Below are positions 1 through 64,000 of a DNA stretch of 64,000 nucleotides, piece after piece. Under the pieces are notes generated by a model that was given only the letters and a program-made list of their open reading frames with translations, was not told the DNA's origin and did no database searches. Source of the DNA: Phoronis australis. Lineage: Eukaryota; Animalia; Phoronida. Positions within the stretch are counted from its first letter, which is position 1. Every line of letters starts with the position of its first letter. The translations under genes and the position numbers were made by a program. The stretch covers positions 1-64,000 of the forward strand of contig NMRA01000571.1 in the NCBI GenBank assembly GCA_002633005.1, written 5' to 3'.

Positions 1-473
1 TTTTTATGGAATCCAAAGTCTACTATCATATGAGTATGATGTGTATCTCGAAAACGAAGCCATTTGTCGAGTTTAAGTTTACCGTTCTAAGATACATTCT
101 GATTTGTATAAGAATTTTAACATTTCACATTATCTATTGTCTCTGTCGTTTTCTGCAACTCTTCTGAGACTAATATCTATTGAATTTCTGCTGTTCCTTT
201 CGGATAACTTTCACAAGATACGAAAATAGAAGTGCAACTGTACTATAAACAAAAAGAAAATGTTCTGCTCGAGTAATATTGTGATCATCGGGCATGGTGA
301 CCACAACCAACGCTTATCGTCTGGATTAACGGGGTAATTCAAAGCCAAGATTTTTAATTCTAAAACTCATGTAGCATATTGATAAGGCATATTAGGGGAA
401 ATTAATCACAACTTGCGACACAATGAAAAAACAAGAAATCGTGTGTAACGTTTGTTAACGTCCATCCTGAACA

Positions 474-1000
474 TCATTATCATCACCACCATCCTCATCA
501 TCACCACCATCACCATCATTTTCACCATTGCCATCATTATAACTGTCATCATCACCATCATCATCACCACCGCCATNNNNNNNNNNNNNNNNNNNNNNNN
601 NNNNNNNNNNNNNCATCATCATCACCATCATCATCACCATCATCATCATCATCACAACCATCTCCATCTTCGTCATTACCATCATCACGATCATTATCAT
701 CACCACCATCGTCATTTTCATCATCACCATCATCATCACCACCATCATCATCACCACCATCTCCATCTTCGTCATTACCATCATTACGATCATTATCGTC
801 ACCACCATCATCATTTTCATCATCACTATCATCATCATCACCACCACCATCATCATCTTCGTCGTTAACATCATTATGATCATTTTCATCACCACCTTCA
901 TCATCACCACCATCATCATCACCACCGTTTTCATCTTCGTCATTATGATCACTATCACCCCCACCATTCATCAGTTTCGTGTTTTGCACCATAATCATCT
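474..1000. repeat. Degenerate (CAT/CAC)n trinucleotide microsatellite spanning an N gap
   Basis: catcat/caccat runs give poly-His/Ile/Met/Asp pseudo-ORFs in several frames; gap at 577-613. Confidence 0.95.
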
Positions 1001-4000
1001 TCGTCATCACAGTGGCCGTAATCATCACTCCCATTTAGTACTAACCATTCTTTTCACGACCATCACTGAACGTTATTTCATTGCGCTGTAGTTGTAAACG
1101 ATGCAAGTCGTGCATTTCCATTGACCGATCTGGTTATGAATACCGGATGACTATCGCGAGGGCGTTTAATTTTCTTTGGACTTGCCCATCTTTGATACTA
1201 AAATCATGCACACTTGTCCACGTGCCAACACTCGTATTTACTGTTCTGATCGGATGGGGCGTAAACTGGAAATCTTTTTTTGTCTTTTTTCATCGAAAAC
1301 CTGAGCAGGCAGTTTACACAACCTTCGTAAAAGAAGCGTTCTTTATATAACAATATTTTACAAATAACTGCTGTCTTCAAATTTGTTTTCAAATATAACA
1401 TCTCTGGAGCTAATGCTTCAAAGTGACATGACACCCTTTTCAAATGTTGATAAGTTACTTAGTCTCGTTCATAGACATGTATCTCCCATTCCACATACTT
1501 TTATTTTCATTTTGATCTTTAATTTTTAGAGACTTCATTTGGTGTTGTTTCTAAAGTTAAATTTTGACATTTTCCACTGATTGCAGGCTCATTGTCAAAA
1601 ACTCTTTCACGCCAGTGTTCACAAAAACATGACACGCAAGCAATTAGCAAATTAATTTTGGGGTATTTTTCATAATAATATAACAATTACAACGTGCTTT
1701 ACCTTTAGTTGTCAGATATCCATCGTGTTTAATATTGTTCCACCTACATAATGGGAAAATGGTGATAATAAAAACAACCGCATACGAATAGTGTGCTTGG
1801 TGCGGCTCTGTTCTCCGGAAGTGCTAAGTGCGAAGATGCCGTAAGTTGTCGGGTTTCAAAGGTGCAATGTTTAACAAAATCCTGTCACAAAATTCCCGGT
1901 GTTTATGCCATACGTTTCCCTTTCCGACTGTGCGGTAAAACTGTCATAACTTTACTAATTTTGGATTGATATTTGTGTAACAACGTCACGTGATTGCGGG
2001 TTGCTCACGCTTTGGAGACAAGTATGCAAACATTCGCCATCCGGACTGCCGTTGCTCATCACGGTTAAGACTCAACGGTTCTTGCAAGCTGTCTAGATAG
2101 GATACAGAGGTGAAGTCAAGAACAGCAGCAAGATGAAACTTTTTGGAAAGTCAGCCACCGTGCCTAAACGCAAGATGTCGTGACATCTGCCAGTATTAAA
2201 ACTCGACTCCATTATGAAAGATTTTGCTTCAGGGGCGTGTCTTATTAAATTTCATTGCTCAACGCCAATAGCTTTTGTTCTTAATAATGAGAAGGCGATT
2301 TTACGTGGCAGTAGCCAATCGGTGTTAAATGTTCAGGATGAGGTCGCAAAAACGCTGTTACATTACGTTTTCGTTTCATGCCATTTACGATTTTTTCTTG
2401 AAAATCATAAAAATTCCATTTGCTGTAATTTTGCTAAGGATGAGAAGAATGGGCCAAGGGGGAAACAACTTTCATTTTTTCGTTGAACACGCTCAAAAAT
2501 GAAGCAAAATCCCATTCAAAGCCTTCAAAAACAGTGTAAAACTTCAAATACCCAGCAACGTCGACACACCACTGAGAGACCACTTTCTAATGAAACTGGG
2601 GATGCAAATTAAACCGTGGCTAAAAAAAACAATAAGATGAAACAGGCTACTGTTCTTACAATCGGAAGACCAAGCTGTATTCCCCACCCTACACTGTATG
2701 TGCATGTATTCCGGCCCATGTCCGAAATAATTGGGAGTTTTCAAAAAAATATTTTACTCCAATGTTTCGCATATGCATGTTCCCTGCTAATGCATCATTG
2801 TTGTCAATCTTGAAAGATAAAAGCAGGATTCCACTGTAAACTCACGCTGCCTATCTCACAAATTGGACTTTATGGTCCTTGCTGGGTGGTCTTTTGCCAC
2901 AGCTGCTGTGTAATCCGGTAAATGCAGACTTTGAAAGGAGTTTTCAATTTTTTTTCAAACTTTTGGGAATGTCGATGGTTACAGAGCGTTATTTCGTTTT
3001 AAAAAACTGGACAGGAAAGTCGTTTTTAGTATCTGTTAATAGGCCAAGACCGGAGTTGGAATATTGGATATTGGTTTCACCCATCCATACGGATTTCTGT
3101 CTATGAAACTGAGTGCACTTTACAGCCTTGACAGTCAGAGAAATATTACAAACAAATAAGTCTCACTCACATCATATTGAAAAAATGACTTTCTGGTGGT
3201 ACCCAAGTGTTGAAGCATGCGCATACAGGTGTACACCTGATTCCGGATGTGGGCTCTGCTTCACATACTTTGTAGGCACATACACTGTCTTATTTATTTC
3301 AAACCTATCGGCGGCGTTACTACACCGTGTGAAGTTTTTAACAACGGTTCCGCTGGGTTTTTGAAGCCGCGGCCCGGAGGACCGACTACTTAATTAATTT
3401 TCGGTCCCCGAGAAAATCACCCGTCATTTAAACCTAATTAATTTGACTTCATTGGATGAAAATTGCAGCAAAGACGTATGCGTTGAAATTTGTACTTACC
3501 AGGTTTGAAGTCTACCACAACCTCTCAATAAAACACAACAAATTTATTTTTTAAAATAACCGTTCTTTTCTTGTACACATAACTTTGAAAAATACTTTTT
3601 AGTTAACAGTTTGTTTTTTCAAACTGTATTTATTGGTGAAATTACAGTTTGTCGGTTCCTCGTACTCTGCAATTCCTTGAAGAGCAGACGAGACGATTAC
3701 ACTCTGACGTGAACGGCATTTGTAAGGTTGGTAGGTCTTTGATTTGATTTGGTTGCATTGTTTTCTTTTCAGTTTTTGGCTTTCACTCTTGCCGAATCGA
3801 CTGCCTTAATTGCAAAAACAGGGAAAAGCCAGCCGAGCTCAAGGCCCAACCTATTGGTCCTACAAGTCAGCGGATCAACGGGGGGTTAAGGGGGTTTAAC
3901 CTCCCCCCTTGGGACACGATCAAAAAATAAAAAAAAAACAAAAAGCGTCGCCAGCATAACGAAAATGGCACCGTCAGCGAGTGTAAATCCCAAGGAAACC

Positions 4001-6256
4001 ACCTTGAAAAAAACTGAGACGTTCACCCTGAAAAATATAATTTCTTTGAATTGTGATTGCGGACACGCAGGGAAACAGCGAGTTCGAGTTTTCGTGACTC
4101 CTCACCAAGTCGCGCGGAGTTCAATTGTGTGCGTGCTTCCGTCTGAAGTAGCTAAGCATTTTGATGGATCCACCGCGGAAAAAGCAAAGATCAATAGCCG
4201 ATTTTTTTAGGTAACTAGCGTCTTTACTCTAAGATATGTTTTGATATGATTAGAGAAAATATTAAGGCACTGCAACCCTGACATTCAGGCAAATCAACGT
4301 GCTACGTTTTTACCTCATGTGTTATGACACGTGACTACCGGGTGTGACGTACAGCCAGATAAAGACTCTCTAGGTCAGATGGCAGGCGGCAAGCGGTTCT
4401 TGGCTGAACTGTATAGGTGTTTTTCTCTCACTCGTGCAACCTGTGTTCAAATTCCAGGAACAATCGAATTTTTCTTCATCTGTCTTTTGTAACTTGAATT
4501 TGACTGGTGAAAAATAAAGTTATCTTGCGCAATAAATATGCATTACACATGGCACGTATTTATTTTAAAAACATATAAACACATTTTCCAATCCCTTGTG
4601 AGGGCTGTAATGGAAAGCACTGTGGTTTGGTTGACCGCGTACTCGAACAGTGTACAGTATCAGAGATTGCGTGCGGGCAGTATGTTCTCAGCAAGTCTTG
4701 TGGCACTCTCGCGGATGTGTTCAACAGGCCTCCTAGATATCCATTTCAGCCCCGCAAAAGGATCTCTGTTGCAGACCTCAGCACTGACCTTGTTCACTAC
4801 CCGCAATAAGAATCACTGCCGTCTTCTATACCGGAAATTTTCGCAGAAAGACCCACCCACATGAGGTTTATTTGGTGTTACAACTTCGGGATTCAAGTGT
4901 TCAGATATTGGGAAGTTTATTCGGAAAATTTCATCTGAAAGTCAATTCAGTGTCTAATGCTGCACATTACAAATGAGTCATTACTCAGCTCTGTGGAGAC
5001 TTTTTTCGCAGTCAAACCACAGATAATAGACTGATTCGCAACTCCAACATTTTTACATGGAATTTCTCACCAGAAACGCTACTTTCCGCTTCGTGAACAG
5101 ACGACTTACTTGCAGGAAGTACAATGGTTATACACACCTAGTGACTTCCAGTAGTTGGTCTCGCGATTTTGTCCGCTAACAATACACAGAGTTGGCGGTC
5201 CATGTACTATGTCTATGGTCAAATCGACTTGATCACCATTTTTCAAATCATATATCCAAGACAACAGATTTGCAACTCCGGTATTTTCTTTTCGAGTTCC
5301 TAGAGGAGGCGCCACTCTCTTGCAATGCTTATTTGTTAAGCAAATGACGTACTTGCTGTAAGTACTACGTGTGTCACACCACAAGTCTCTAGCGAATATG
5401 CGTCATCGCATCAAATAGTGTCGGTCGCGGTTTGTGTGCAAGATCACAGATTTTGTGCACTAACAGTGTAGTGAGTTGACCATTCATGGGACAATGCAGT
5501 GCAGCAACGCCGAAGGAAAACGTGTTGCCTGGAGGCGCTGTAATCGACTCTGCCACGACGAGGATAATGCCACCAAAATGTACATCGGGCGTGCCGTTGA
5601 GAAGGGTGAGCCTTTCACAACCAATGTCCCAACGGTAGGGTTCGTAGGACTAATTGCATTCCAGAGTCAGCTAGTCCAGAATCCACACGAAAGCGTTCGG
5701 TAGATTAAGGACGGAATAAAACAAGGCTTGAAATTTTCCTCTTTTTGGTCTCGATTTCCTCGTATTTGATTTCCAGTTTCTTTTTTTTTTGCTCTTTCTA
5801 TCAATATTTTGACTTTTTTCATGCAAAAAGGTTTATTTCACTTAAATTTTAAAACACAAAAATATTTCTATCACACAAACCTGTTTATTTGTGGATCGAT
5901 ACATTACCTGGAAAATTTTCCTCTTTTTTTGTCATTGGTCATTCCAAGGCCTGACGAATCCCTTCAAAATTATGATGTTTCTGGGGAAAAAACTGCTTAA
6001 GAGTGATTTTTACGTAAGCTACCTATCAGGGGGTCGCTTTTTCGAGTTCATTCTCTGAACGTGTAGGTATCCTAAAAATCCAAATGCACTGTCTTCTTCA
6101 AATACAGCAGAGTACTCCCCGGGTTACAGCAGCACAACATTGAGCTTTGAAACGTGTTATTACTGATATCATAAAATGTTTTGTATAATATTCAATTAGA
6201 AGCCCTGTTTCTTCTTCAATTCTGTTTTCAAGAATAATGAAGATAACATGAATTTT

Positions 6257-6766
6257 AAAAAATTCATGATTTCTGATTGTTATGATGATCTAGCTATCAC
6301 CATGACCTGAACACCATACTATGCTTTTGCTTGCAATGTTGTTTATAAGGTTGAATGTGACAACTGTAAGGAATTCTATATTGGACTCACAAAGACACGC
6401 CTCTGTGACAGGCTGAAAGAACATAACACCTCCGACAAAAGTAACATCTATAGGCATTGTGTTAGCAACAACCACCAAGCCAATTCAGTTAGTATTATTT
6501 GTAAAGAACCCATAAAGGAATTACTGTACATCACGGAGTCATTGGCCATTCAGGACCAGCATGCTACAGATTCTCTCAATAACATGCAAAGCTCAGTGAC
6601 CCTACAACTATGGTGATGACCTACTTACTATTCCCTGTATCTCTTGTTACTCTCATTTCAATACATCGATGGGACTCGACTGGTATTCGACACTTGCTGT
6701 GTTATTGTATGTATTATCCTGATGATGACTTATGAATAGACGAAACGTTGAAGGAACATGAATTTT
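6257..6766 (+). mobile_element. 5'-truncated Penelope-like retroelement (GIY-YIG endonuclease C-terminal part)
   Basis: 6345-6615 reads NVVYKVECDNCKEFYIGLTKTRLCDRLKEH...ESLAIQ...SLNN, a PLE GIY-YIG motif with CxxC; absent from copy B; flanked by a 12-bp direct repeat aacatgaatttt (6245-6256 and 6755-6766). Confidence 0.85.
6716..6754 (+). ncRNA. Minimal type-I hammerhead ribozyme-like motif (degenerate) at the PLE 3' end
   Basis: CTGATGA (6719-6725) - short imperfect stem II - GAAA CG TT (6742-6749); PLEs are known to carry such motifs. Confidence 0.55.
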
Positions 6767-9700
6767 TTTATTTTTTATTTGTGCGGCGGTTGTCCATTTT
6801 TTTATATTACTATGGCCAAAAATGATGTAATATGCTTTTGAAGTGCGTAGTAAATAACTAGCAGTTTTATCGGATGTCGCCAGACATGTACTGAAGAGCG
6901 TACGTGACCAAGACGTCGACGAAAAGTCGGAAACATTTGTCTACAGGTTCTGCACAGACAAACTGCCATACACTTGTTTGCAGGCATGCTTGAGAAAAAT
7001 GATCACTTGCACTGACAAGACTTCTAGAGTGGAACTAAAAGTCACTCGAAAGATTCCGTATAGTTTGGTAGCAGCCCTTCGTTAACAAAAACTTCGTTGA
7101 AAACACGACTAGACTTTTTGTTTGAAATCTTGATACAGCTTTCAAACAAAAATTTTAGTCGTGTTTTCAACGAAGTTTACACCGGTATAATAGGAGCATG
7201 CGCGTTTCAGCGTTTCTTAACACTAACTATCTTCCACAAATTTTAGATGATGAAGAGGGGTGTTGAGTGTAATCCTACCCGGGTCCTCTGGTGTGCCGGA
7301 ATCCAACCGAGAACCAGTTACCATTACAATCTCAGGAAAGTCTCCTTTTGCGAGAATATTTTTGTATAAATGAGTATGGTAATATTTCATAGTTACCCTG
7401 ATGAAACAAAGCACAATTCTTCTTTTTGATTCATTCCACAATCAAACAGCGATTGCGTAATATTCAGAAATATTAGTTCTATGCTCATACTTGTTTTTAA
7501 GTGAATCAGTCGTGGCGTTTTCTTTAAAACCGCAATTCAGTATTTACAATTTTTCTTTCCCCGATTATACTTCCACGCACAGTTCTCTAAGAAACCACTA
7601 GGTGGTGCTTGCTACAAATTTAAATATTCACGGTTTTAATGAGACGTAGCATCTTTAAGACTTCCACTTGACAATTCCTAAATGAAGGTTCAGACATGTA
7701 GTGAGTTATTAGTACATTACAACCTAGAAGTAATTTATAGAAATTATCTTAATATCTAGAAGTACTCTGAAAGTCCTTGTATGTTTCCAAATAATTTCAG
7801 TTGTGTGGAGCGTAAGATCTAGTTTCTGACTTACGTCTTGAGTCACTTTTCATGAAATAGACCTCTGTTATGTTTTATCGGTGGCCAAATGGGTGAACGA
7901 TAAGCCCGTAAATTAGGTGTGTAAATTAACTTTAATTTACGCCCTCAAAAGTTAATTTGCGCTGCAAATAATTAATTTAGGCCAGTAATTATCGTTGGCC
8001 GAATGGATGAACGTTGGTAGTGTAAATAAATAATTAATGGGTAAATTAATTATTTGCGGTTTAAGTTAATTATTTAAATTAAAATAAATTTACGCGTGTA
8101 ATGTGCGTGCGTTACGTTCACCATTTTGTCTACAATACTATTTCAACGTAGCGGTTACTCTCATGTCTTATAGCTGGAGAGTTGCCAACCCCTCTCCATC
8201 CCCCCTATGGACGCAGCCAAAATGTAGTCCGTCAACGAGTCCTTTGTTGGGCGTTTCTTTCAACCCTCCCCCCTTACGACATCTTTGACACGCCGGTATG
8301 TTATCTTGCTGCTTGGTTGCTGTCTGTAGATGAGAACCACAGGTGATCAGGATATCTCCTTCCGTCAAGACAGCCTCTTCGCCTATGAAGCAGTGGAGTT
8401 GTCGCTGGTCCCTTATGAGGTTTTGGGTGAGTTTGGCTGATGGACACTTTTATATTAATTGAATCAGTGATACCATGGTGATACGGAAATGATTGATTGT
8501 TCCCTATAGTATGTTTTAAGTAATGTGTACCCACAAACTCAAGTAAAGCTATCTGTGGGTTTTCAATGTGTTAATTGTTGAGGAATTGTCAAAGGAATCT
8601 TATTTTTATGGAAAAAAATCCAAAGTTCCATAAAATGAATATGAAACGATGATTTGGAAAGTTGTAAAGGCGTTTTGAGATTTCATTAGGAACACGTACA
8701 TAAAACGAAATTTGGCTGTGTTATTGATACCTGATTTGGTAGCAATGTAGCTTCCTTTTCTGTGACTAAGTTCTAATGGAAGATTGTTGAAAAATCACAA
8801 ATCTAATTCACTTTTCAGTGAGTTAAGCCAAAAGCTGTGTAGATATTTTGCTAAATACAGTGTTTTCAGTAGGGATCTACATAACTGCAAGGGGCAACAA
8901 AACCGTACGTTCCATCAGAAAATAAAACAACTGTTGATTTAAGCCACTTGTTGTTATAAAATGGCTGACTCAGAATAGAAATCAGTTCTAGACTTTATGA
9001 GAACTAACAGATCGTTATTGCGTCAGACCACACCCTCTAACTTACATGTATTAGACCACGCCCACTAACTTGATTCTCACGGCGAGTTTATTCTCAATCG
9101 CTTTAAATCTTGTATGACCGTAAGGAGACCTCCTGGGGATTTATTGGGTCCAATTGTAATTCAAACAAAGGGTAAGAAACAATGATGTTGTTTTGAAAGG
9201 GTTTTTATAAAAAAACTTGCCGTTTTTTGACACGTGGTTTAAATAGCATTAACTACTCAGATTTTTTATGTGAGGCGGTACAGAGATACATTGTGATTGA
9301 TTTCATGTCAAATAGAAATGATTAATGTCACTGCCGGCTTGCAGAACTTTTGTAACTTTACAATTTTGAATTGGGTATATCCAAAGTATTTCTAGGTGGA
9401 AATGACGTGGTCAGCAAGAGGAAACCCCCATCTGTTGTTCTGTCTGAGTACTATGCTGCAAAAAGACGCACATGTGAATGACGGCAATGTACAATTAATT
9501 GAATACATTACTAGATTACATTCGGTCGTTATAGTCTTCAAATTCGATAAGCAGTGATGAGCGTAATTAATCAACTGAGATAATGGAGAACACAAATGAA
9601 AATCATACGTAAACCCGCCTTTGCCCGTCAAACTAAGTTTTGTTGATCAAAGTGGATGTAAACGTACTTACAATGAATAAATAAAAATTCTCTGACGCCT

Positions 9701-9789
9701 GCTGTTCAGAAGAATTTGAGGATGTAGGATACATTTTTGACCCTTGCGTGTGGAGAAAGTTTATTAAAATCCCTGTGAACGATACAAAA

Positions 9790-10230
9790 ATATGTCAGTT
9801 TCAATACAAAGTGCTGCATAGGATCCTTTCTACAAAGGCTTGGTTATTTAAAATTAGTTATTTTGATTCTTGTACTTTCTGTGAGAACGAATGAAAGACA
9901 AATGAATACTATTTCGTTAGGCATTCTTTTTGGTATGAGATTGAGAGCCGGTTATCAGCAAAGGCACTTCGAACTCAATTTGGAAAAATGGCAATACTTT
10001 ATGGAACTCGGTTTAAAAAAGAAAACAAAGTACTCAACTGGTTTCTATTGCACGCGAAATATTATACATATATATATATATATATATATATAAAACTTTC
10101 AAAATTAAAAAGAATGCCTTTATTTCAAATGTTTTTATTAATTATTCGAATATAAATTTCACTGCTGAGAAGTATATTCTAAAGCAAAAAAATAACAAAC
10201 AAACTACAAGAATTCTGGAAACCGTGGTAG
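9790..10230 (+). mobile_element. Decayed L1/Tx1-like LINE 3' fragment (zinc-binding region downstream of RT)
   Basis: Reads CQFQYKVLHRILSTKAWLFKISYFDSCTFCENE*; more decayed paralog at ~26860-27205. Confidence 0.7.
10068..10092. repeat. (TA)n microsatellite
   Basis: Direct reading. Confidence 0.9.
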
Positions 10231-11834
10231 TCTGTCTTAGCTGACTAAGCTATTCATTTACTGGTACATGCATATATTGCTCACTTAAAATTAATCTAAG
10301 TGGGACCTGCCCTAGGTGACTGACGTGTGTATGTGTATCATACAAAATCAAGTAGCTCAACACAATCGTTAGCATTTTCATAATGTTGTATTTGAATGAC
10401 ATTGCCGCAACATTATTGATAACTATTTGTAATGTTATGTCTGAAGAATAAATGGTTAAAAGGTATAATAACAAGTGTCTCAATTTGTTTCTTACTGAAA
10501 GAAATGGCTTCAAGGACCGTGGAAGCCTCAAGACCCCAGAAATCAAAAAGTTGGGATGGTTCCTGTTTGATGGTAATTCTGTGATCGATTGCCAGGAATG
10601 CTGTTCAGGTGTTCTTTGAAGTTATTTTAGGTAAAGGATGCTCAGAAATTTAAATTTGCCCTCTGCTATCACGAATTTTCCGGGTAGGAAGTGCAGTAAG
10701 TTTTTGAGATCTTCCTTGTTTACCGCTTGATTTTCGTTGCAAATACAGGACTTTTCAGACGGGTGGAAATTGGAAAAATCTGGTTCGTCATAACATATTC
10801 TAAACTGTATTTCAGGAATCTATAGGGCAAAATTATTGGACCTGTTTTCTCCGTACTGGGACTGGGGCATTGGTGATTTTGGGTAAAAGCGTCAACATTG
10901 CATTTTTTCATTTTTATCATTTATAGCTTTCTAATGGACGTAGCAAGGCAAAATGGCCTAGCTTCTTAAATTTCTCTGTCCTAAGGAAAACCCATCGGGT
11001 GTGCTTGTTGTAAGTTATGAAGTTTTTCTGGTGTCTTGAGACAGAGACGTTACAACGATTTTTGTTGAACAAGACCAGCGATTGTACCAAGATCAACCTC
11101 TCGAACTGTGGCTTTAGTCCGCATTGAATGGCAGTTCGGTACTACTTGACCATGCTCGGCGCAAATGCCGTGACAAGACAACTTATCGAACCTTATATCA
11201 AGCCATAACAAACTGTTTGTTATCACTCAGTCCAGGAATAGTTTCTAATTCAACAACAACAACTTCAGTGCCAGATTTATAGAGGAAGATGGTCAAAACT
11301 AAAACCTTGCTTTTGACGGAGGAGGTTTTTTATCCCCTTTATACCTTGGTCGGCGTCCATAAAGCATGAGCACTCTAGAAAGTCTGAGAGTGGACAGATA
11401 CCAAATCAGCGCCTGTAGGCTGGTGATCGCAACCGAACCTCCGATGTTATAACAGTGTCAGCAATGTGTACTAGGTACCCTTTACTCCTGCATGGCTATG
11501 TGCTCTGTCTTCCAACCGAATATGATGTCGGTTCCAACTATTATTCAGAAGAGCGCAGCAATCCTTTGTTTTCAAAACTGGTCAAAGTTGTTGGATCTAT
11601 GGTTGGTATATAAGATGGCTAACTCTAAAGTAAACCGACCTTATGCTATACACTGAAATGCGTGATATTTTGCCCGGGTACAAAAATACCCCTTGTATTC
11701 ACAAAAATAACAATAATGGAGAGAAATATTAATAAATGGCCTCGAAAGTTAGAAATTTTCCTTAAAGGCGGCATTTTTTTTACTTCCTCGGCTCTGCCGA
11801 GTTAAAAGGCTAAGGCATCTGATTGCTTCTCGAT

Positions 11835-11910
11835 AACGATCGACTTCCGGCTAACTAACCAATCAGAGGTCTTAGCCGTTTGACTAAGCGCAATTGGTAA
11901 AGCCAGTCAA
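11835..11910 (+). promoter_or_regulatory. Candidate promoter of the peptide precursor gene (ETS-like acttccgg, CCAAT boxes)
   Basis: cgacttccgg...ccaatcagagg...attgg, well conserved in copy B at ~28285-28360, about 300 bp upstream of the ATG in A. Confidence 0.35.
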
Positions 11911-12179
11911 GTACAAACACACCGATGAACTCAACTTGAGCTCTTCTAAGCGCATGTGCTCCTGTATGTTCGTCGTCTTTCGATTATTCACCGTGATATC
12001 ACAACTAGTCATCTCATACGATATAGTATCACAAGTTGTCATATCATATGCTGTGATATTAAAACTTCTGATATGACTGGGGATTTCGCACNTCAGTTCC
12101 ATAGACAGGGAGAATAAAACGAAATCTCTTGCTGAAACATCAGTTGACTCACAAGACTCGCAACTGAACAGTACTGGAA

Positions 12180-12641
12180 ATGTTCTCCTCGGCAGCCTTA
12201 CATGTCCAACCAAAGTTCTTGATTCTCATCATGTTGCTCTGTGGCGTTGCATCTGGTCTTTGGCAAGAAGAACAGGACAGACCACTGACTATGCATAACG
12301 ACTTCCTCGTTTCGCCAATCCCTGATGAGGTGCAATCCAGACAATCCTCAAAGAAATTATGGGACGCTTTTGAAGATCTGCTTGAAGCTAAATACGGGAG
12401 AGGTGGAATTGTCGAGGTTGTCAACAAAAGAAAGCGGTTTGAAGATCTACGGGACGCAAAAAGAAGTCGAATAAGATTGAATGACAATGTAGGCAAAACG
12501 ACACATTTTGAAAGTCTACAAGACGTCAAACGAAAACTACCGAATCCAATTGTCGGCAAAAGGAGACATCAGGAAGAGGCAAACGACAGGCCAAAGACAT
12601 GGAACACTGCCGTCGGTAAAAGGTATATTTTGAAGGTCTAG
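12180..12641 (+). CDS. Secreted neuropeptide-like precursor, copy A (153 aa, 3'-truncated by frameshift)
   Basis: Signal peptide (KFLILIMLLCGVASG|LW), 21-23-aa repeats FEDLxDA-KR...N-x-x-V-G-K-R, dibasic and Gly-Lys-Arg amidation sites; paralog at 30436. Confidence 0.75.
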   Translation: MFSSAALHVQPKFLILIMLLCGVASGLWQEEQDRPLTMHNDFLVSPIPDEVQSRQSSKKLWDAFEDLLEAKYGRGGIVEVVNKRKRFEDLRDAKRSRIRLNDNVGKTTHFESLQDVKRKLPNPIVGKRRHQEEANDRPKTWNTAVGKRYILKV

Positions 12642-13718
12642 AAGATGCAACAAAAAAACAGACGTAAGGTATCAAAGCCTAAGAAGACACGTTGAAGATC
12701 TTCAAGATGGTGGCGAAAGACGTCGAAATAGAATGGAATTAGGGTGGTGTTACAGAGTACTTCTGACGACACGGATTTTTACGGCAAAAATATTGATAAC
12801 GGTAAAACAGATTGGGACTCTTGAAAACTACTTTAACTCGTTCTGACATTTCGCAGACTGGCTTAAATTGGGTTATACAGGTTTTGATGATTTTATTCAA
12901 AACGGGTTCTGCAAGATAAAAGCTTACTCAGATGTCAGCATTCCCGTGCTGCCATTATGGCGTTTTGTCCATGCCCATTTTGCAGAGTCTTAGTTAGTTT
13001 TATCTATTGACGTCATAATAAATGACAATATTCGCAATCCTCCTGTTGTTTTACTCTGCAACATAGCTCGTGGCGTACCCCGGGCAAAATAGATTACGAT
13101 AAAAAGTTTTATTAGTGTCACCAAACGAAACCTGTGGTTCCTCACACCTGTACCTTGTTTAAAATTAACGTGGTTCGGCAGACCAAGTTTAGCTGCCAAT
13201 AATTGGTTTACTGCATGTAGACGGGTTTATGAGATATCAGAGAAAAGGCTATTACACAACAGTGTGTGAAAATTAAATCGTATCTTGCTTTATCGCCATT
13301 TTAATGCAATGTCAAGACAAATTCACTAAAAATAAATATTTTTTGAAATCTTAACTTTCCCAGTTAAAGGCGCGTCGTCGTTTTTACTGTAGAAAAAGGA
13401 AAGTTTGAATTATTCTTGAATGGGTAGATTTTTAAAGTTATTACCTTTGGCCAGAGCTGTGAGCTATAAAAGTTAGTCTACTCTGTTGTGTTTTGTGGTT
13501 TTATTACAAATCACCAGTTCTCGTCTTTGTCTGCCAGCCATTTACCAGTTCTGCTATCCACTGAGTTGGATGAAGCGACGCGTCAGAATTTTTTGCTGAG
13601 GCTGATCTTGTATCGCCAGTAATGTCACTTTAAGTGTTATTCAAGCTTTTGATTAGAAAACTTTGTAAATGGTTTAAATTTTTGTTACAAACTTCTGAAG
13701 ATTGACGATGAGCATTGT

Positions 13719-13906
13719 CATGCGCGCACCTCCCCCCATTTGGCGAAGTAGGCAAAAAGGTCCGCCTCAGAGAAACAAAAACTCCAAAAAGTATAAAACG
13801 AGACAAAAGTACACTAAAAAGGCAGTGATTTGGCAATTGTTTTATTAAACGTTCCATATTCTCAAAAATTCAAGCCCTCCTATATTTTAGGTTGTGTGCA
13901 CGCATG
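13719..13906. mobile_element. Non-autonomous TIR element (hAT5-like MITE)
   Basis: Ends catgcgcgcacc / gtgcacgcatg, flanks attgt/actgt; same family at 32085-32268 and inverted at 40529-40786. Confidence 0.7.
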
Positions 13907-16900
13907 ACTGTATTGCGTCAAAAATAAGTTTTCTAGACTGTTGACTAAAACGAGTTTTTAAAGTTCTTCTTGACTATATTTTATGATGAACAGTGGTCGC
14001 CAATCTCAAACAGGTATTTTCACAAAACCCATCGCCAAAAGTCGCCAAAATGTTGCAATCATGTAACGATTCTTAAAATATCACCTTGATGACCTGCATT
14101 TTACTCGTAAGATAGGAAAACGAGTCGATGCGACTCCAACACATGTCCCAGAGTCGTGACACGTTCTTCGTTCGTCCCAAGCGTCGACGATGAATTTAGT
14201 TGCTTGTTCTCGTTACAAGATGTTGGGACTGGCGAGGCTTGTTTCTGCGGTCAATTCAGGTGCACATCCAGAATTGGTTCAAATGGTCTTTTTCGGTCTT
14301 GCTGGAAACCCATGGATAAAGCTCTGGAGCCGTGACTGCAGTTTACATTGACTTAAAGGCAGTTACACGTACATCATGTGTTTCCTAACAGAAATGTATT
14401 CTGAAATGTTTAGAAATGCTGATGAATCGATTGTAAGCTACTCCGAGGCTTCTAAATGGTGATTCTGCATTCTAAAAAACCTGAAACCTGCGCACGCACC
14501 GAGCTATATTTGGATGGTTTGATAGNNNNNNNNNNNNNNNNNNNNNNNNNNNCCCCCCCCCCCCCCCCAATTTGGCAAGGGGGGCAAAAAGGTAGACTGT
14601 ACGTCTATTGTGTTTGTGTACTACCAAAGATTAAAAATTATTCTTGGATATTATCATACATTGAGTTCTGTAAATTAAAAATGTGATGTGTCGTAAGAGC
14701 GCCATTTAGGTTAAAAACGTTTTAAAACTCGCTTATGAAGCTCAACGTTAACTTGAGTGGACAGAGGGTCTTCAAAAGGATTGTGCTGGGTTTGGTTTGA
14801 GTTTAGACGACAGAAGTTCTCAACAAAGATTTCAACGTGACCCGAGGACCTTCGAATTTTAGTCTAATTTCGGCATTTTCCAGACGATCCTTCGCAAAAC
14901 AAGTTTTTGTCGCATCAGCCGTTGTTCCTCGTTCTTGAACATGATGCTTGCTCTGGACTGCGCTTCATTTCGTTGCAAGTTTTGATCTTGGAGTTTGTCT
15001 CTACCTCTAGTAAATGTGACATTTTCTAAAATGAAACCTTGAAGTGCGAGGACGAGCTTCATGATATTTATCATTGAAACAGTTCTCACCTTACCAGTAT
15101 CATTAAAGCGAAATGCAGCCGGCCTTTGCACATTAAAGTAAAAAATTAAACAATATGTTTTTATTTCAAAGAGTATTTGACAAGTGTTATTTAATCTTGA
15201 ACTTAAGAAAGGCAGGGAGCACAAAATACGACAAAAACATAATCAGTTTGGGTAACGCGAGAACACTTTCAAATTCACCAAGCGCCCATCACTTCATTTA
15301 TGAGATGCCCACTTCTCGTTTATTCACTCCGTTTTCTTAACAACACTTCTCAATTTAATATCATGTCACAAGCAGGACGAGACATATCTGTGAGCCTACT
15401 CGGGGGAGTAGATTACGAATACAAACAATAACTTCATTAAAATAAAAAAAATGTTGCGCTTTATTTCCTCAACCTACTCACTGCTCATGTTAGATTCATG
15501 GAGAGCAAATTCAATGGTACACAGACAAATCAATTAACTAATTAACTAATTTGAATAAATGACATTTCGTACGTTCATGTACGTATGTTCATATGCATGA
15601 GCTTCAACGTCATATTAATTTGAAATAGTTTAAATTACTAAGATACTCGTTAATATTCATTAATCAACTGAGAACACAAGGCGGGTTTCGTCAGTCGAAA
15701 GATATTATTAGAGCATTTTGTAACTTTCAGGTCTGCTCGTGTGCGCCTTAATTTAACATTGTTTTTTCAGATTTTTTAAAAGTGGGTTGTCGCCGAAGCC
15801 TCTTTACTAACGGCGACAGCCGAGCGATTATTCATAATGCATGCATCAGCTGTTAATTACTACGGTAGCCATTTTACGTGGTATTGCACAGATAAAAATA
15901 AAAGTTAAATTAAATAATTCATACTGAATTCGGTTAAATTTGAACATATTTAGATTTGTACTGAATGACCATTATTTGGACTTCGTTTTGTCTGACTAGC
16001 TTACGTTGAAATCGCTTTTTTACCAAACTGAAGCGGAAAGAGTACATAATTTTAAGCTCGTCATTGTCAGCTGTACAGAAACTTTAACTATCTGAACAAT
16101 ACAAATTAAGAACGATTGCATGTAAATACCTTGAAGAGAATAAAATTAGCAAAATCACCGAAAATTTAACACAGCACTAGAGATTGGGAAGTGAAGCACA
16201 TTCTTAATTTTATTTTAATTTCTAAGGATTTTTCCGATCACTCTGCATATTCGGATTAAAACCATCATACACAATTGCCGGAATGTGAGTGAATTAGGAT
16301 CAATAACATATTATTGAGTCACACAAAACCACCAATACTGGAATAGTGTAAAAGACGAAGAATTAAGGTACAAAATTTACTTTGAATGAAATTTAAAAAT
16401 CTCCATGTTATCTTACATTTGCCGGCTAATAAGTCATTTTCAACACAGAATATTAGGAGCAACTTAGCTATATTCACCGCTGTATCAAAGTTATGAGCGG
16501 ATATACTTGAAGAATGAGGTCTCTTTTGCCCGCTGCTTCTGCCTTTAAATGCCCAGCCCCAAAATAACAAAAATCTTTTCTTTCTCAAACACGATTAGCA
16601 TTTCCCGCCATGATGAATGACAATTTGTTGCATTATAACCTGCTAAGTGGCACTATTCGTTTGTAAAATAATGAGTCGACCACGGTGCCAACAATTAGAT
16701 ATCATTTTCAGTGTTCCATCAGTGACGGTGGGAATTGGGGGACTGTCCGCGGCTTCCCTCCTCCAGGCTATATTTAGTCCACGCAACTTGGGTTAAGGAA
16801 GATCTGGAAATTTGCTGTTGCTTGAACCATGCTCGGCGTACATATGATTGGCAAACCGACTTCATGAGCCAGGTCTGCAGCAACAATGTAGGCCTGATTA

Positions 16901-17912
16901 TTACTTCCATTCTCAGTAAAGGACAAGTTGAGACCGCACCTGCGTTCTGTAGACCCAAGGAACTCACAACGACGCAGCGCCACTATAATCTTCGCCAGAT
17001 GTCGCCATGAACTTACGAGGGAAGCACGTGCTCACACTAGCTTAGTACACATTTTGAAATCTTGTAGACTTTGAAATTTTACTTTTCGCAACTATCCCAT
17101 TATTTGGATCACGTTAACAAATGTTTTAGGAAATTTTAGCGAAACGGAAAGGTACATTCATAGCAAAACCATGGTATTAATACTATGCCAATATTTTGTT
17201 AGGTATAAATGTTCGAGATAAAATCTCAAATTATGCATAAACGTTGATACAGTTTTTCAAATTCCTTTTCGTTCATGTAATTTTTTGATTTTTTTACAAA
17301 AATCGTAAAATGTTTGTAACCCCCTCCTGCAAAATTGGCAACTTCTGTAAACACTGTATTTTTGTCAATTTTACGATAAATTTCGGAATACTTTCTACCC
17401 AAAAAGGAGCATTTTTAAGAAGCGTCTGAACGTGCATCAGCCACGTCTGGGTGTCCTGCACAGATATTACTCAACAAAGTCAAGAAAAATCGTCAGAAAT
17501 GTAAGCAAACTTTAACTTAGAAATAGATTTAGCTCAATGCAAACTCTGACGAAAATACTGAAAATCGCAGATATGCACCCGGCCTCAAGCCTGTAGCTGG
17601 TGTAAAACAAAACTTGACTGCCGTGACATGCAGGCTGCAAAAAATTCATTCACAAAAAATTTGCGTGCACGTATACGTGTCACGCGATCTGCGATCCTCT
17701 TAGATAAAAGATGACAAATGACATCAAAACAAGCAGAGCAGTCTGTGTAAACCCGCTTCTTTAAAGAATCCTCAGTGGGGCGCATAGTTCGCCCTCGTTC
17801 AAATACTTTTGCATATCACGAATCTCGATATAATAACCACTGCTACAAACACGAACGTTGTATAACCTATATATATAAAGTTATCTCACTAGTGAGATAA
17901 CAATTTGGCGGA

Positions 17913-17978
17913 AACCGAGGCCGGATTCGAACCCGGGCATCAAGAATTTGCCGACTTAACCACTACACCACTCAGTGG
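17913..17978 (-). pseudogene. tRNA-derived sequence (SINE head or tRNA pseudogene)
   Basis: Minus strand has A box tggtgtagtgg, B box ggttcgaatcc and acceptor-like pairing actgag/ctcggt, but no proper anticodon arm. Confidence 0.6.
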
Positions 17979-18518
17979 CTGACGTCATCGAACTTGAAAA
18001 TAGAATACTTAAATGAGCACGCGCAACAATCGCATGTTCAGCAAAGGGCATTGCACCGACATTTATACGCTATGAAAAATAAGACGCAAAATTTCCATAA
18101 AACGATATTTTAATTCGGTGAAAATTCTCGTGTTCTCGCACTTGTAAATCACCGATCTCCAATTTGAATGCGGGTATCCTGTCGTCGGGATCCTTTGACT
18201 TGAGCATTATAGTCAGTTACTAGTGGTAACCTGCTTTAGCAGACGATACTTTACAGGTCGAAGCTTACCGTGATAAAATGTGTAATAAGCTATAATAGTT
18301 GCTAAACCTTAATTAATAGATTCACTTTATTTCTATTTTGTTCAAATTTTCCATTGGTTTTGAGTATAAGCATTATTTGACAAAATAGCTCGGCTTTTCT
18401 TAAAAGGTCATGACTTCCGATCCCGGGCCTCTGACAGAGAAAGTAGTTACAAAGCCGAGGCGAGTCGAGAAAGGTAGATCGATTCATTGCAATGTTTCTC
18501 GTTCAGTATGTGGTATAA

Positions 18519-18682
18519 TTAGATTATTACATGTTCTCAGTTATTAGCCCCCTTATCTAGAGTCCTCGTGGATTTTGGGGAATTATCACCCTCGGGTCTA
18601 ACGCCCCTCGGGCAATAATGCTCCAAAATCCACTCGGGCTCTAGATAACGGGGGATAACGACTTCGCCATGTAATAATCTAA
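18519..18682. mobile_element. Foldback MITE
   Basis: Long inverted arms ttagattattacatg...ttatctagag...gtggattttgg / ccaaaatccac...ctctagataa...catgtaataatctaa. Confidence 0.75.
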
Positions 18683-18819
18683 AAAAGTCTCAAAGTTTTA
18701 TTTACATCTGATCAGAGACCTACAAGACACGATGTTTCGAAATTAGACACATTTGGACATTTATCCAGGATCTCACATAACCGTTTAAGGTTAAAACAGT
18801 ATTTTCTGTAGGGGTTTAC

Positions 18820-19116
18820 CAGGGGCGGATCCAGAATATTGAGTTAGGGGGGCCAGGGCACAGGAATTACCAGAATTTTGCCTCAGGCGCCCGCCCAGCT
18901 TAAAATGTAGGGATGTAGGGGTCTCGAATTTTTTGGTTTATTACTAGAAAAAGGGGGTTGTTCAAGCCTATGCATTGTGCCTTCGCCCCCCGAGCCCAAC
19001 TGGGTGCGCGCATATGCTAGCCAGAAATTTGCAACCAGAACTGCCAAATGGAATCTGGGAGAATTTTAGGGGGGAGCCATGGCCCCCTTGCCCCTACCCA
19101 TCTAAATCCGCCATTG
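18820..19116. mobile_element. hAT5-like MITE with 5-bp TSD
   Basis: caggggcggat ... atccgccattg flanked by tttac/tttac. Confidence 0.7.
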
Positions 19117-19209
19117 TTTACTTTGTCTTAAGTAATCTTGCTTCCGATATTTGGCCCTTCCGGTATGCTGTAGAATTCGGCTTACTATCACACGGTTTCA
19201 ATACGAGAA

Positions 19210-19390
19210 GTGCACTGATACGCCGTAAAATGTAACAATTTTGTAAAATGTAACAACTGTTACATTTTACGTCATTGTTACATTTTACGTTACTAGGCCT
19301 CTCCTAAAATGCAACAAGTTGTTACATTTGATGTAATTGTTACAATTTATGTCGAATGCACATGCGAGAAATGTACCATTGTTACATATT
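19210..19390. repeat. Cluster of direct and inverted aaaatgtaacaa / ttgttacatttt motifs (MITE with subterminal repeats)
   Basis: About eight copies of the motif in both orientations. Confidence 0.55.
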
Positions 19391-19747
19391 TCATGAGTTC
19401 CATGGTATTTGTCACACGGATATATATTTTGCCACTCTGAAAGGACACGGTCATTTTGCTCCGCGTCTAGGTCGATAGTTTAAAGGGGCAACAGTCCAAA
19501 AAACCTGTCTTGGGGCCTTGAGGATTTCACAAAACATGACATTTCTCTTTCTGTTATCTTTTAAGATAAAAAAACAATTTGGTATTTGGTCAATGATCGT
19601 TAGTCCAAATTAGGAAACAGGTTCCTACGTCCGAAGCACATATAAATAAAGGCAGAGACTGGACATTCTAGTATTAATGAACGTGAAGCCACGTATCTCA
19701 TGAGGCGCCATTTTTGTGTTGCAGCTTGCTGTCAACAACACACGTGG

Positions 19748-20064
19748 CAGTGGCGGATCTAAGATACCATAAGGGGGGGCCAACATGTTGCCTCGGAGAA
19801 TTGGGCGCAGCGCGACTGTGTGTGCACGGGCGGCTTCAAAGTTGCGGGGGAATGTGTACCTTGTATGCGAAACATTTATGGTGGACTAAAAAAAATTAAA
19901 AAGGGAACGCGATTCTGCCACGTTTGAGCCCCCATTCCGCTACCTGTCATGCTATCTGAACTCAATGATTCCTCACCCTTCAAGCTCTTGCTGTTTCATT
20001 TTGCTTGCGGCAGCCAAGGGGGGGAGGGAGCGGGCCCCCTGCCCCCCCCCTAAATCCGCCTATG
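19748..20064. mobile_element. hAT5-like MITE with 5-bp TSD
   Basis: cagtggcggatcta ... taaatccgcctatg flanked by cgtgg/cgtgg; truncated relative at 39153. Confidence 0.75.
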
Positions 20065-21081
20065 CGTGGTTGTAGACAGATGAAGATCTTTTGTATATTT
20101 AACGTTTTGCTATATCTCATAAAAAGCGCATATTCAACATCGCTGACATCGACGTGGGCCGTTTTTGTTCCTTACCACCCACTTTCAATGAAACCTAGTT
20201 CAAATCACTGAGTTAAATCACTGAATACTGGGTCTCGTTCCACATAAAATTGTGCGTGTTTTGCATCCGTTACTAGCCATTCTAATGACCCAGTGACCGC
20301 AGCCGTAGCCGACTAGTCGCTAGATCTCGAAAAATGACTACATTCAAAATTCAACTTAAAGCAATTTTTGAACTTACATCGTGGAGCGAGCCTCAGTTCT
20401 TTGAAAGGGCTTATTATCACACGGTTTCAATACGAGAAGTGTACATGTTTCTCTGTAAAATATATAATGTAAGAAATTGGATGTGATAAGTTTTTGAACG
20501 CCTGCGGTGTGTTTCACGCCAAGTCTACAAGAAAACGTTGTAATGTTTGTCTTTCGAGTGGCATTTAGTCTGCTTTTGAGCAGGCTATGGAGTTGTTTCT
20601 TTTGACTTCGACTTGTAGACAGATTTTCTGACATCTAACCTTTATTAGCGTAATTTCGTGAAACGTGCTATCTCATCCGTAGACTGATCTCTTAGTTAAA
20701 CGCCAAAAGACTATAAACTATTCGAAAAACAGCTCCGAGATCGAATTTGTAGATTTAGGCATTGAACACATCTCAAAATACGCGGCAAAAATAAGTATGT
20801 GAATATTTGAAAAAGCGTGTGTTTAGGGCACTGCACGGCCCACCTCAGCCACTGCTTTGATTTTTTCACGCTTCCTTTTGTTAGGATGACTGAAGTCTAG
20901 TAGAAGTAGAGCGACTGTTTTACTATGAAATGTATTGTACAATGTTTTATTTTACATATACTCATATATTTGTGTTCATGAGGTCATTTACACTCGTCAT
21001 CTGAAGAAGGACATTGATGTAGACAATACGAAAGTGTGTTGAACAAACTATCTAAGGCTAAGAACAACTTACTTTTCAATG

Positions 21082-21083
<2 letters not shown>

Positions 21084-21113
<30 letters not shown>
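21084..21113. repeat. (CA)n microsatellite
   Basis: Direct reading. Confidence 0.95.
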
Positions 21114-21123
<10 letters not shown>

Positions 21124-23269
21124 GTAATTTTAAAATTATCAAATTGTTAGTGTGCAAAATGGTCAACTCTTTTTAAAGAGTTGACCATTCCTGTACTATA
21201 TTTTATGGACTAATACAGTGCAGTAAAGCTGAAGACAAACATACTGCGACATGAGAAGTATCTATTGAACTTAGAGGCGATTTAATCGATACAGCCACGG
21301 GGCTAATCCCACCAAAAGGTTCATCCGACGTGCCACTGAGAAGCCATTTTCACGACCAGTTTCCCAACGATATGGTGTTTTAGGCAATTTCAGCTGTCCA
21401 AGAATCCATTCGAAAGCACTCAGTAGATTTCAAAGGCGTTATTAAACATACTCGGAATTTTCCTCTTTGAAGAGGATTACCCCTTTTCCCTCTTTTTGGT
21501 TTTAATTTTCTCTTATTTGATTTCCAGTTTCCTATTTTCTTTTCCCTTTTTTAACATTTTTTGATATTATTCATGGAAACACTTTTATTTCACTTAAATT
21601 GTACAACACAAAAAAATTTCTTTCACACAAGCCTATTTGTTTATGTCTTGGTCTTTCCAAGCCCTGATTGATCCCTTCAACACTATGATGTTCCTGGAAA
21701 AAACTTACGAAAGGGTGATTTTTACGGAACCTACTTACCTATCAGCGGGTCACTTTTTTGAGTTCTTTCTGTGAACGTGTAGGTATCCTAAGAATCCAAC
21801 TGCATACCTTCAAATACAGTAAAGTACTTCTCGGGGTTACAGCAGCACAATATGGGAGCTTTGGAACGTGTTATATTAGTAGCACGAAATGTTATTTACT
21901 ATTCAATTAGAGGCTCTATATCTTCTACACTGATGTTTCAAAGAATCATGAGGAAAACAAGAATTCTAAGGTGCTTTCTGGTTCTTTCGATGAAATAGTC
22001 CAGAATACTATTTTCCTTTTGTAGTGCGTAGTATATATCAACTAGTTGTTTTTATCGGGAAGCGCTACCTGTTGAGAATTCGACCAGCCAATCAGAATCG
22101 CCGGTGTAAAAAATTCTCGAGGAAAATCAAATGATACCTATACGTGCTGGTTACCACCTAGCAGCACTCAGCGAACCAGCAAGGTCATTCTCAAACAATG
22201 ACTAAGATGCAGGTTAAATTAGAAAACTGGTTTTTCAATAAAACGGCAGGTCAGCAGGCGCTTTTTGATGTTCTTGCCAAATTTCACGTGTGATAAGACA
22301 AAGTTTTTGTCCGTTGAATGACCTTTCTAAGAGAAAATAGTAACGAACTAACGTCGACACGTCATATAAACACTGTAAATGCCTGGGGCCTATTCACATG
22401 TAAGTCAAGAATTTGTCTTTTTTGTTGCGAGGTTTGATGAGTGTGCGCTAAAGTACAAACTTTTGCAAGTTGGGACATTGCATAAGTTGACGCTTCATCG
22501 ACAAAGACTGCCGTGTAGCCTACATTGGTAAATAGCCCAGAAAAAAATCCTAAATCACCGATAATTCCTCAAAGATTCGTATACACTGGCTCCAAGACAG
22601 TTCATTTGTGAACCAAGAACTGTCCCTCACCGGTCAACTGGTGCATTAAATTTTTGTTTGTGTTCAGAACATTGTTTACGCTGCAAAATTACGTTCTGTG
22701 TCCGTATGAGGCACACATGAATCAGAATCAATGACCATCTTCATAAACCATTTTGATAAACGGGTTCCCAAATCTAAGATAAGCCCGCCTTGGTCACGAT
22801 CGGACGTATCACCTTTAATAAAACGGATCCCTGGGTATGTTTTGAGTCAGTTTTTGAAAATGAAGCACCTCCATCAGTGTATCAACGGTAGCTACCACTG
22901 GTAAAAACATTATTTTTGTTAAACTGGCTGTGCGCACCCTGTTGCATATTAGTTTAGCCGGATGCAATTTACCTTTTTTGCAGTACTAAGTCTCTCAAAA
23001 GAAAATCATGCCGAGGAAGGAGATATAGCACAGTCAGATAGACGGTAAGTTAAAGTGACTGGAATGATTCTGAGAATGATCTCGAATGCAGTACACCCTG
23101 CGACCAAACAGAAATGTCCCCTATTACATATTTACGACATGGGCAGCTACGTCAACTATACGTCCATTAATGACGAGACCAAATTATATGTCATCAAAAA
23201 CAGAGACGGTCGCCATCTTACAAACTTCTACCAAAACGTCATAAGGACAAGGGCCAAAAGTGTGCTTGC

Positions 23270-23825
23270 AGAAACGGAAGTTGTTGTAGAGCATGGCTGC
23301 AGACTCTTAGTTTGAAGTATACTCAAAAGAAGTTGATTGTTTGCTCTATATTGCCTGCGTATTGTTCCCAGACAGTTCCTATAGTCACTCCAAGAAACTT
23401 ATTTTATAGCTCTATCACAACTAGACGGACATCACACTTTCTAAAACTACACGCCACCTGCAAATATCATCTTAACTCTCTGACCAAACAAGAAATCTTT
23501 CTACGCACCTAGAATAGTAGCAAGATCATTCAATTCTCGGAATGTACGCATTCAAAGAATTAGAGAAGTTCTCGGGTCGTGGATTAAGTGTATAGGGTTT
23601 TGCAGACAAAGAGGTATAGCATTGAGGGGCCACGGCGATGATGACTCCTGCGGAAATGCAAATAAAGGTAATTTAAAGGCTTTGGTAGACTTCAGAATAG
23701 AAGTAAGTGACGTATTACTTACAGAGCACCCGGAAACACGCCCTAAGAATGCGTGCTACACAAGCAAGTCTACTTAAAACGACATCCTTAAATGCATAAA
23801 AGCTTTTATCCAGAAAGAATCAGAA
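23270..23825 (+). mobile_element. Decayed hAT transposase (ZnF_TTF/DUF4371, ZMYM1/PRKRIR-like)
   Basis: Reads RGIALRGHGDDD...NKGNLKALVDFRIE..D..L.EH....PKNACYTSKST*NDILKCI, with stops and frameshifts. Confidence 0.8.
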
Positions 23826-25425
23826 AGTGACGAGTCAACATTTTGGGCCCTATCATACGGGACTCGGTGCGACAAGGTCACAATTGCAGTCGATCTGCAT
23901 CCAGTATTTTTATTTTGAAAAGTAGTGAAATCACTAAGATCAGTATACGAGGTGCTACTCAAAAGTTCCCGGTGGTAAGGTGAGCATAGCTAAAAATTAA
24001 TTATTTGCGGAGGCATAAATCAATTTTAAAAGCGTATATTCGTGTTTCGTACTGTTGGGAAACATATAGTTGACAAAATTTCTCCCTCTTACATAAATGG
24101 ACTAAGAGCCCAATCACCCTCATCCCCCCACCCGGACGGACATAACCAAATTGTATGACGTCAACAAGTCCTGTGTAGAGCATTTTCTTCGATCACTGTG
24201 CCCCCTCCCTCTCCCTTACGACATTTTAGGTTAGCCGGTGTGTTACCTGGCTGATTTGCCGCTGTCCTCAGTTGAGAACCCCAAGTGATCTATATAACTT
24301 CTTCGGTCAATAAAGCTTCTCCGCCTTATGAAGTAGTGCAGTTATCATGAATATTGGACTGGTCCCTTGGGAGATTTTGGATGAGTTACGCATATGAATA
24401 CTTTTATATTATTGGAATCGGTGATACGGGAATATTTGATTATTCCTTATGTTTTTAACTAATGTGTACCCACAAACTCAAGAATAGCTATCTAAGGGTT
24501 TTCAATGGGTTAATTGATAATGGGTTATCAAAGATATGTATGATTTTCTTTAAAAAAAATCTTAAGTTGCATTAAATGAATTCGAGATGATAATTTACTA
24601 AATAGAAAATTTTGAAGCCGCTTTAATTTGGAACACATATATAAAAATCCAATTCTATTGGATTTCTCCTTTCAGTGAGTGAAACCAAGAGCTGTGTATT
24701 GATTTGAGCCATTCGCTGTTACAAAATGGCTGACTCAGATTGCAAATGGTTTCTAGGCTTTAAGAGAGCTGACAGATCGTTATTGCGTCATACCACGCCC
24801 TCTAAATTGTCAGACCAATCCCACTGACTTAAACGCTACGGCGAGTTTATTCACGTTTGCTAATGATGTACATGTATGACTTTAAAGAGATTTCCTGGAG
24901 TTTTAGTGGCTTCAATTTTAGTTCGAATAAAGGCTAAGAAAGCAATGGCGTTATTTTGGACGTTTTTTCATAAAAATGTTGATGTTTTGACACTATTACG
25001 TGGTTTAAAGGGGTTTACTATTTAGATTTTTTGATATGAGGTGGTACAGAGATACGGTGGGTGTTGATTTCATGTCAAATAAAAATGATTAATTTCCCTG
25101 CCGGCTTGCAAATCTCTTACAACGTTCCAATTTTAAATTGGGTGTATCCAAAGTATTTCTAGGAGGGCACATTTGCGGACGGAAATGACGTCAGCAAGAG
25201 AAAACCTCCATCTGTTGTTCTGTCTGACTACTCTGTTGTAAAAAATGCACATGTGAATGACCGCAGTGTATACTTAAATGAAAACATTAGTAGTATACAT
25301 TCGGTCGTAATTGTGAAGAGCGTAACTAATAAACTAAAATAATGGTGAACGCAAGCTAGAATCAAATGATGAGTTTAAAGTGACAACAGACCCGCTATTG
25401 TACGAAATATTAAGTTTTGTTGATC

Positions 25426-26725
25426 TTTTTTATTTATTTATTTATTATGTGATATTTAAAATGAGGGTGGCCTCTTCAGTGATAGCACTGCTTTCCAAGA
25501 GGGCCCTCAACAAGAAAAACAGTAATATAATACAATGAAGTAATAAAACAACAATGAAATATACGTAACAAATATACAATTAAAACAGTTAAGGTTGAGA
25601 ATTAAGACAATAACTAAATGACAAATAATGGTAAAAAATTAACTAAGACAGATGAAATAAATTAAGAGATGACTCTAGACAATGAGAGTATTTACGACAA
25701 TGAAAAAATGACATGATTAAGATAGGCAGGGTATAAAAGGTTAAGTAAATTACAGCCACTTTTTAACATTAACTTTAAAGGTAGTAATTGAGTTGGACCG
25801 TTTAATTTCTGGGCTAAAAGAATTCCATATTATAGCAGCTGCATAGATAAAAGATCTCTTGCCAGTCTCGGTTTTAATTTTTTTAGAAGAAACATTGCCA
25901 GCAACAGAAGAACGTGTAGAATAAACAGCCTGACTGCTATTGAATTTACTGCTGAGATATGCTGGAGCCAAGCCATTGATACATCTGTATATACAACAGG
26001 CAGAGAGATATTTATTTCTTTGTCTTACTTTCATAAATCCCAGCTTGGAGTACAAGTCGTCAACCCTAGTGTCCCTAATTTTAGTACCCAGGATAGCCCT
26101 GGCGGCTCTATTTTGGATTACTTGGACTTTGTTTACAAGTGTGTCACTAGTGTGCCCCCAAACCGGTAAACAATAATCAATATGAGGCTGAATAATACAA
26201 TGGTAAAGGGTCTTAAGGGTACGGACATTAAGAAATTTGCCTAGACGTTTAAGTACACCGATTTTCTTTGATAATTTCTTTGTGATATGATCTATGTGCA
26301 TATTAAATTTAAGATTGGGATCTAAAATAAGGCCCAAGTACTTAAACTTGTCAACATTCTCGATGGGAGAACCGTTGATAGAAAGGGATAGTTTTTGTTG
26401 CTTTAATTTCTGGTGGGTTCCAAACAGCATCGACTTGGTTTTACTAACGTTAAGAGTGAGTTTATTTTGAATCAGCCAGTCATGGATAATGGCTAGCTCA
26501 TTGTTGAGAGAAGTTTCGAGTTCATTAACCGATCCAGCTGTGGACATAATTGCAGTGTCATCAGCGTATAAAACTGGGACACTGTTGTGGAGGACCGTAG
26601 GGAGGTCGTTAACAAAAATAGTGAATAATAGAGGGCCCAAAATGGAACCCTGAGGTACCCCCGTGATTACGGTTGAGTAGTCAGAAAGTATACCACCGTA
26701 TTTGGTGGCCTTTTTACGGTCGTAT
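25426..26725 (-). mobile_element. 5'-truncated L2/CR1-group LINE with intact partial RT ORF
   Basis: GVPQGSILGPLLF, YADDT, LNVSKTK and FKYLG motifs in an uninterrupted ORF to 25750; 3' stem-loop at 25463-25508; (TAAA)n tail; the empty site is visible in copy A at ~9645. Confidence 0.92.
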
Positions 26726-28414
26726 ATCAACGAGGATGTAAACGTATTCATTAGAAATTTTAATTGAAAAACGTCGCTGTAGACTACTGCTCAGAAGAAG
26801 TTTGAGGATGTAGGATATGCGGGAAGTTGTATAAAATCCCGCTTTTAAGTGTGAACGATATGCCACTTTCAATAAAAAGTGCTACATAGGATCCTTCCTA
26901 CAAACGCTTGGTTAATTTAATTTATTCTGATCCTTGTACTTTTTTTAAGAACGAATGTGAGACAATCTAACGCTTATTTGCAGACTGTTTTGTCACGCGC
27001 TCTTTTTGGAAAAAGACAATACTTTTTGGAACTCCATTTAAAAAGGAAACAAAGTATTTAACGGGTTTCTAATCACCCTAAATATTACGTATATAACTTC
27101 TAAACAATGCCTTAATTTTCAATGTTTCTATTAATTATTTGAAAATAAATTTACCTCCTGAGAAGTATAGTCTAAAGCAAAAAATCCAACTGAACTACAG
27201 AACTCTGGGCCGTTATTTTTTACCTTTGGATTTTTGTTGCAAATTTCAACCTTTCTGACGGGTGTTCTGACGGAAAAACCTGTTTGGTAATAAAATTATT
27301 TGAAAGTGTATTTCATGAAGGTACAGATCAAAAACATTACAACTGTTTTCTCCGCTCTGGGACTGGGGCAGTCGGGATTTTGGGTAAAAATACGAAAATT
27401 GCATTTTGGTCATTTTTATCATTGTTTTCCGAAGGACGATATCGTTAAATTTCTATGTCCTAAGGAAAATCCATCGGGTGTGATGGTTGTAAGCTACGAA
27501 TTGTTTCAGGTGTCTTGTGACGTGGACGTAACAATTGTTTTTTTGGTGAACAAGTGACTGTACCAAGATCAACCACTCGAAATGTGGCCTTAGTCCGCAT
27601 CGACTGGCAGTTCGGTACTACTTGACCATGCTCGGCGCATGAAATGACATGCCGTGGCAAGTCATCGTATCTATCCTAATATCAAGCCATACAAACAGTC
27701 TGTTCTTACACAGTCCAGAAATCGTATCTAATCGAACAACAACAACTTCTGTACCAGATTTATAGCAGAAGATGGTCAAAATTAAAACCTTGCTTTTGAC
27801 GGAAGGGAGCTTTCCAGCACCTTTATACCTTGATCGGCGTCTATGTAAAACATGAGTACGTACTCTAGAAAGTCTTAGGGGGGACAGATGGAATGCCAAC
27901 TCGACGATTTAAGGCTGGTAATCACAGAAGAACCTCCGTTGTTATAACAGTGTAACTTTCCTCCTGAATATACACTCTGTCGGTTCCAACTATACACCAG
28001 ACTGTAACAATTCTTTGCTTTGTGTTCTCAAAACTGGTCGAAGTTATTGGATCCAAGATTGGTATATAAGATGACTAAATCCAAATTAAACCGATTTTAT
28101 GTTGTACACTGAAATGCGTGATATTTCGCCCTGCTACAAAACCACCCTATGCTCGTGCCCTTGTGTTCTCAAAAATAAAAATAATCGAGAAAAATATTAA
28201 GTGAGAATATTTGCTGAAAGGCTGCATTTTTGACTTCCTCCGGTTCCGCTGAGTCAAAAGGTTGAGACATCTAATTGGTTCTCGATAACGATCGACTTCC
28301 GGTTTACTAACTAATCAGAGGTCTTAGCCGTTTGATCCGACGCAATTGGCGAAGCCAATCAAGTACAACCACTCCAATGACCTCAAAATAAACTCTTTCA
28401 GCCCTTGTGTTGCT

Positions 28415-28555
28415 CATAGATTAATTCTTATTATCACAACCAAGCAAAAAACGCTGTACCTTGGACACTAGCCTCCGAAGATGGCTGCTGTGAGTAGCCT
28501 AAACTGTCAAGGTACAGCGTATTTGCTTGGTTGTGCTAATAAGAATAAATCTATG
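28415..28555. mobile_element. MITE with ~50-bp TIRs starting CATAGA
   Basis: catagattaattcttattatcacaaccaagcaaa...gctgtaccttg / caaggtacagcg...gcttggttgtgctaataagaataaatctatg; absent from copy A. Confidence 0.85.
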
Positions 28556-29143
28556 TGTTCTCTACCAACCTTATGAAATTATTTAGTGGCATGTGTTTCT
28601 GTTTATTCGTCGTCCTTCGATTATTTACCGTGACATCCCAACTAATCATTTCACACGAGATAGTATCACAAGTTGTCACATCACATGTTTCAATACTTGT
28701 GATAAGACTAGGGGTGTTGGTCACTTTGTGTCATTAATATGTCAATAAAATGAACGTTGTAAGAAAAAACACAGTTACGAGGTCATTATTAAATCGCAGG
28801 TCAAAAGGTTGAATGCTCTGAGGGAGAAACTGACGTCAAAACGAAATACGACCTTGGCAAAGCTTCATTGAATCGGCAAGTTCATTGATTTAAAACAATG
28901 AGCTACAAAAGGATAGATCTTCATGGTCAGCAACACATCAATTTCCGCCTCCTTTTGGCTTCACTTTGTCATTTCACGCGATCCTTGTACCTCATCCATT
29001 CCTTAGTCCCTGATCCGTTGCTCAACCATGACATGTGCAAGTATGATTGCAGCATGCATAGCATCGATGGGTTGTACAATTAATTGTAAGTTCTCGAGAA
29101 AATGTGATATTTACCCGAGCACACCAGCTACATGCAGCAAAGG

Positions 29144-30004
29144 TCACCTGGTACCCCTCATAAGGAATCCACCTACTTTTTTCAAAGATCGAGAAATTCG
29201 TAAAATTATGATTCCAAACAAATCAAAACCAAACGGGTAAAAAACAAAGTTTTGACGACGAGCTCGCCACGGGTCGAACCGTGTCCGAAAACTCCTTTTC
29301 ATTTTATAGGTCAGACGGATGACCTTCCGATGACGGAAAATTAGGTAACTTGATGTGATGGAGGCAAGGGACTTGTTGCGCAAGTCCGCGCCATATCGTT
29401 GCTTAACAAGTTGGGGTAAACCTGGGTTGACCATCTGTAACCATAAGAACACAACAGTATTTTTGAGGGAGGGAGTCATGTCTTCGTCGATATCGACAGC
29501 CTCGCCATGATGCGTTATGCCACACCCAACGGTGAGTAAGTTATCCTCAAAAAAGCAGTGACGCGCTGGAATAGGTCTTCAGGACGTTCATTTGGATCTA
29601 CTGATATGAGTCCCAGGTCTAAGAAATGTGCTCTTGTGGAAGCGAATCCGAAATGTTGTCGGATTTTCTGCCAAATGTCCTGGACAGAGGTGGATGACTT
29701 CACGATAGAATTACGGGATATGACGGGACAAAAATTGCAATTTGTCCCAGCATGAGCTCTAAATGAGCCAGTTTCATGTGAGCAGAACGCCGCTGCGGTT
29801 CTGGAGTGTCATCGGGGTCGTCGGTAAGACCACGCAGTGGAGCAGCGCTGTCTTTTTTAGCCAACTAACGCCGTCGACAAGAAATGGCGCAAAGTGAGGG
29901 TCCAATGAAAGGATGTATAATAAATTCTGCCTCAAACTATCAAATGAAGTAATGGTCTCATTTTTAGTGAGCGGCCACTGTTTTGGAGCTTGGGTTGTAG
30001 CCAT
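29144..30004 (-). mobile_element. Frameshifted gag-like N-terminus of a Gypsy-type LTR retrotransposon
   Basis: [16 protein letters not shown]...[32 protein letters not shown]...[42 protein letters not shown]; resembles marine-invertebrate retrotransposon polyproteins (recalled, not searched). Confidence 0.7.
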
Positions 30005-30435
30005 GTCGCAGCCACCACGCCAGATAAACTAGACAAAGAGTTGTAAGTTAACGAGTTTAATTCGCAGCCGACAACATAACGAGGCGGAACCGGAAGGGCT
30101 CTCACCAAACACAGTCGTACGAATAAAAATGCAATGGCGGTAATTGAATTTATTGCCGCATGAGCCCGCTGTTCAACAGTTCATTTTTAATTAAAATAGT
30201 AATGTACGCCCACTCACCAACGGCCAACAAAGAGTGGAAACGTTAATCCACGCCTCCCTTGCATTAACTCGGTGACACATATGCGTGTGTTCACCATCGA
30301 ATCAATCATCCGTGGCGTCACGTGATAACGGCCTGCCCAACTGGCCAATTAAATCCATAGACAGGGAAAATAAAACAGAACCTCTTGCTGAAATTGCAGT
30401 TGACTCGCAAGACTCTCAACTGAACTGTAGTGAAA

Positions 30436-30864
30436 ATGTTCTCTTCTGCGGGTTTACGTGTAGAACTAAAGTTCTTGATTCTCATCATGTTGCTCTGTCG
30501 TGTTTCATGTGGCCTCTGGCAAAAAGAACGAGACAGTCCACTGACTATGCATAACGACTTCCTCGTTTCGAGAATTCCTAGTAACCTGGGATCCAGACAG
30601 TTCTCGAAGAAATTATGGGATGGTGTTGAAGACCTGCTACAAGCTAAATACAGCGGAAATAGTCTTAACTCGATTATTGGCAAAAGAAAGCATTTTGAAG
30701 ATCTGCATGATGCAAAAAGAAGTCAACGGATATTTAACACCAGTATAGGTAAAAGGACACACTTTGGAAGTCCACGAAACGTTAACCCAACACTAAGAAA
30801 TTACAATGTCGGCAAAAGAAGACATATAGAAGAGGCAGATAGCGGACAAGAGATGGAACAATAA
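30436..30864 (+). CDS. Secreted neuropeptide-like precursor, copy B (142 aa, 3'-truncated by frameshift)
   Basis: ATG at 30436, signal peptide, peptides GNSLNSII-GKR, RIFNTSI-GKR and LRNYNV-GKR with acidic spacers. Confidence 0.75.
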   Translation: MFSSAGLRVELKFLILIMLLCRVSCGLWQKERDSPLTMHNDFLVSRIPSNLGSRQFSKKLWDGVEDLLQAKYSGNSLNSIIGKRKHFEDLHDAKRSQRIFNTSIGKRTHFGSPRNVNPTLRNYNVGKRRHIEEADSGQEMEQ

Positions 30865-32084
30865 TGTCGGTAAAATGGTATATGATGAAGGTCTAGAAAG
30901 TGCAAGAATCAGGCGAAAGGTATCAAAGTCTAATTGGTGAAAGAAGACAAGTCGAAGATCTTCAAGATGATGGTGGCGTTCATATCCCGATCCTGAAGTT
31001 GCAGAACGTCCACTCTGTGGATAGCCAGATGTTCAAACGCAATGAAGATATATGAAAAACTACTTCAAAAAAGGAAGCGGAAAGATAAAAGCGGATAACA
31101 AAAAAGCTTTCACCAGGTCGTCTGAAAGAGGTTTGACAATCACATTACTTCTGGTATACGGGACTGATGTTTGTGGGTAAAACTACGAGTTCGTTCGACT
31201 CTGATGTCCATGGTAAAAAGCAGAAAAACATCGCAATAGAATCGAATTAGGATGATGTTTCAGAGCACTTTTAACGAAACGAATTTTTACGGCAAAAAAT
31301 TGAAAACGGCAAAAGAGAATGGGACTCTTCAAAACAACTTCTATTGACATTTCGCAGACTTGCTTCAGTTGTGTTATGTTATCTTTTGTTTAAAGGATAC
31401 CTTAACCGAATTTGATGTTTTTGTTCAAAATTGGTTTAGCCAGATAAAAGCTTATTCAGTTAAAAAAGTTAAATTTGTGTCAAAAAACGAACCTTGTAGT
31501 TCCCTGCACCTGTAACTTATTTAAAATTAACGTGTTTCGGGGTACCATGTTTACCTGTGTCAATCCTCGGTTAACTGTAGACAGGTGTTAAATGAGATAA
31601 CAGAGAAAATGATACGAAACAACACATTGTGAAAAATAAAACATATCTTGCTTCATCACCATTTTAATGAAAGATCAAGACAAATTCACTAAAAATAACT
31701 AATTTTCTACATCTTAACTTACCCAGTTAACGGGGCACTGGCGTTCTTACTGCGGAAAATTTCAATTTTGAATTATTCTTGAATGGTTAGATTTCTTAAA
31801 GTTATAAGCTTTGACCAGAGCTATAAGCTGTAAAAGTTTAGTCTATTGTGTTTCGTGATTTCATTACGAATCACCAGTTCTTTTCTTTGTCGGCCAGGCA
31901 CTTTCCAGTTCTGCTATCCACTGAGTTGAATGCCGCGACGCGTCAGAATTTCTTGCTGAGGCTGATCTCGTCAAAATGATTTTTATTGCCAGTAATGTCA
32001 CTTTAAGTGTCATTCAAGCTTGTGCTTAGAAGACTTTGTTTTAATTTTTGTTACAAACTTCTGAAAGTTGACGAAGAGCGTTGT

Positions 32085-32268
32085 CANGAGCCCCCCCCCC
32101 CCCTCCCCCATTTGGCGAAGTGTGCGTCAGAGAAAAAAGTCCAAAAAGTAGAAAATGAGATAAAAGTACACTGAAAAGGCAGGAATTTGGCGATTTTTTT
32201 TAGTAAAATGTCCACATTCTCAAAAGTTCGAGCCCCCTTCCCAATATTTTAGGTTGGATGCGCGCATG
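32085..32268. mobile_element. Paralogous copy of the 13719 MITE
   Basis: Same internal sequence and right TIR gcgcgcatg; inserted before the duplication. Confidence 0.65.
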
Positions 32269-34476
32269 ACTGTATTGTCGCATGACTAAAACCGGAGATA
32301 GATTTTCAAGTTGTCTTTGACTATATTTTATGATGAACCGTGGTTTAAAATCTCAAACAGGTACTTGCCCCGAAACGATCGCCAAGATATCACCTTGATG
32401 ACCAGAATTTACACTGTAAGTCGTAAGATAGGAAAACGTGTCGATGCAACTCCAACACATGTTCCAGAGTCGTGACACGTTCTTCGTTTGTCCCAAGGGT
32501 CGGTAATAAATTTAGTTGCTTGTTCTTAAGACATGATGTTGGGACTGGCGAGACTCGACTCTGCTGTCCATTTAGGTCCATATAGAATTGATTCGAGGGG
32601 CCTTCTCGGTCACCTTAACAATGCTATAAGGCGTTATTTTAACAGCCTTGTTGGAAACCCATGGGCAAAGTTCTGGACCCGCCACTGCAATTTAGTAAAC
32701 GCAGTTACATCAAGAGTTTCCTAACAGAAATTATTATGTTTTCATTGTTTTAACGTAGACCGAGTCTTAAACCAATCAAAAGAAATTTGAAATCAAGAAT
32801 TTTCCTAAATTAAAAACGTTAATGTGTTTTAATTTTTCTACGTCAACTTTTCTACGTGTAATTATAATAATAACATTATACGGTACGGCTATTGTGTTTG
32901 AGTACAACCAATGAAAATTATTCTCGAAAGTTATAATACATTGAGTTCTTTAAATTCAAAATACGATGCGTCGTAAGAGCGTCATTTAGGATAAAAACGT
33001 TCTTAAACTCGTTCAGGCAACTTGATGTCAACTTGAGCGGAAAGAGGATTTTCAAAAGGGTTGCACTGAGTTTGGTATGAGTTTTGACGACAGGAGTTCT
33101 CAACAAAGATTTCAACGTGACCCGAGGACCTTCGAATTTTAGTCTAGTTTCGGCATTTTCCAGACGATCCTTCGCAAAACAAGTTTTTGTCGCATCAGCC
33201 ATTGTTGCTCGTTCTTGAACATGATGCTTGCTCTGGACTGCTTTTCATTTCGTTGCAAAGTTTTGATCTTGGAGTTTGTCTCTACCCGTAGTAAATGTAA
33301 CATTTTCTAAAATGAAACCTTGAAGTGCGAGGACAAACTTCATGATATTCATCATCGAAACACTTCTCACCTTACCAGTATAATTAAAGCTAAGTGCAAC
33401 TGCCTTTGGCACATTAAAGCAAAAAATTAAGCAATATATTTTTATTTCAAAGAGTATTTGACAAGTGTTATTTAATCTTGAACTTAAGAAAAGCAGGGAG
33501 TCCAAAATACGACAAAAACATATCAGTATGGGTAACGCGAGAACACTTCCAAATTCAACAAGCGCCCATCACTTCATTCATGAGATGCTCATTTCTCGTT
33601 TCAGTCCGTTTTCTTAACAACACTTCTCAATTTAGTATCATATCACAAGCAGGACGAGACATATCTGTGAGCCTACTCGTGGGAGTAGATTACTAATACA
33701 CACAATAACTTCATTAAAATAAAAAAATGTTGCGCTTTATTTCCTCAACCTAATCACTGTTCGTGTATGATTGATCGAGAGCAACTTCAATAGCCAGCAG
33801 TCAAATTAATTAACTAATTGACTAATTTCAATAAATGACATTTCGTACGTTCATGTACGTATGTTCATAAGGAGGAGCTTCAACGTCATATTAATTTCAA
33901 GTAGTTTAAATCACTGAGATACTAGTTAATATTCATTAATCAACTGAGAACACAGGGTGAGTATCGTCAGTCGAAAGATACTATTAAAGCATTTTGTAAC
34001 TTTCAGCCCTGCTCGTGCGCACCTTAATTTAATATTGTTTTTTTTAGATTTTTTAAAAGTGGGTTGTCGCCGAAGCCTCTTTACTTACGGCGACAGCCGA
34101 GCGATTACCCATAATGCATGCGTCAGCTGTTACTACAGTAGCCATTTTACGTGGTGTTACAAAAATGAAAGTTAAACTAACTAATTCATATTGAATTCGG
34201 TAAAATTTGAATTTATTTAGATTTGTACTGAATGACCATTATTTAGGCTTAGTTTTGTCTGACTAGCTTGCGTTGAAATCACTTTTTTTTACCAAAATGA
34301 AGCGGAAAGAGCATATTATTTTAAGCTCGTCATTGTCAACTGTACAGAAACTTTCAGTTACTTTTAACTACCTGAACAATACAAATTAAGAACGATTGCA
34401 TGAAAATACCAGGAAGAGAACAAAATAAGCAAAATCATCGAAAACTTAACAGAGCAATACATGCGCGCACCATTGT

Positions 34477-34553
34477 CATGGGCGGCGCAGCATTGAAATA
34501 AGTAGGGGGGCGGGGGGCTATAGCCCCCAGCCCCCTATGGTGCGCCTCCCATG
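34477..34553. mobile_element. Very short hAT5-like MITE
   Basis: catgggcggcgca / tgcgcctcccatg, flanks attgt/attat. Confidence 0.6.
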
Positions 34554-36308
34554 ATTATGTATGTAGAACCGTAGATAACTTCAGCAGACTTTTGCTAAGG
34601 TCAATTCGCGTTGTAATGTTACACGCTGAAATAGTGGAAGTACATTGATTTATGTTAAACTTTGATCTAGTTTATTTATTTTCGACATTCTCCACGACAT
34701 TGTTGATGAAAGACTCTTTCGATGTTGCTTGGTCGTTTGAATAACACCCCTGCAGTGGTAACTGATTTTACTTCAAGTCATTCATATTTGGTATGGACAC
34801 AGGTGTTAAAAAATTGTGCAACCACCCTGCTTATTTTTGATATCAGTAAGTGTTCCTGGGGAGTGTTTTTTAATGAATGTGATAAAATCAAAATATTTGT
34901 TATTAATGGTTTATTAGAAATCTCAAAGTGCACAATCCACATGCCATGTAGTTAATATAATTAACTTTGCTGTTATTTCTCAAACAAATTCCACGATCTT
35001 CCGAGAAAAGATCCAAATGCAGAGTCGGATGATAATTCGTGAATTATTTCGTGTATAGTTAGAAACACAATGAACGTTTCCTTCGCAAACACTTTAACAA
35101 AACATATTCAAAACCAGGTGCATTAAGTGATGGTCGGTAAACGTTTATAAAGTTACATTGAATATTTAAGTAGGGGAACTCCTTTGCAGCACCAGTCCCG
35201 GTAATTATGTACATATGGTTGTAAGCCAGTCGACATCACGCTCTGTACAGAAATTTGAGAAAGTGTGTTTTAAGAAGATGAAATGTCGCACAGGCAGAAC
35301 AGGTCTGTGAAAAAAGGTTAAACGCACACTTTTTAACAGTATAACTACAATGATCATTCGCATACACGAGATCTCCGGGTTTGAATGAAGCGGTTTTTTG
35401 TAGTAATTTTGTTCGAATTTTTAGACAAAAGACGTCCAAACTTACACTGTCGTCTGCACACAACGTTACATTGCACACAGATTTCAAGAATTTCAAACAG
35501 TTAGTTCACAAAACATTTCATCAAAACATTATCACAAATATTTATTCAACCATCTGTTGGTTCAGGTGAGTTAAATTAGATATCAAGATATCTGAACTCC
35601 TTCACATCACCTCTCATCTCCAGTACATACATGTACACCTGCCCTGGGCCTCATGTACAAATGGCTGTAGGACTTGAGACATCACCTCACGTGGCGATCA
35701 CGTGTGCACGTGCAGCGGTCAACAGAATTATGAACCAGTCACTGTCAGCTAGGAGAATGTGACCGAACTGATCCACACACACACCGCGCGGTCCACACAT
35801 TTCATCACTGACATGAATAATTTATGCTATTTTTATTATTCTGATTGGTGCACTATTTCAATGCAATTTAGCTTTTGTTTATAAACAATTTTTTTGAATT
35901 AAGGGTTCAAGATAATATGAAGCGGTCGCACCGAAAATTATTTTTTCACTTTGAAGACAAAAGTCTACATCACAGGAAAGGCATTGATGTCTGAAGTACA
36001 AAAATTGAAAAATTATCAAAATCAAATAGGTCATTCAAAAGTTATCGCCATTTATGTGTTAAATTTAGACTTTATTTTGGTCGGGTCGGCCATCTTGCAA
36101 TGTCAGCGGCATAGGTTACGGGTTTAAAGTGCTTAATAAACATTACCGTCCTGTACAATCCAAGAATTTACACCAGTATTTAATCACGCAGATGTATCTT
36201 ATTGAATGGTTAAAATGCTCAAAATTCTCGTTATACAACATGGCGACTTATCTGAACTGAAAGGCATGTTTAACCGGTGACATTGTCATCAATGAAGATT
36301 TAACTACT

Positions 36309-36400
36309 AAGTATACATTTGTGGTCACCTTGTTGCAAAAGTATACATTTGTGGTCACCTTGTTGCAAAAGTATACATTTGTGGTCACCTTGTTGCAAAA
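36309..36400. repeat. Perfect 30-bp tandem repeat x3
   Basis: aagtatacatttgtggtcaccttgttgcaa repeated three times. Confidence 0.95.
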
Positions 36401-37396
36401 AAAAAACAGTTTTGCGCAATTTTCCGGTGCCTGTGATATAGCTATCTATGATGAATCTTCTATTTATTTCAATGTGAAGTGCCCATGCAATAGACCTTGC
36501 ACTCCGCTAAATTCTGTTGAAAATGTTTTGAAATCGTTATCTTGTTTGAAAGTCAACTTCCGTTCAATTTATGATTATGTGTCACAACAGGACTCATATT
36601 TTATGAATTTCATGGATAAATTGGGCTTTTGATTCATGTTTTGCAACCAGTTATTTTCGACTTCAAAATTATGTGAAAAATCTTATACTTGATTTACAGA
36701 AATTGCTTACATTTGCATTTAAGAGTGAAGCTCATTCGAATTCTTCTGCCTCAAGGCTTCATATTATTTATAATATTGTCAAGTTCTAATTTCGCCTTTA
36801 CTGTACTCAGTCGCCATGGTAACAGTCACGCATGTCTACTTTCATACTTAACGTGAGCTTGGTTCATTCTGTATTGCTGACAATTTCCAAATACATTTTA
36901 AGTTACTTATTGTGGCAAAAGGCTGTTAGAATCATTTTAGTTTGCCTATTAATTTGCACTGAGATCACTTTAGCTACAATAACACTTTGAAACCAGTGCG
37001 TCCAATATTTTTAAGAGATTTCATTTTTATATCTCATGGGAGCGTGACAAAAAGTGACAAAATCAGATTTGGGTGGAATCGGTTAAATGATTAGTGTCAT
37101 GTAAAAATGACAAAACTCAGATTAAAGTGACTTTACATATTGTATGTAATGATTATCAGGTAATGAGGTGGACGTTACCAGGGCGCAGCATCAGTTAGCG
37201 GCTGACGGAGGGGAGGGGGGCAGGCACAGGTTAGACATATGGATAGTTTCCAAAGTCACGCTAAAATTAAACTCACTGACTGGAGTGGCTGCACGGGTTA
37301 CAATTATTCGAAAACTTGCATGCAGATAATATTAGTTTTTGGCCACATTAGAAGATAGCAATTGAAAACAAAAAACGTGCTAGAGTGCAGCATGTA

Positions 37397-37435
37397 AACG
37401 ACGTTTCGATATTAATCAAAATCATACTCAGGTAC
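37397..37435 (-). ncRNA. Relic hammerhead-like motif (PLE terminal repeat remnant)
   Basis: Minus strand CTGAGTA-T-GAT...ATC-GAAA-CG-TC, one mismatch from the CUGANGA core. Confidence 0.35.
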
Positions 37436-38981
37436 AATAGTAGACAGAAAACAAAATATCGTAACAGAATAGTAGATTAAATATTGAAACGTCGTTCTCA
37501 GATATGCATATGCCATAGTTTCCTCGATGAAATATTTTGGCCATATTTCATAAAATTTCACCAAAGAAATCTACATGTAGTTATAAAAACTTCCACCAGG
37601 AGGCAAACAGTAGTCGAAGTATCTAAAAAAGACGTCGGCTGATTTGATCACCATAGAAACATATTCTCAAAAATTAATGAAGCCCCTTGATGAGGTTTGA
37701 TCTGTATCTGATGCAGCTGCTTACTGCGGGCAGTAAACTACAGTAAAATACATAATAGTATGTCTTTTCTATCGGCTGTTGCTTGAAAACAAACAAAAAG
37801 ACCATTTTAAATTTTTTTTAGTCAGACAGAAAACTGGTGAAAAATATCACTGGAAACTACCAGCACCCCACAGCCCCTCAAAAATGGCAAGAATCAATTA
37901 CACAATATTGGGCAAAATTTACCGAAGTTTGGCCCTCTTGTGAAGGTTAATGGAAACCACTTTGAAAATTCAAAGACTGTCTTATATTAGAGAGGTTTAA
38001 TGTCTACAGAAACATTATAAAGATTTTGCCTTTCCCGTTCTTTTTAGCCATTTTAAAACAGCTTCACTAACTGAATCTTTTTGAAGCAAAAATGGGCAAT
38101 TTTATGCCAAAATATATATGATGTTCTCACTTAAAAATTTCAAATAAGCATTTTGAACATATCCCACCAGGATGAATGTACACACAATTTTTTTTCAAGA
38201 TCTGAGTCAGTGACCCTAGAGTTGCCCTTTTGGTGCTCTCGTGGAATGACAGTTAAAGAGGCACTTCTCCCTGTGACTAATATCGCGGAAAATCGCCGAA
38301 GTAGCGGTAGTCCTGTTACGCTCATAGGATTCCGTTATCAACTCGAGTCACTGCAATTTAAGGGTTGGCTAACCCTAATAAACTCTGAAACCACGTTTTC
38401 CACAGTCACTGGTGGTATCGATGTTCTTTTTGGTAACGGAAATAGAATCCTGTTGTGGTAAGTAATATTTTAAGACTTTTTTAACCTAGTGGCCGACTTT
38501 TTGTTCAGCTATACGCAGATGGACAGCAATTTGGGACCAATTCTGCGGACTTGGTCAGTCAGGAGGTTTATAGCAGTCCATTTCGAGTTTTTACATTCCA
38601 CTAACCAAATTCAATGTTTAAAGTGGAAATAACGTACACGTAAACAAACTGCAGTCCGGTCTCTGGCAAGACCTGGAAAGCTCTATGTTCAAAAGAGACG
38701 TTATCATGACACCAGCTTGTTAAACTTCCAACGAAATTGAAGTTCCTTCAAAGCATTAAAAACAACAGTTGAGATTGTTTATGGAAACGTCTCATTGCAA
38801 AATATTTGACTCACTTATTCAAAATAAAAATCACCCCGGAAATGTGTGTCGATTGTTATATGCACCCTATTTTAGCGATACAAAACTGGCGTTCTCTTTG
38901 AGCAATTGTGAAGTTAGGCTTACTTAAACTATTTCGATCGACGCAAAAACATGTCCAAACACGTTTTCTAAACATTGCGAC

Positions 38982-39127
38982 CAGTGCTGTAGTGGTAAAA
39001 TTAGAGGTAAGTAGGCGCTCAGAGCCCACCGCATCACCTTGAGCACTGACCGCAACTTACGGTGGGTAAACGCCACGTTCAAATGCCAAAAGGTGGTTGG
39101 CTACGCCTACGCCCCACTACAGCGCTG
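38982..39127. mobile_element. hAT-type MITE with 8-bp TSD
   Basis: cagtgctgtagtgg / ccactacagcgctg flanked by attgcgac/attgcaac. Confidence 0.8.
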
Positions 39128-39152
39128 ATTGCAACCTTGCAGGGTGGAGCCC

Positions 39153-39295
39153 CAGTGGCGGATCTAGGATACCATAAGGGGGGGGGGGGCAACTTCCTCG
39201 GGCAAAGCGCGTTTGTATGTGCACAGGCGGCCCGAAAGTAGCGGGCCGAGGATGTAGACTTTCTGTTCAGAAAATCGATCGGGTGCCGCGGGCAT
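39153..39295. mobile_element. Truncated copy of the 19748 MITE family
   Basis: cagtggcggatctaggataccataagggggg matches 19748-19780. Confidence 0.65.
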
Positions 39296-39516
39296 GGCAT
39301 TTCTCACCACGGAAAAATATTACCCCAACCAGACGTTTCGCCTGTTGCTTCTACACTCTGCAGACCTGTACTATCCCAATATCAAAATGAGAACACGACT
39401 ACCGTCACAAAGATCGCAGATAAGACGGTCGCAGACACTTGGTTGGGTAAGTCGTGTATTTCACAAGAGCGAAGTGTCGCAACGTGAATTCGATCATTGA
39501 CCGTAATCACTATAAA

Positions 39517-40438
39517 CTCAAAACCAATACCCCCAATAAAAGAGTAAAGCCCAATGCTACGGGGCAAATTATCCCAGATAAAAAGGTCTACCCGCTGCAT
39601 TGGTCGACCTTTTCCCAACTACTTAGTTCAGTGATAAGTCCACAGTAAGCGATTTAGACATGAAAATTTATTAGCATAATAAATATAAAACAAGTTCACA
39701 ATGATAAGGAATGTACAGTCACTTGGAAAAGACCAACGATACATATGGAGTGGGATTAATTTGAAAAATATGACACTGTTACATCACTCAAAGAAAATAG
39801 TTTCTCCAACCTACATGAAGAACAAGTCTCATAATAACGAGTAGGTTAACAATATGCGCAAGTTGGCCAGAAAACATTTTTCCAGAGTACGGGACATAGT
39901 GTGTGGGTGCTCGGAGAAAATGGGAGTTCCGAATTGCGGAACCTTAGGACTCTTACAAGTTACACTGGACAATAANCTCAAAACCAATACCCCCAATAAA
40001 AGAGTAAAGCCCAATGCTACGGGGCAAATTATCCCAGATAAAAAGGTCTACCCGCTGCGTTGGTCGACCTTTTCCCAACTACTTAGTTCAGTGATAAGTC
40101 CACAGTAAGCTATTTAGACATGAAAATTTATTAGCATAATAAATATAAAACAAGTTCACAATGATAAGGAATGTACAGTCACTTGGAAAAGACCAACGAT
40201 ACATATGGAGTGGGATTAATTTGAAAAATATGACACTGTTACATCACTCAAAGAAAATAGTTTCTCCAACCTACATGAAGAACAAGTCTCATAATAATGA
40301 GTAGGTTAACAATATGCGCAAGTTGGCCAGAAAACATTTTTCCAGAGTACGGGACATAGTGTGTGGGTGCTCGGAGAAAATGGGAGTTCCGAATTGCGGA
40401 ACCTTAGAAGGACTCTTACAAGTTACACTGGACAATAA
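39517..40438. repeat. Near-identical ~460-bp tandem pair joined by a single N (probable assembly artefact)
   Basis: 39517-39975 vs 39977-40438 differ by about three SNPs and a 3-bp indel; N at 39976. Confidence 0.85.
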
Positions 40439-40528
40439 CCGACGCACTAGGTAATAGGAACGACCCCAAGCTTCATCTTTGGATGTAGATTGGGGATAAA
40501 GAACCCAACAGCCAAGGTAATACACCTG

Positions 40529-40786
40529 CATGCGCGCACCCACCCTAAAAATGGGGGGATCGAATTTTCGGGAATGTGGACCTTTTACTAAGATTCACGG
40601 TACGGTACGTTCAGGGCGAAGAATTGCGCATTTGCCAAATTTTGGTAGTTCCTGCCTTTTAAGTGGACTTTTGTCTCGTTTTTTTTACTTTTTTGGAATT
40701 TTTGTTTCTCTGAGGTGGACCTTTTGCCCACTTTGCTAAATGTCCGTTGGAGACCCCTGAGCCTCCCCTCCCTGGGTGCGCCCATG
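40529..40786. mobile_element. hAT5-like MITE, inverted relative of 13719
   Basis: catgcgcgcaccca / tgggtgcgcccatg, flanks acctg/aactg. Confidence 0.75.
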
Positions 40787-43715
40787 AACTGAGTTCCATC
40801 ATCTTTCACGCAGTTACATATACCTTTCATTTAGTCCAATAAAAACAGCAGAAAATTAAGTTTAACTTACGAAGCAACAAATTACTACCACAGCCACCAC
40901 AACCTTCACAAATGAATATTGTACTAACACAACAAACAAGACATAAGACAAGAATATATAACAAGAATATATAACAAGAAGAAAATGAATGTACTTTTTC
41001 TTATTATCAATAACTAACTCTGTAAAATTAATGAAATCCTTCACCAAAAATTTGACATTACAGTTCAAAGAACAGAGGGCAAAGTGACAAGATCGTTAAA
41101 TGGTTTCAAAATAAGCACTCCTCATGTCAATTTAATTTAACTAAAGCAAAAATATACACTTATAACTTATACCCAAATCAATTATATTTGCCCACACCCA
41201 AACGAGATCGTAAGTGTTTTCAGCTTACATTTTGTTGGCAGTTCAGACTTCAGGAACAGACTACAAAATGGCATAGCCTACGACAAGTACAGACCCGCCC
41301 CCTTTTGTCTAATAACCTCTTGGTGTATGTAGCTTGCCATGCTTGCACTGGGTAGACAACACCTTATTGGTTCCATCACACGCGATTACATGAAAAATGC
41401 AATAAATTTACAGGCTTTTTGTTCCTCTAATGCCTCTACCTACTTGTCGCCTACATGCAAGCTGAACCCATGACTCCATGCGTGCTTTACACTCGTTTTC
41501 AATCAACATCTTCAGGACTAGGAATCCTAACATAACTGCATATTTACAATCCAAAAGTTAGCCAGTGGGAAACAATAAAACCCAGGCGTCATACACAAAC
41601 TTCTCGGGTAACGGTAATGCCCAATTTCCAAAACACTAGCAGATCATTTTTGTAGCTTAGTCTCATGGATGAAAATGAAGAGGTCATTTTTCGTGTGCCA
41701 AATTTTGACGAAAAATGCAGACTACTAACTGGCATGCATGAAAACAGGAACCCCTGCTACTAATCACAGTCTATTCATCACATTATTCATTAGCATTGCA
41801 CTGCACGAAAAATTCATTGGTTACTACACTCTCAGAACACACCATTTTGCATCTAAAGGTGTTATGTGGAGTATACCCATGGCCTCTATAGAAGTACTTG
41901 CCTAGGTACGGATCCAGGATCATGACTAGAGGGGATCTGATAACGGACTGACATAAGAGTCACTTTGTACACCACCACAGAAGCAAAAGGGAAGTGGTTG
42001 CGCGAGGAGTTTAACTTCAATTGCACGTAACAGTCCCAAAAGGGACTCTTAGTTAGGTTCCCTAAATTTTCAATCCAACTTGTACAAACACCACTATCCT
42101 TTCTTCTTCTACATTACCAGGTCAAGTTTTGAATCTGCTCCCTGCCAAGAGTTAACTATATGCCAAGTTCACACTAAATAGGGACCTTTCCATGCAAAGC
42201 CCCTTATTTAAGAACCAAGTCTATGTACCTTCGATGAAATAAGAGCTCCGTTTTCAGGAAAATATTATTAAAAATGATGCAAATGAAAGAAAAGTTCACA
42301 ATAAAGATAAAAGTGTTAGAAAAATATAACATTAGTGAGCAAAAAGGCTAAATATACACAGACAATTTAGGGAACCTACTCGAGTCCCTATTGTGATTGT
42401 TTTACTTACCACCACTGGACCCCTGTAGCCAGGCCTGCAGTTAAGAGACCAGTAGGAATGGATTTGACTTGACAATGTCTACACACTATGCAACGGTAGT
42501 CATTTTTACATAACTACTATTCAAATATTACTGCTGTGAGGTAAAACCTCACCAATTTCGGACAAAAATAAACGCCACAATTGACCGTTTTAATTTTTCA
42601 AACGGCTTTAACATTGCTTTGGATTTCCCAAAACCTTGTTTGGTGGAAGCTACCACACAGAGCTTGTCTCTTGTGAAAAAAGACCAAACTGATCACTTGC
42701 TCATCATGCTGCAGACATGTTAAAGTAAATACAAGCTTGGGACAGGACTGGTGGCTCCTGCCAACACAAACTAAACAACAACAGTTAAAGTGCAACATAT
42801 CATAGTCTTGTCACCTGTCTAGTATTGCACTCACAGCTTTTAACAATTAGCAAGCCATGAAATTGACAAGAAATAGACCTATGTTTGATACAAATGTTAA
42901 ATCATCAATAATTAAATTATTCTTGCAACACTCCAAAAATGAACACACCTGGTCCTGGATAATTCTAAGTAAAATGTAACCATGGAGACAAAACTAATTA
43001 TTTTTCGTACATCAAATGCTTCTAACATATTCAGGACGTTATCAGATGGAAGGCATTGTATCGAACTTAAAATAAATCAACCAATAAAGCACACACCCAG
43101 GCTTCAAATAATCCAAATGCTAGATGGATTTTTACATTTTTACCAGAGGCTAGCCAAAACAGCAGAAGCAGACTGATTTCGCATAATTTAGTGGAGATAA
43201 TGTCAACTAACGCCGTGCCAATTTAACGAAAGAAAAAACCTAGCCCGGCCAAATACTTTTGGATGTATTAAGTGACTAGAATGCAATGAATATCGGAAAG
43301 GTTACTGTGGCGAATGTACTTATGGGAAAAACAAAAAATATTCCTCTAACAAAATGTCATTGAGTATTCAAGCACATACATGAAGCTCATTTGAAGCCAA
43401 TGTACAAAACCATAGCCAACAACAAATGCCATAAATATTTACAAAACTCAAAATATAAGGTCGCCTTCTCAAGAGTTTTCTCATATATACAAACAGTCAA
43501 AAATCATGCATTCAGATCGAGAAAGAAACACTGATTATTCGTGAACGTGAGCTCGGTTTTATTCAACGTCGGCGTAGATCTGTAACAAGTTGATCATTGA
43601 CGAGCAACCATTTATTCATTGGCTTTTGATGATGCGGATGTATGCGAAATGACACCTTTTGGGCAAAGCCAAATACAGATCATGTGTACTCTTGAGCGGA
43701 GGAGCGAATGTCATT

Positions 43716-43775
43716 TCAGATGGTCGAGTCAGATCTGTCCGTTAGGTGAATCGTCTCAAAGTTGTGACTGCGGTC
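43716..43775 (-). CDS. ELAPOR: ELAPOR terminal coding exon (DRSHNFETIHLTDRSDSTI*)
   Basis: ttttgcag acceptor, phase 0, resembles the vertebrate FDSVPL tail. Confidence 0.8.
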   Translation of the reverse strand, partial: DRSHNFETIHLTDRSDSTI

Positions 43776-46700
43776 CTGCAAAATATTCAGAAAATCACCG
43801 TGACACCTTAGGGTCTTCAGAGTAGACTGAGAAGGATCTTTTAAATATCTGCACTGTGCTGAATGCAGTCTGTCAAGCAGATACAACACTCAACTTCTTC
43901 TTAACACAGCATTTACAGGGGCATTCTTGTTGAACAAGACCAATGAACAGAAATTAGTGACAGTACAGCATCAACCCCACTAACTCCAGTAGCAAACGAA
44001 TGCTGTGCCGCTGAACCAAATACTACGCACTAAACAACAGAGTATTTTAATCGTACTTAAATGGTAAAGACACAGGTCCTGATTTAAGCGAACGTATGGC
44101 AGACAGCGGGAAAACTTATGAATTATTAATAAAATCACAAAAACACTACGTGTTTTGTTTTACAGCTCTGGCCAATGCCGACAACTTCAAGAAGTCCAAT
44201 GATTATCCCTAAATGCATCTCGGGGCCATAAACCACGTCTCCTTTTGATGCAGAAAGACCCCGACACCATTTGTGCAAGTAATGAATAGTTCACACACTT
44301 AGCATTTCCCAATCACAGATAAACAGGGTCCAACTTTAAATGGCTAACAATACAAACTGAAGAGACAAACATAAAAATGCTAAAACAAGAAAGCAACGTT
44401 CATTTTCAAAATAAACACCTTGAACAAATAAGAAAGCAACCACTACATGATAAAGAAATAAAAAAGAATTTGAACGTAGTAACAACACAAACATAAACTA
44501 AACCCAACAAAACACAAGCAAAATGAACAAAATTTCTTTTTGTAAAGTTGAATGTCTTATTCTTAACAATGCTCGATCATCTACAACCCAAAATATTCTG
44601 CCACAGTCTATAGTTGCTAGAGCTAAGACTGCGAGTCAGACAAGTCTGATAAAGACACTTCAACTGAACCACTAATTTCAATGGAATTCAAAATCATCGT
44701 TCACCACACTCATAATAGATTACAGGATGGCAACTGAGAAAAAAACAAACACCAAAACATATTTTGAACAAACGAGCATCGTCAAGACAGAGACCTAGTT
44801 GAGAGCATGCCCACCAGTACCACAAAACTATCACCGCCACCACCGACCGGTTTACTCGTTCTCGTTACTCACGTCGAAATAGTCCTTCTGTTTGTACGGA
44901 GGACTAGACTAAGAGGACAAAAGGGTGGATGAGATGAGAAAACAAAAGACGAGATCGCCACGCATACGAGCACACCGGAAAACCCTAAAATACAGTCCCT
45001 CATCCAGAAAACTTACAGTGTTGGTTAGTACTTCTGTCCAAGACAAAATGAGCGCTGAATTAGCCAGTCAGCAAGGTGAAGGTCATTAAGTCAGAGCAAC
45101 TGAATTGCTTTTACAGGTGACAGTGGGAATTCTAGTGACGATATGCCACAATGTATGTTGGTTTTTGTGTGCAGGGCTTCAGGCCTAAGCGAGTTTAAGC
45201 ATCAAGATAGAAAATCTTCCCTCTTCTGTAAGTTTGGAAACACCCAATTGGTCTATTAAGAAAGGGCCAACCCAAAACCAACCTGTCAGTCAGCAATACA
45301 AGGGCCCGCCCACTTGACAGATTTCCTTATTGGTGAGGACCACAATTCATTAACTTGATTTCAAAAATGTTCTGCACGTAATCAAAATGCAGTCACATTT
45401 TAATAAAACGCACAACTCAAGACAACAACATATTGAGTCAATCCCCCTTGCTGCCAGTCACTGTTTTCAGGCAGAGGAAGCCTGCCCCCTTTCTGTTTTC
45501 ATGTAACCAGTCTTGAACTTTTTTACTTTTTGTACGTAAGTGGCCTAGCCACCCTTCACAGATGACACAAAATGAAATCCCACTCGGGTTTTCCATCTCA
45601 AAAATGCCGAGCTGCACTCCACATTTCATTTGACACGAAGAACGAAACAAGTCCTGCCTACCTTGCTGCCAGTCATCGACTTGATCTTGCCCAACAGGCC
45701 GCCACCCCTCTCCTTGAACTCGACGGCATCAAAGTGGTCATTCTCCTCGTCTTCGCTATCAATACACTGAGGGGGCGCCGGTAGTTCACCATCCTTTCCG
45801 TCGCCACCTGCCACTAACTTCATATATTTGTACTCCAATCTGGAACACACATATCACACTGAAGATGAACAACTGGAGCTTTAGGCCAAAGGGTCAACAG
45901 GAAGATGAAGATGAACTCTTGTTTCAGTTAGAACCATCACCAGTGCTGACACATGGAGTCATTGGATACATTAGACAACATGCAAACCAACCCAAAGTAG
46001 CCAGAAAAATGGTTATTCAAGACAAATATCAAGTGACGACAATTCCTACCCAAGACAACAGTTTTGGCTCCCCCGATCTTCATATCATTTACCCACACGA
46101 GGTGATATCTCGCTACCTGAAAAGAGAACCCACATGGGGCTAAGTGAATCGACACTTAAAGCTACGTAGTCCAACTTACTTCCTATTCTTCTTCCAGCAG
46201 TAGCACAGCGAGATTAAGCAGACGGCGCCGAGGAGGACGACACCGCCGACGATGAGGCCAATGATGATCTTCATCTCATTGGTCAGCGCATCCAGACGGA
46301 GCACCTGGCACTTCTGGTGTGACTCTAAATTCTTGTGATTGCCAGATAACAAGCAGTAGCTGCAACGCAACACAATGACGTTGGATTATGTGTGTGTGAC
46401 AAGCCACAGCCAAGATCTGCCACACGACAATGAACTAATGAGATTGACATATTCAAATAAACTAATGGGAAAATCTCACTAATTTCGGACAAAAATAATC
46501 CAAAATTGTCCCTTTAGCATTTTTTAAGGGCTTCTAACATCGCTGTGAATGGCAACAATTTTTCAAAACTTTGTTTAGCAGCAGCTGTTGAATGAAACCT
46601 GAAGAGAGAATATTATTAATTTTTCTGGCACACGTTTCATGGAAAAAATGACCAAGTAACAATTCACTTATCGGCCATATTGTGTCCCAGTCAGTGAGAC

Positions 46701-49700
46701 TTCACCATAGGCAGACTTCACCAGAGCTCCGCCTAACTTGGCGGCCAAACTTCTTGCCAGAATTATTTAGCAGGTTCAGCTGTAGAATTTTGGTCGTAAT
46801 GAAACAGCATTTTGTCGAATTTCAATGACATGGGCGGCTAACAGTTTTTGGAAGCGAACTTGCGACAAAGCGTGTGAAGCAATACTCGTAGGGATTTTGT
46901 TGAGTTTCGATTCAGTGTGTTTGCCAAAAACAGCATACAAACTGCCTGGTTTAACAGGTGATAAACTTTTGTGTATAAAGATATATTGGCAGCCAATAGA
47001 ATAGTGACCACCTGACTACACTCTCAACCACGTATCAGGTAAGTTGGCTTCCAGCGAACACAAATCCTATTAAGATGTCACCAACTTTCCCACTGACCTA
47101 GAACAGGGCATGGTGGGACATCGGGGATTATCTCCACATGAACTATATGACTAAACCTGAGAACTGGGAAATTGTCTGCCACCAACATATTATCCAGGTC
47201 TGTTGATTGACATGCCAGGGCGATTATAAGGAGACAATGTGATGGGACAAGACATTGGACATCTGGTCAAACACGTGTTATTTTATTTAAAAACTGTATG
47301 ATTGTATCTTTCACTTTAACCAAATGGCAAAATTCATCACTGCTAAGTGCAAACAACTTACACAGGAGCAATGTAGGTGATTTTCTGAAGACCCTTGATA
47401 CACTCGCCTTTGACCTCGCGGTAGTCGGCCTCGCGACATGACGGGCACGCCCAGCGCGTGCGCCACAGAATGTGGAATGTGCAGCCGTCGCACGTGCCAT
47501 CTGGGCACTTGGGTGGCAGCTCCATAGTGCCGTTGCCATCCTCTTTGGGATCACACTGCAGTGTGACCACAGTGGAGCGTCCATTAGGGCAAGCCAGTGT
47601 GGGACTGTAATAACAAAGTAAGGAAGTCAACAAATAGAAATGTGACACTGCAATACAATGTCAGACATGTTACAAAATATCAAATAACCTCCACAACTTA
47701 TGCAGGCCACATGCTGTATTCACATGACAGTATGTGAAGATGACATTATGCAGAAGCGCCCCCTATCCTGTCCCAACATCTTATTCTGTCTGCACCACTT
47801 TCTCACCAGATGGAGGTGTGCACGATGACAATGTATTCAAGAACTGTCCATCAATTCACTATGCTCCCATCACTTCCTCTGCCGACAGAGTTGCATGAAA
47901 CTAATATTTTACAGCACCGCCCCCAACTCCTCCCAACGTCTAACATCACTCAGCTCACTTCCACGCCTGATGCACAGTACCTCCTCTAACTTCCTAATCA
48001 GACATTATCAATTCCACGCAAGTCACTGCCTTACCAATCACAGTTGTGTGCGAAGATGTCGCTCTACAAAACAACCCTTAACCCTTATCCCTACAATTCA
48101 TTAATGCCACCCAAACTCCGCCCACATCACTGCCTCACCAATCAAAGTTGTGTGCGAAGATGTCTTTCTACTTCACAACCCTTAACCCTTTTTCCCTACA
48201 ATTCATTAATGCCATCCAAACTCCGCCCACATCACTGCCCCATCAATCAAACTTGTGTGTGAAAATATCACTAAACAACGTCACTCCAAACATTTTCCAA
48301 CATCTAACTTTGCCCGCATCACTCTGACAGCTAAGAGAACCACGTAAGAAGACATCAGGTTACATGTCCATTCTTAACTCCTCCCAACTCCGCCCACTTC
48401 CCCGCCTCACCTGATGGAGTTGTAGACAAAGTGAATGAAGATGTCATCATCCTTGGTGCGATACTGCAGCTCCTTAATTGTTGCCGTCAGATTCTTATCC
48501 ATGGAAATCTGGGTCAGTGTGTCACCCAGGCTAGAATGGACAAACGTTCAAAACATGTTTAAATTCTCACACATTACGATTCTATTAAAATTTGTACAAA
48601 ATAATTGCAACAAACCACCATGACTTCACTTTCAAGGGCTTACTTTCTTGCCACAAACCATCATGATTTTACAAAGTGCTCTTTTTAGCAGATGAGTAGT
48701 TCGAACAGAGACGTCTATGAAGTTGATAAATTTATATTTCTTTGGTAAAATTAGGCAAAATATTTACTACTCGTTTTAAAAGAATAGAAACTATGTGATG
48801 TTTTATATAAAAATCGAGAACAATGACAATCTGTCACTTTTTATCAAAAAAACGTGGTTAAAGGAAAACATTGCATCATTCAATAAGCTGTATGCAAGAC
48901 AAACCCATAGTACATGTTGGAGTGAAAGTTTGTCAACATACATTTACCATCAAGTTGCCATTCCCACTGATAAAGATGAGCTCTACATCTGACACATCCA
49001 ACACAACAACCAATTGGAATCAATGCAATGGGGTCTCTTTACTGTTCCCAAAGCAATATTTCTTCACTACAGTAACCCTTGAGTTTGGGGCAGTCTCGAA
49101 AATTTGGGACACCGAATCCAAGCCCAAACTCGATTTTCTTGACTGTGATGACTGAGCAGTGAGCTATTTTGTCAATCATAGGGCACTGTGTTTTGTTATG
49201 AAGAGAGTCTGCAGTTTTACTTAGAAGTTCATAAAATTGCTAAGTAGCCACTCACACAACATATCCACGTGTCCCGATAGTGGGCATTGTGGGTTATATC
49301 AGGGTGAATGATTCTTAGTTAACTTGAGATGACCAATATTGGACAATTTCTTAATTTTCATACCAACTCCAACCCTGAGCAAAATAATTAATTTCTCACC
49401 GTCCCAAACTGGAGAAGTATACCAAGGTGAACACCCCAAAAAGAATCCCTGAGCTAGCGTTATTACCTGACTGGCTGTGCCGAGAGGGTCTTGCCACCGG
49501 CTGTCTTTGGCGGTATGACTGTGGAACGGCAGACCATAGCCTCAACCACATTATCCATGTCCCAGGACTGTAATATTATGGGTCACATTTGAACAGGTAA
49601 GATAGACACCGTAAAAAGTCTTCAACACAAAAGAACACATACTTCACTGTTACAGTTTTTGATAGCATTCATACACTGAGCATTTACACCGAAACTACAA

Positions 49701-52700
49701 AATCCCCAAATGGGATTTTAAGCTGAACAAAACTGAACATGGGTGTATAAAGAGTGAAGCATTTGAAAATTCAGTGTGGCTGTTAACCCCTAAACATCAG
49801 CAACCGATTAGCCTAAAAACTTGCCTGACATTTCAGTATTGTTGATACAGCATTTAATTAGAGAGAAATCTATATACAACAAAAAAATGCAGTAACCATA
49901 AATTTGTAAAAAATAAGCTCCAGAACGTTCTGGAGCAAGCAAACGACTAACTAATGAAAAACAAAAATTATAATTGTCATTAAACAGAAAACAAGATTTG
50001 CAATCCCTTCCAATAGGGTAAAATTGCACCAATTTCCGACAACACCATTCTCCAAAATAGCTCAAAATTTCATTGTAAGGGCCTCTTACACTGCTGTAAA
50101 TGTCCACAGCTTTTCAAAATATTATTTGTTGGTAGCAAGGTTACTGAACTGAAATATTACAAAATATGATTTAAAAAAAAAAATAGAACAAATGTTCACT
50201 TGTCCACCACATGGTATCTTGAATTGGTGACATTTATATATCTTATCATAATGTGAGTAATCATATAACATATGGCCACAGCCCGCTTACAACATGTACA
50301 TACGAATAGATGGCAGACCCCCTCCCACCATACCCTCCCACAGGGACCCTATGTCTTACCATCTTGGTCAAGTTGTGTACACAGCGTACGGGGGCCGGCC
50401 CCTGCGAGCTGCACACCATTAAGTTGATCACATGCGCATACTGCGCAAAGAGCACATTGGACTCGTCAAAAATCATGCGACTGAGAACAGCGTGCGACCT
50501 AGCAGGGCCCGAGAAATAGACGGACAGAAACACGTTAGTGGGTTGATAGCCACCAGACAAGGACAGCTCCCAAGCTATGAAGTACAGACATGGGGAACAA
50601 CGCCTACGAAATGCATGCCTGGGGTCAAACAAGGTTTAAACAAAAAGAAAAAATGTCTTGCGCATGACCATTCACAAGAAGCAAGCTAAGTATTGGCATG
50701 TTTTGGACACAAATTATTGGATGGAAAACAATCATGTCCAGTACAGTATTGCCTTCCTTCTCATTGAAGAAATAGTAAAAACTTTTTCCTCCCAGGTTCC
50801 TTTCTTTTTCAGATCAATTCTTGCAAAAAAGGTGACAGCAACAAACTGTCGAGAACCCATACTATGCCACAAAATTTGTTTGGGACTAATTTTTACTTAA
50901 GTGGCAGTGTGTAGACAACCATGTCAATTAGCCAAAACATCATACTTGCGTCAGCATGACAGTAATTCACAATACTGCAAAATGCTCATGCGCAACAGAC
51001 ACCTAAACAAAGGGGCATATCATTCTTTCACACAACCCTTAATGCACATTACAAAACAGGTTACTCCACTGCACAAAATAATCTTAGGTATTTGGAAACC
51101 AATGAGTTTAAATACCAAGCGTCTTCAACATAGTGCCATTTTGTATAACGGTCTCCGATGCAGATTACGTTTGTTGGCAGAAAAAAATTGCTTTTATTGC
51201 AAGAAACACAGTAATCACTTACAGTGGCACCATATTTTGAGGACCAAATTTCTTCACTAAATGACAGGCATTAGAGGGGCGGCTCTAAGCAACTACTACC
51301 AGAACAATTTTCAGATACCTCTGATAGTGCTAATCAGCTTATTCTAAAAATGTTACATTCAGGACTGCTATGGGAGGAAATGCACCTTTAAATAAAGACA
51401 ACAAATTAAGGCTGTAAAGAAAATGAACACGGTACCAGAAACAGGTGAAAGAAAACAACACAACAAAGCAAGAAACAAATAAGAAAACAAAAAACAAAAA
51501 TGGGTTAGTAAAAGCTGAAACTAAGAGAAAAAAAAACTGTTAGTAAAGCATGCCTACAAAGACCAAACAGTCCTAATAGCTGAATGTTTGCATATGTGCG
51601 CATTTTATGCCTGCAACAAAACGTTCGATTTGATACTAGTGTCACAGAAAGAAAACTGAAGACAAACCACTAAGCTTGCACCATAAAACATTACATGGGG
51701 TGTAAATGATGGAGCACGTCCCACAAACCAATAGTGTGGACAGTATTTTGAACATTACAACCCGCTTTCTTCCCAATCCAATAGCAATTTGCACTACCCG
51801 CCTTTCAAACAGAGACTGCACATCATGGTGAAGCAAGTATATCCATCTCATGCAGTTAGTTCAGGAGAAACCTGGTATCCTGCAGGGAATACTTTTCACG
51901 TTTCTCAGACAACCAATGAAAATGCGTCAAAACTCCTGGCAAACGGAGATCGACGATCACACAGTCGACTACATTTAACTTTAAAAACAGAGAAGAGAAA
52001 ACAACCATTTAGTTGTCTAATTCGATTTCACCCTGATCAGGCTGTAAAGATTTTTTATTCATTCATTGTCGGTGAACTTGTATGGAGAAAAGCCAGATTT
52101 TGGCAACATCATCATACAGTCAAGAAAAAGCCACATCCATGAATGATGAAATACTATCTTGCCTAGATCACCTCTATAAGGTACGAGGAACAAACTGCCA
52201 TTAGCCAACCACCACCAACAAAAAGCCTGACCCATCCCAAATTGCCATGGTAACTACCTCAGACTCTCCATCAATGACGCCCTGTTAAATGAGGTTAAAG
52301 GTTAGGGGGTCACCGCATGTAATACCATGAAACACATGCAGGTGATGGTTAATGGTTTAACCAAGCAGTGTGTTAAACATGGGTCACAGAAATGAGGTTA
52401 TGGCTATGATTTTGTCAAAGACAGAACGCTTGCAATTCAAAGGCGTTAAAATTAAGGTAGATCTGATCAGACAGTTGATTACTGAGGTCCGTCAACACAA
52501 ACATGTGGAGACATTTAGTAGGCCTTTTATACCGGACATTCAGGTGATAGAAATAGACTTGCTGGAACGTGGGACTGCATTACTATTCCCTAGCCAACTA
52601 AGTAAAAGACATGCTTATGTCACTTACAGAGATCCACATTTTGAGAAGCAGTTTTCTCCACCGAATAACTGGCATGAAACTGATTCTGAAAATCTAGGTC

Positions 52701-55700
52701 CCTGGGCTATGGCCCACAACACCAAAGGCCAGTTCACAAGCGACTGCCAACACACGAGTCATAATTCCTCTGTTGTTTCAAAAGTACTGGATGATGAATA
52801 CCGATCTTACAAATCTCGGGAATGTATTCCGTAGAGCCATGAATTGGGCGAAATCACACAAAATCACGGACGAAAAGGCAAGTGTCGCGATTAAGTTGGC
52901 GACCGTAATTAAGCTAACACGAGAAAAATTTCCGCCTGTGAAGTTACTGACTACCACAAGATTGGAATGAAGAATTATTGGAGAGAATTCAATTGCTGTC
53001 TCAGAGTTCTCATTGCAAGTTTATTATGCAAATGTCTTGGGTTACGGAAAGCACTCTAGCTTGATATTTGTACAAGTCATCACTTAGCCTAACTAAATGG
53101 ATAAATTCAGTTGACTAAGAGACGGTAATATGCAAGCAATTCCGTCAGTAACTATAGGCCTTTGGTATAAGGACATCGATGAAACATTTTTGTACAGAGA
53201 ACCAGGTGAAACTACCTCCATCTGTTGAAGAGTGATGTTGTTCTGGCACGTGGCGTGCGATTGGCTAGCCGCGGGACACAGGAGAAGCTGGAAGTTGTGG
53301 AGGTACTGCGTACCGCTGGACGTGAACAGGAACCCGCCGCTGACATCGTGAACTCTGTGGGGGGCGTGGAAGAGAGAGTGTGTGTGGATGAATATGAGAT
53401 AAAACTGAACATCATTATGTAGCACTCTTCATGTAAGAAGGCCCATGAAGCTTTGGTAGACATGTAAAAGCTAAAGAAAGGCAAAACGAGATGCTATTTT
53501 ATAGTACAAAAGGGAGTTCGGAATCCACTAGGTGACGCTTGTGAGCCAATGTTGACAATTTACGTTCCTCTGAAACATAAAGAGCAACTTCTGCTTTTCG
53601 AGGTGAACGTTGTCTGCAACGCCGCGGTAAGAAAGGAATTTGTTGCGGAAATTTTATATCAAATCCGATTTTTTTACGCAGAAATATAATAAAATGCGCG
53701 GACAGAACATTTGAAAAAAGTGGAAATCCGCGTTTCCGCGGAAAATTCCAAGCCCTGAACAGGAGAATTTTTGCTGCAGTGCTACCTCGTAAACACAAAC
53801 TTTCCCGACAAAACAGCCTAAAAATAAGACAGAGTAAAAGTCAATTTCAACACGTCGACAGGACTACAAAAGAAATGGCCTGAAAACATGTCTTACTAAC
53901 AGTAACCAGATATTAACATAAATATTCAGGGCCTCGTTTCACGAAAAGTGATATAAGACTTGAGTCGGAAATTTAGTCTTACGCTCTCAATTTGCTATTA
54001 CTGGCTGCAACTTAATATTTTTAAAGGCTATCATTAGTACATCACACTTTAGCATCAAGATTTCAAGATTATTGTAATGTTTAGACTTTAGAGTAATTAT
54101 GGGTACATTCTCAAAGACATTGTACTTTTTACTCAAGTGAGATTAGCTAATTCAGTTGTGTTAACCACAAGACCAAATGCCTGATTAAGTCTTACATCAT
54201 TTTTCATGAAATGGGTGCATGACGATCTTTTATTAACAGACGATTACAACAGACTGCCAGTATTACAACTGAAATTAATATTAATGTCTTTTGTCATTTA
54301 CTGATCAGGGACTACAACTACATCTGCTACAGCCCAGAAAAAATGATGGGATTTGAACCCACTCTTTCACAGATAGAATAAAATAATGTAAACAAGAGAC
54401 TTACTAGCTCTGTCAATGACAGATAAATGCATATATATTTTCCAAGATATTTGATATATCGGTAAAAGTTATCATTTAGTAAACCAAAAAATATCAAACC
54501 TATTGTTTAGACATGGGAAGCAGCAGTCCAGAAATGTTTGAAGGGGTGACAAATTTATCAATCGGTTTAATCTTGAGCCTGCTAAAAACTGACAGATGAG
54601 CAAACCTTACACAAAAAATCCATTCAGTGTTTTTATTGACTGTCTTACCCAGATAAGCTTGTGAAGTTGAACTGCTTGCCGTCGGCACCAGTATAGAGAC
54701 AATCGCTATAGCAGGTCTTGTGGTCGTCCGTCTTGAGTCCCTCGCCGCAGGGCTGGCAAGACTCGCGGCCAAACGCGTGGTTACTGTTGATGACTGTGTT
54801 AGGAGGGCACTGTACACAGCTCATAGACTCACTGCTGATGTACTGGCCGTCAGGACAGGGGACACAACTGTGGAGTAGGCAGGGGAGACAATTAGCTAGG
54901 TGGTGTAGTTTTGACCAAACATAGTAAAGTGTGAAGGGTTCGCAGGAGATAATCAACACTTCAGCAGATGACAAACACAGTTCCTTGACTGACTCTTAAT
55001 GGAGTGCCATTCTGGAAAATAAACACAACTGAGGACTAGACAGGCAACAGAGAGGTTTCAAGCTCGCTCTCTTCCGTGACCAACTGCTAACATGGATGAC
55101 AATCCCCAAATAATAAAGGAACCAATGAGTGAGGGTAAAAAATTGAGTCTCACTGTTCTTCACAGAGAATATCTCCACTCAATCATTCCTGCTGGATTTT
55201 AATACCGAATATTGAAAAAACCACAAGCTGTCACGTCACAAACCTTCTTCCCTTGTTGCGATTTCCCCAGCAACATTGTTGGAGAACTCACCCGTCAGCG
55301 TCGCTGGTTCGCGGACACTGCACGCATTCAGCAGCTCCACCTGTCAGCGTGTTTGTGATGTTGATGGAGTAGATACGAGCAACGTCACCTGTCCGCTTGT
55401 ACTGCACCTTGCCGTCACGGAAGGCGCTGTCGAAGGTAGTCTTCTGGAAGGCCCACGAAAACGAGACAGGCTCTGTCTTGGTGATGATGGCTCTGAGAAT
55501 GAACAAAGATCACGAGGTGGAGAAGAGGTAACATGAAATATCACCCATTTGGGACACAATATGGCTGACAAATGAAATTCTTTTTCTCATTTTTTCCAAG
55601 AAAGATATGTAACGCGTACATCCAATGCAAACATTAAGCAACCCTGCCAGCCTTATAAACAGGCAAAAACAGGACAACTGAAACTGAGTTTCATACTGAA

Positions 55701-58700
55701 AAGGATTCCTTTAATAGGTAAATGCAACACAAGCTAATGTACAACTATTATTAGAAAGTCAAGCTGATGTACATTTGATGTTAACTGTACTCACAACCAG
55801 CGACGTCACTCCAGATAAAATGCATCTATGGCAGCGACGTGTGCATAAATATTCCCAGAAACAATACCCGCATAAAGTCTCTTGTGCTGCCACCTGGAGG
55901 GAAGTCGTAGGAGCGGAACGTTATCTCAGATAATAGTAGATAGAGATAGCCGGTAAGGGCCATTTACTCACGTGTACTGCTGTTTGGATCTTTTACCCTG
56001 CCACGCCTTGATCACAGAGGCTCCCATGCTGCGCGACTCCTGCAACAACCAGTACAGTTAAGCCACACATAGCCAACATTGGGACGGCTTGTTATGAACA
56101 AGACACTGATTGCACAATATTATTACTAAACAAAATAAAGTTTAAAAAATTTATAAACCTTTAAAAGGGAGACTAACTGTTTGTTGAAATTCTAAGAATG
56201 ATTTCTCAAAACCTTGGCGGACATCAATGTTTAATAAAGGTTTACATAATAGCAAAGATTATATAAATCAAACAATGACGCCAAGAGAAGCCGGTGTTGT
56301 TAACTGAATCAAATCCCTAAGCAATGATCAAAAATGATGGGCAGAGTGTCCCTGAGACGGTACACAAATTTTCTTATTAGAAAACAACCACCATAGTCCT
56401 GTTCCCAAACATAAAAGTCGAAGATAACGGCTGCATAGAAAAACTATGAGCATTACATGTTCTTTATTGTGTGTACATCCTATGCAAACATTAAGCAACC
56501 CTGCCACCCTTATAAACATGCACAAACAGGACATCAGAACCCATTCCATAAGGAACTCATACTGAGAAGGATTTCTATTGGGTAACTGCATCACATCCAT
56601 TGAAACACAGGAATGAAGTGATTCAGTTATGAGAGTCAACCCAAAACAAATGTAGAACAAGTGTTAGAGGCAAACACTGACGGCAAATTGACGTATTCAT
56701 GACAATTTCTGCCCGTTAACAAGTTGGTCTGGATCAATCTGCACTTTCTTCTCAAAAGCAACAGACTTGTGCTGCCAAGGATTTCCCGCGTTTACACTAA
56801 CGACTTCTCCAGAGCAAATTGTTGCTGGAACAACTTGCGTCCGGTTTTTATACAGTGGAAATGGCATACAACGCAGTCAAGTAAATTTGTGTATGTTGAA
56901 AATATATTCCTGTCCAAACAATACACCGATAACACAGACAATGCAGAGCTACGTAATGATGCTAGATGACAGTACATTTGCCAAAAAAACTAAAACAGCC
57001 AAGTAACGAAGCCGACAAAAACACGTTGAGCAATGTCAAACATGGCAATTTAACCACGCATTACTTAAAGAGCGCTACAAAAAGAAAGCCAAATCCCTCC
57101 GCCCAGAACAAAACTACCTTGCTGTGGTGAGTCTGTGCATTGGATAAAAAACAAATGGCAAACGATAAAGGGTCATAACATCGGGACTGCGTTCACATAA
57201 GCAAATCTATTGTGCCTAAGGCGAGGTCACTCAAGATATTCCAAGTCTAAGGCAAAACGTTGTCCCTGTTTAACTTGATACCTGATATTTCTTTTATGGA
57301 AAATGTGGACAGCAATATGGATGTTAAATTATGAGAGTGGATCAAGAAATCATCAACAACGGACTGTTGGTACCCTACTCTCATGTTATAACATTCCAAG
57401 GCACTGCTTTAGTGAACGTGCCCCAAGCGGTAACTTAAAAACACAATGAACAAGAACAAGGCGATTAGTTGTAAAAATAAATTGTCACACACAAGAGAGG
57501 TGTTAAGGGTCTCATTAATAACAAAAAGTGACCTGGTCACATGTGGATAGTCAGCTACCGGATGAGCAAGCATGCAGCTTTCATGCGGAGAAGGATCCCT
57601 GGTAGTGCACAGAAAAATCTAGTTACCCGAAACCATAGAAAAGTGACTAACAACAAACAAGGAACAAAACCTATAAGCAAAATCAACAATTTATTGATCC
57701 ATTGGCAGCTGTCAATCTCATGACAGCATTTCCTTTCAGGATTGTGTGCACAGCCAGTCTTTTGTTACAGCTGGCTAGGTCCATTAGGTCATTGTGTTCT
57801 GGTCACTACAGAGCATTATCTGATGTTACCAGGCATGGCTTCAACCACTCTCTTCCCTGATACCTGGCTAGAGTGATGGGGCAGGCTCACTAATGGACCT
57901 GACTAATCAAATCATTACTTTTTATTCGATTCAGATGGCTCAAACAGTATCCCACTTGCTCCACAATTTTTGTAATATTTACAGCTTGTCACAGGAACTT
58001 GATTACACGACAATAGATTCATAGGTACACGCAGGTCATCTCCATTGGAAATGCATCAGGAACGAGAGAAGACAAAAGAAGATTAAAGCAATACAAGTAA
58101 GAAGTAATCCAGAACAAGAGAAGCCTTTCAAACACTTTGTCAGAGAGAACAACAGAAAACAATGCACCAGAAAACAAACTGCACACATGGGCTAGAACTT
58201 TACGGAACTCGAGGAAGCCGTTCACAGAAAAAATACAGGGAACAGTTGAGACAGATCAGAGAAATGGCAATCCATTCTGCTGCGAAAACAAAACAACATC
58301 CAACTCCTCTCCCCCGCCCAGGACATGCAAAACTGCCTTAACCATAACCAGTCTCCTGCAAGCCTAAATACTTCAAAACCTTTTTTACCTTCTTGTGCTT
58401 CTGTTAAACATGACAAGTTGACATTGTTAGTAAGTTATACGCATATATAGAGAACAGAAGAGTTAGCAAAAGCAAAACTGTCCCCGTTTCGAGAGCAGAA
58501 AAAATTCTCCAGTTTGGGGGTCACAATGAAAAACTTAACTTTGTAGAAGATTGAAATTTATACTGAATTGGGCAATATTGGCCGTTCCAAAATAAAAAAA
58601 TTACAAAAACAACAGTAACATTATATAATTCTGAAATTATGGAGGTAATGCAATATTACGGTGCCCGCTACACATTTCCGTTTAATTTGTGATTATACTT

Positions 58701-61700
58701 TGAAACACCTGACCAGTCAAGACTGATTATAGTTGACAGTGTCTGAATATTAGACCCGGACGATACAAAATGCAATGTCCCATATTTGATAAAACAAGAA
58801 TGACAAATGGAAAAATCGCCCATGTTCTAATATTTTTGACACAAGAAAATTTAATTCCAACTTTTGTGTTCCACATTAAAAGACCCCAAGTGGAGGGCTC
58901 TTATTGTAGTAAGACGGGCTTCCAAAGACGAATGGACTACAACCCCATTCTCAACAACCCAACATGGCAAATCTACGTTTCTTTAATTTTGGGTGACAAA
59001 ACCAAGTTTATTTGGTATTAATTTAATTACTTAATGTCTAGTCGTTAAGCAATTTGAAAGTTAGTTAAAGAAAATGAAAAAGTATCTTTGGACAATACAA
59101 ATTAAAGCAAAAATTGAGCTCAAGTGACACGATCTATGGTTTATGAAAGTTTCAACAGCATGAACTTTGCATTGATTTTCAGTTCTCTCCATTTTTCCAC
59201 TTTCTCTTAAACAAAGCTCAGAAAAAGAAAAACAGAATTTGCTACTTTACAAATTGGAAATGTGGACTTTCACTGTTGTCAAAACGGAATCCTTTGCTTT
59301 TGAAAATAAAAAGGAGAATTATGGTCTCAAAGTTCCAGGAAATAAAAAAACAGGAACATTATATCAACACTAGAGGCACATAACACCAACCTGCATAAAG
59401 TACATCTGACACGCTGTGTCGTCATCTGCGTTCTCAGCGCAGTCGAGCTCGAACACAAATGTGATGCGGGCGATCTCGACAGGCTTGCCATGGAAAATGC
59501 CCTCCCGTCCCTGGAAGCCGTCCACGTCCAAGAGGAGGATGAGGTAGGCATCATCGGCGTGACCTACGCCCGTGTGAATGTGGTCGTTGGCAGGCTGCCA
59601 GCCATTCTTGGTACTACACCCCGTGTCTAGAACGGCGAGAACCACAGTCATTTCAATTTGTGACACGAAACCAGACACAAAAATGACATTTTTCCACCCA
59701 TCTCCTGAGCCACTCAAAACTGCCATTCAGTTACAGCATGGGAACATACGTATTTACTTTAATTTTGTATCCAATTCTTTATTTCGCGGACTTTTAAAAC
59801 AATGCCACTGAAGGATGACACATGCGCAGCATTTAATTTTTGACGTTATACAAAAAAATGACTTAATATTTATTCACAATCGGATTTCAAACACGTTTTC
59901 ATTAATCGAAATTAATGAAAATGACCACCACACATTTGAAGGGTGGAAAACCACGTACACGATAGTGTAAATGTCAACCAAATCACATACAATTCTCCGA
60001 TTCACAAACAAAACAACAGCTCACTAATAATTAGGACAAAATGTTTGCTTATGAATAAAACACCAGGGTCAGGGTTATAGTGTCATCACCTTTTTTCTTT
60101 CCCCGATTCCATGACTTAAATTCTCACAGTTTTGCAAACAAATATAACAAAGTTCAAAATGCATAAACTAGCGATAAGACTTGCAAAAATCATGATACTA
60201 AGTTATCACCATATGAAAATTTCTGTGAATCTTCAAAAAAGGAATTTCTATGCATGAACATTGGTTCTGCCAAATCCCCAGTTTTCCCAATTTTCTGCAA
60301 GGAGCAGGAATGAGCGTTACCCCAATACTCACCATCGGTAGATATACAGCTGGCGGTCATGTTGGGTGGCATTGTATTCCACCATTTGTAAACTAGGCCT
60401 GTCTTGGGGGCGGAGTTGACCGGACATGGCTGACAGGCCTCCCGCCCTGAAATAAGATTGACAGGCGGAGATTAAAAACATGAATGCAGCCATATCATTT
60501 AACAACAGATTATACAATACAGGCAAATTTAAAGCAGATACTGCAAAAAAAAAATGGTTATCACAAAATTGAAAGCAATCTCAAATCAACTGACCCCATT
60601 TATTTCACAAGTCGGGGTAATCTTCAGGGGTCGAACCGACAAACCAGAGTTGAAATCTTTCATGTTGTAACATACCAATCGAAAGAAAACTTACTCATGG
60701 ATTGGACATTCCAAAATAATAAAATAATTATTTCATCGAAATAAGACTTTATGTTTACACCTGACAAGAGGTCTTTCAGTACTGAAAAACCAGCCGCACA
60801 CACATTATACGATAAATTGAGAAACCCAGAAACGTGAACCGACTATCGATAGCATGTATTCGTTCTCACTTTACCGTACAAATTGACATAGCAACCTACC
60901 TTTCATTTATCTAACTTTGTTTAATGTGAAAAGTTTCTATCATGCTTGAATGAAACATAGTTTGTGATTCAAATTTCTGTTTTTCAGGTTTCAAATAGGA
61001 GATCTGTAGTTCACTACAGTGCCTAACCACAAGGTAGCGTGTGTTAGACCTTCATTAAATAAGCAAAACCAATGGCGCCCTTTGACCTTACCATCGGAGA
61101 ATGTGTTCTTGGGACAGAACTGACACGACTGCTGAGTGTAGTGCATGCCGGGGTTACACGGTGGACACTCCTCCTTGACACCAGAGGCCGGCAGTTTCGC
61201 GGAGCCCGCCACGTCAGTGCGACACAGCTTGTGCTCCGCCCACTTGTACATCTTCTGTGTCTGTGGAGAAATGGCATGAGTGTAACGATTTGGAATCGCA
61301 AAAGAGCAATCATCCGACATCACGGACAAATGTCCAACAAAAAATGGAAACAAAGATTTGAATTCCACTATTGGAAGCGAAAATTTGGCATGTACAATAA
61401 CAGCCCCCGATACTATCAGTTTTACATATTAGAAGTATAACAGAAGATTCAGATGACACAGCAACTAGCCCACATCAGAAACTGACAGGTCAAGGGAGCA
61501 AGTGCATCATATAGCATTAATTCATCGTTCAAATTGTGGCTGTTTAACCATTTTACAACAGCTTACCATAAATACAGAGAAGCACTAAAACCTAATACTG
61601 GACTTACACTTCAACTGAGCAATGTTGCTTCCTCATCGCGAGGACTTGCACTAATTAATGACGTGGTGGCGTTTGGCTGACGGTGTGATCTGCACGGAAT

Positions 61701-63777
61701 GAAGCGCAGTGAGTGATCCCACATCATATTACACCATCAGCTGAACCCACCATGGAATTAGCTGGTGAAAGTCTTCACGATGAGGGTGCAACGCAGCTTA
61801 GTCAAAATGTAAATCAGTATTAGGCCTTTGTTTCTATATTATCAACTGGATGTCTAATATTCACCAATTTATTCACCAATTCAGCTTAATTCAAACTTAT
61901 ACTATTTATCACATATAGTAGAGAAAGGTTACAGTGAACATCAAATAAAATACTGTTTACAGTAAGAGAGACACTTTATATATAATTGATTGAGTCAGCC
62001 TACTTTCAAAAATTCTACTTTGCTTAAAATCAATTTAAAAAATGATTTTTAATATGGGAAGCTAATTTTCACATGGTCACCCAGTGAATCAAGTGGAGTT
62101 TATCCACAACTCCTGAGGCTAGATGAGGCGCTGTGAACTTGCAGTGGGTACTTTTGACTTGACATATATTGTTGTGAGCAATTTTCACATGGTCTACTAC
62201 CTATAATTGGCTACAATACAATTATAGCAGTCACCACTGCATGTTAAACAACCATTTAACCAAAACGAGTCATCCACAACATCAGACATACAGGGAGGGA
62301 CAAAAAAATGTTACCCGTTCTGACTTCATATATACTTAAATTTTCTGCTTTTTTAAAATGTATCACAGAAGCATGAAAGTTTTGATTGATAACGACAATC
62401 TCTCATCTTGTCACAATTTGGGATCCATTTACTAATTATTGACACTAATCTGTATCACTAAATGATTACTCCGTGACAACACTGCACAGAAACTATAGAC
62501 ACCAAGAGAATAAACTACACGCTCAAGATTTAGCCTGGGCCAAGAATCTCATTTTCTGCCCAATAACGTAAAAATGTACCTCATAAGCAAAAAAGCTCCT
62601 ATCCAAAGAACTGAGTAACAATTTTTGACCCACCCTGTATCATGAAATTACCATACCTGGTTGTTTTCATCACAGGCAGTCAGGTATCCAAAGTAGTCGT
62701 TGCTGGTACATGCAGGACGATCAGTGCATTCGGACGCTCCCTGGCCTAATAACAGTTGAAACAATTAATGACAAAATAGGCATCTTTTAACCTGGTGCAT
62801 GCCATAGACCAAATTCCTTGTTACTGACGTATAAGTCAAATAACAAATGATGGTGCTGGAAATTAAATGCTTATCACGTCAATAACCGTCCTTCAAAAAT
62901 CACGCGTAACAAAATGCAATTTCATGATGAACAACAAATATCAGATGGGATGAGTGCTTTTTGTCTCACGGGATGTTTTTTGTCACAAGGGACGTGTTTT
63001 TGTCACCTGGGACGTGCATTTTTGAAAGCTATCTACAGTTAATTAAAACAATTATTTTGGGAAATTTTACATTGAAATGAGATCACAATTACAAATTCTA
63101 TCGAGTGCACGCGCTTTTCAAAGAACTGGCTAAAATTTTTTTTGAGACTTGAAAAATGCTTTAACGGTAAAAATTCATATTTATCCATACACCATTCCAC
63201 AAATATTAACATGTTATTTGCAAACTAAAAAGACAGTGGAATAATACACATTTAGGTTTGTCATATCAAATTTAATAACTGGGTGTTCGCAACATGGCGA
63301 CAAGTTGACTCAATGCACTTAAAGTCTTCTATTATTGTGACCTTTGCACTCAAAATTCCAACATTTTTATGAGAATTAATAAATCACTATAATCTAAATA
63401 TTAATTTTCATCATAGTTAGAACACAAGTGGTGAAAATCAAAAGCAAGTGTACAGTGAACATTATACACCAGTGGTGCATAAGTGCTTTAAATAATAGAA
63501 GACAAACCCTAAAAATGGCATGAAAAGCACTGTCAGTAAATTATAGATAAACTGAATTCAAAGAGATGTTCAGTTCTAGAGAAAAAAACAAAGTTACCCT
63601 CTTGCTTCTATGCCCGCTCGCGCTTACCGGAGTACTGTGTCTTTACGTCACAGGGTTTGCACTTGCCGGCTCCCCCAGGTGAATACGTGTTTTTGGGACA
63701 GTCCTGGCAGTCAGCTGAGCCCTCGCTACTGTATGTGCCTGGCAGACATTTGGTGCACTCGGATGTGAAGGCAACAC
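43716..63777 (-). CDS. ELAPOR: ELAPOR1/2 (KIAA1324-like, UPF0577) type-I membrane protein; multi-exon, 5' part lies beyond the window
   Basis: GT-AG exons join in frame and follow the vertebrate ELAPOR sequence: GVAFTSEC, KLPASG, YKWWNT, ARITFVFE, FSWAFQK, DGTCDGC (MRH domain), TM, WKKNRKLEYKY. Confidence 0.95.
44873..44908 (-). CDS. ELAPOR: Putative 36-nt cassette exon (SSPPYKQKDYFD)
   Basis: Strong pyrimidine tract with ttag acceptor, gtgagt donor, phase 0-0. Confidence 0.65.
45662..45839 (-). CDS. ELAPOR: ELAPOR cytoplasmic exon (LEYKYMKLV...LLGKIKSMTGSK)
   Basis: 178 nt, phase 2-0. Confidence 0.92.
46180..46359 (-). CDS. ELAPOR: ELAPOR transmembrane exon
   Basis: 180 nt, IIIGLIVGGVVLLGAVCLISLCYCWKKNR. 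Confidence 0.93.
47362..47604 (-). CDS. ELAPOR: ELAPOR exon (CPNGRST...DGTCDGCTFHILW...ACPSC)
   Basis: 243 nt, phase 2-2. Confidence 0.93.
48024..48262. repeat. Intronic ~105-bp tandem repeat (about 2.3 copies)
   Basis: cactgcc..accaatca.agttgtgtgcgaagatgtc...caacccttaaccctt...ccaaactccgcccacat recurs. Confidence 0.8.
48411..48530 (-). CDS. ELAPOR: ELAPOR exon (LGDTLTQI...IHFVYNS)
   Basis: 120 nt, phase 2-2. Confidence 0.9.
49467..49567 (-). CDS. ELAPOR: ELAPOR exon (VEAMVCRSTVIPP...SAQPV)
   Basis: 101 nt, phase 0-2. Confidence 0.9.
50360..50498 (-). CDS. ELAPOR: ELAPOR exon variant b, putative mutually exclusive paralog (SHAVLSRMIFDES...QYAHVINLMVC...CVHNLTKM)
   Basis: 139 nt, phase 2-0, ctag acceptor, atg|gtaaga donor, open frame, homologous to variant a. 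Confidence 0.75.
52258..52281 (-). CDS. ELAPOR: Putative 24-nt ELAPOR micro-exon (GVIDGESE)
   Basis: ctaac branch point, pyrimidine tract, aacag acceptor, gag|gtagtt donor, phase 0-0. Confidence 0.6.
53216..53354 (-). CDS. ELAPOR: ELAPOR exon variant a (VHDVSGGFLFTSSGTQYLHNFQLLLC...CQNNITLQQME)
   Basis: 139 nt, phase 2-0; matches the vertebrate GGPSFTSKGLKYFHHF segment. Confidence 0.9.
53929..54218. mobile_element. Intronic MITE (PIF/Harbinger-like ends)
   Basis: ggcctcgtttcacgaaaagtgatataagactt / aagtcttacatcatttttcatgaaatgggtgc; related end at ~7830-7865. Confidence 0.6.
54649..54867 (-). CDS. ELAPOR: ELAPOR exon (CVPCPDGQYI...FNFTSLS)
   Basis: 219 nt, phase 2-2. Confidence 0.92.
55292..55492 (-). 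CDS. ELAPOR: ELAPOR exon (FSWAFQK...DVARIYSINITN)
   Basis: 201 nt, phase 2-2. Confidence 0.92.
55972..56039 (-). CDS. ELAPOR: ELAPOR exon (ESRSMGASVIKAWQGKRSKQQY)
   Basis: 68 nt, phase 0-2. Confidence 0.88.
59391..59626 (-). CDS. ELAPOR: ELAPOR exon (GWQPANDHI...ARITFVFE...YFMQ)
   Basis: 236 nt, phase 1-0. Confidence 0.92.
60333..60446 (-). CDS. ELAPOR: ELAPOR exon (CQPCP...YKWWNTMPPNM)
   Basis: 114 nt, phase 1-1. Confidence 0.92.
61092..61260 (-). CDS. ELAPOR: ELAPOR exon (TQKMYKW...KLPASG...CPPCNPG)
   Basis: 169 nt, phase 0-1. Confidence 0.92.
61631..61785. other. Intronic long imperfect foldback (old MITE or structured RNA)
   Basis: Nested inverted segments cctcatcgcgaggactt/aagtcttcacgatgagg, ctaatt/aattag, gctgacggtgtgat/attacaccatcagc. 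Confidence 0.6.
62657..62745 (-). CDS. ELAPOR: ELAPOR exon (GASECTDRPACTSNDYF...ACDENNQ)
   Basis: 89 nt, phase 1-0. Confidence 0.9.
63628..63777 (-). CDS. ELAPOR: ELAPOR exon (GVAFTSECTKCLPG...TQYS)
   Basis: 150 nt, phase 1-1, cag/gtaagc. Confidence 0.92.
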
Positions 63778-64000
63778 CTGTAAACACAGAAGGTGGTAGT
63801 TCATTTTCATCAACTTTGTGAAAGCATTTGACAAGATTACGGTTGAATTGCACTATAGTGATAGCCACATTGCTATGGACGACCACACAGGTATCGATGT
63901 TTAAAATGACTATAGGCCATTCATTTACTTGAATAAGTTGAGTTCGACTTTAAGCAACAACAATTTCTCAGTTCTTTCCATTATGCTCAGAAATCACTTT

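Follow-up and report, generated by a model that had tools for sequence, protein, structure and literature searches.

A tandem pair of transcribed genes in Phoronis australis encodes, in the reading that we on balance favor, secreted precursors of prohormone type that are predicted to be cut to short N-x-x-V/I-amides and to yield likely receptor ligands. As judged from their sequences, the genes belong to a real family of amidated-peptide precursors that appears to be catalogued but unnamed and to be decaying at its 3′ ends, and that is probably restricted to phoronids and fast-changing. What is new here is the genomic pair, the motif held across species, the failed test for allatostatin A (AstA) and a reversed pattern of conservation; the precursor type itself is ordinary. 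The reach of the finding is narrow, as it concerns a single small phylum, a precursor of familiar kind and a function that is predicted only.

We propose that the signal peptide would lead each precursor into the secretory route of a secretory cell, where prohormone convertases would cleave both at G-K-R and at basic residues further upstream, a carboxypeptidase would trim the products, and PAM would turn the Gly into an amide, giving short N-x-x-V/I-amides. These convertase, carboxypeptidase and PAM amidation steps form an established pathway. Asn at −4 and the V/I-amide would make up the receptor-contacting core, with the other residues varying freely or under diversifying selection; the receptor would be a GPCR, and the family would turn over by duplication and decay.

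The gene pair and its predicted processing

Both open reading frames (ORFs) that an earlier note on this DNA had reported are present in the window, by which we mean the whole 64,000-nt stretch that was analyzed. Copy 1 (12180–12641, plus strand) encodes 153 aa, its coding region being free of introns, and copy 2 (30436–30864, plus strand), which is covered by RNA reads and contigs, encodes 142 aa. The two proteins are identical at 84 of 135 ungapped codons (62%), and the copies are paralogues from one tandem duplication. Collinear blastn blocks with 75–90% identity across blocks place the first duplicated unit at 5532–16179 and the second at 21274–34459, both on the plus strand, and most non-coding blocks are 75–82% identical between the units. 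The second unit has two insertions upstream of copy 2, one of LINE type and one of 1.6 kb.

The signal peptide claimed in the earlier note is also predicted by our hydropathy scan, which found an N-terminal hydrophobic segment in both copies. Each protein has a single hydrophobic stretch, at residues 11–25 (Kyte-Doolittle 11-mer scores of 3.2 and 2.85), and after residue 30 no further hydrophobic segment was found in either (11-mer scores ≤0.68). In copy 1 the predicted signal peptide comprises residues 1–26 (12180–12257, plus strand; the cleavage point is inferred), and 19 of the 26 residues of this region are common to the two copies. Promoter-like elements, recognized by the TATA and initiator consensus, precede both ORFs. 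The inferred core promoter of copy 1 (12113–12145, plus strand) consists of the TATA-like heptamer AATAAAA and the initiator-like hexamer TCAGTT, which lie 27 nt apart, and the corresponding elements of copy 2 (30369–30401, plus strand) have the same spacing.

Downstream of the signal and pro-region, the repeated Gly-basic modules that had been described were found again: N-x-x-[VI]-G-[KR] occurs at three in-frame sites in each ORF, each of the form N-x-x-V/I-G-K, and three such sites were not reached once when the residues of either ORF were shuffled 200,000 times. A six-frame scan of the window returned 11 sites, seven of which lie inside the two loci. The DNA repeats with a period of 69 nt, or 23 codons, in either copy, and with one of 63 nt as well in copy 1. 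Four modules are recognizable per copy, of which three are in frame and carry an amide signal, and the in-frame amidation and cleavage site is GKR in five cases out of six and GK in the remaining one.

In copy 1, module 1 (12393–12437, plus strand; residues 72–81, the module ending V-V-N-K-R-K-R) has Asn in place of the amide-donor Gly and no Asn at −4, and its product is predicted to be non-amidated; the claim that all peptides keep Asn at −4 and V/I before the Gly is thus correct only with this module omitted. Module 2 (12465–12497, plus strand) carries SRIRLNDNV followed by G-K and then Thr, so that the dibasic site is lost here, and the GKR said to follow every peptide is found in most modules but not in this one. 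Modules 3 (KLPNPIV and GKR; 12534–12563) and 4 (TWNTAV and GKR; 12597–12623) follow on the plus strand, and the module register is lost directly 3′ of the latter. In copy 2, on the same strand, module 1 carries YSGNSLNSII and GKR (30649–30687), module 2 carries SQRIFNTSI and GKR (30721–30756), and module 3, which has 18 residues and no internal dibasic site, ends in LRNYNV and GKR (30790–30819). Copy 2 retains three intact modules; in copy 1 an amide signal and a dibasic site are gone.

A basic site had been expected before each peptide, yet LRNYNV has none directly before it, and TWNTAV and YSGNSLNSII are preceded by a single Lys only, for which reason the N-termini of the predicted peptides are uncertain. 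Similarly, the proposed FEDLxDA spacer is exact in two of eight aligned spacers, the others being looser variants. The predicted products have 4–10 residues, or 17–22 where a module has no internal dibasic site; calculated [M+H]+ masses of the amidated forms include 1064.585, 693.393, 1066.553 and 2085.074 for copy 2, and 651.419, 690.357 and 1085.617 for copy 1.

Near the 3′ end both ORFs, as assembled, depart from the module frame, and out-of-frame spacers lie beyond. In the alignment, copy 1 lacks 1 nt relative to copy 2 near 12624, and copy 2 lacks 2 nt relative to copy 1 near 30845. Three-frame translation and alignment identified spacer and module remains out of frame at 12624–12714 in copy 1 (plus strand), and in copy 2 an out-of-frame RWNNNV with G-K and further spacer remains at 30851–30975 (plus strand). 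RWNNNV itself (30851–30868), which had been listed among the products of the two copies, is therefore in another frame and is not encoded by the copy 2 ORF.

A catalogued homologue and the named peptide families

Using six short words from the window, we found a homologue of both copies in the supplement of Thiel et al. (2021; PMC8557429), namely comp91267 of Phoronis ijimai, a single transcript entry labeled “AllatostatinA_related” and given three times in the supplement lists that were searched. In a gap-free hand count over its first 116 residues, comp91267 agreed with copy 1 at 67 of 116 positions (~58%) and with copy 2 at 57 of 116 (~49%). The signal peptide, pro-region and H-F-E-D-L-x-D spacers are common to all three, and all six modules of comp91267 have N-x-x-V/I-G-K (NTVV, NFNI, NTNI, NTNV, NFIV, and NINV). 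Whereas the P. ijimai precursor has six modules and no stop within the entry, the window copies are shorter, with 3–4 modules. After its last module, the P. ijimai precursor has G-K and another acidic spacer, an arrangement that the window copies match in their out-of-frame 3′ remains.

The other places in the searched supplement text that contained spacer words were receptors or TRH. The same word search listed no homologue for the other three phoronids, the six brachiopods or the thirteen nemerteans of the Thiel set, and comp91267 goes undiscussed in those main-text passages that deal with allatostatin A and with P. ijimai. Five of the six exact window peptide endings had no match in the searched supplement text, and the sixth, NDNVGK, occurred once each in two octopus Wamide precursors, which we took as chance. 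Neither the 15 places with NVGKR nor the first 15 of 26 places with NIGKR in that supplement revealed a repeated N-x-x-V/I precursor besides the one from P. ijimai.

Protein searches gave no matches among 14 candidates of 84–268 aa and none at E 0.001 among 1.84 billion representatives, the two-copy alignment matched none of 959 longer candidates, and Pfam had no match for either precursor ORF. Since the homologue turned up in a paper supplement, these blank searches do not imply novelty. Atlas feature matches for both copies (0.87–0.92, with recognition below the tool threshold) were led by peptide-hormone precursors and uncharacterized clusters, with no single family among them. In the mainly open-access literature on phoronid neuropeptides, where the Thiel survey and its preprint were the pertinent items among the titles listed, we found no family name for these precursors. 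The family had been called undescribed in the earlier note, which is accurate insofar as no named family matches, but not insofar as the P. ijimai homologue was already catalogued as “AllatostatinA_related” (PMC8557429). The suggested check against neuropeptide collections, carried out here on part of one such source, therefore yielded a listed homologue, though under a label that does not fit and with no family name.

The C-terminal motif, which the earlier note did not recognize, fits no named family that we checked, and it is present in all six P. ijimai modules too. The motif tests covered 13 modules, seven from the window and six from P. ijimai; Asn occupies −4 in every one of them, and six have an aromatic residue (F or W) at −5. 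The AstA motif is given as Y/F-X-F-G-L/I-amide (PMC12509031), with FGL-amide as the ending of allatostatin A in the passage cited from PMC8514136, and the Gly at −2 that this motif includes is present in 0/13 modules. Like AstA and buccalin, the gene pair encodes multi-copy amidated peptides between basic sites, with an aliphatic amide; unlike them, it lacks the Gly at −2 and the Leu/Phe amide, its Asn at −4 does not vary, its acidic spacers are long and conserved, and its peptides diverge fast.

Phoronid AstA peptides are of two main types, ending in G-L or G-F and nearly identical across four species, and one further AstA precursor with looser endings is listed for P. ijimai (PMC8557429). 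In its last step, that survey annotated sequences by hand on the basis of structure, motif and similarity (PMC8557429). Because “AllatostatinA_related” also labels dissimilar repeat proteins under “Others” (PMC8557429), the label appears, from the sequences placed under it, to be a loose bin. We do not class the gene pair and comp91267 as AstA.

It is nonetheless conceivable, if decidedly improbable, that the pair is a divergent allatostatin-A/buccalin paralogue which still signals via the allatostatin-A receptor. Consistent with this are the placement of the P. ijimai homologue under the Allatostatin A heading, the occurrence of G-V or G-I among brachiopod AstA endings, and the three other AstA precursors in P. 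ijimai, where the family expands (all in the parts of PMC8557429 consulted), along with the aromatic −5 in 6/13 modules and the aliphatic residue at −1. Against this stand the absence of Gly at −2, the looseness of the label, and a signal and pro-region that by eye show no likeness to those of phoronid AstA precursors.

The remaining families checked include other short amides. Fulicin, a pentapeptide amide whose second residue is Asn and whose last is Val, formally fits the N-x-x-V/I-amide motif. The fulicin/EFLGamide/F[V/L/I]amide group resembles the gene pair in comprising short V/I-amides of lophotrochozoans, but its signature is E-[L/F]-[L/F/V] (PMC8398477), and Glu at −3 or Phe at −2 was found in 0/13 modules. 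The phoronid-specific LKFL and other lineage-restricted precursors set an example of multi-copy precursors that are confined to phoronids and have acidic spacers (PMC8557429); the LKFL precursors differ in being unrelated in sequence and in having copies that are identical within and between species (PMC8557429).

For the favored reading of secreted N-x-x-V/I-amide precursors, these comparisons would correct a catalogue label and turn a single P. ijimai transcript into a multi-gene family whose motif is held across species. They would also supply defined short peptides for mass spectrometry and receptor screens in a phylum for which we found few peptide data in the literature.

Transcription and divergence between the copies

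We used four RNA data sets chosen by species label, of which X1–X3 are raw reads and X4 consists of contigs, its RNA status being a guess. For X1–X3, 18–19% of the reads were searched (11–13 million records per run), and reads were mapped at 90% likeness to 11600–31500 and at 80% likeness to 30230–31500. The copy 1 bin 12264–12927 had depths of 1.34, 1.11, and 0.88 in X1, X2, and X3, with every first mate on the minus strand. For copy 2 (30230–31500) there were 8, 21, and 10 reads in the same runs, all 39 in one direction, including 20 first mates that all pointed one way (p ~1e-6 if independent). Nine of these 39 reads were <90% alike, and as 8 of the 10 listed differences tied to them carry copy 1 letters, they probably stem from a copy 1 allele. 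X4 contained three contigs over most of copy 2, at a depth of 27–32, and none on copy 1. Given the usual orientation of stranded libraries, on which the direction of the reads is read here, both copies are weakly transcribed and on the coding strand only, with expression in the raw-read runs at about one read per million or less. Elsewhere in 11600–31500, reads fell on both strands of dispersed repeats, and several bins outside repeats had none.

Copy 2 reads start in bin 30402–30444, right after the initiator-like hexamer, and there were none in 30230–30401. We considered a spliced 5′ exon (AG at ~12104/30360), but copy 2 had no listed joint or loose end and its reads begin near 30402, and an intron-less gene was preferred; both genes probably lack introns. 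In the frame-break regions the raw-read depth was 2–3 per run, near the listing threshold, and the X4 contigs have a hole at 30833–30922; the breaks may be genuine or may be assembly errors.

Copy 2 transcripts also carry allelic differences, at 30509 (Cys25 to Ser in X2 reads) and at 30572 (Arg46 to Lys in one X4 contig). A further X4 contig (30928–31037, depth 30) loops from 31008–31037 back to 30928 via a 5-nt microhomology, which is either a 110-nt tandem repeat in the allele of sample X4 or a library or assembly loop.

Divergence between the copies was measured by two-sequence counting estimates on few codons, with the peptide boundaries of the earlier note. The 109 non-peptide codons gave a dN of 0.165 and a dS of 0.449, i.e., dN/dS ~0.37 (bootstrap 0.21–0.64; Fisher p 2e-4 vs. 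synonymous sites), and the 26 peptide codons a dN of 0.736 and a dS of 0.443, i.e., dN/dS 1.66 (interval 0.89–3.1). The proportion of non-synonymous changes (pN) was 0.47 in the peptides vs. 0.15 in the scaffold (Fisher p 4e-7; block permutation p 9e-4), and the amino-acid excess in peptides over scaffold persisted without module 1 (p 8e-4). The excess of dN over dS within the peptides did not reach significance (one-sided p 0.07; dN/dS 1.27 and p 0.31 when module 1 was dropped). The signal, pro-region and acidic spacers are under significant purifying selection between the copies, the spacers alone having a dN/dS of 0.39 (p 0.002), and the first 405 coding bases contain no indels vs. ~6 expected from the gap density of the flanks (P ~0.002).

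With the spacers being the conserved part, it might be asked whether the acidic spacer (H-F-E-D-L-x-D type) is itself active, either by itself or as the first half of an 18–21-residue amide, as in pedal peptides; an inner basic site that is missing or single in several modules, in both copies and in P. ijimai, would be in keeping with this. We consider it highly improbable. Spacer conservation is not above that of the signal and pro-region, and the spacers do not have the pedal peptide/orcokinin motif (L/F-D-x-L/I-G type, in non-amidated repeats), nor do they resemble the phoronid pedal peptides, L/F-D-x-L/I/F-G/S (PMC8557429). Moreover, acidic peptides from the Aplysia buccalin precursor were inactive on the four receptors tested in the part of PMC12509031 consulted.

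The 3′ ends raise another alternative, that both copies are transcribed pseudogenes or are becoming so, the working gene lying elsewhere in the genome or having been lost. The independent 3′ frame breaks in both copies and the five runs of gaps over the final 124 bases of the alignment would fit this, as would the loss of Gly and of a dibasic site in copy 1, the low read counts and the 1.6-kb insertion immediately upstream of copy 2. However, within the first 135 codons there are no stops or indels and purifying selection has acted, three complete modules precede each stop, the promoter-like elements are equally spaced, and both copies are transcribed on the coding strand, and we regard decay to pseudogenes as improbable.

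In typical proneuropeptides the peptides are conserved and the spacers are not (PMC3890597), a pattern which the gene pair reverses, its peptides holding only N at −4 and V/I at −1. This reversal speaks against the favored reading, especially as true phoronid AstA peptides are nearly the same across four species, and so do the departure of both ORFs from the module frame with fewer modules than in P. ijimai, the low expression, and the lack of listed homologues in the other three phoronids in the supplement text searched. At the first peptide, a comparison by hand showed that copy 2 differs from P. ijimai in 9 of 10 residues with N at −4, V/I at −1 and GKR kept, and that copy 1 is nearer to P. 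ijimai there, yet has lost the core. The state of copy 2 agrees with a core that is small and fixed, the other residues being free to vary or diversifying, and the reversed conservation suggests either that the pharmacophore is very short or that the role is an outward-facing one.

The latter role would involve the same processing, with the peptides released outward for reproduction, species recognition or defence (including antimicrobial action) rather than acting as internal neurohormones, and we hold it to be possible but unlikely. Genes for venom, skin-defence and reproductive peptides commonly combine conserved acidic pro-pieces, variable mature peptides and duplication. The gene pair shows a comparable combination in its conserved signal and spacers, its variable peptides, and its tandem duplication and decay, and the rewritten first peptide of copy 2 and the uneven expression in X4 (copy 2 at a depth of ~30, copy 1 absent) point the same way. 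Relaxed constraint, however, fits equally well where dN>dS is not significant; the shortest predicted products, with a net charge of 0 to +1 and 4–10 residues, are small for membrane-active peptides; and no sequence likeness to defence, venom or reproductive precursors was found, the peptides of the gene pair being much shorter. A more specific version, which we think doubtful, is that these are Phoronis-specific amidated pheromone or gamete/species-recognition peptides that diversify around a fixed N-x-x-V/I-amide core and were mis-binned with allatostatin A. If true, this would be the first such peptide signal that we could trace in Phoronida, on a prohormone scaffold that evolves like a venom or reproductive gene.

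Surrounding sequence

Several features of the duplicated units and their neighborhood were observed alongside the gene pair. One duplication block (14593–16179 and 32877–34459) is 90% identical between the units vs. 75–82% in other non-coding blocks; it has no Pfam match, its first copy is nearly without RNA, and it reflects either gene conversion or a conserved non-coding element. The ~1.6 kb upstream of copy 2 and absent from copy 1 (28714–30353) has RNA on both strands and is probably a mobile-element insertion close to the copy 2 promoter. A LINE-type reverse-transcriptase ORF (Pfam RVT_1; 25750–26790, minus strand) is found in the second unit only, with related RNA on both strands.

In 1–40000, 73 ORFs, opposite-strand and neighboring ones included, have at least 75 aa; Pfam, run on 60 of them, gave one match above the curated cut-off, a GIY-YIG endonuclease fragment (6311–6616, plus strand; E 7e-7), which is possibly a relic of a Penelope-like element. 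Rfam gave no matches. At 45668–63937 on the minus strand lies a multi-exon ELAPOR/KIAA1324-like gene that runs past the window end. It has 12 exon-sized matches to an Owenia protein (~51% identity), with Owenia giving the top summed score. In a tree of 21 rows, built from sequences other than phoronid or brachiopod homologues, it belongs to a supported group that also contains Owenia, P0001 and the molluscs, and it lies outside the mollusc clade, with no settled order relative to Owenia and P0001. This places the host among lophotrochozoans other than the sampled molluscs, and the P. ijimai homologue in turn points to a phoronid.

A 460-bp unit is present twice in tandem at 39512–40438 with 98% identity, as a result of either recent duplication or an assembly artefact. 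Short palindromic MITE-like elements lie at 7089–7178, 18519–18682, 19224–19289 and 28415–28555, and those within the RNA-mapped stretch attract reads from related copies elsewhere. A degenerate CAT-triplet array with an assembly gap, at 472–1005, is the origin of spurious Met/Asp-rich ORFs.

What the first reader, a model, noticed from the sequence alone, without database searches (positions are those of the whole stretch)
50360..53354. Hidden mutually exclusive exon pair in the ELAPOR luminal MRH-region
Seen: exons 53216-53354 and 50360-50498 are both exactly 139 nt with phase 2-0, so direct inclusion of both shifts the frame. They align as VHDVSGGFLFTSS---GTQYLHNFQLLLC-9aa-CQNNIT vs SHAVLSRMIFDESNVLFAQYAHVINLMVC-9aa-CVHNLT, keeping H, F, QYxH, both Cys with the same spacing and the N-x-T sequon despite little remaining DNA similarity. 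Inference: an ancient exon duplication kept by selection, swapping the start of the mannose-6-phosphate-receptor-homology region and perhaps cargo specificity. I know of no such splicing in vertebrate ELAPOR1/2.
Basis: partly seen in the sequence, partly recalled or inferred. Interest (0 to 1): 0.8.

Follow-up and report, generated by a model that had tools for sequence, protein, structure and literature searches.

The report
ELAPOR duplicated exon plus hidden microexon
An invertebrate vesicle-trafficking gene (ELAPOR) carries an old, intact second copy of one exon that would swap part of its predicted sugar-binding domain but was not seen spliced in four RNA data sets, which instead show an overlooked 24-base optional exon in a loop that related animals also vary.

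Summary
Exons A (53216-53354) and B (50360-50498, minus strand) are both 139 nt, AG/GT, phase 2-0, and homologous (0 of 10,000 shuffles; a profile built from relatives alone ranks B second of 2,922 window segments). B looks coding: GC3 0.72, reached by 0 of 13,705 intron windows, with saturated silent sites. It keeps both cysteines, the glycan sequon and the His that I map to mouse ELAPOR1 H693. Mutually exclusive splicing is not shown. Three RNA runs gave 20/19/22 reads joining the upstream exon to A and no listed B junction; B depth equals intron background. None of 83 homologous proteins covering the region is B-type, but the nearest are only about 52% identical, so conservation is untested. 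The reads revealed an in-frame 24-nt microexon (52258-52281) in about a third of transcripts, in a flexible loop where 6 of 7 spiralian protein clusters also have optional inserts. Best reading: a rare or tissue-restricted tandem-duplicated-exon substitution (0.62), a known class not reported for ELAPOR in my searches. Altered cargo specificity is speculation.

The parts
45662..63777 (-). 3' part of an ELAPOR1/2-family gene: 14 AG/GT exons (with A) joining into 735 stop-free codons; 5' exons lie beyond the window, last coding exon not resolved
   Evidence: exon chain, 42-52% identity to 17 homologues; family profile on six frames; PF23031, PF23087, PF23089; read junctions for 45839-55972
54649..54867 (-). 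Upstream constitutive exon U (Cys-rich repeat and start of the MRH domain), ends in phase 2
53216..53354 (-). Exon A, 139 nt, phase 2-0, family-typical copy; the only copy seen spliced
   Evidence: (20/19/22 reads U-A; 7/7/23 reads A-D)
52258..52281 (-). Optional in-frame 24-nt microexon m (GVIDGESE), phase 0-0, between A and D
   Evidence: (A-m 5/6/11 reads, m-D 5/4/9 reads)
52282..52401 (-). Acceptor region of m: 120-nt AG-free zone (longest of 16 acceptors), CTAAC at -24, TGC at -36, TGCATG at 52340-52335
50360..50498 (-). Exon B, 139 nt, phase 2-0, diverged duplicate of A with coding-type codon use; CTAAC at -40, TAG acceptor, GTAAGA donor; not seen spliced
50313..50350 (-). G-rich stretch just after the B donor (fits a four-G-run pattern); can pair on paper with the acceptor tracts of A (53349-53383) and of m; statistically weak
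49467..49567 (-). Downstream constitutive exon D, starts in phase 0

Best explanation
Exon B is an old, intact tandem duplicate of exon A of an invertebrate ELAPOR gene that is likely spliced in place of A in a tissue, stage or condition missing from the RNA runs examined, while a 24-nt microexon after A is optionally included in those runs. Shown: homology, matching phases, coding-type codon use, frameshift and stop on double inclusion or double skipping, use of A, optional use of the microexon. Inferred: (1) A is the default because it is transcribed 2.7 kb earlier and has the strongest pyrimidine tract of the 16 acceptors; (2) B is switched on by a regulated factor, as its CTAAC branch point and TGC next to the acceptor suggest; (3) exclusivity is enforced by loss of the frameshifted A+B product to nonsense-mediated decay, not by steric or spliceosome incompatibility; (4) the B protein would keep the beta-barrel core, two cysteines, the conserved His and the glycan, but replace the family-conserved FTxxG hairpin loop and most surface residues, so changing what the luminal MRH domain touches; (5) the microexon lengthens the flexible loop after the glycan site.
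For: Homology. Coding signature: GC at codon positions 0.52/0.37/0.72 in the A-like frame against 0.51/0.47/0.69 for 588 constitutive codons; 0 of 13,705 intron windows reach B's GC3; 0 of 888 stop-free and 3 of 13,705 of all intron windows reach its synonymous-codon score. Age: 3 of 12 identical residues use the same codon; B scores 53 against its own A and up to 69 against other species' segments, and keeps the family Asn that A has lost. B keeps 7 of 12 family-invariant columns, with Phe>Ile and Leu>Val at two more. A's His19 and Asn39 align to His674 and Asn694 of PDB 9vqm_A, which I map to H693 and the glycosylated N717 of PMC12337314 section 7. AlphaFold model of the Owenia homologue: the A-equivalent covers strands 674-677, 688-695, 706-708; loop 712-729 has pLDDT<50. 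No other exon of the gene part in the window has an intronic duplicate. The A-to-D introns carry more sense-strand reads (about 2-5x) than other introns (0-2.6x), as expected where splicing is slow or regulated. One contig of run X1 ends exactly at the first base of the intron after B (50359), a weak hint that the B donor is cut.
Against: No junction into or out of B reached the listing threshold (3 reads from 2 starts) in X2, X3, X4 or X1, against 61 U-A reads and 55 reads into D; at most 2 reads a run would be under about 10%. Depth over B (1.6-7) equals the flanking intron; X1 has no contig on B. 0 of 83 homologous proteins that cover the region are B-type; B alone finds nothing among 5.8 billion proteins (A alone also finds nothing, so this test is weak), one spurious repeat-protein hit among 1.84 billion representatives, nothing above 0.78 in the ESM Atlas, and no B-like segment in 5 metagenome loci. 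B loses Thr, Gly and Tyr that at least 90% of homologues keep and has a 3-residue insertion. The B isoform was not folded.
Confidence: 0.62

Rival explanations
1. B was a working alternative exon for a long time but has recently fallen silent; it is now a pseudo-exon too young to have decayed.
For: No B junction and no excess depth in 4 of 4 runs; loss of family-invariant Thr, Gly, Tyr; no B-type protein among 83 homologues.
Against: Frame, both splice sites, branch-point motif and exon-like GC3 are all intact in a species whose introns differ by several percent between individuals (7 differences in 187 nt right after B), so silence would have to be very recent; only 2 studies of unknown tissue were read, at 18-19% of each raw run.
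Confidence: 0.2
2. B is used, but not as a full swap: either after A as a poison exon that sends the mRNA to decay, or as a terminal exon that reads 32 codons on into the intron and gives a secreted ectodomain without membrane anchor.
For: A+B stops 10 codons into B; B's frame stays open to 50264; sense reads and an X1 contig (50173-50359) cover the intron after B; decay would hide such transcripts.
Against: B's codon bias is in the U-B frame, not the A-B frame (scores 0.27 against -0.53); a phase-0 GTAAGA donor matching A's is kept; A's frame also runs 40 codons into its intron, so read-through length is not special; no A-B or U-B junction listed and no read pile-up end.
Confidence: 0.11
3. 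B is reached through the microexon (U-m-B-D), which is also free of stops, so that m serves in two reading frames.
For: U-m-B-D is open over 281 codons.
Against: All listed m junctions join A and D; a 24-nt stretch is often open in a second frame by chance.
Confidence: 0.05
4. B is a chance look-alike in an intron or an assembly artefact.
For: No Pfam or PDB match for B alone.
Against: 0 of 10,000 shuffles, second of 2,922 segments, GC3 above all 13,705 intron windows; too diverged from A to be a haplotype copy; reads from other individuals lie across the stretch.
Confidence: 0.02

Closest known systems
Tandem duplicated exon substitutions (homologous mutually exclusive exons; 236 events in 214 human genes, PMC9741552, passages seen)
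   Same: Two homologous internal exons in tandem with equal phases, giving proteins that differ in one homologous stretch of a domain; described as old and mostly tissue-specific, with differences on the surface.
   Different: Here the second isoform is predicted only. ELAPOR/KIAA1324 occurs 0 times in the human catalogue (supplementary table of PMC8373072; control TPM1 27 times). An optional microexon lies between the two copies.
Oyster alternative oxidase CvAOX exon 10 duplication (PMC5589949, abstract seen)
   Same: Spiralian, lineage-level duplicate; one copy family-typical, the other with new residues near functional sites; the minor copy rises under stress.
   Different: Terminal exon, both forms found in all organs; here internal and the second form unseen.
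coq-2 mutually exclusive exons (PMC7434440, search listing only)
   Same: An invertebrate exon swap that changes substrate choice, the kind of effect proposed for B.
   Different: Function and splicing shown there; neither shown here.
eMIC/SRRM4-dependent microexons (PMC8797185, passages seen)
   Same: m is 24 nt, in frame, with a long AG-free zone, CUAAY branch point, UGC upstream and a donor lacking +5 G.
   Different: Neural specificity and eMIC dependence untested; UGC is at -36, not close to the acceptor; pyrimidine tract not unusually rich.
Mouse ELAPOR1 (cryo-EM 9vqm/9vql; PMC12337314, abstract, passages and section 7 seen)
   Same: Same family and fold; exon A/B covers the His and the glycan site mapped to H693 and N717.
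   Different: Q736 is Arg here; M6P binding is only suggested even for mouse; the copper-dependent tethering site is N-terminal, outside this exon and outside the window.

Membership tests
Tandem duplicated exon substitution / homologous MXE | Two homologous exons in tandem in one gene | tested here: met
Tandem duplicated exon substitution / homologous MXE | Same phases; each alone keeps the frame | tested here: met
Tandem duplicated exon substitution / homologous MXE | Both exons are spliced into mRNA | tested here: inconclusive
   A yes (61 U-A reads); B below threshold in 4 of 4 runs of unknown tissue, 18-19% of each raw run read
Tandem duplicated exon substitution / homologous MXE | Never both in one transcript | tested here: inconclusive
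   no A-B or m-B junction listed, but no B junction at all; double inclusion gives a stop
Tandem duplicated exon substitution / homologous MXE | Both copies conserved in related species | not testable with these tools
   no genome held; nearest annotated homologues about 52% identical; 0 of 83 B-type
Tandem duplicated exon substitution / homologous MXE | Peptide evidence for both isoforms | not testable with these tools
   no proteomics tool
Docking-site/selector RNA-pairing MXE | Competing long-range base pairing specific to the exons and conserved | tested here: inconclusive
   A acceptor with G-rich stretch after B: -40.5 kcal/mol, 142 of 2,000 and 31 of 2,000 shuffles reach it; m acceptor -41.8, constitutive U acceptor -36.4; 1 of 7 queries; no covariation data
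Microexon | At most 27-30 nt, in frame, optionally spliced | tested here: met
   24 nt; included and skipped forms in 3 of 3 raw-read runs
eMIC-dependent neural microexon | Long AG-free zone, CUAAY, UGC near the acceptor | tested here: inconclusive
   AG-free zone 120 (longest of 16), CTAAC -24, TGC -36
eMIC-dependent neural microexon | Neural-specific inclusion that depends on SRRM/eMIC | not testable with these tools
   tissues of the runs are not given
ELAPOR1/2 (KIAA1324/EIG121) | Luminal GBD/MAM, Cys-rich and MRH domains, one membrane helix, short tail | tested here: met
   for the part inside the window
M6P-binding MRH domain | Ligand residues (H693, Q736, S803, R808 in mouse ELAPOR1) kept | tested here: not met
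   His and Arg kept; Gln is Arg and Ser is Ala in this gene by alignment through Owenia; mapping inferred

The most novel reading that the evidence does not exclude
The MRH domain of spiralian ELAPOR is a splicing-tuned module: A, A plus microexon, and a cell-type-restricted B form rebuild the surface around its ligand pocket and so change what this vesicle tether or sorting receptor binds, with the switch to B set by a G-rich element after B that folds back onto the acceptors of A and of the microexon.
Probability: 0.15. Interest if true: 0.7.

Novelty: new member of a known kind. Interest (0 to 1): 0.42.

Why it matters
What the ELAPOR MRH domain binds is open even in mouse, where M6P binding is only suggested from structure. 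A natural swap that keeps the core and replaces the conserved hairpin loop would be a ready-made pair of variants for finding the ligand surface. The read-supported microexon, with optional inserts at the same loop in cephalopod, snail and other spiralian proteins, marks that loop as a recurring regulatory site that I did not find described. The class of event is well known and B is unproven, which limits the score.

Tried and rejected
No whole genome was held. No RNA holder was listed by indexed words; the raw-read runs came by species label. Searches with A or B alone among longer proteins found nothing; shorter and near lengths were not searched. The single representative hit P0098 is a 4,813-residue repeat protein with no QYxH or Cys pattern at the match: rejected. 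ESM Atlas: best 0.78, no lead. Metagenome scan: 5 loci of 66 pattern matches; L001 has only about 0.9 kb after the exon, L002-L004 are intron-poor genes with no B-like segment, L005 is a partial 16-residue match. RNA pairing as the exclusion mechanism: first looked strong (0 of 40 shuffles) but fell to 142 of 2,000 and is largely a C-rich against G-rich composition effect; kept as a lead only. Steric exclusion rejected: A and B are 2.7 kb apart. U2/U12 incompatibility unlikely: all donors are ordinary GT. Inverted repeats in 49467-54867 gave nothing clearly above chance. No Rfam match in 44000-64000. Scan for further microexons between A and D gave one weak candidate (50554-50574) without reads and missed m itself because of its strict acceptor pattern, so it is not exhaustive. 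Earlier findings: none. Literature searches that found no report of this splicing; supplements of bioRxiv 10.64898/2026.09.05.749416 were not seen and might list ELAPOR exons. The B isoform was not folded, so its fit to the fold rests on alignment.
Full report
Observation. Exons A (53216-53354) and B (50360-50498) lie on the minus strand, are 139 nt each, have (C/T)AG acceptors and GT donors and are open in the same frame. With the upstream exon U (54649-54867) and the downstream exon D (49467-49567), U-A-D and U-B-D are free of stops, while U-A-B stops ten codons into B and U-D also stops. The two peptides share 12 residues; 0 of 10,000 shuffles reach their global score, while 29 of 1,000 DNA shuffles reach the DNA score. 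A profile made only from 32 homologue segments ranks A first (53.6 bits) and B second (18.1 bits, E 2.3e-4) of 2,922 stop-to-stop segments of the window, the third at 7.2 bits.

The gene. Fourteen AG/GT exons from 63777 to 45662 join into 735 stop-free codons of an ELAPOR1/2-family protein, 42-52% identical to 17 homologues; the tree leaves it in an unresolved position beside Owenia, P0001 and molluscs, so a spiralian host is likely. Pfam places A at positions 25-62 of the 203-position MRH model PF23087. B is the only intronic duplicate that the family profile finds in this part of the gene.

Is B under constraint? Its GC content by codon position is 0.52/0.37/0.72, like the 588 constitutive codons (0.51/0.47/0.69); none of 13,705 intron windows of 46 codons reaches its GC3, and 0 of 888 stop-free windows (3 of all 13,705) reach its synonymous-codon score; the bias is in the A-like frame only. 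Silent sites are saturated (3 of 12 identical residues share a codon), B is no closer to its own A (score 53) than to other species' segments (up to 69), and it keeps a family Asn that A has lost. A copy that had drifted neutrally to 28% identity would not be expected to keep frame, phases, splice sites and codon bias (inference). B keeps 7 of 12 family-invariant columns, changes two conservatively and loses Thr, Gly and Tyr, with a three-residue insertion in the FTxxG loop.

Is B spliced? Four runs of the same species label were laid twice: three raw-read RNA runs of one study, 18-19% of each read, and one contig set. In one search all joints of 49350-54950 are listed. U-A has 20, 19 and 22 reads; A-D 7, 7 and 23. 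No joint touching B reaches the threshold of 3 reads from 2 starts, which bounds B at under about 10% in these samples. Depth over B (1.6-7) equals the flanking intron, and X1 has no contig on B. Against that, the tissues are unknown; the A-to-D introns carry about 2-5x sense-strand depth against 0-2.6x in other introns; and one X1 contig (50173-50359) ends on the first intron base after B, which an excised intron would give but a polymorphism could too (my rough chance estimate is a few percent).

What the reads do show. A 24-nt exon m at 52258-52281 is joined to A by 5, 6 and 11 reads and to D by 5, 4 and 9 reads: 18 of 55 reads into D, about a third. It adds eight residues in frame. Its acceptor has the longest AG-free zone of 16 acceptors (120 nt), CTAAC at -24, TGC at -36 and one of the gene's 7 TGCATG motifs (recalled as the Rbfox site). 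Long AG-free zones, CUAAY and UGC mark eMIC-dependent exons (PMC8797185, passage); the match is partial. Among 10 protein clusters looked up, isoform pairs with and without a short insert at this same junction occur in clusters 1, 2 (cuttlefish), 3 (octopus), 4, 5 (Biomphalaria) and 10, that is 6 of 7 spiralian clusters, and in none of the tick and coral clusters; cluster 1 has six different inserts. The inserts differ in sequence, so a shared origin is not shown. These are gene models and transcript assemblies; I did not see their exon structure.

Conservation of B. Of 97 stored proteins 83 cover the region and all are A-type. B alone found nothing among 5.8 billion proteins, but neither did A; one spurious hit among 1.84 billion representatives; no lead in the ESM Atlas; no B-like segment in five metagenome loci. 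With the nearest annotated relatives at about 52% identity and no genome held, this says that B is not a widespread annotated isoform, not that congeners lack it.

Structure. The family has a cryo-EM structure. Section 7 of PMC12337314 names H693, Q736, S803 and R808 as putative M6P residues and N717 as a seen glycan. Counting along the alignment, the glycan numbers fit chain 9vqm_A at an offset of 23 and the four ligand residues at an offset of 19, so the mapping is my inference; Fig. S5F was not seen. On it, His19 of A and its match in B are H693, and the N-x-T sequon of both is N717. Q736 is Arg in exon D and in most invertebrates, so classical M6P binding is doubtful here. An AlphaFold model of the Owenia homologue (28 sequences, mean pLDDT 70.5) puts the A-equivalent on strands 674-677, 688-695 and 706-708 and the microexon site in a loop with pLDDT under 50. 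B would therefore keep the core and change a hairpin loop and surface; m would lengthen a flexible loop. The B isoform itself was not folded.

Mechanism of choice. The 2.7 kb between A and B rules out steric exclusion, and all donors are ordinary GT. Frameshift with decay of A+B is the simplest safeguard (established knowledge, inferred here). A G-rich stretch after B (50313-50350) can pair with A's acceptor tract: 0 of 40 shuffles in a first pass over 7 queries, but 142 of 2,000 and 31 of 2,000 on retest, with m's acceptor (-41.8) and U's (-36.4) pairing about as well as A's (-40.5). It is a lead, not a result.

Comparison and verdict. This works like a tandem duplicated exon substitution (PMC9741552, passages); membership awaits proof that B is spliced. 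ELAPOR/KIAA1324 is absent from the human catalogue (PMC8373072 supplement), and seven literature searches showed no report of such splicing or of the microexon loop. A spiralian precedent with a stress-induced minor copy exists in oyster AOX (PMC5589949, abstract). Best explanation: rare or tissue-restricted swap, 0.62; recently silenced, 0.20; poison or terminal use, 0.11; via m, 0.05; chance, 0.02. New member of a known kind; interest 0.42.

Noticed in passing
window 52258-52281 (-): Read-supported optional 24-nt microexon; optional inserts at the same loop in 6 of 7 spiralian ELAPOR clusters.
   Followed up: yes
window 53216 and 52258; 54649 and 50360 (-): The donors of A and m share GAG|GTAGTT (no +5 G); the donors of U and B share GTAAGACA. 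May hint at duplication history or be chance.
   Followed up: no
window 54649-49467 (-): The path U-m-B-D is also free of stops, reading m in a second frame; no reads.
   Followed up: partly
window 50173-50359: An X1 contig at exon-like depth (14.3) ends exactly at the B donor; X1 has several intronic contigs between A and D and almost none in other introns.
   Followed up: partly
window 53547-53760: Intronic interspersed repeat with RNA depth of 200-400, strand-biased, reads running off both ends; no Rfam match. Smaller repeats near 46500, 49400, 52650, 55600.
   Followed up: partly
window 5532-16179 and 21274-34459: Large decayed direct duplication (65-88% identical blocks); the second copy holds a reverse-transcriptase fragment at 25753-26790 (-), Pfam RVT_1 E 2e-16; likely old retroelements (1 of 40 segments scanned matched Pfam).
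   Followed up: partly
window 39509-40438: Tandem 470-bp duplication at 98% identity with an N at 39976; possibly an assembly artefact.
   Followed up: no
window 48010-48269: Short tandem repeat of about 104 bp in the intron between exons at 48411 and 47604.
   Followed up: no
window about 44850-44910 (-): Candidate last coding exon with two AG acceptors 5 nt apart that would give different C-terminal tails; outside the stretch laid with reads.
   Followed up: no
L002 7169-11197: A nearly complete, intron-poor ELAPOR gene on a metagenome contig, with a long insertion after the VCxS motif.
   Followed up: no
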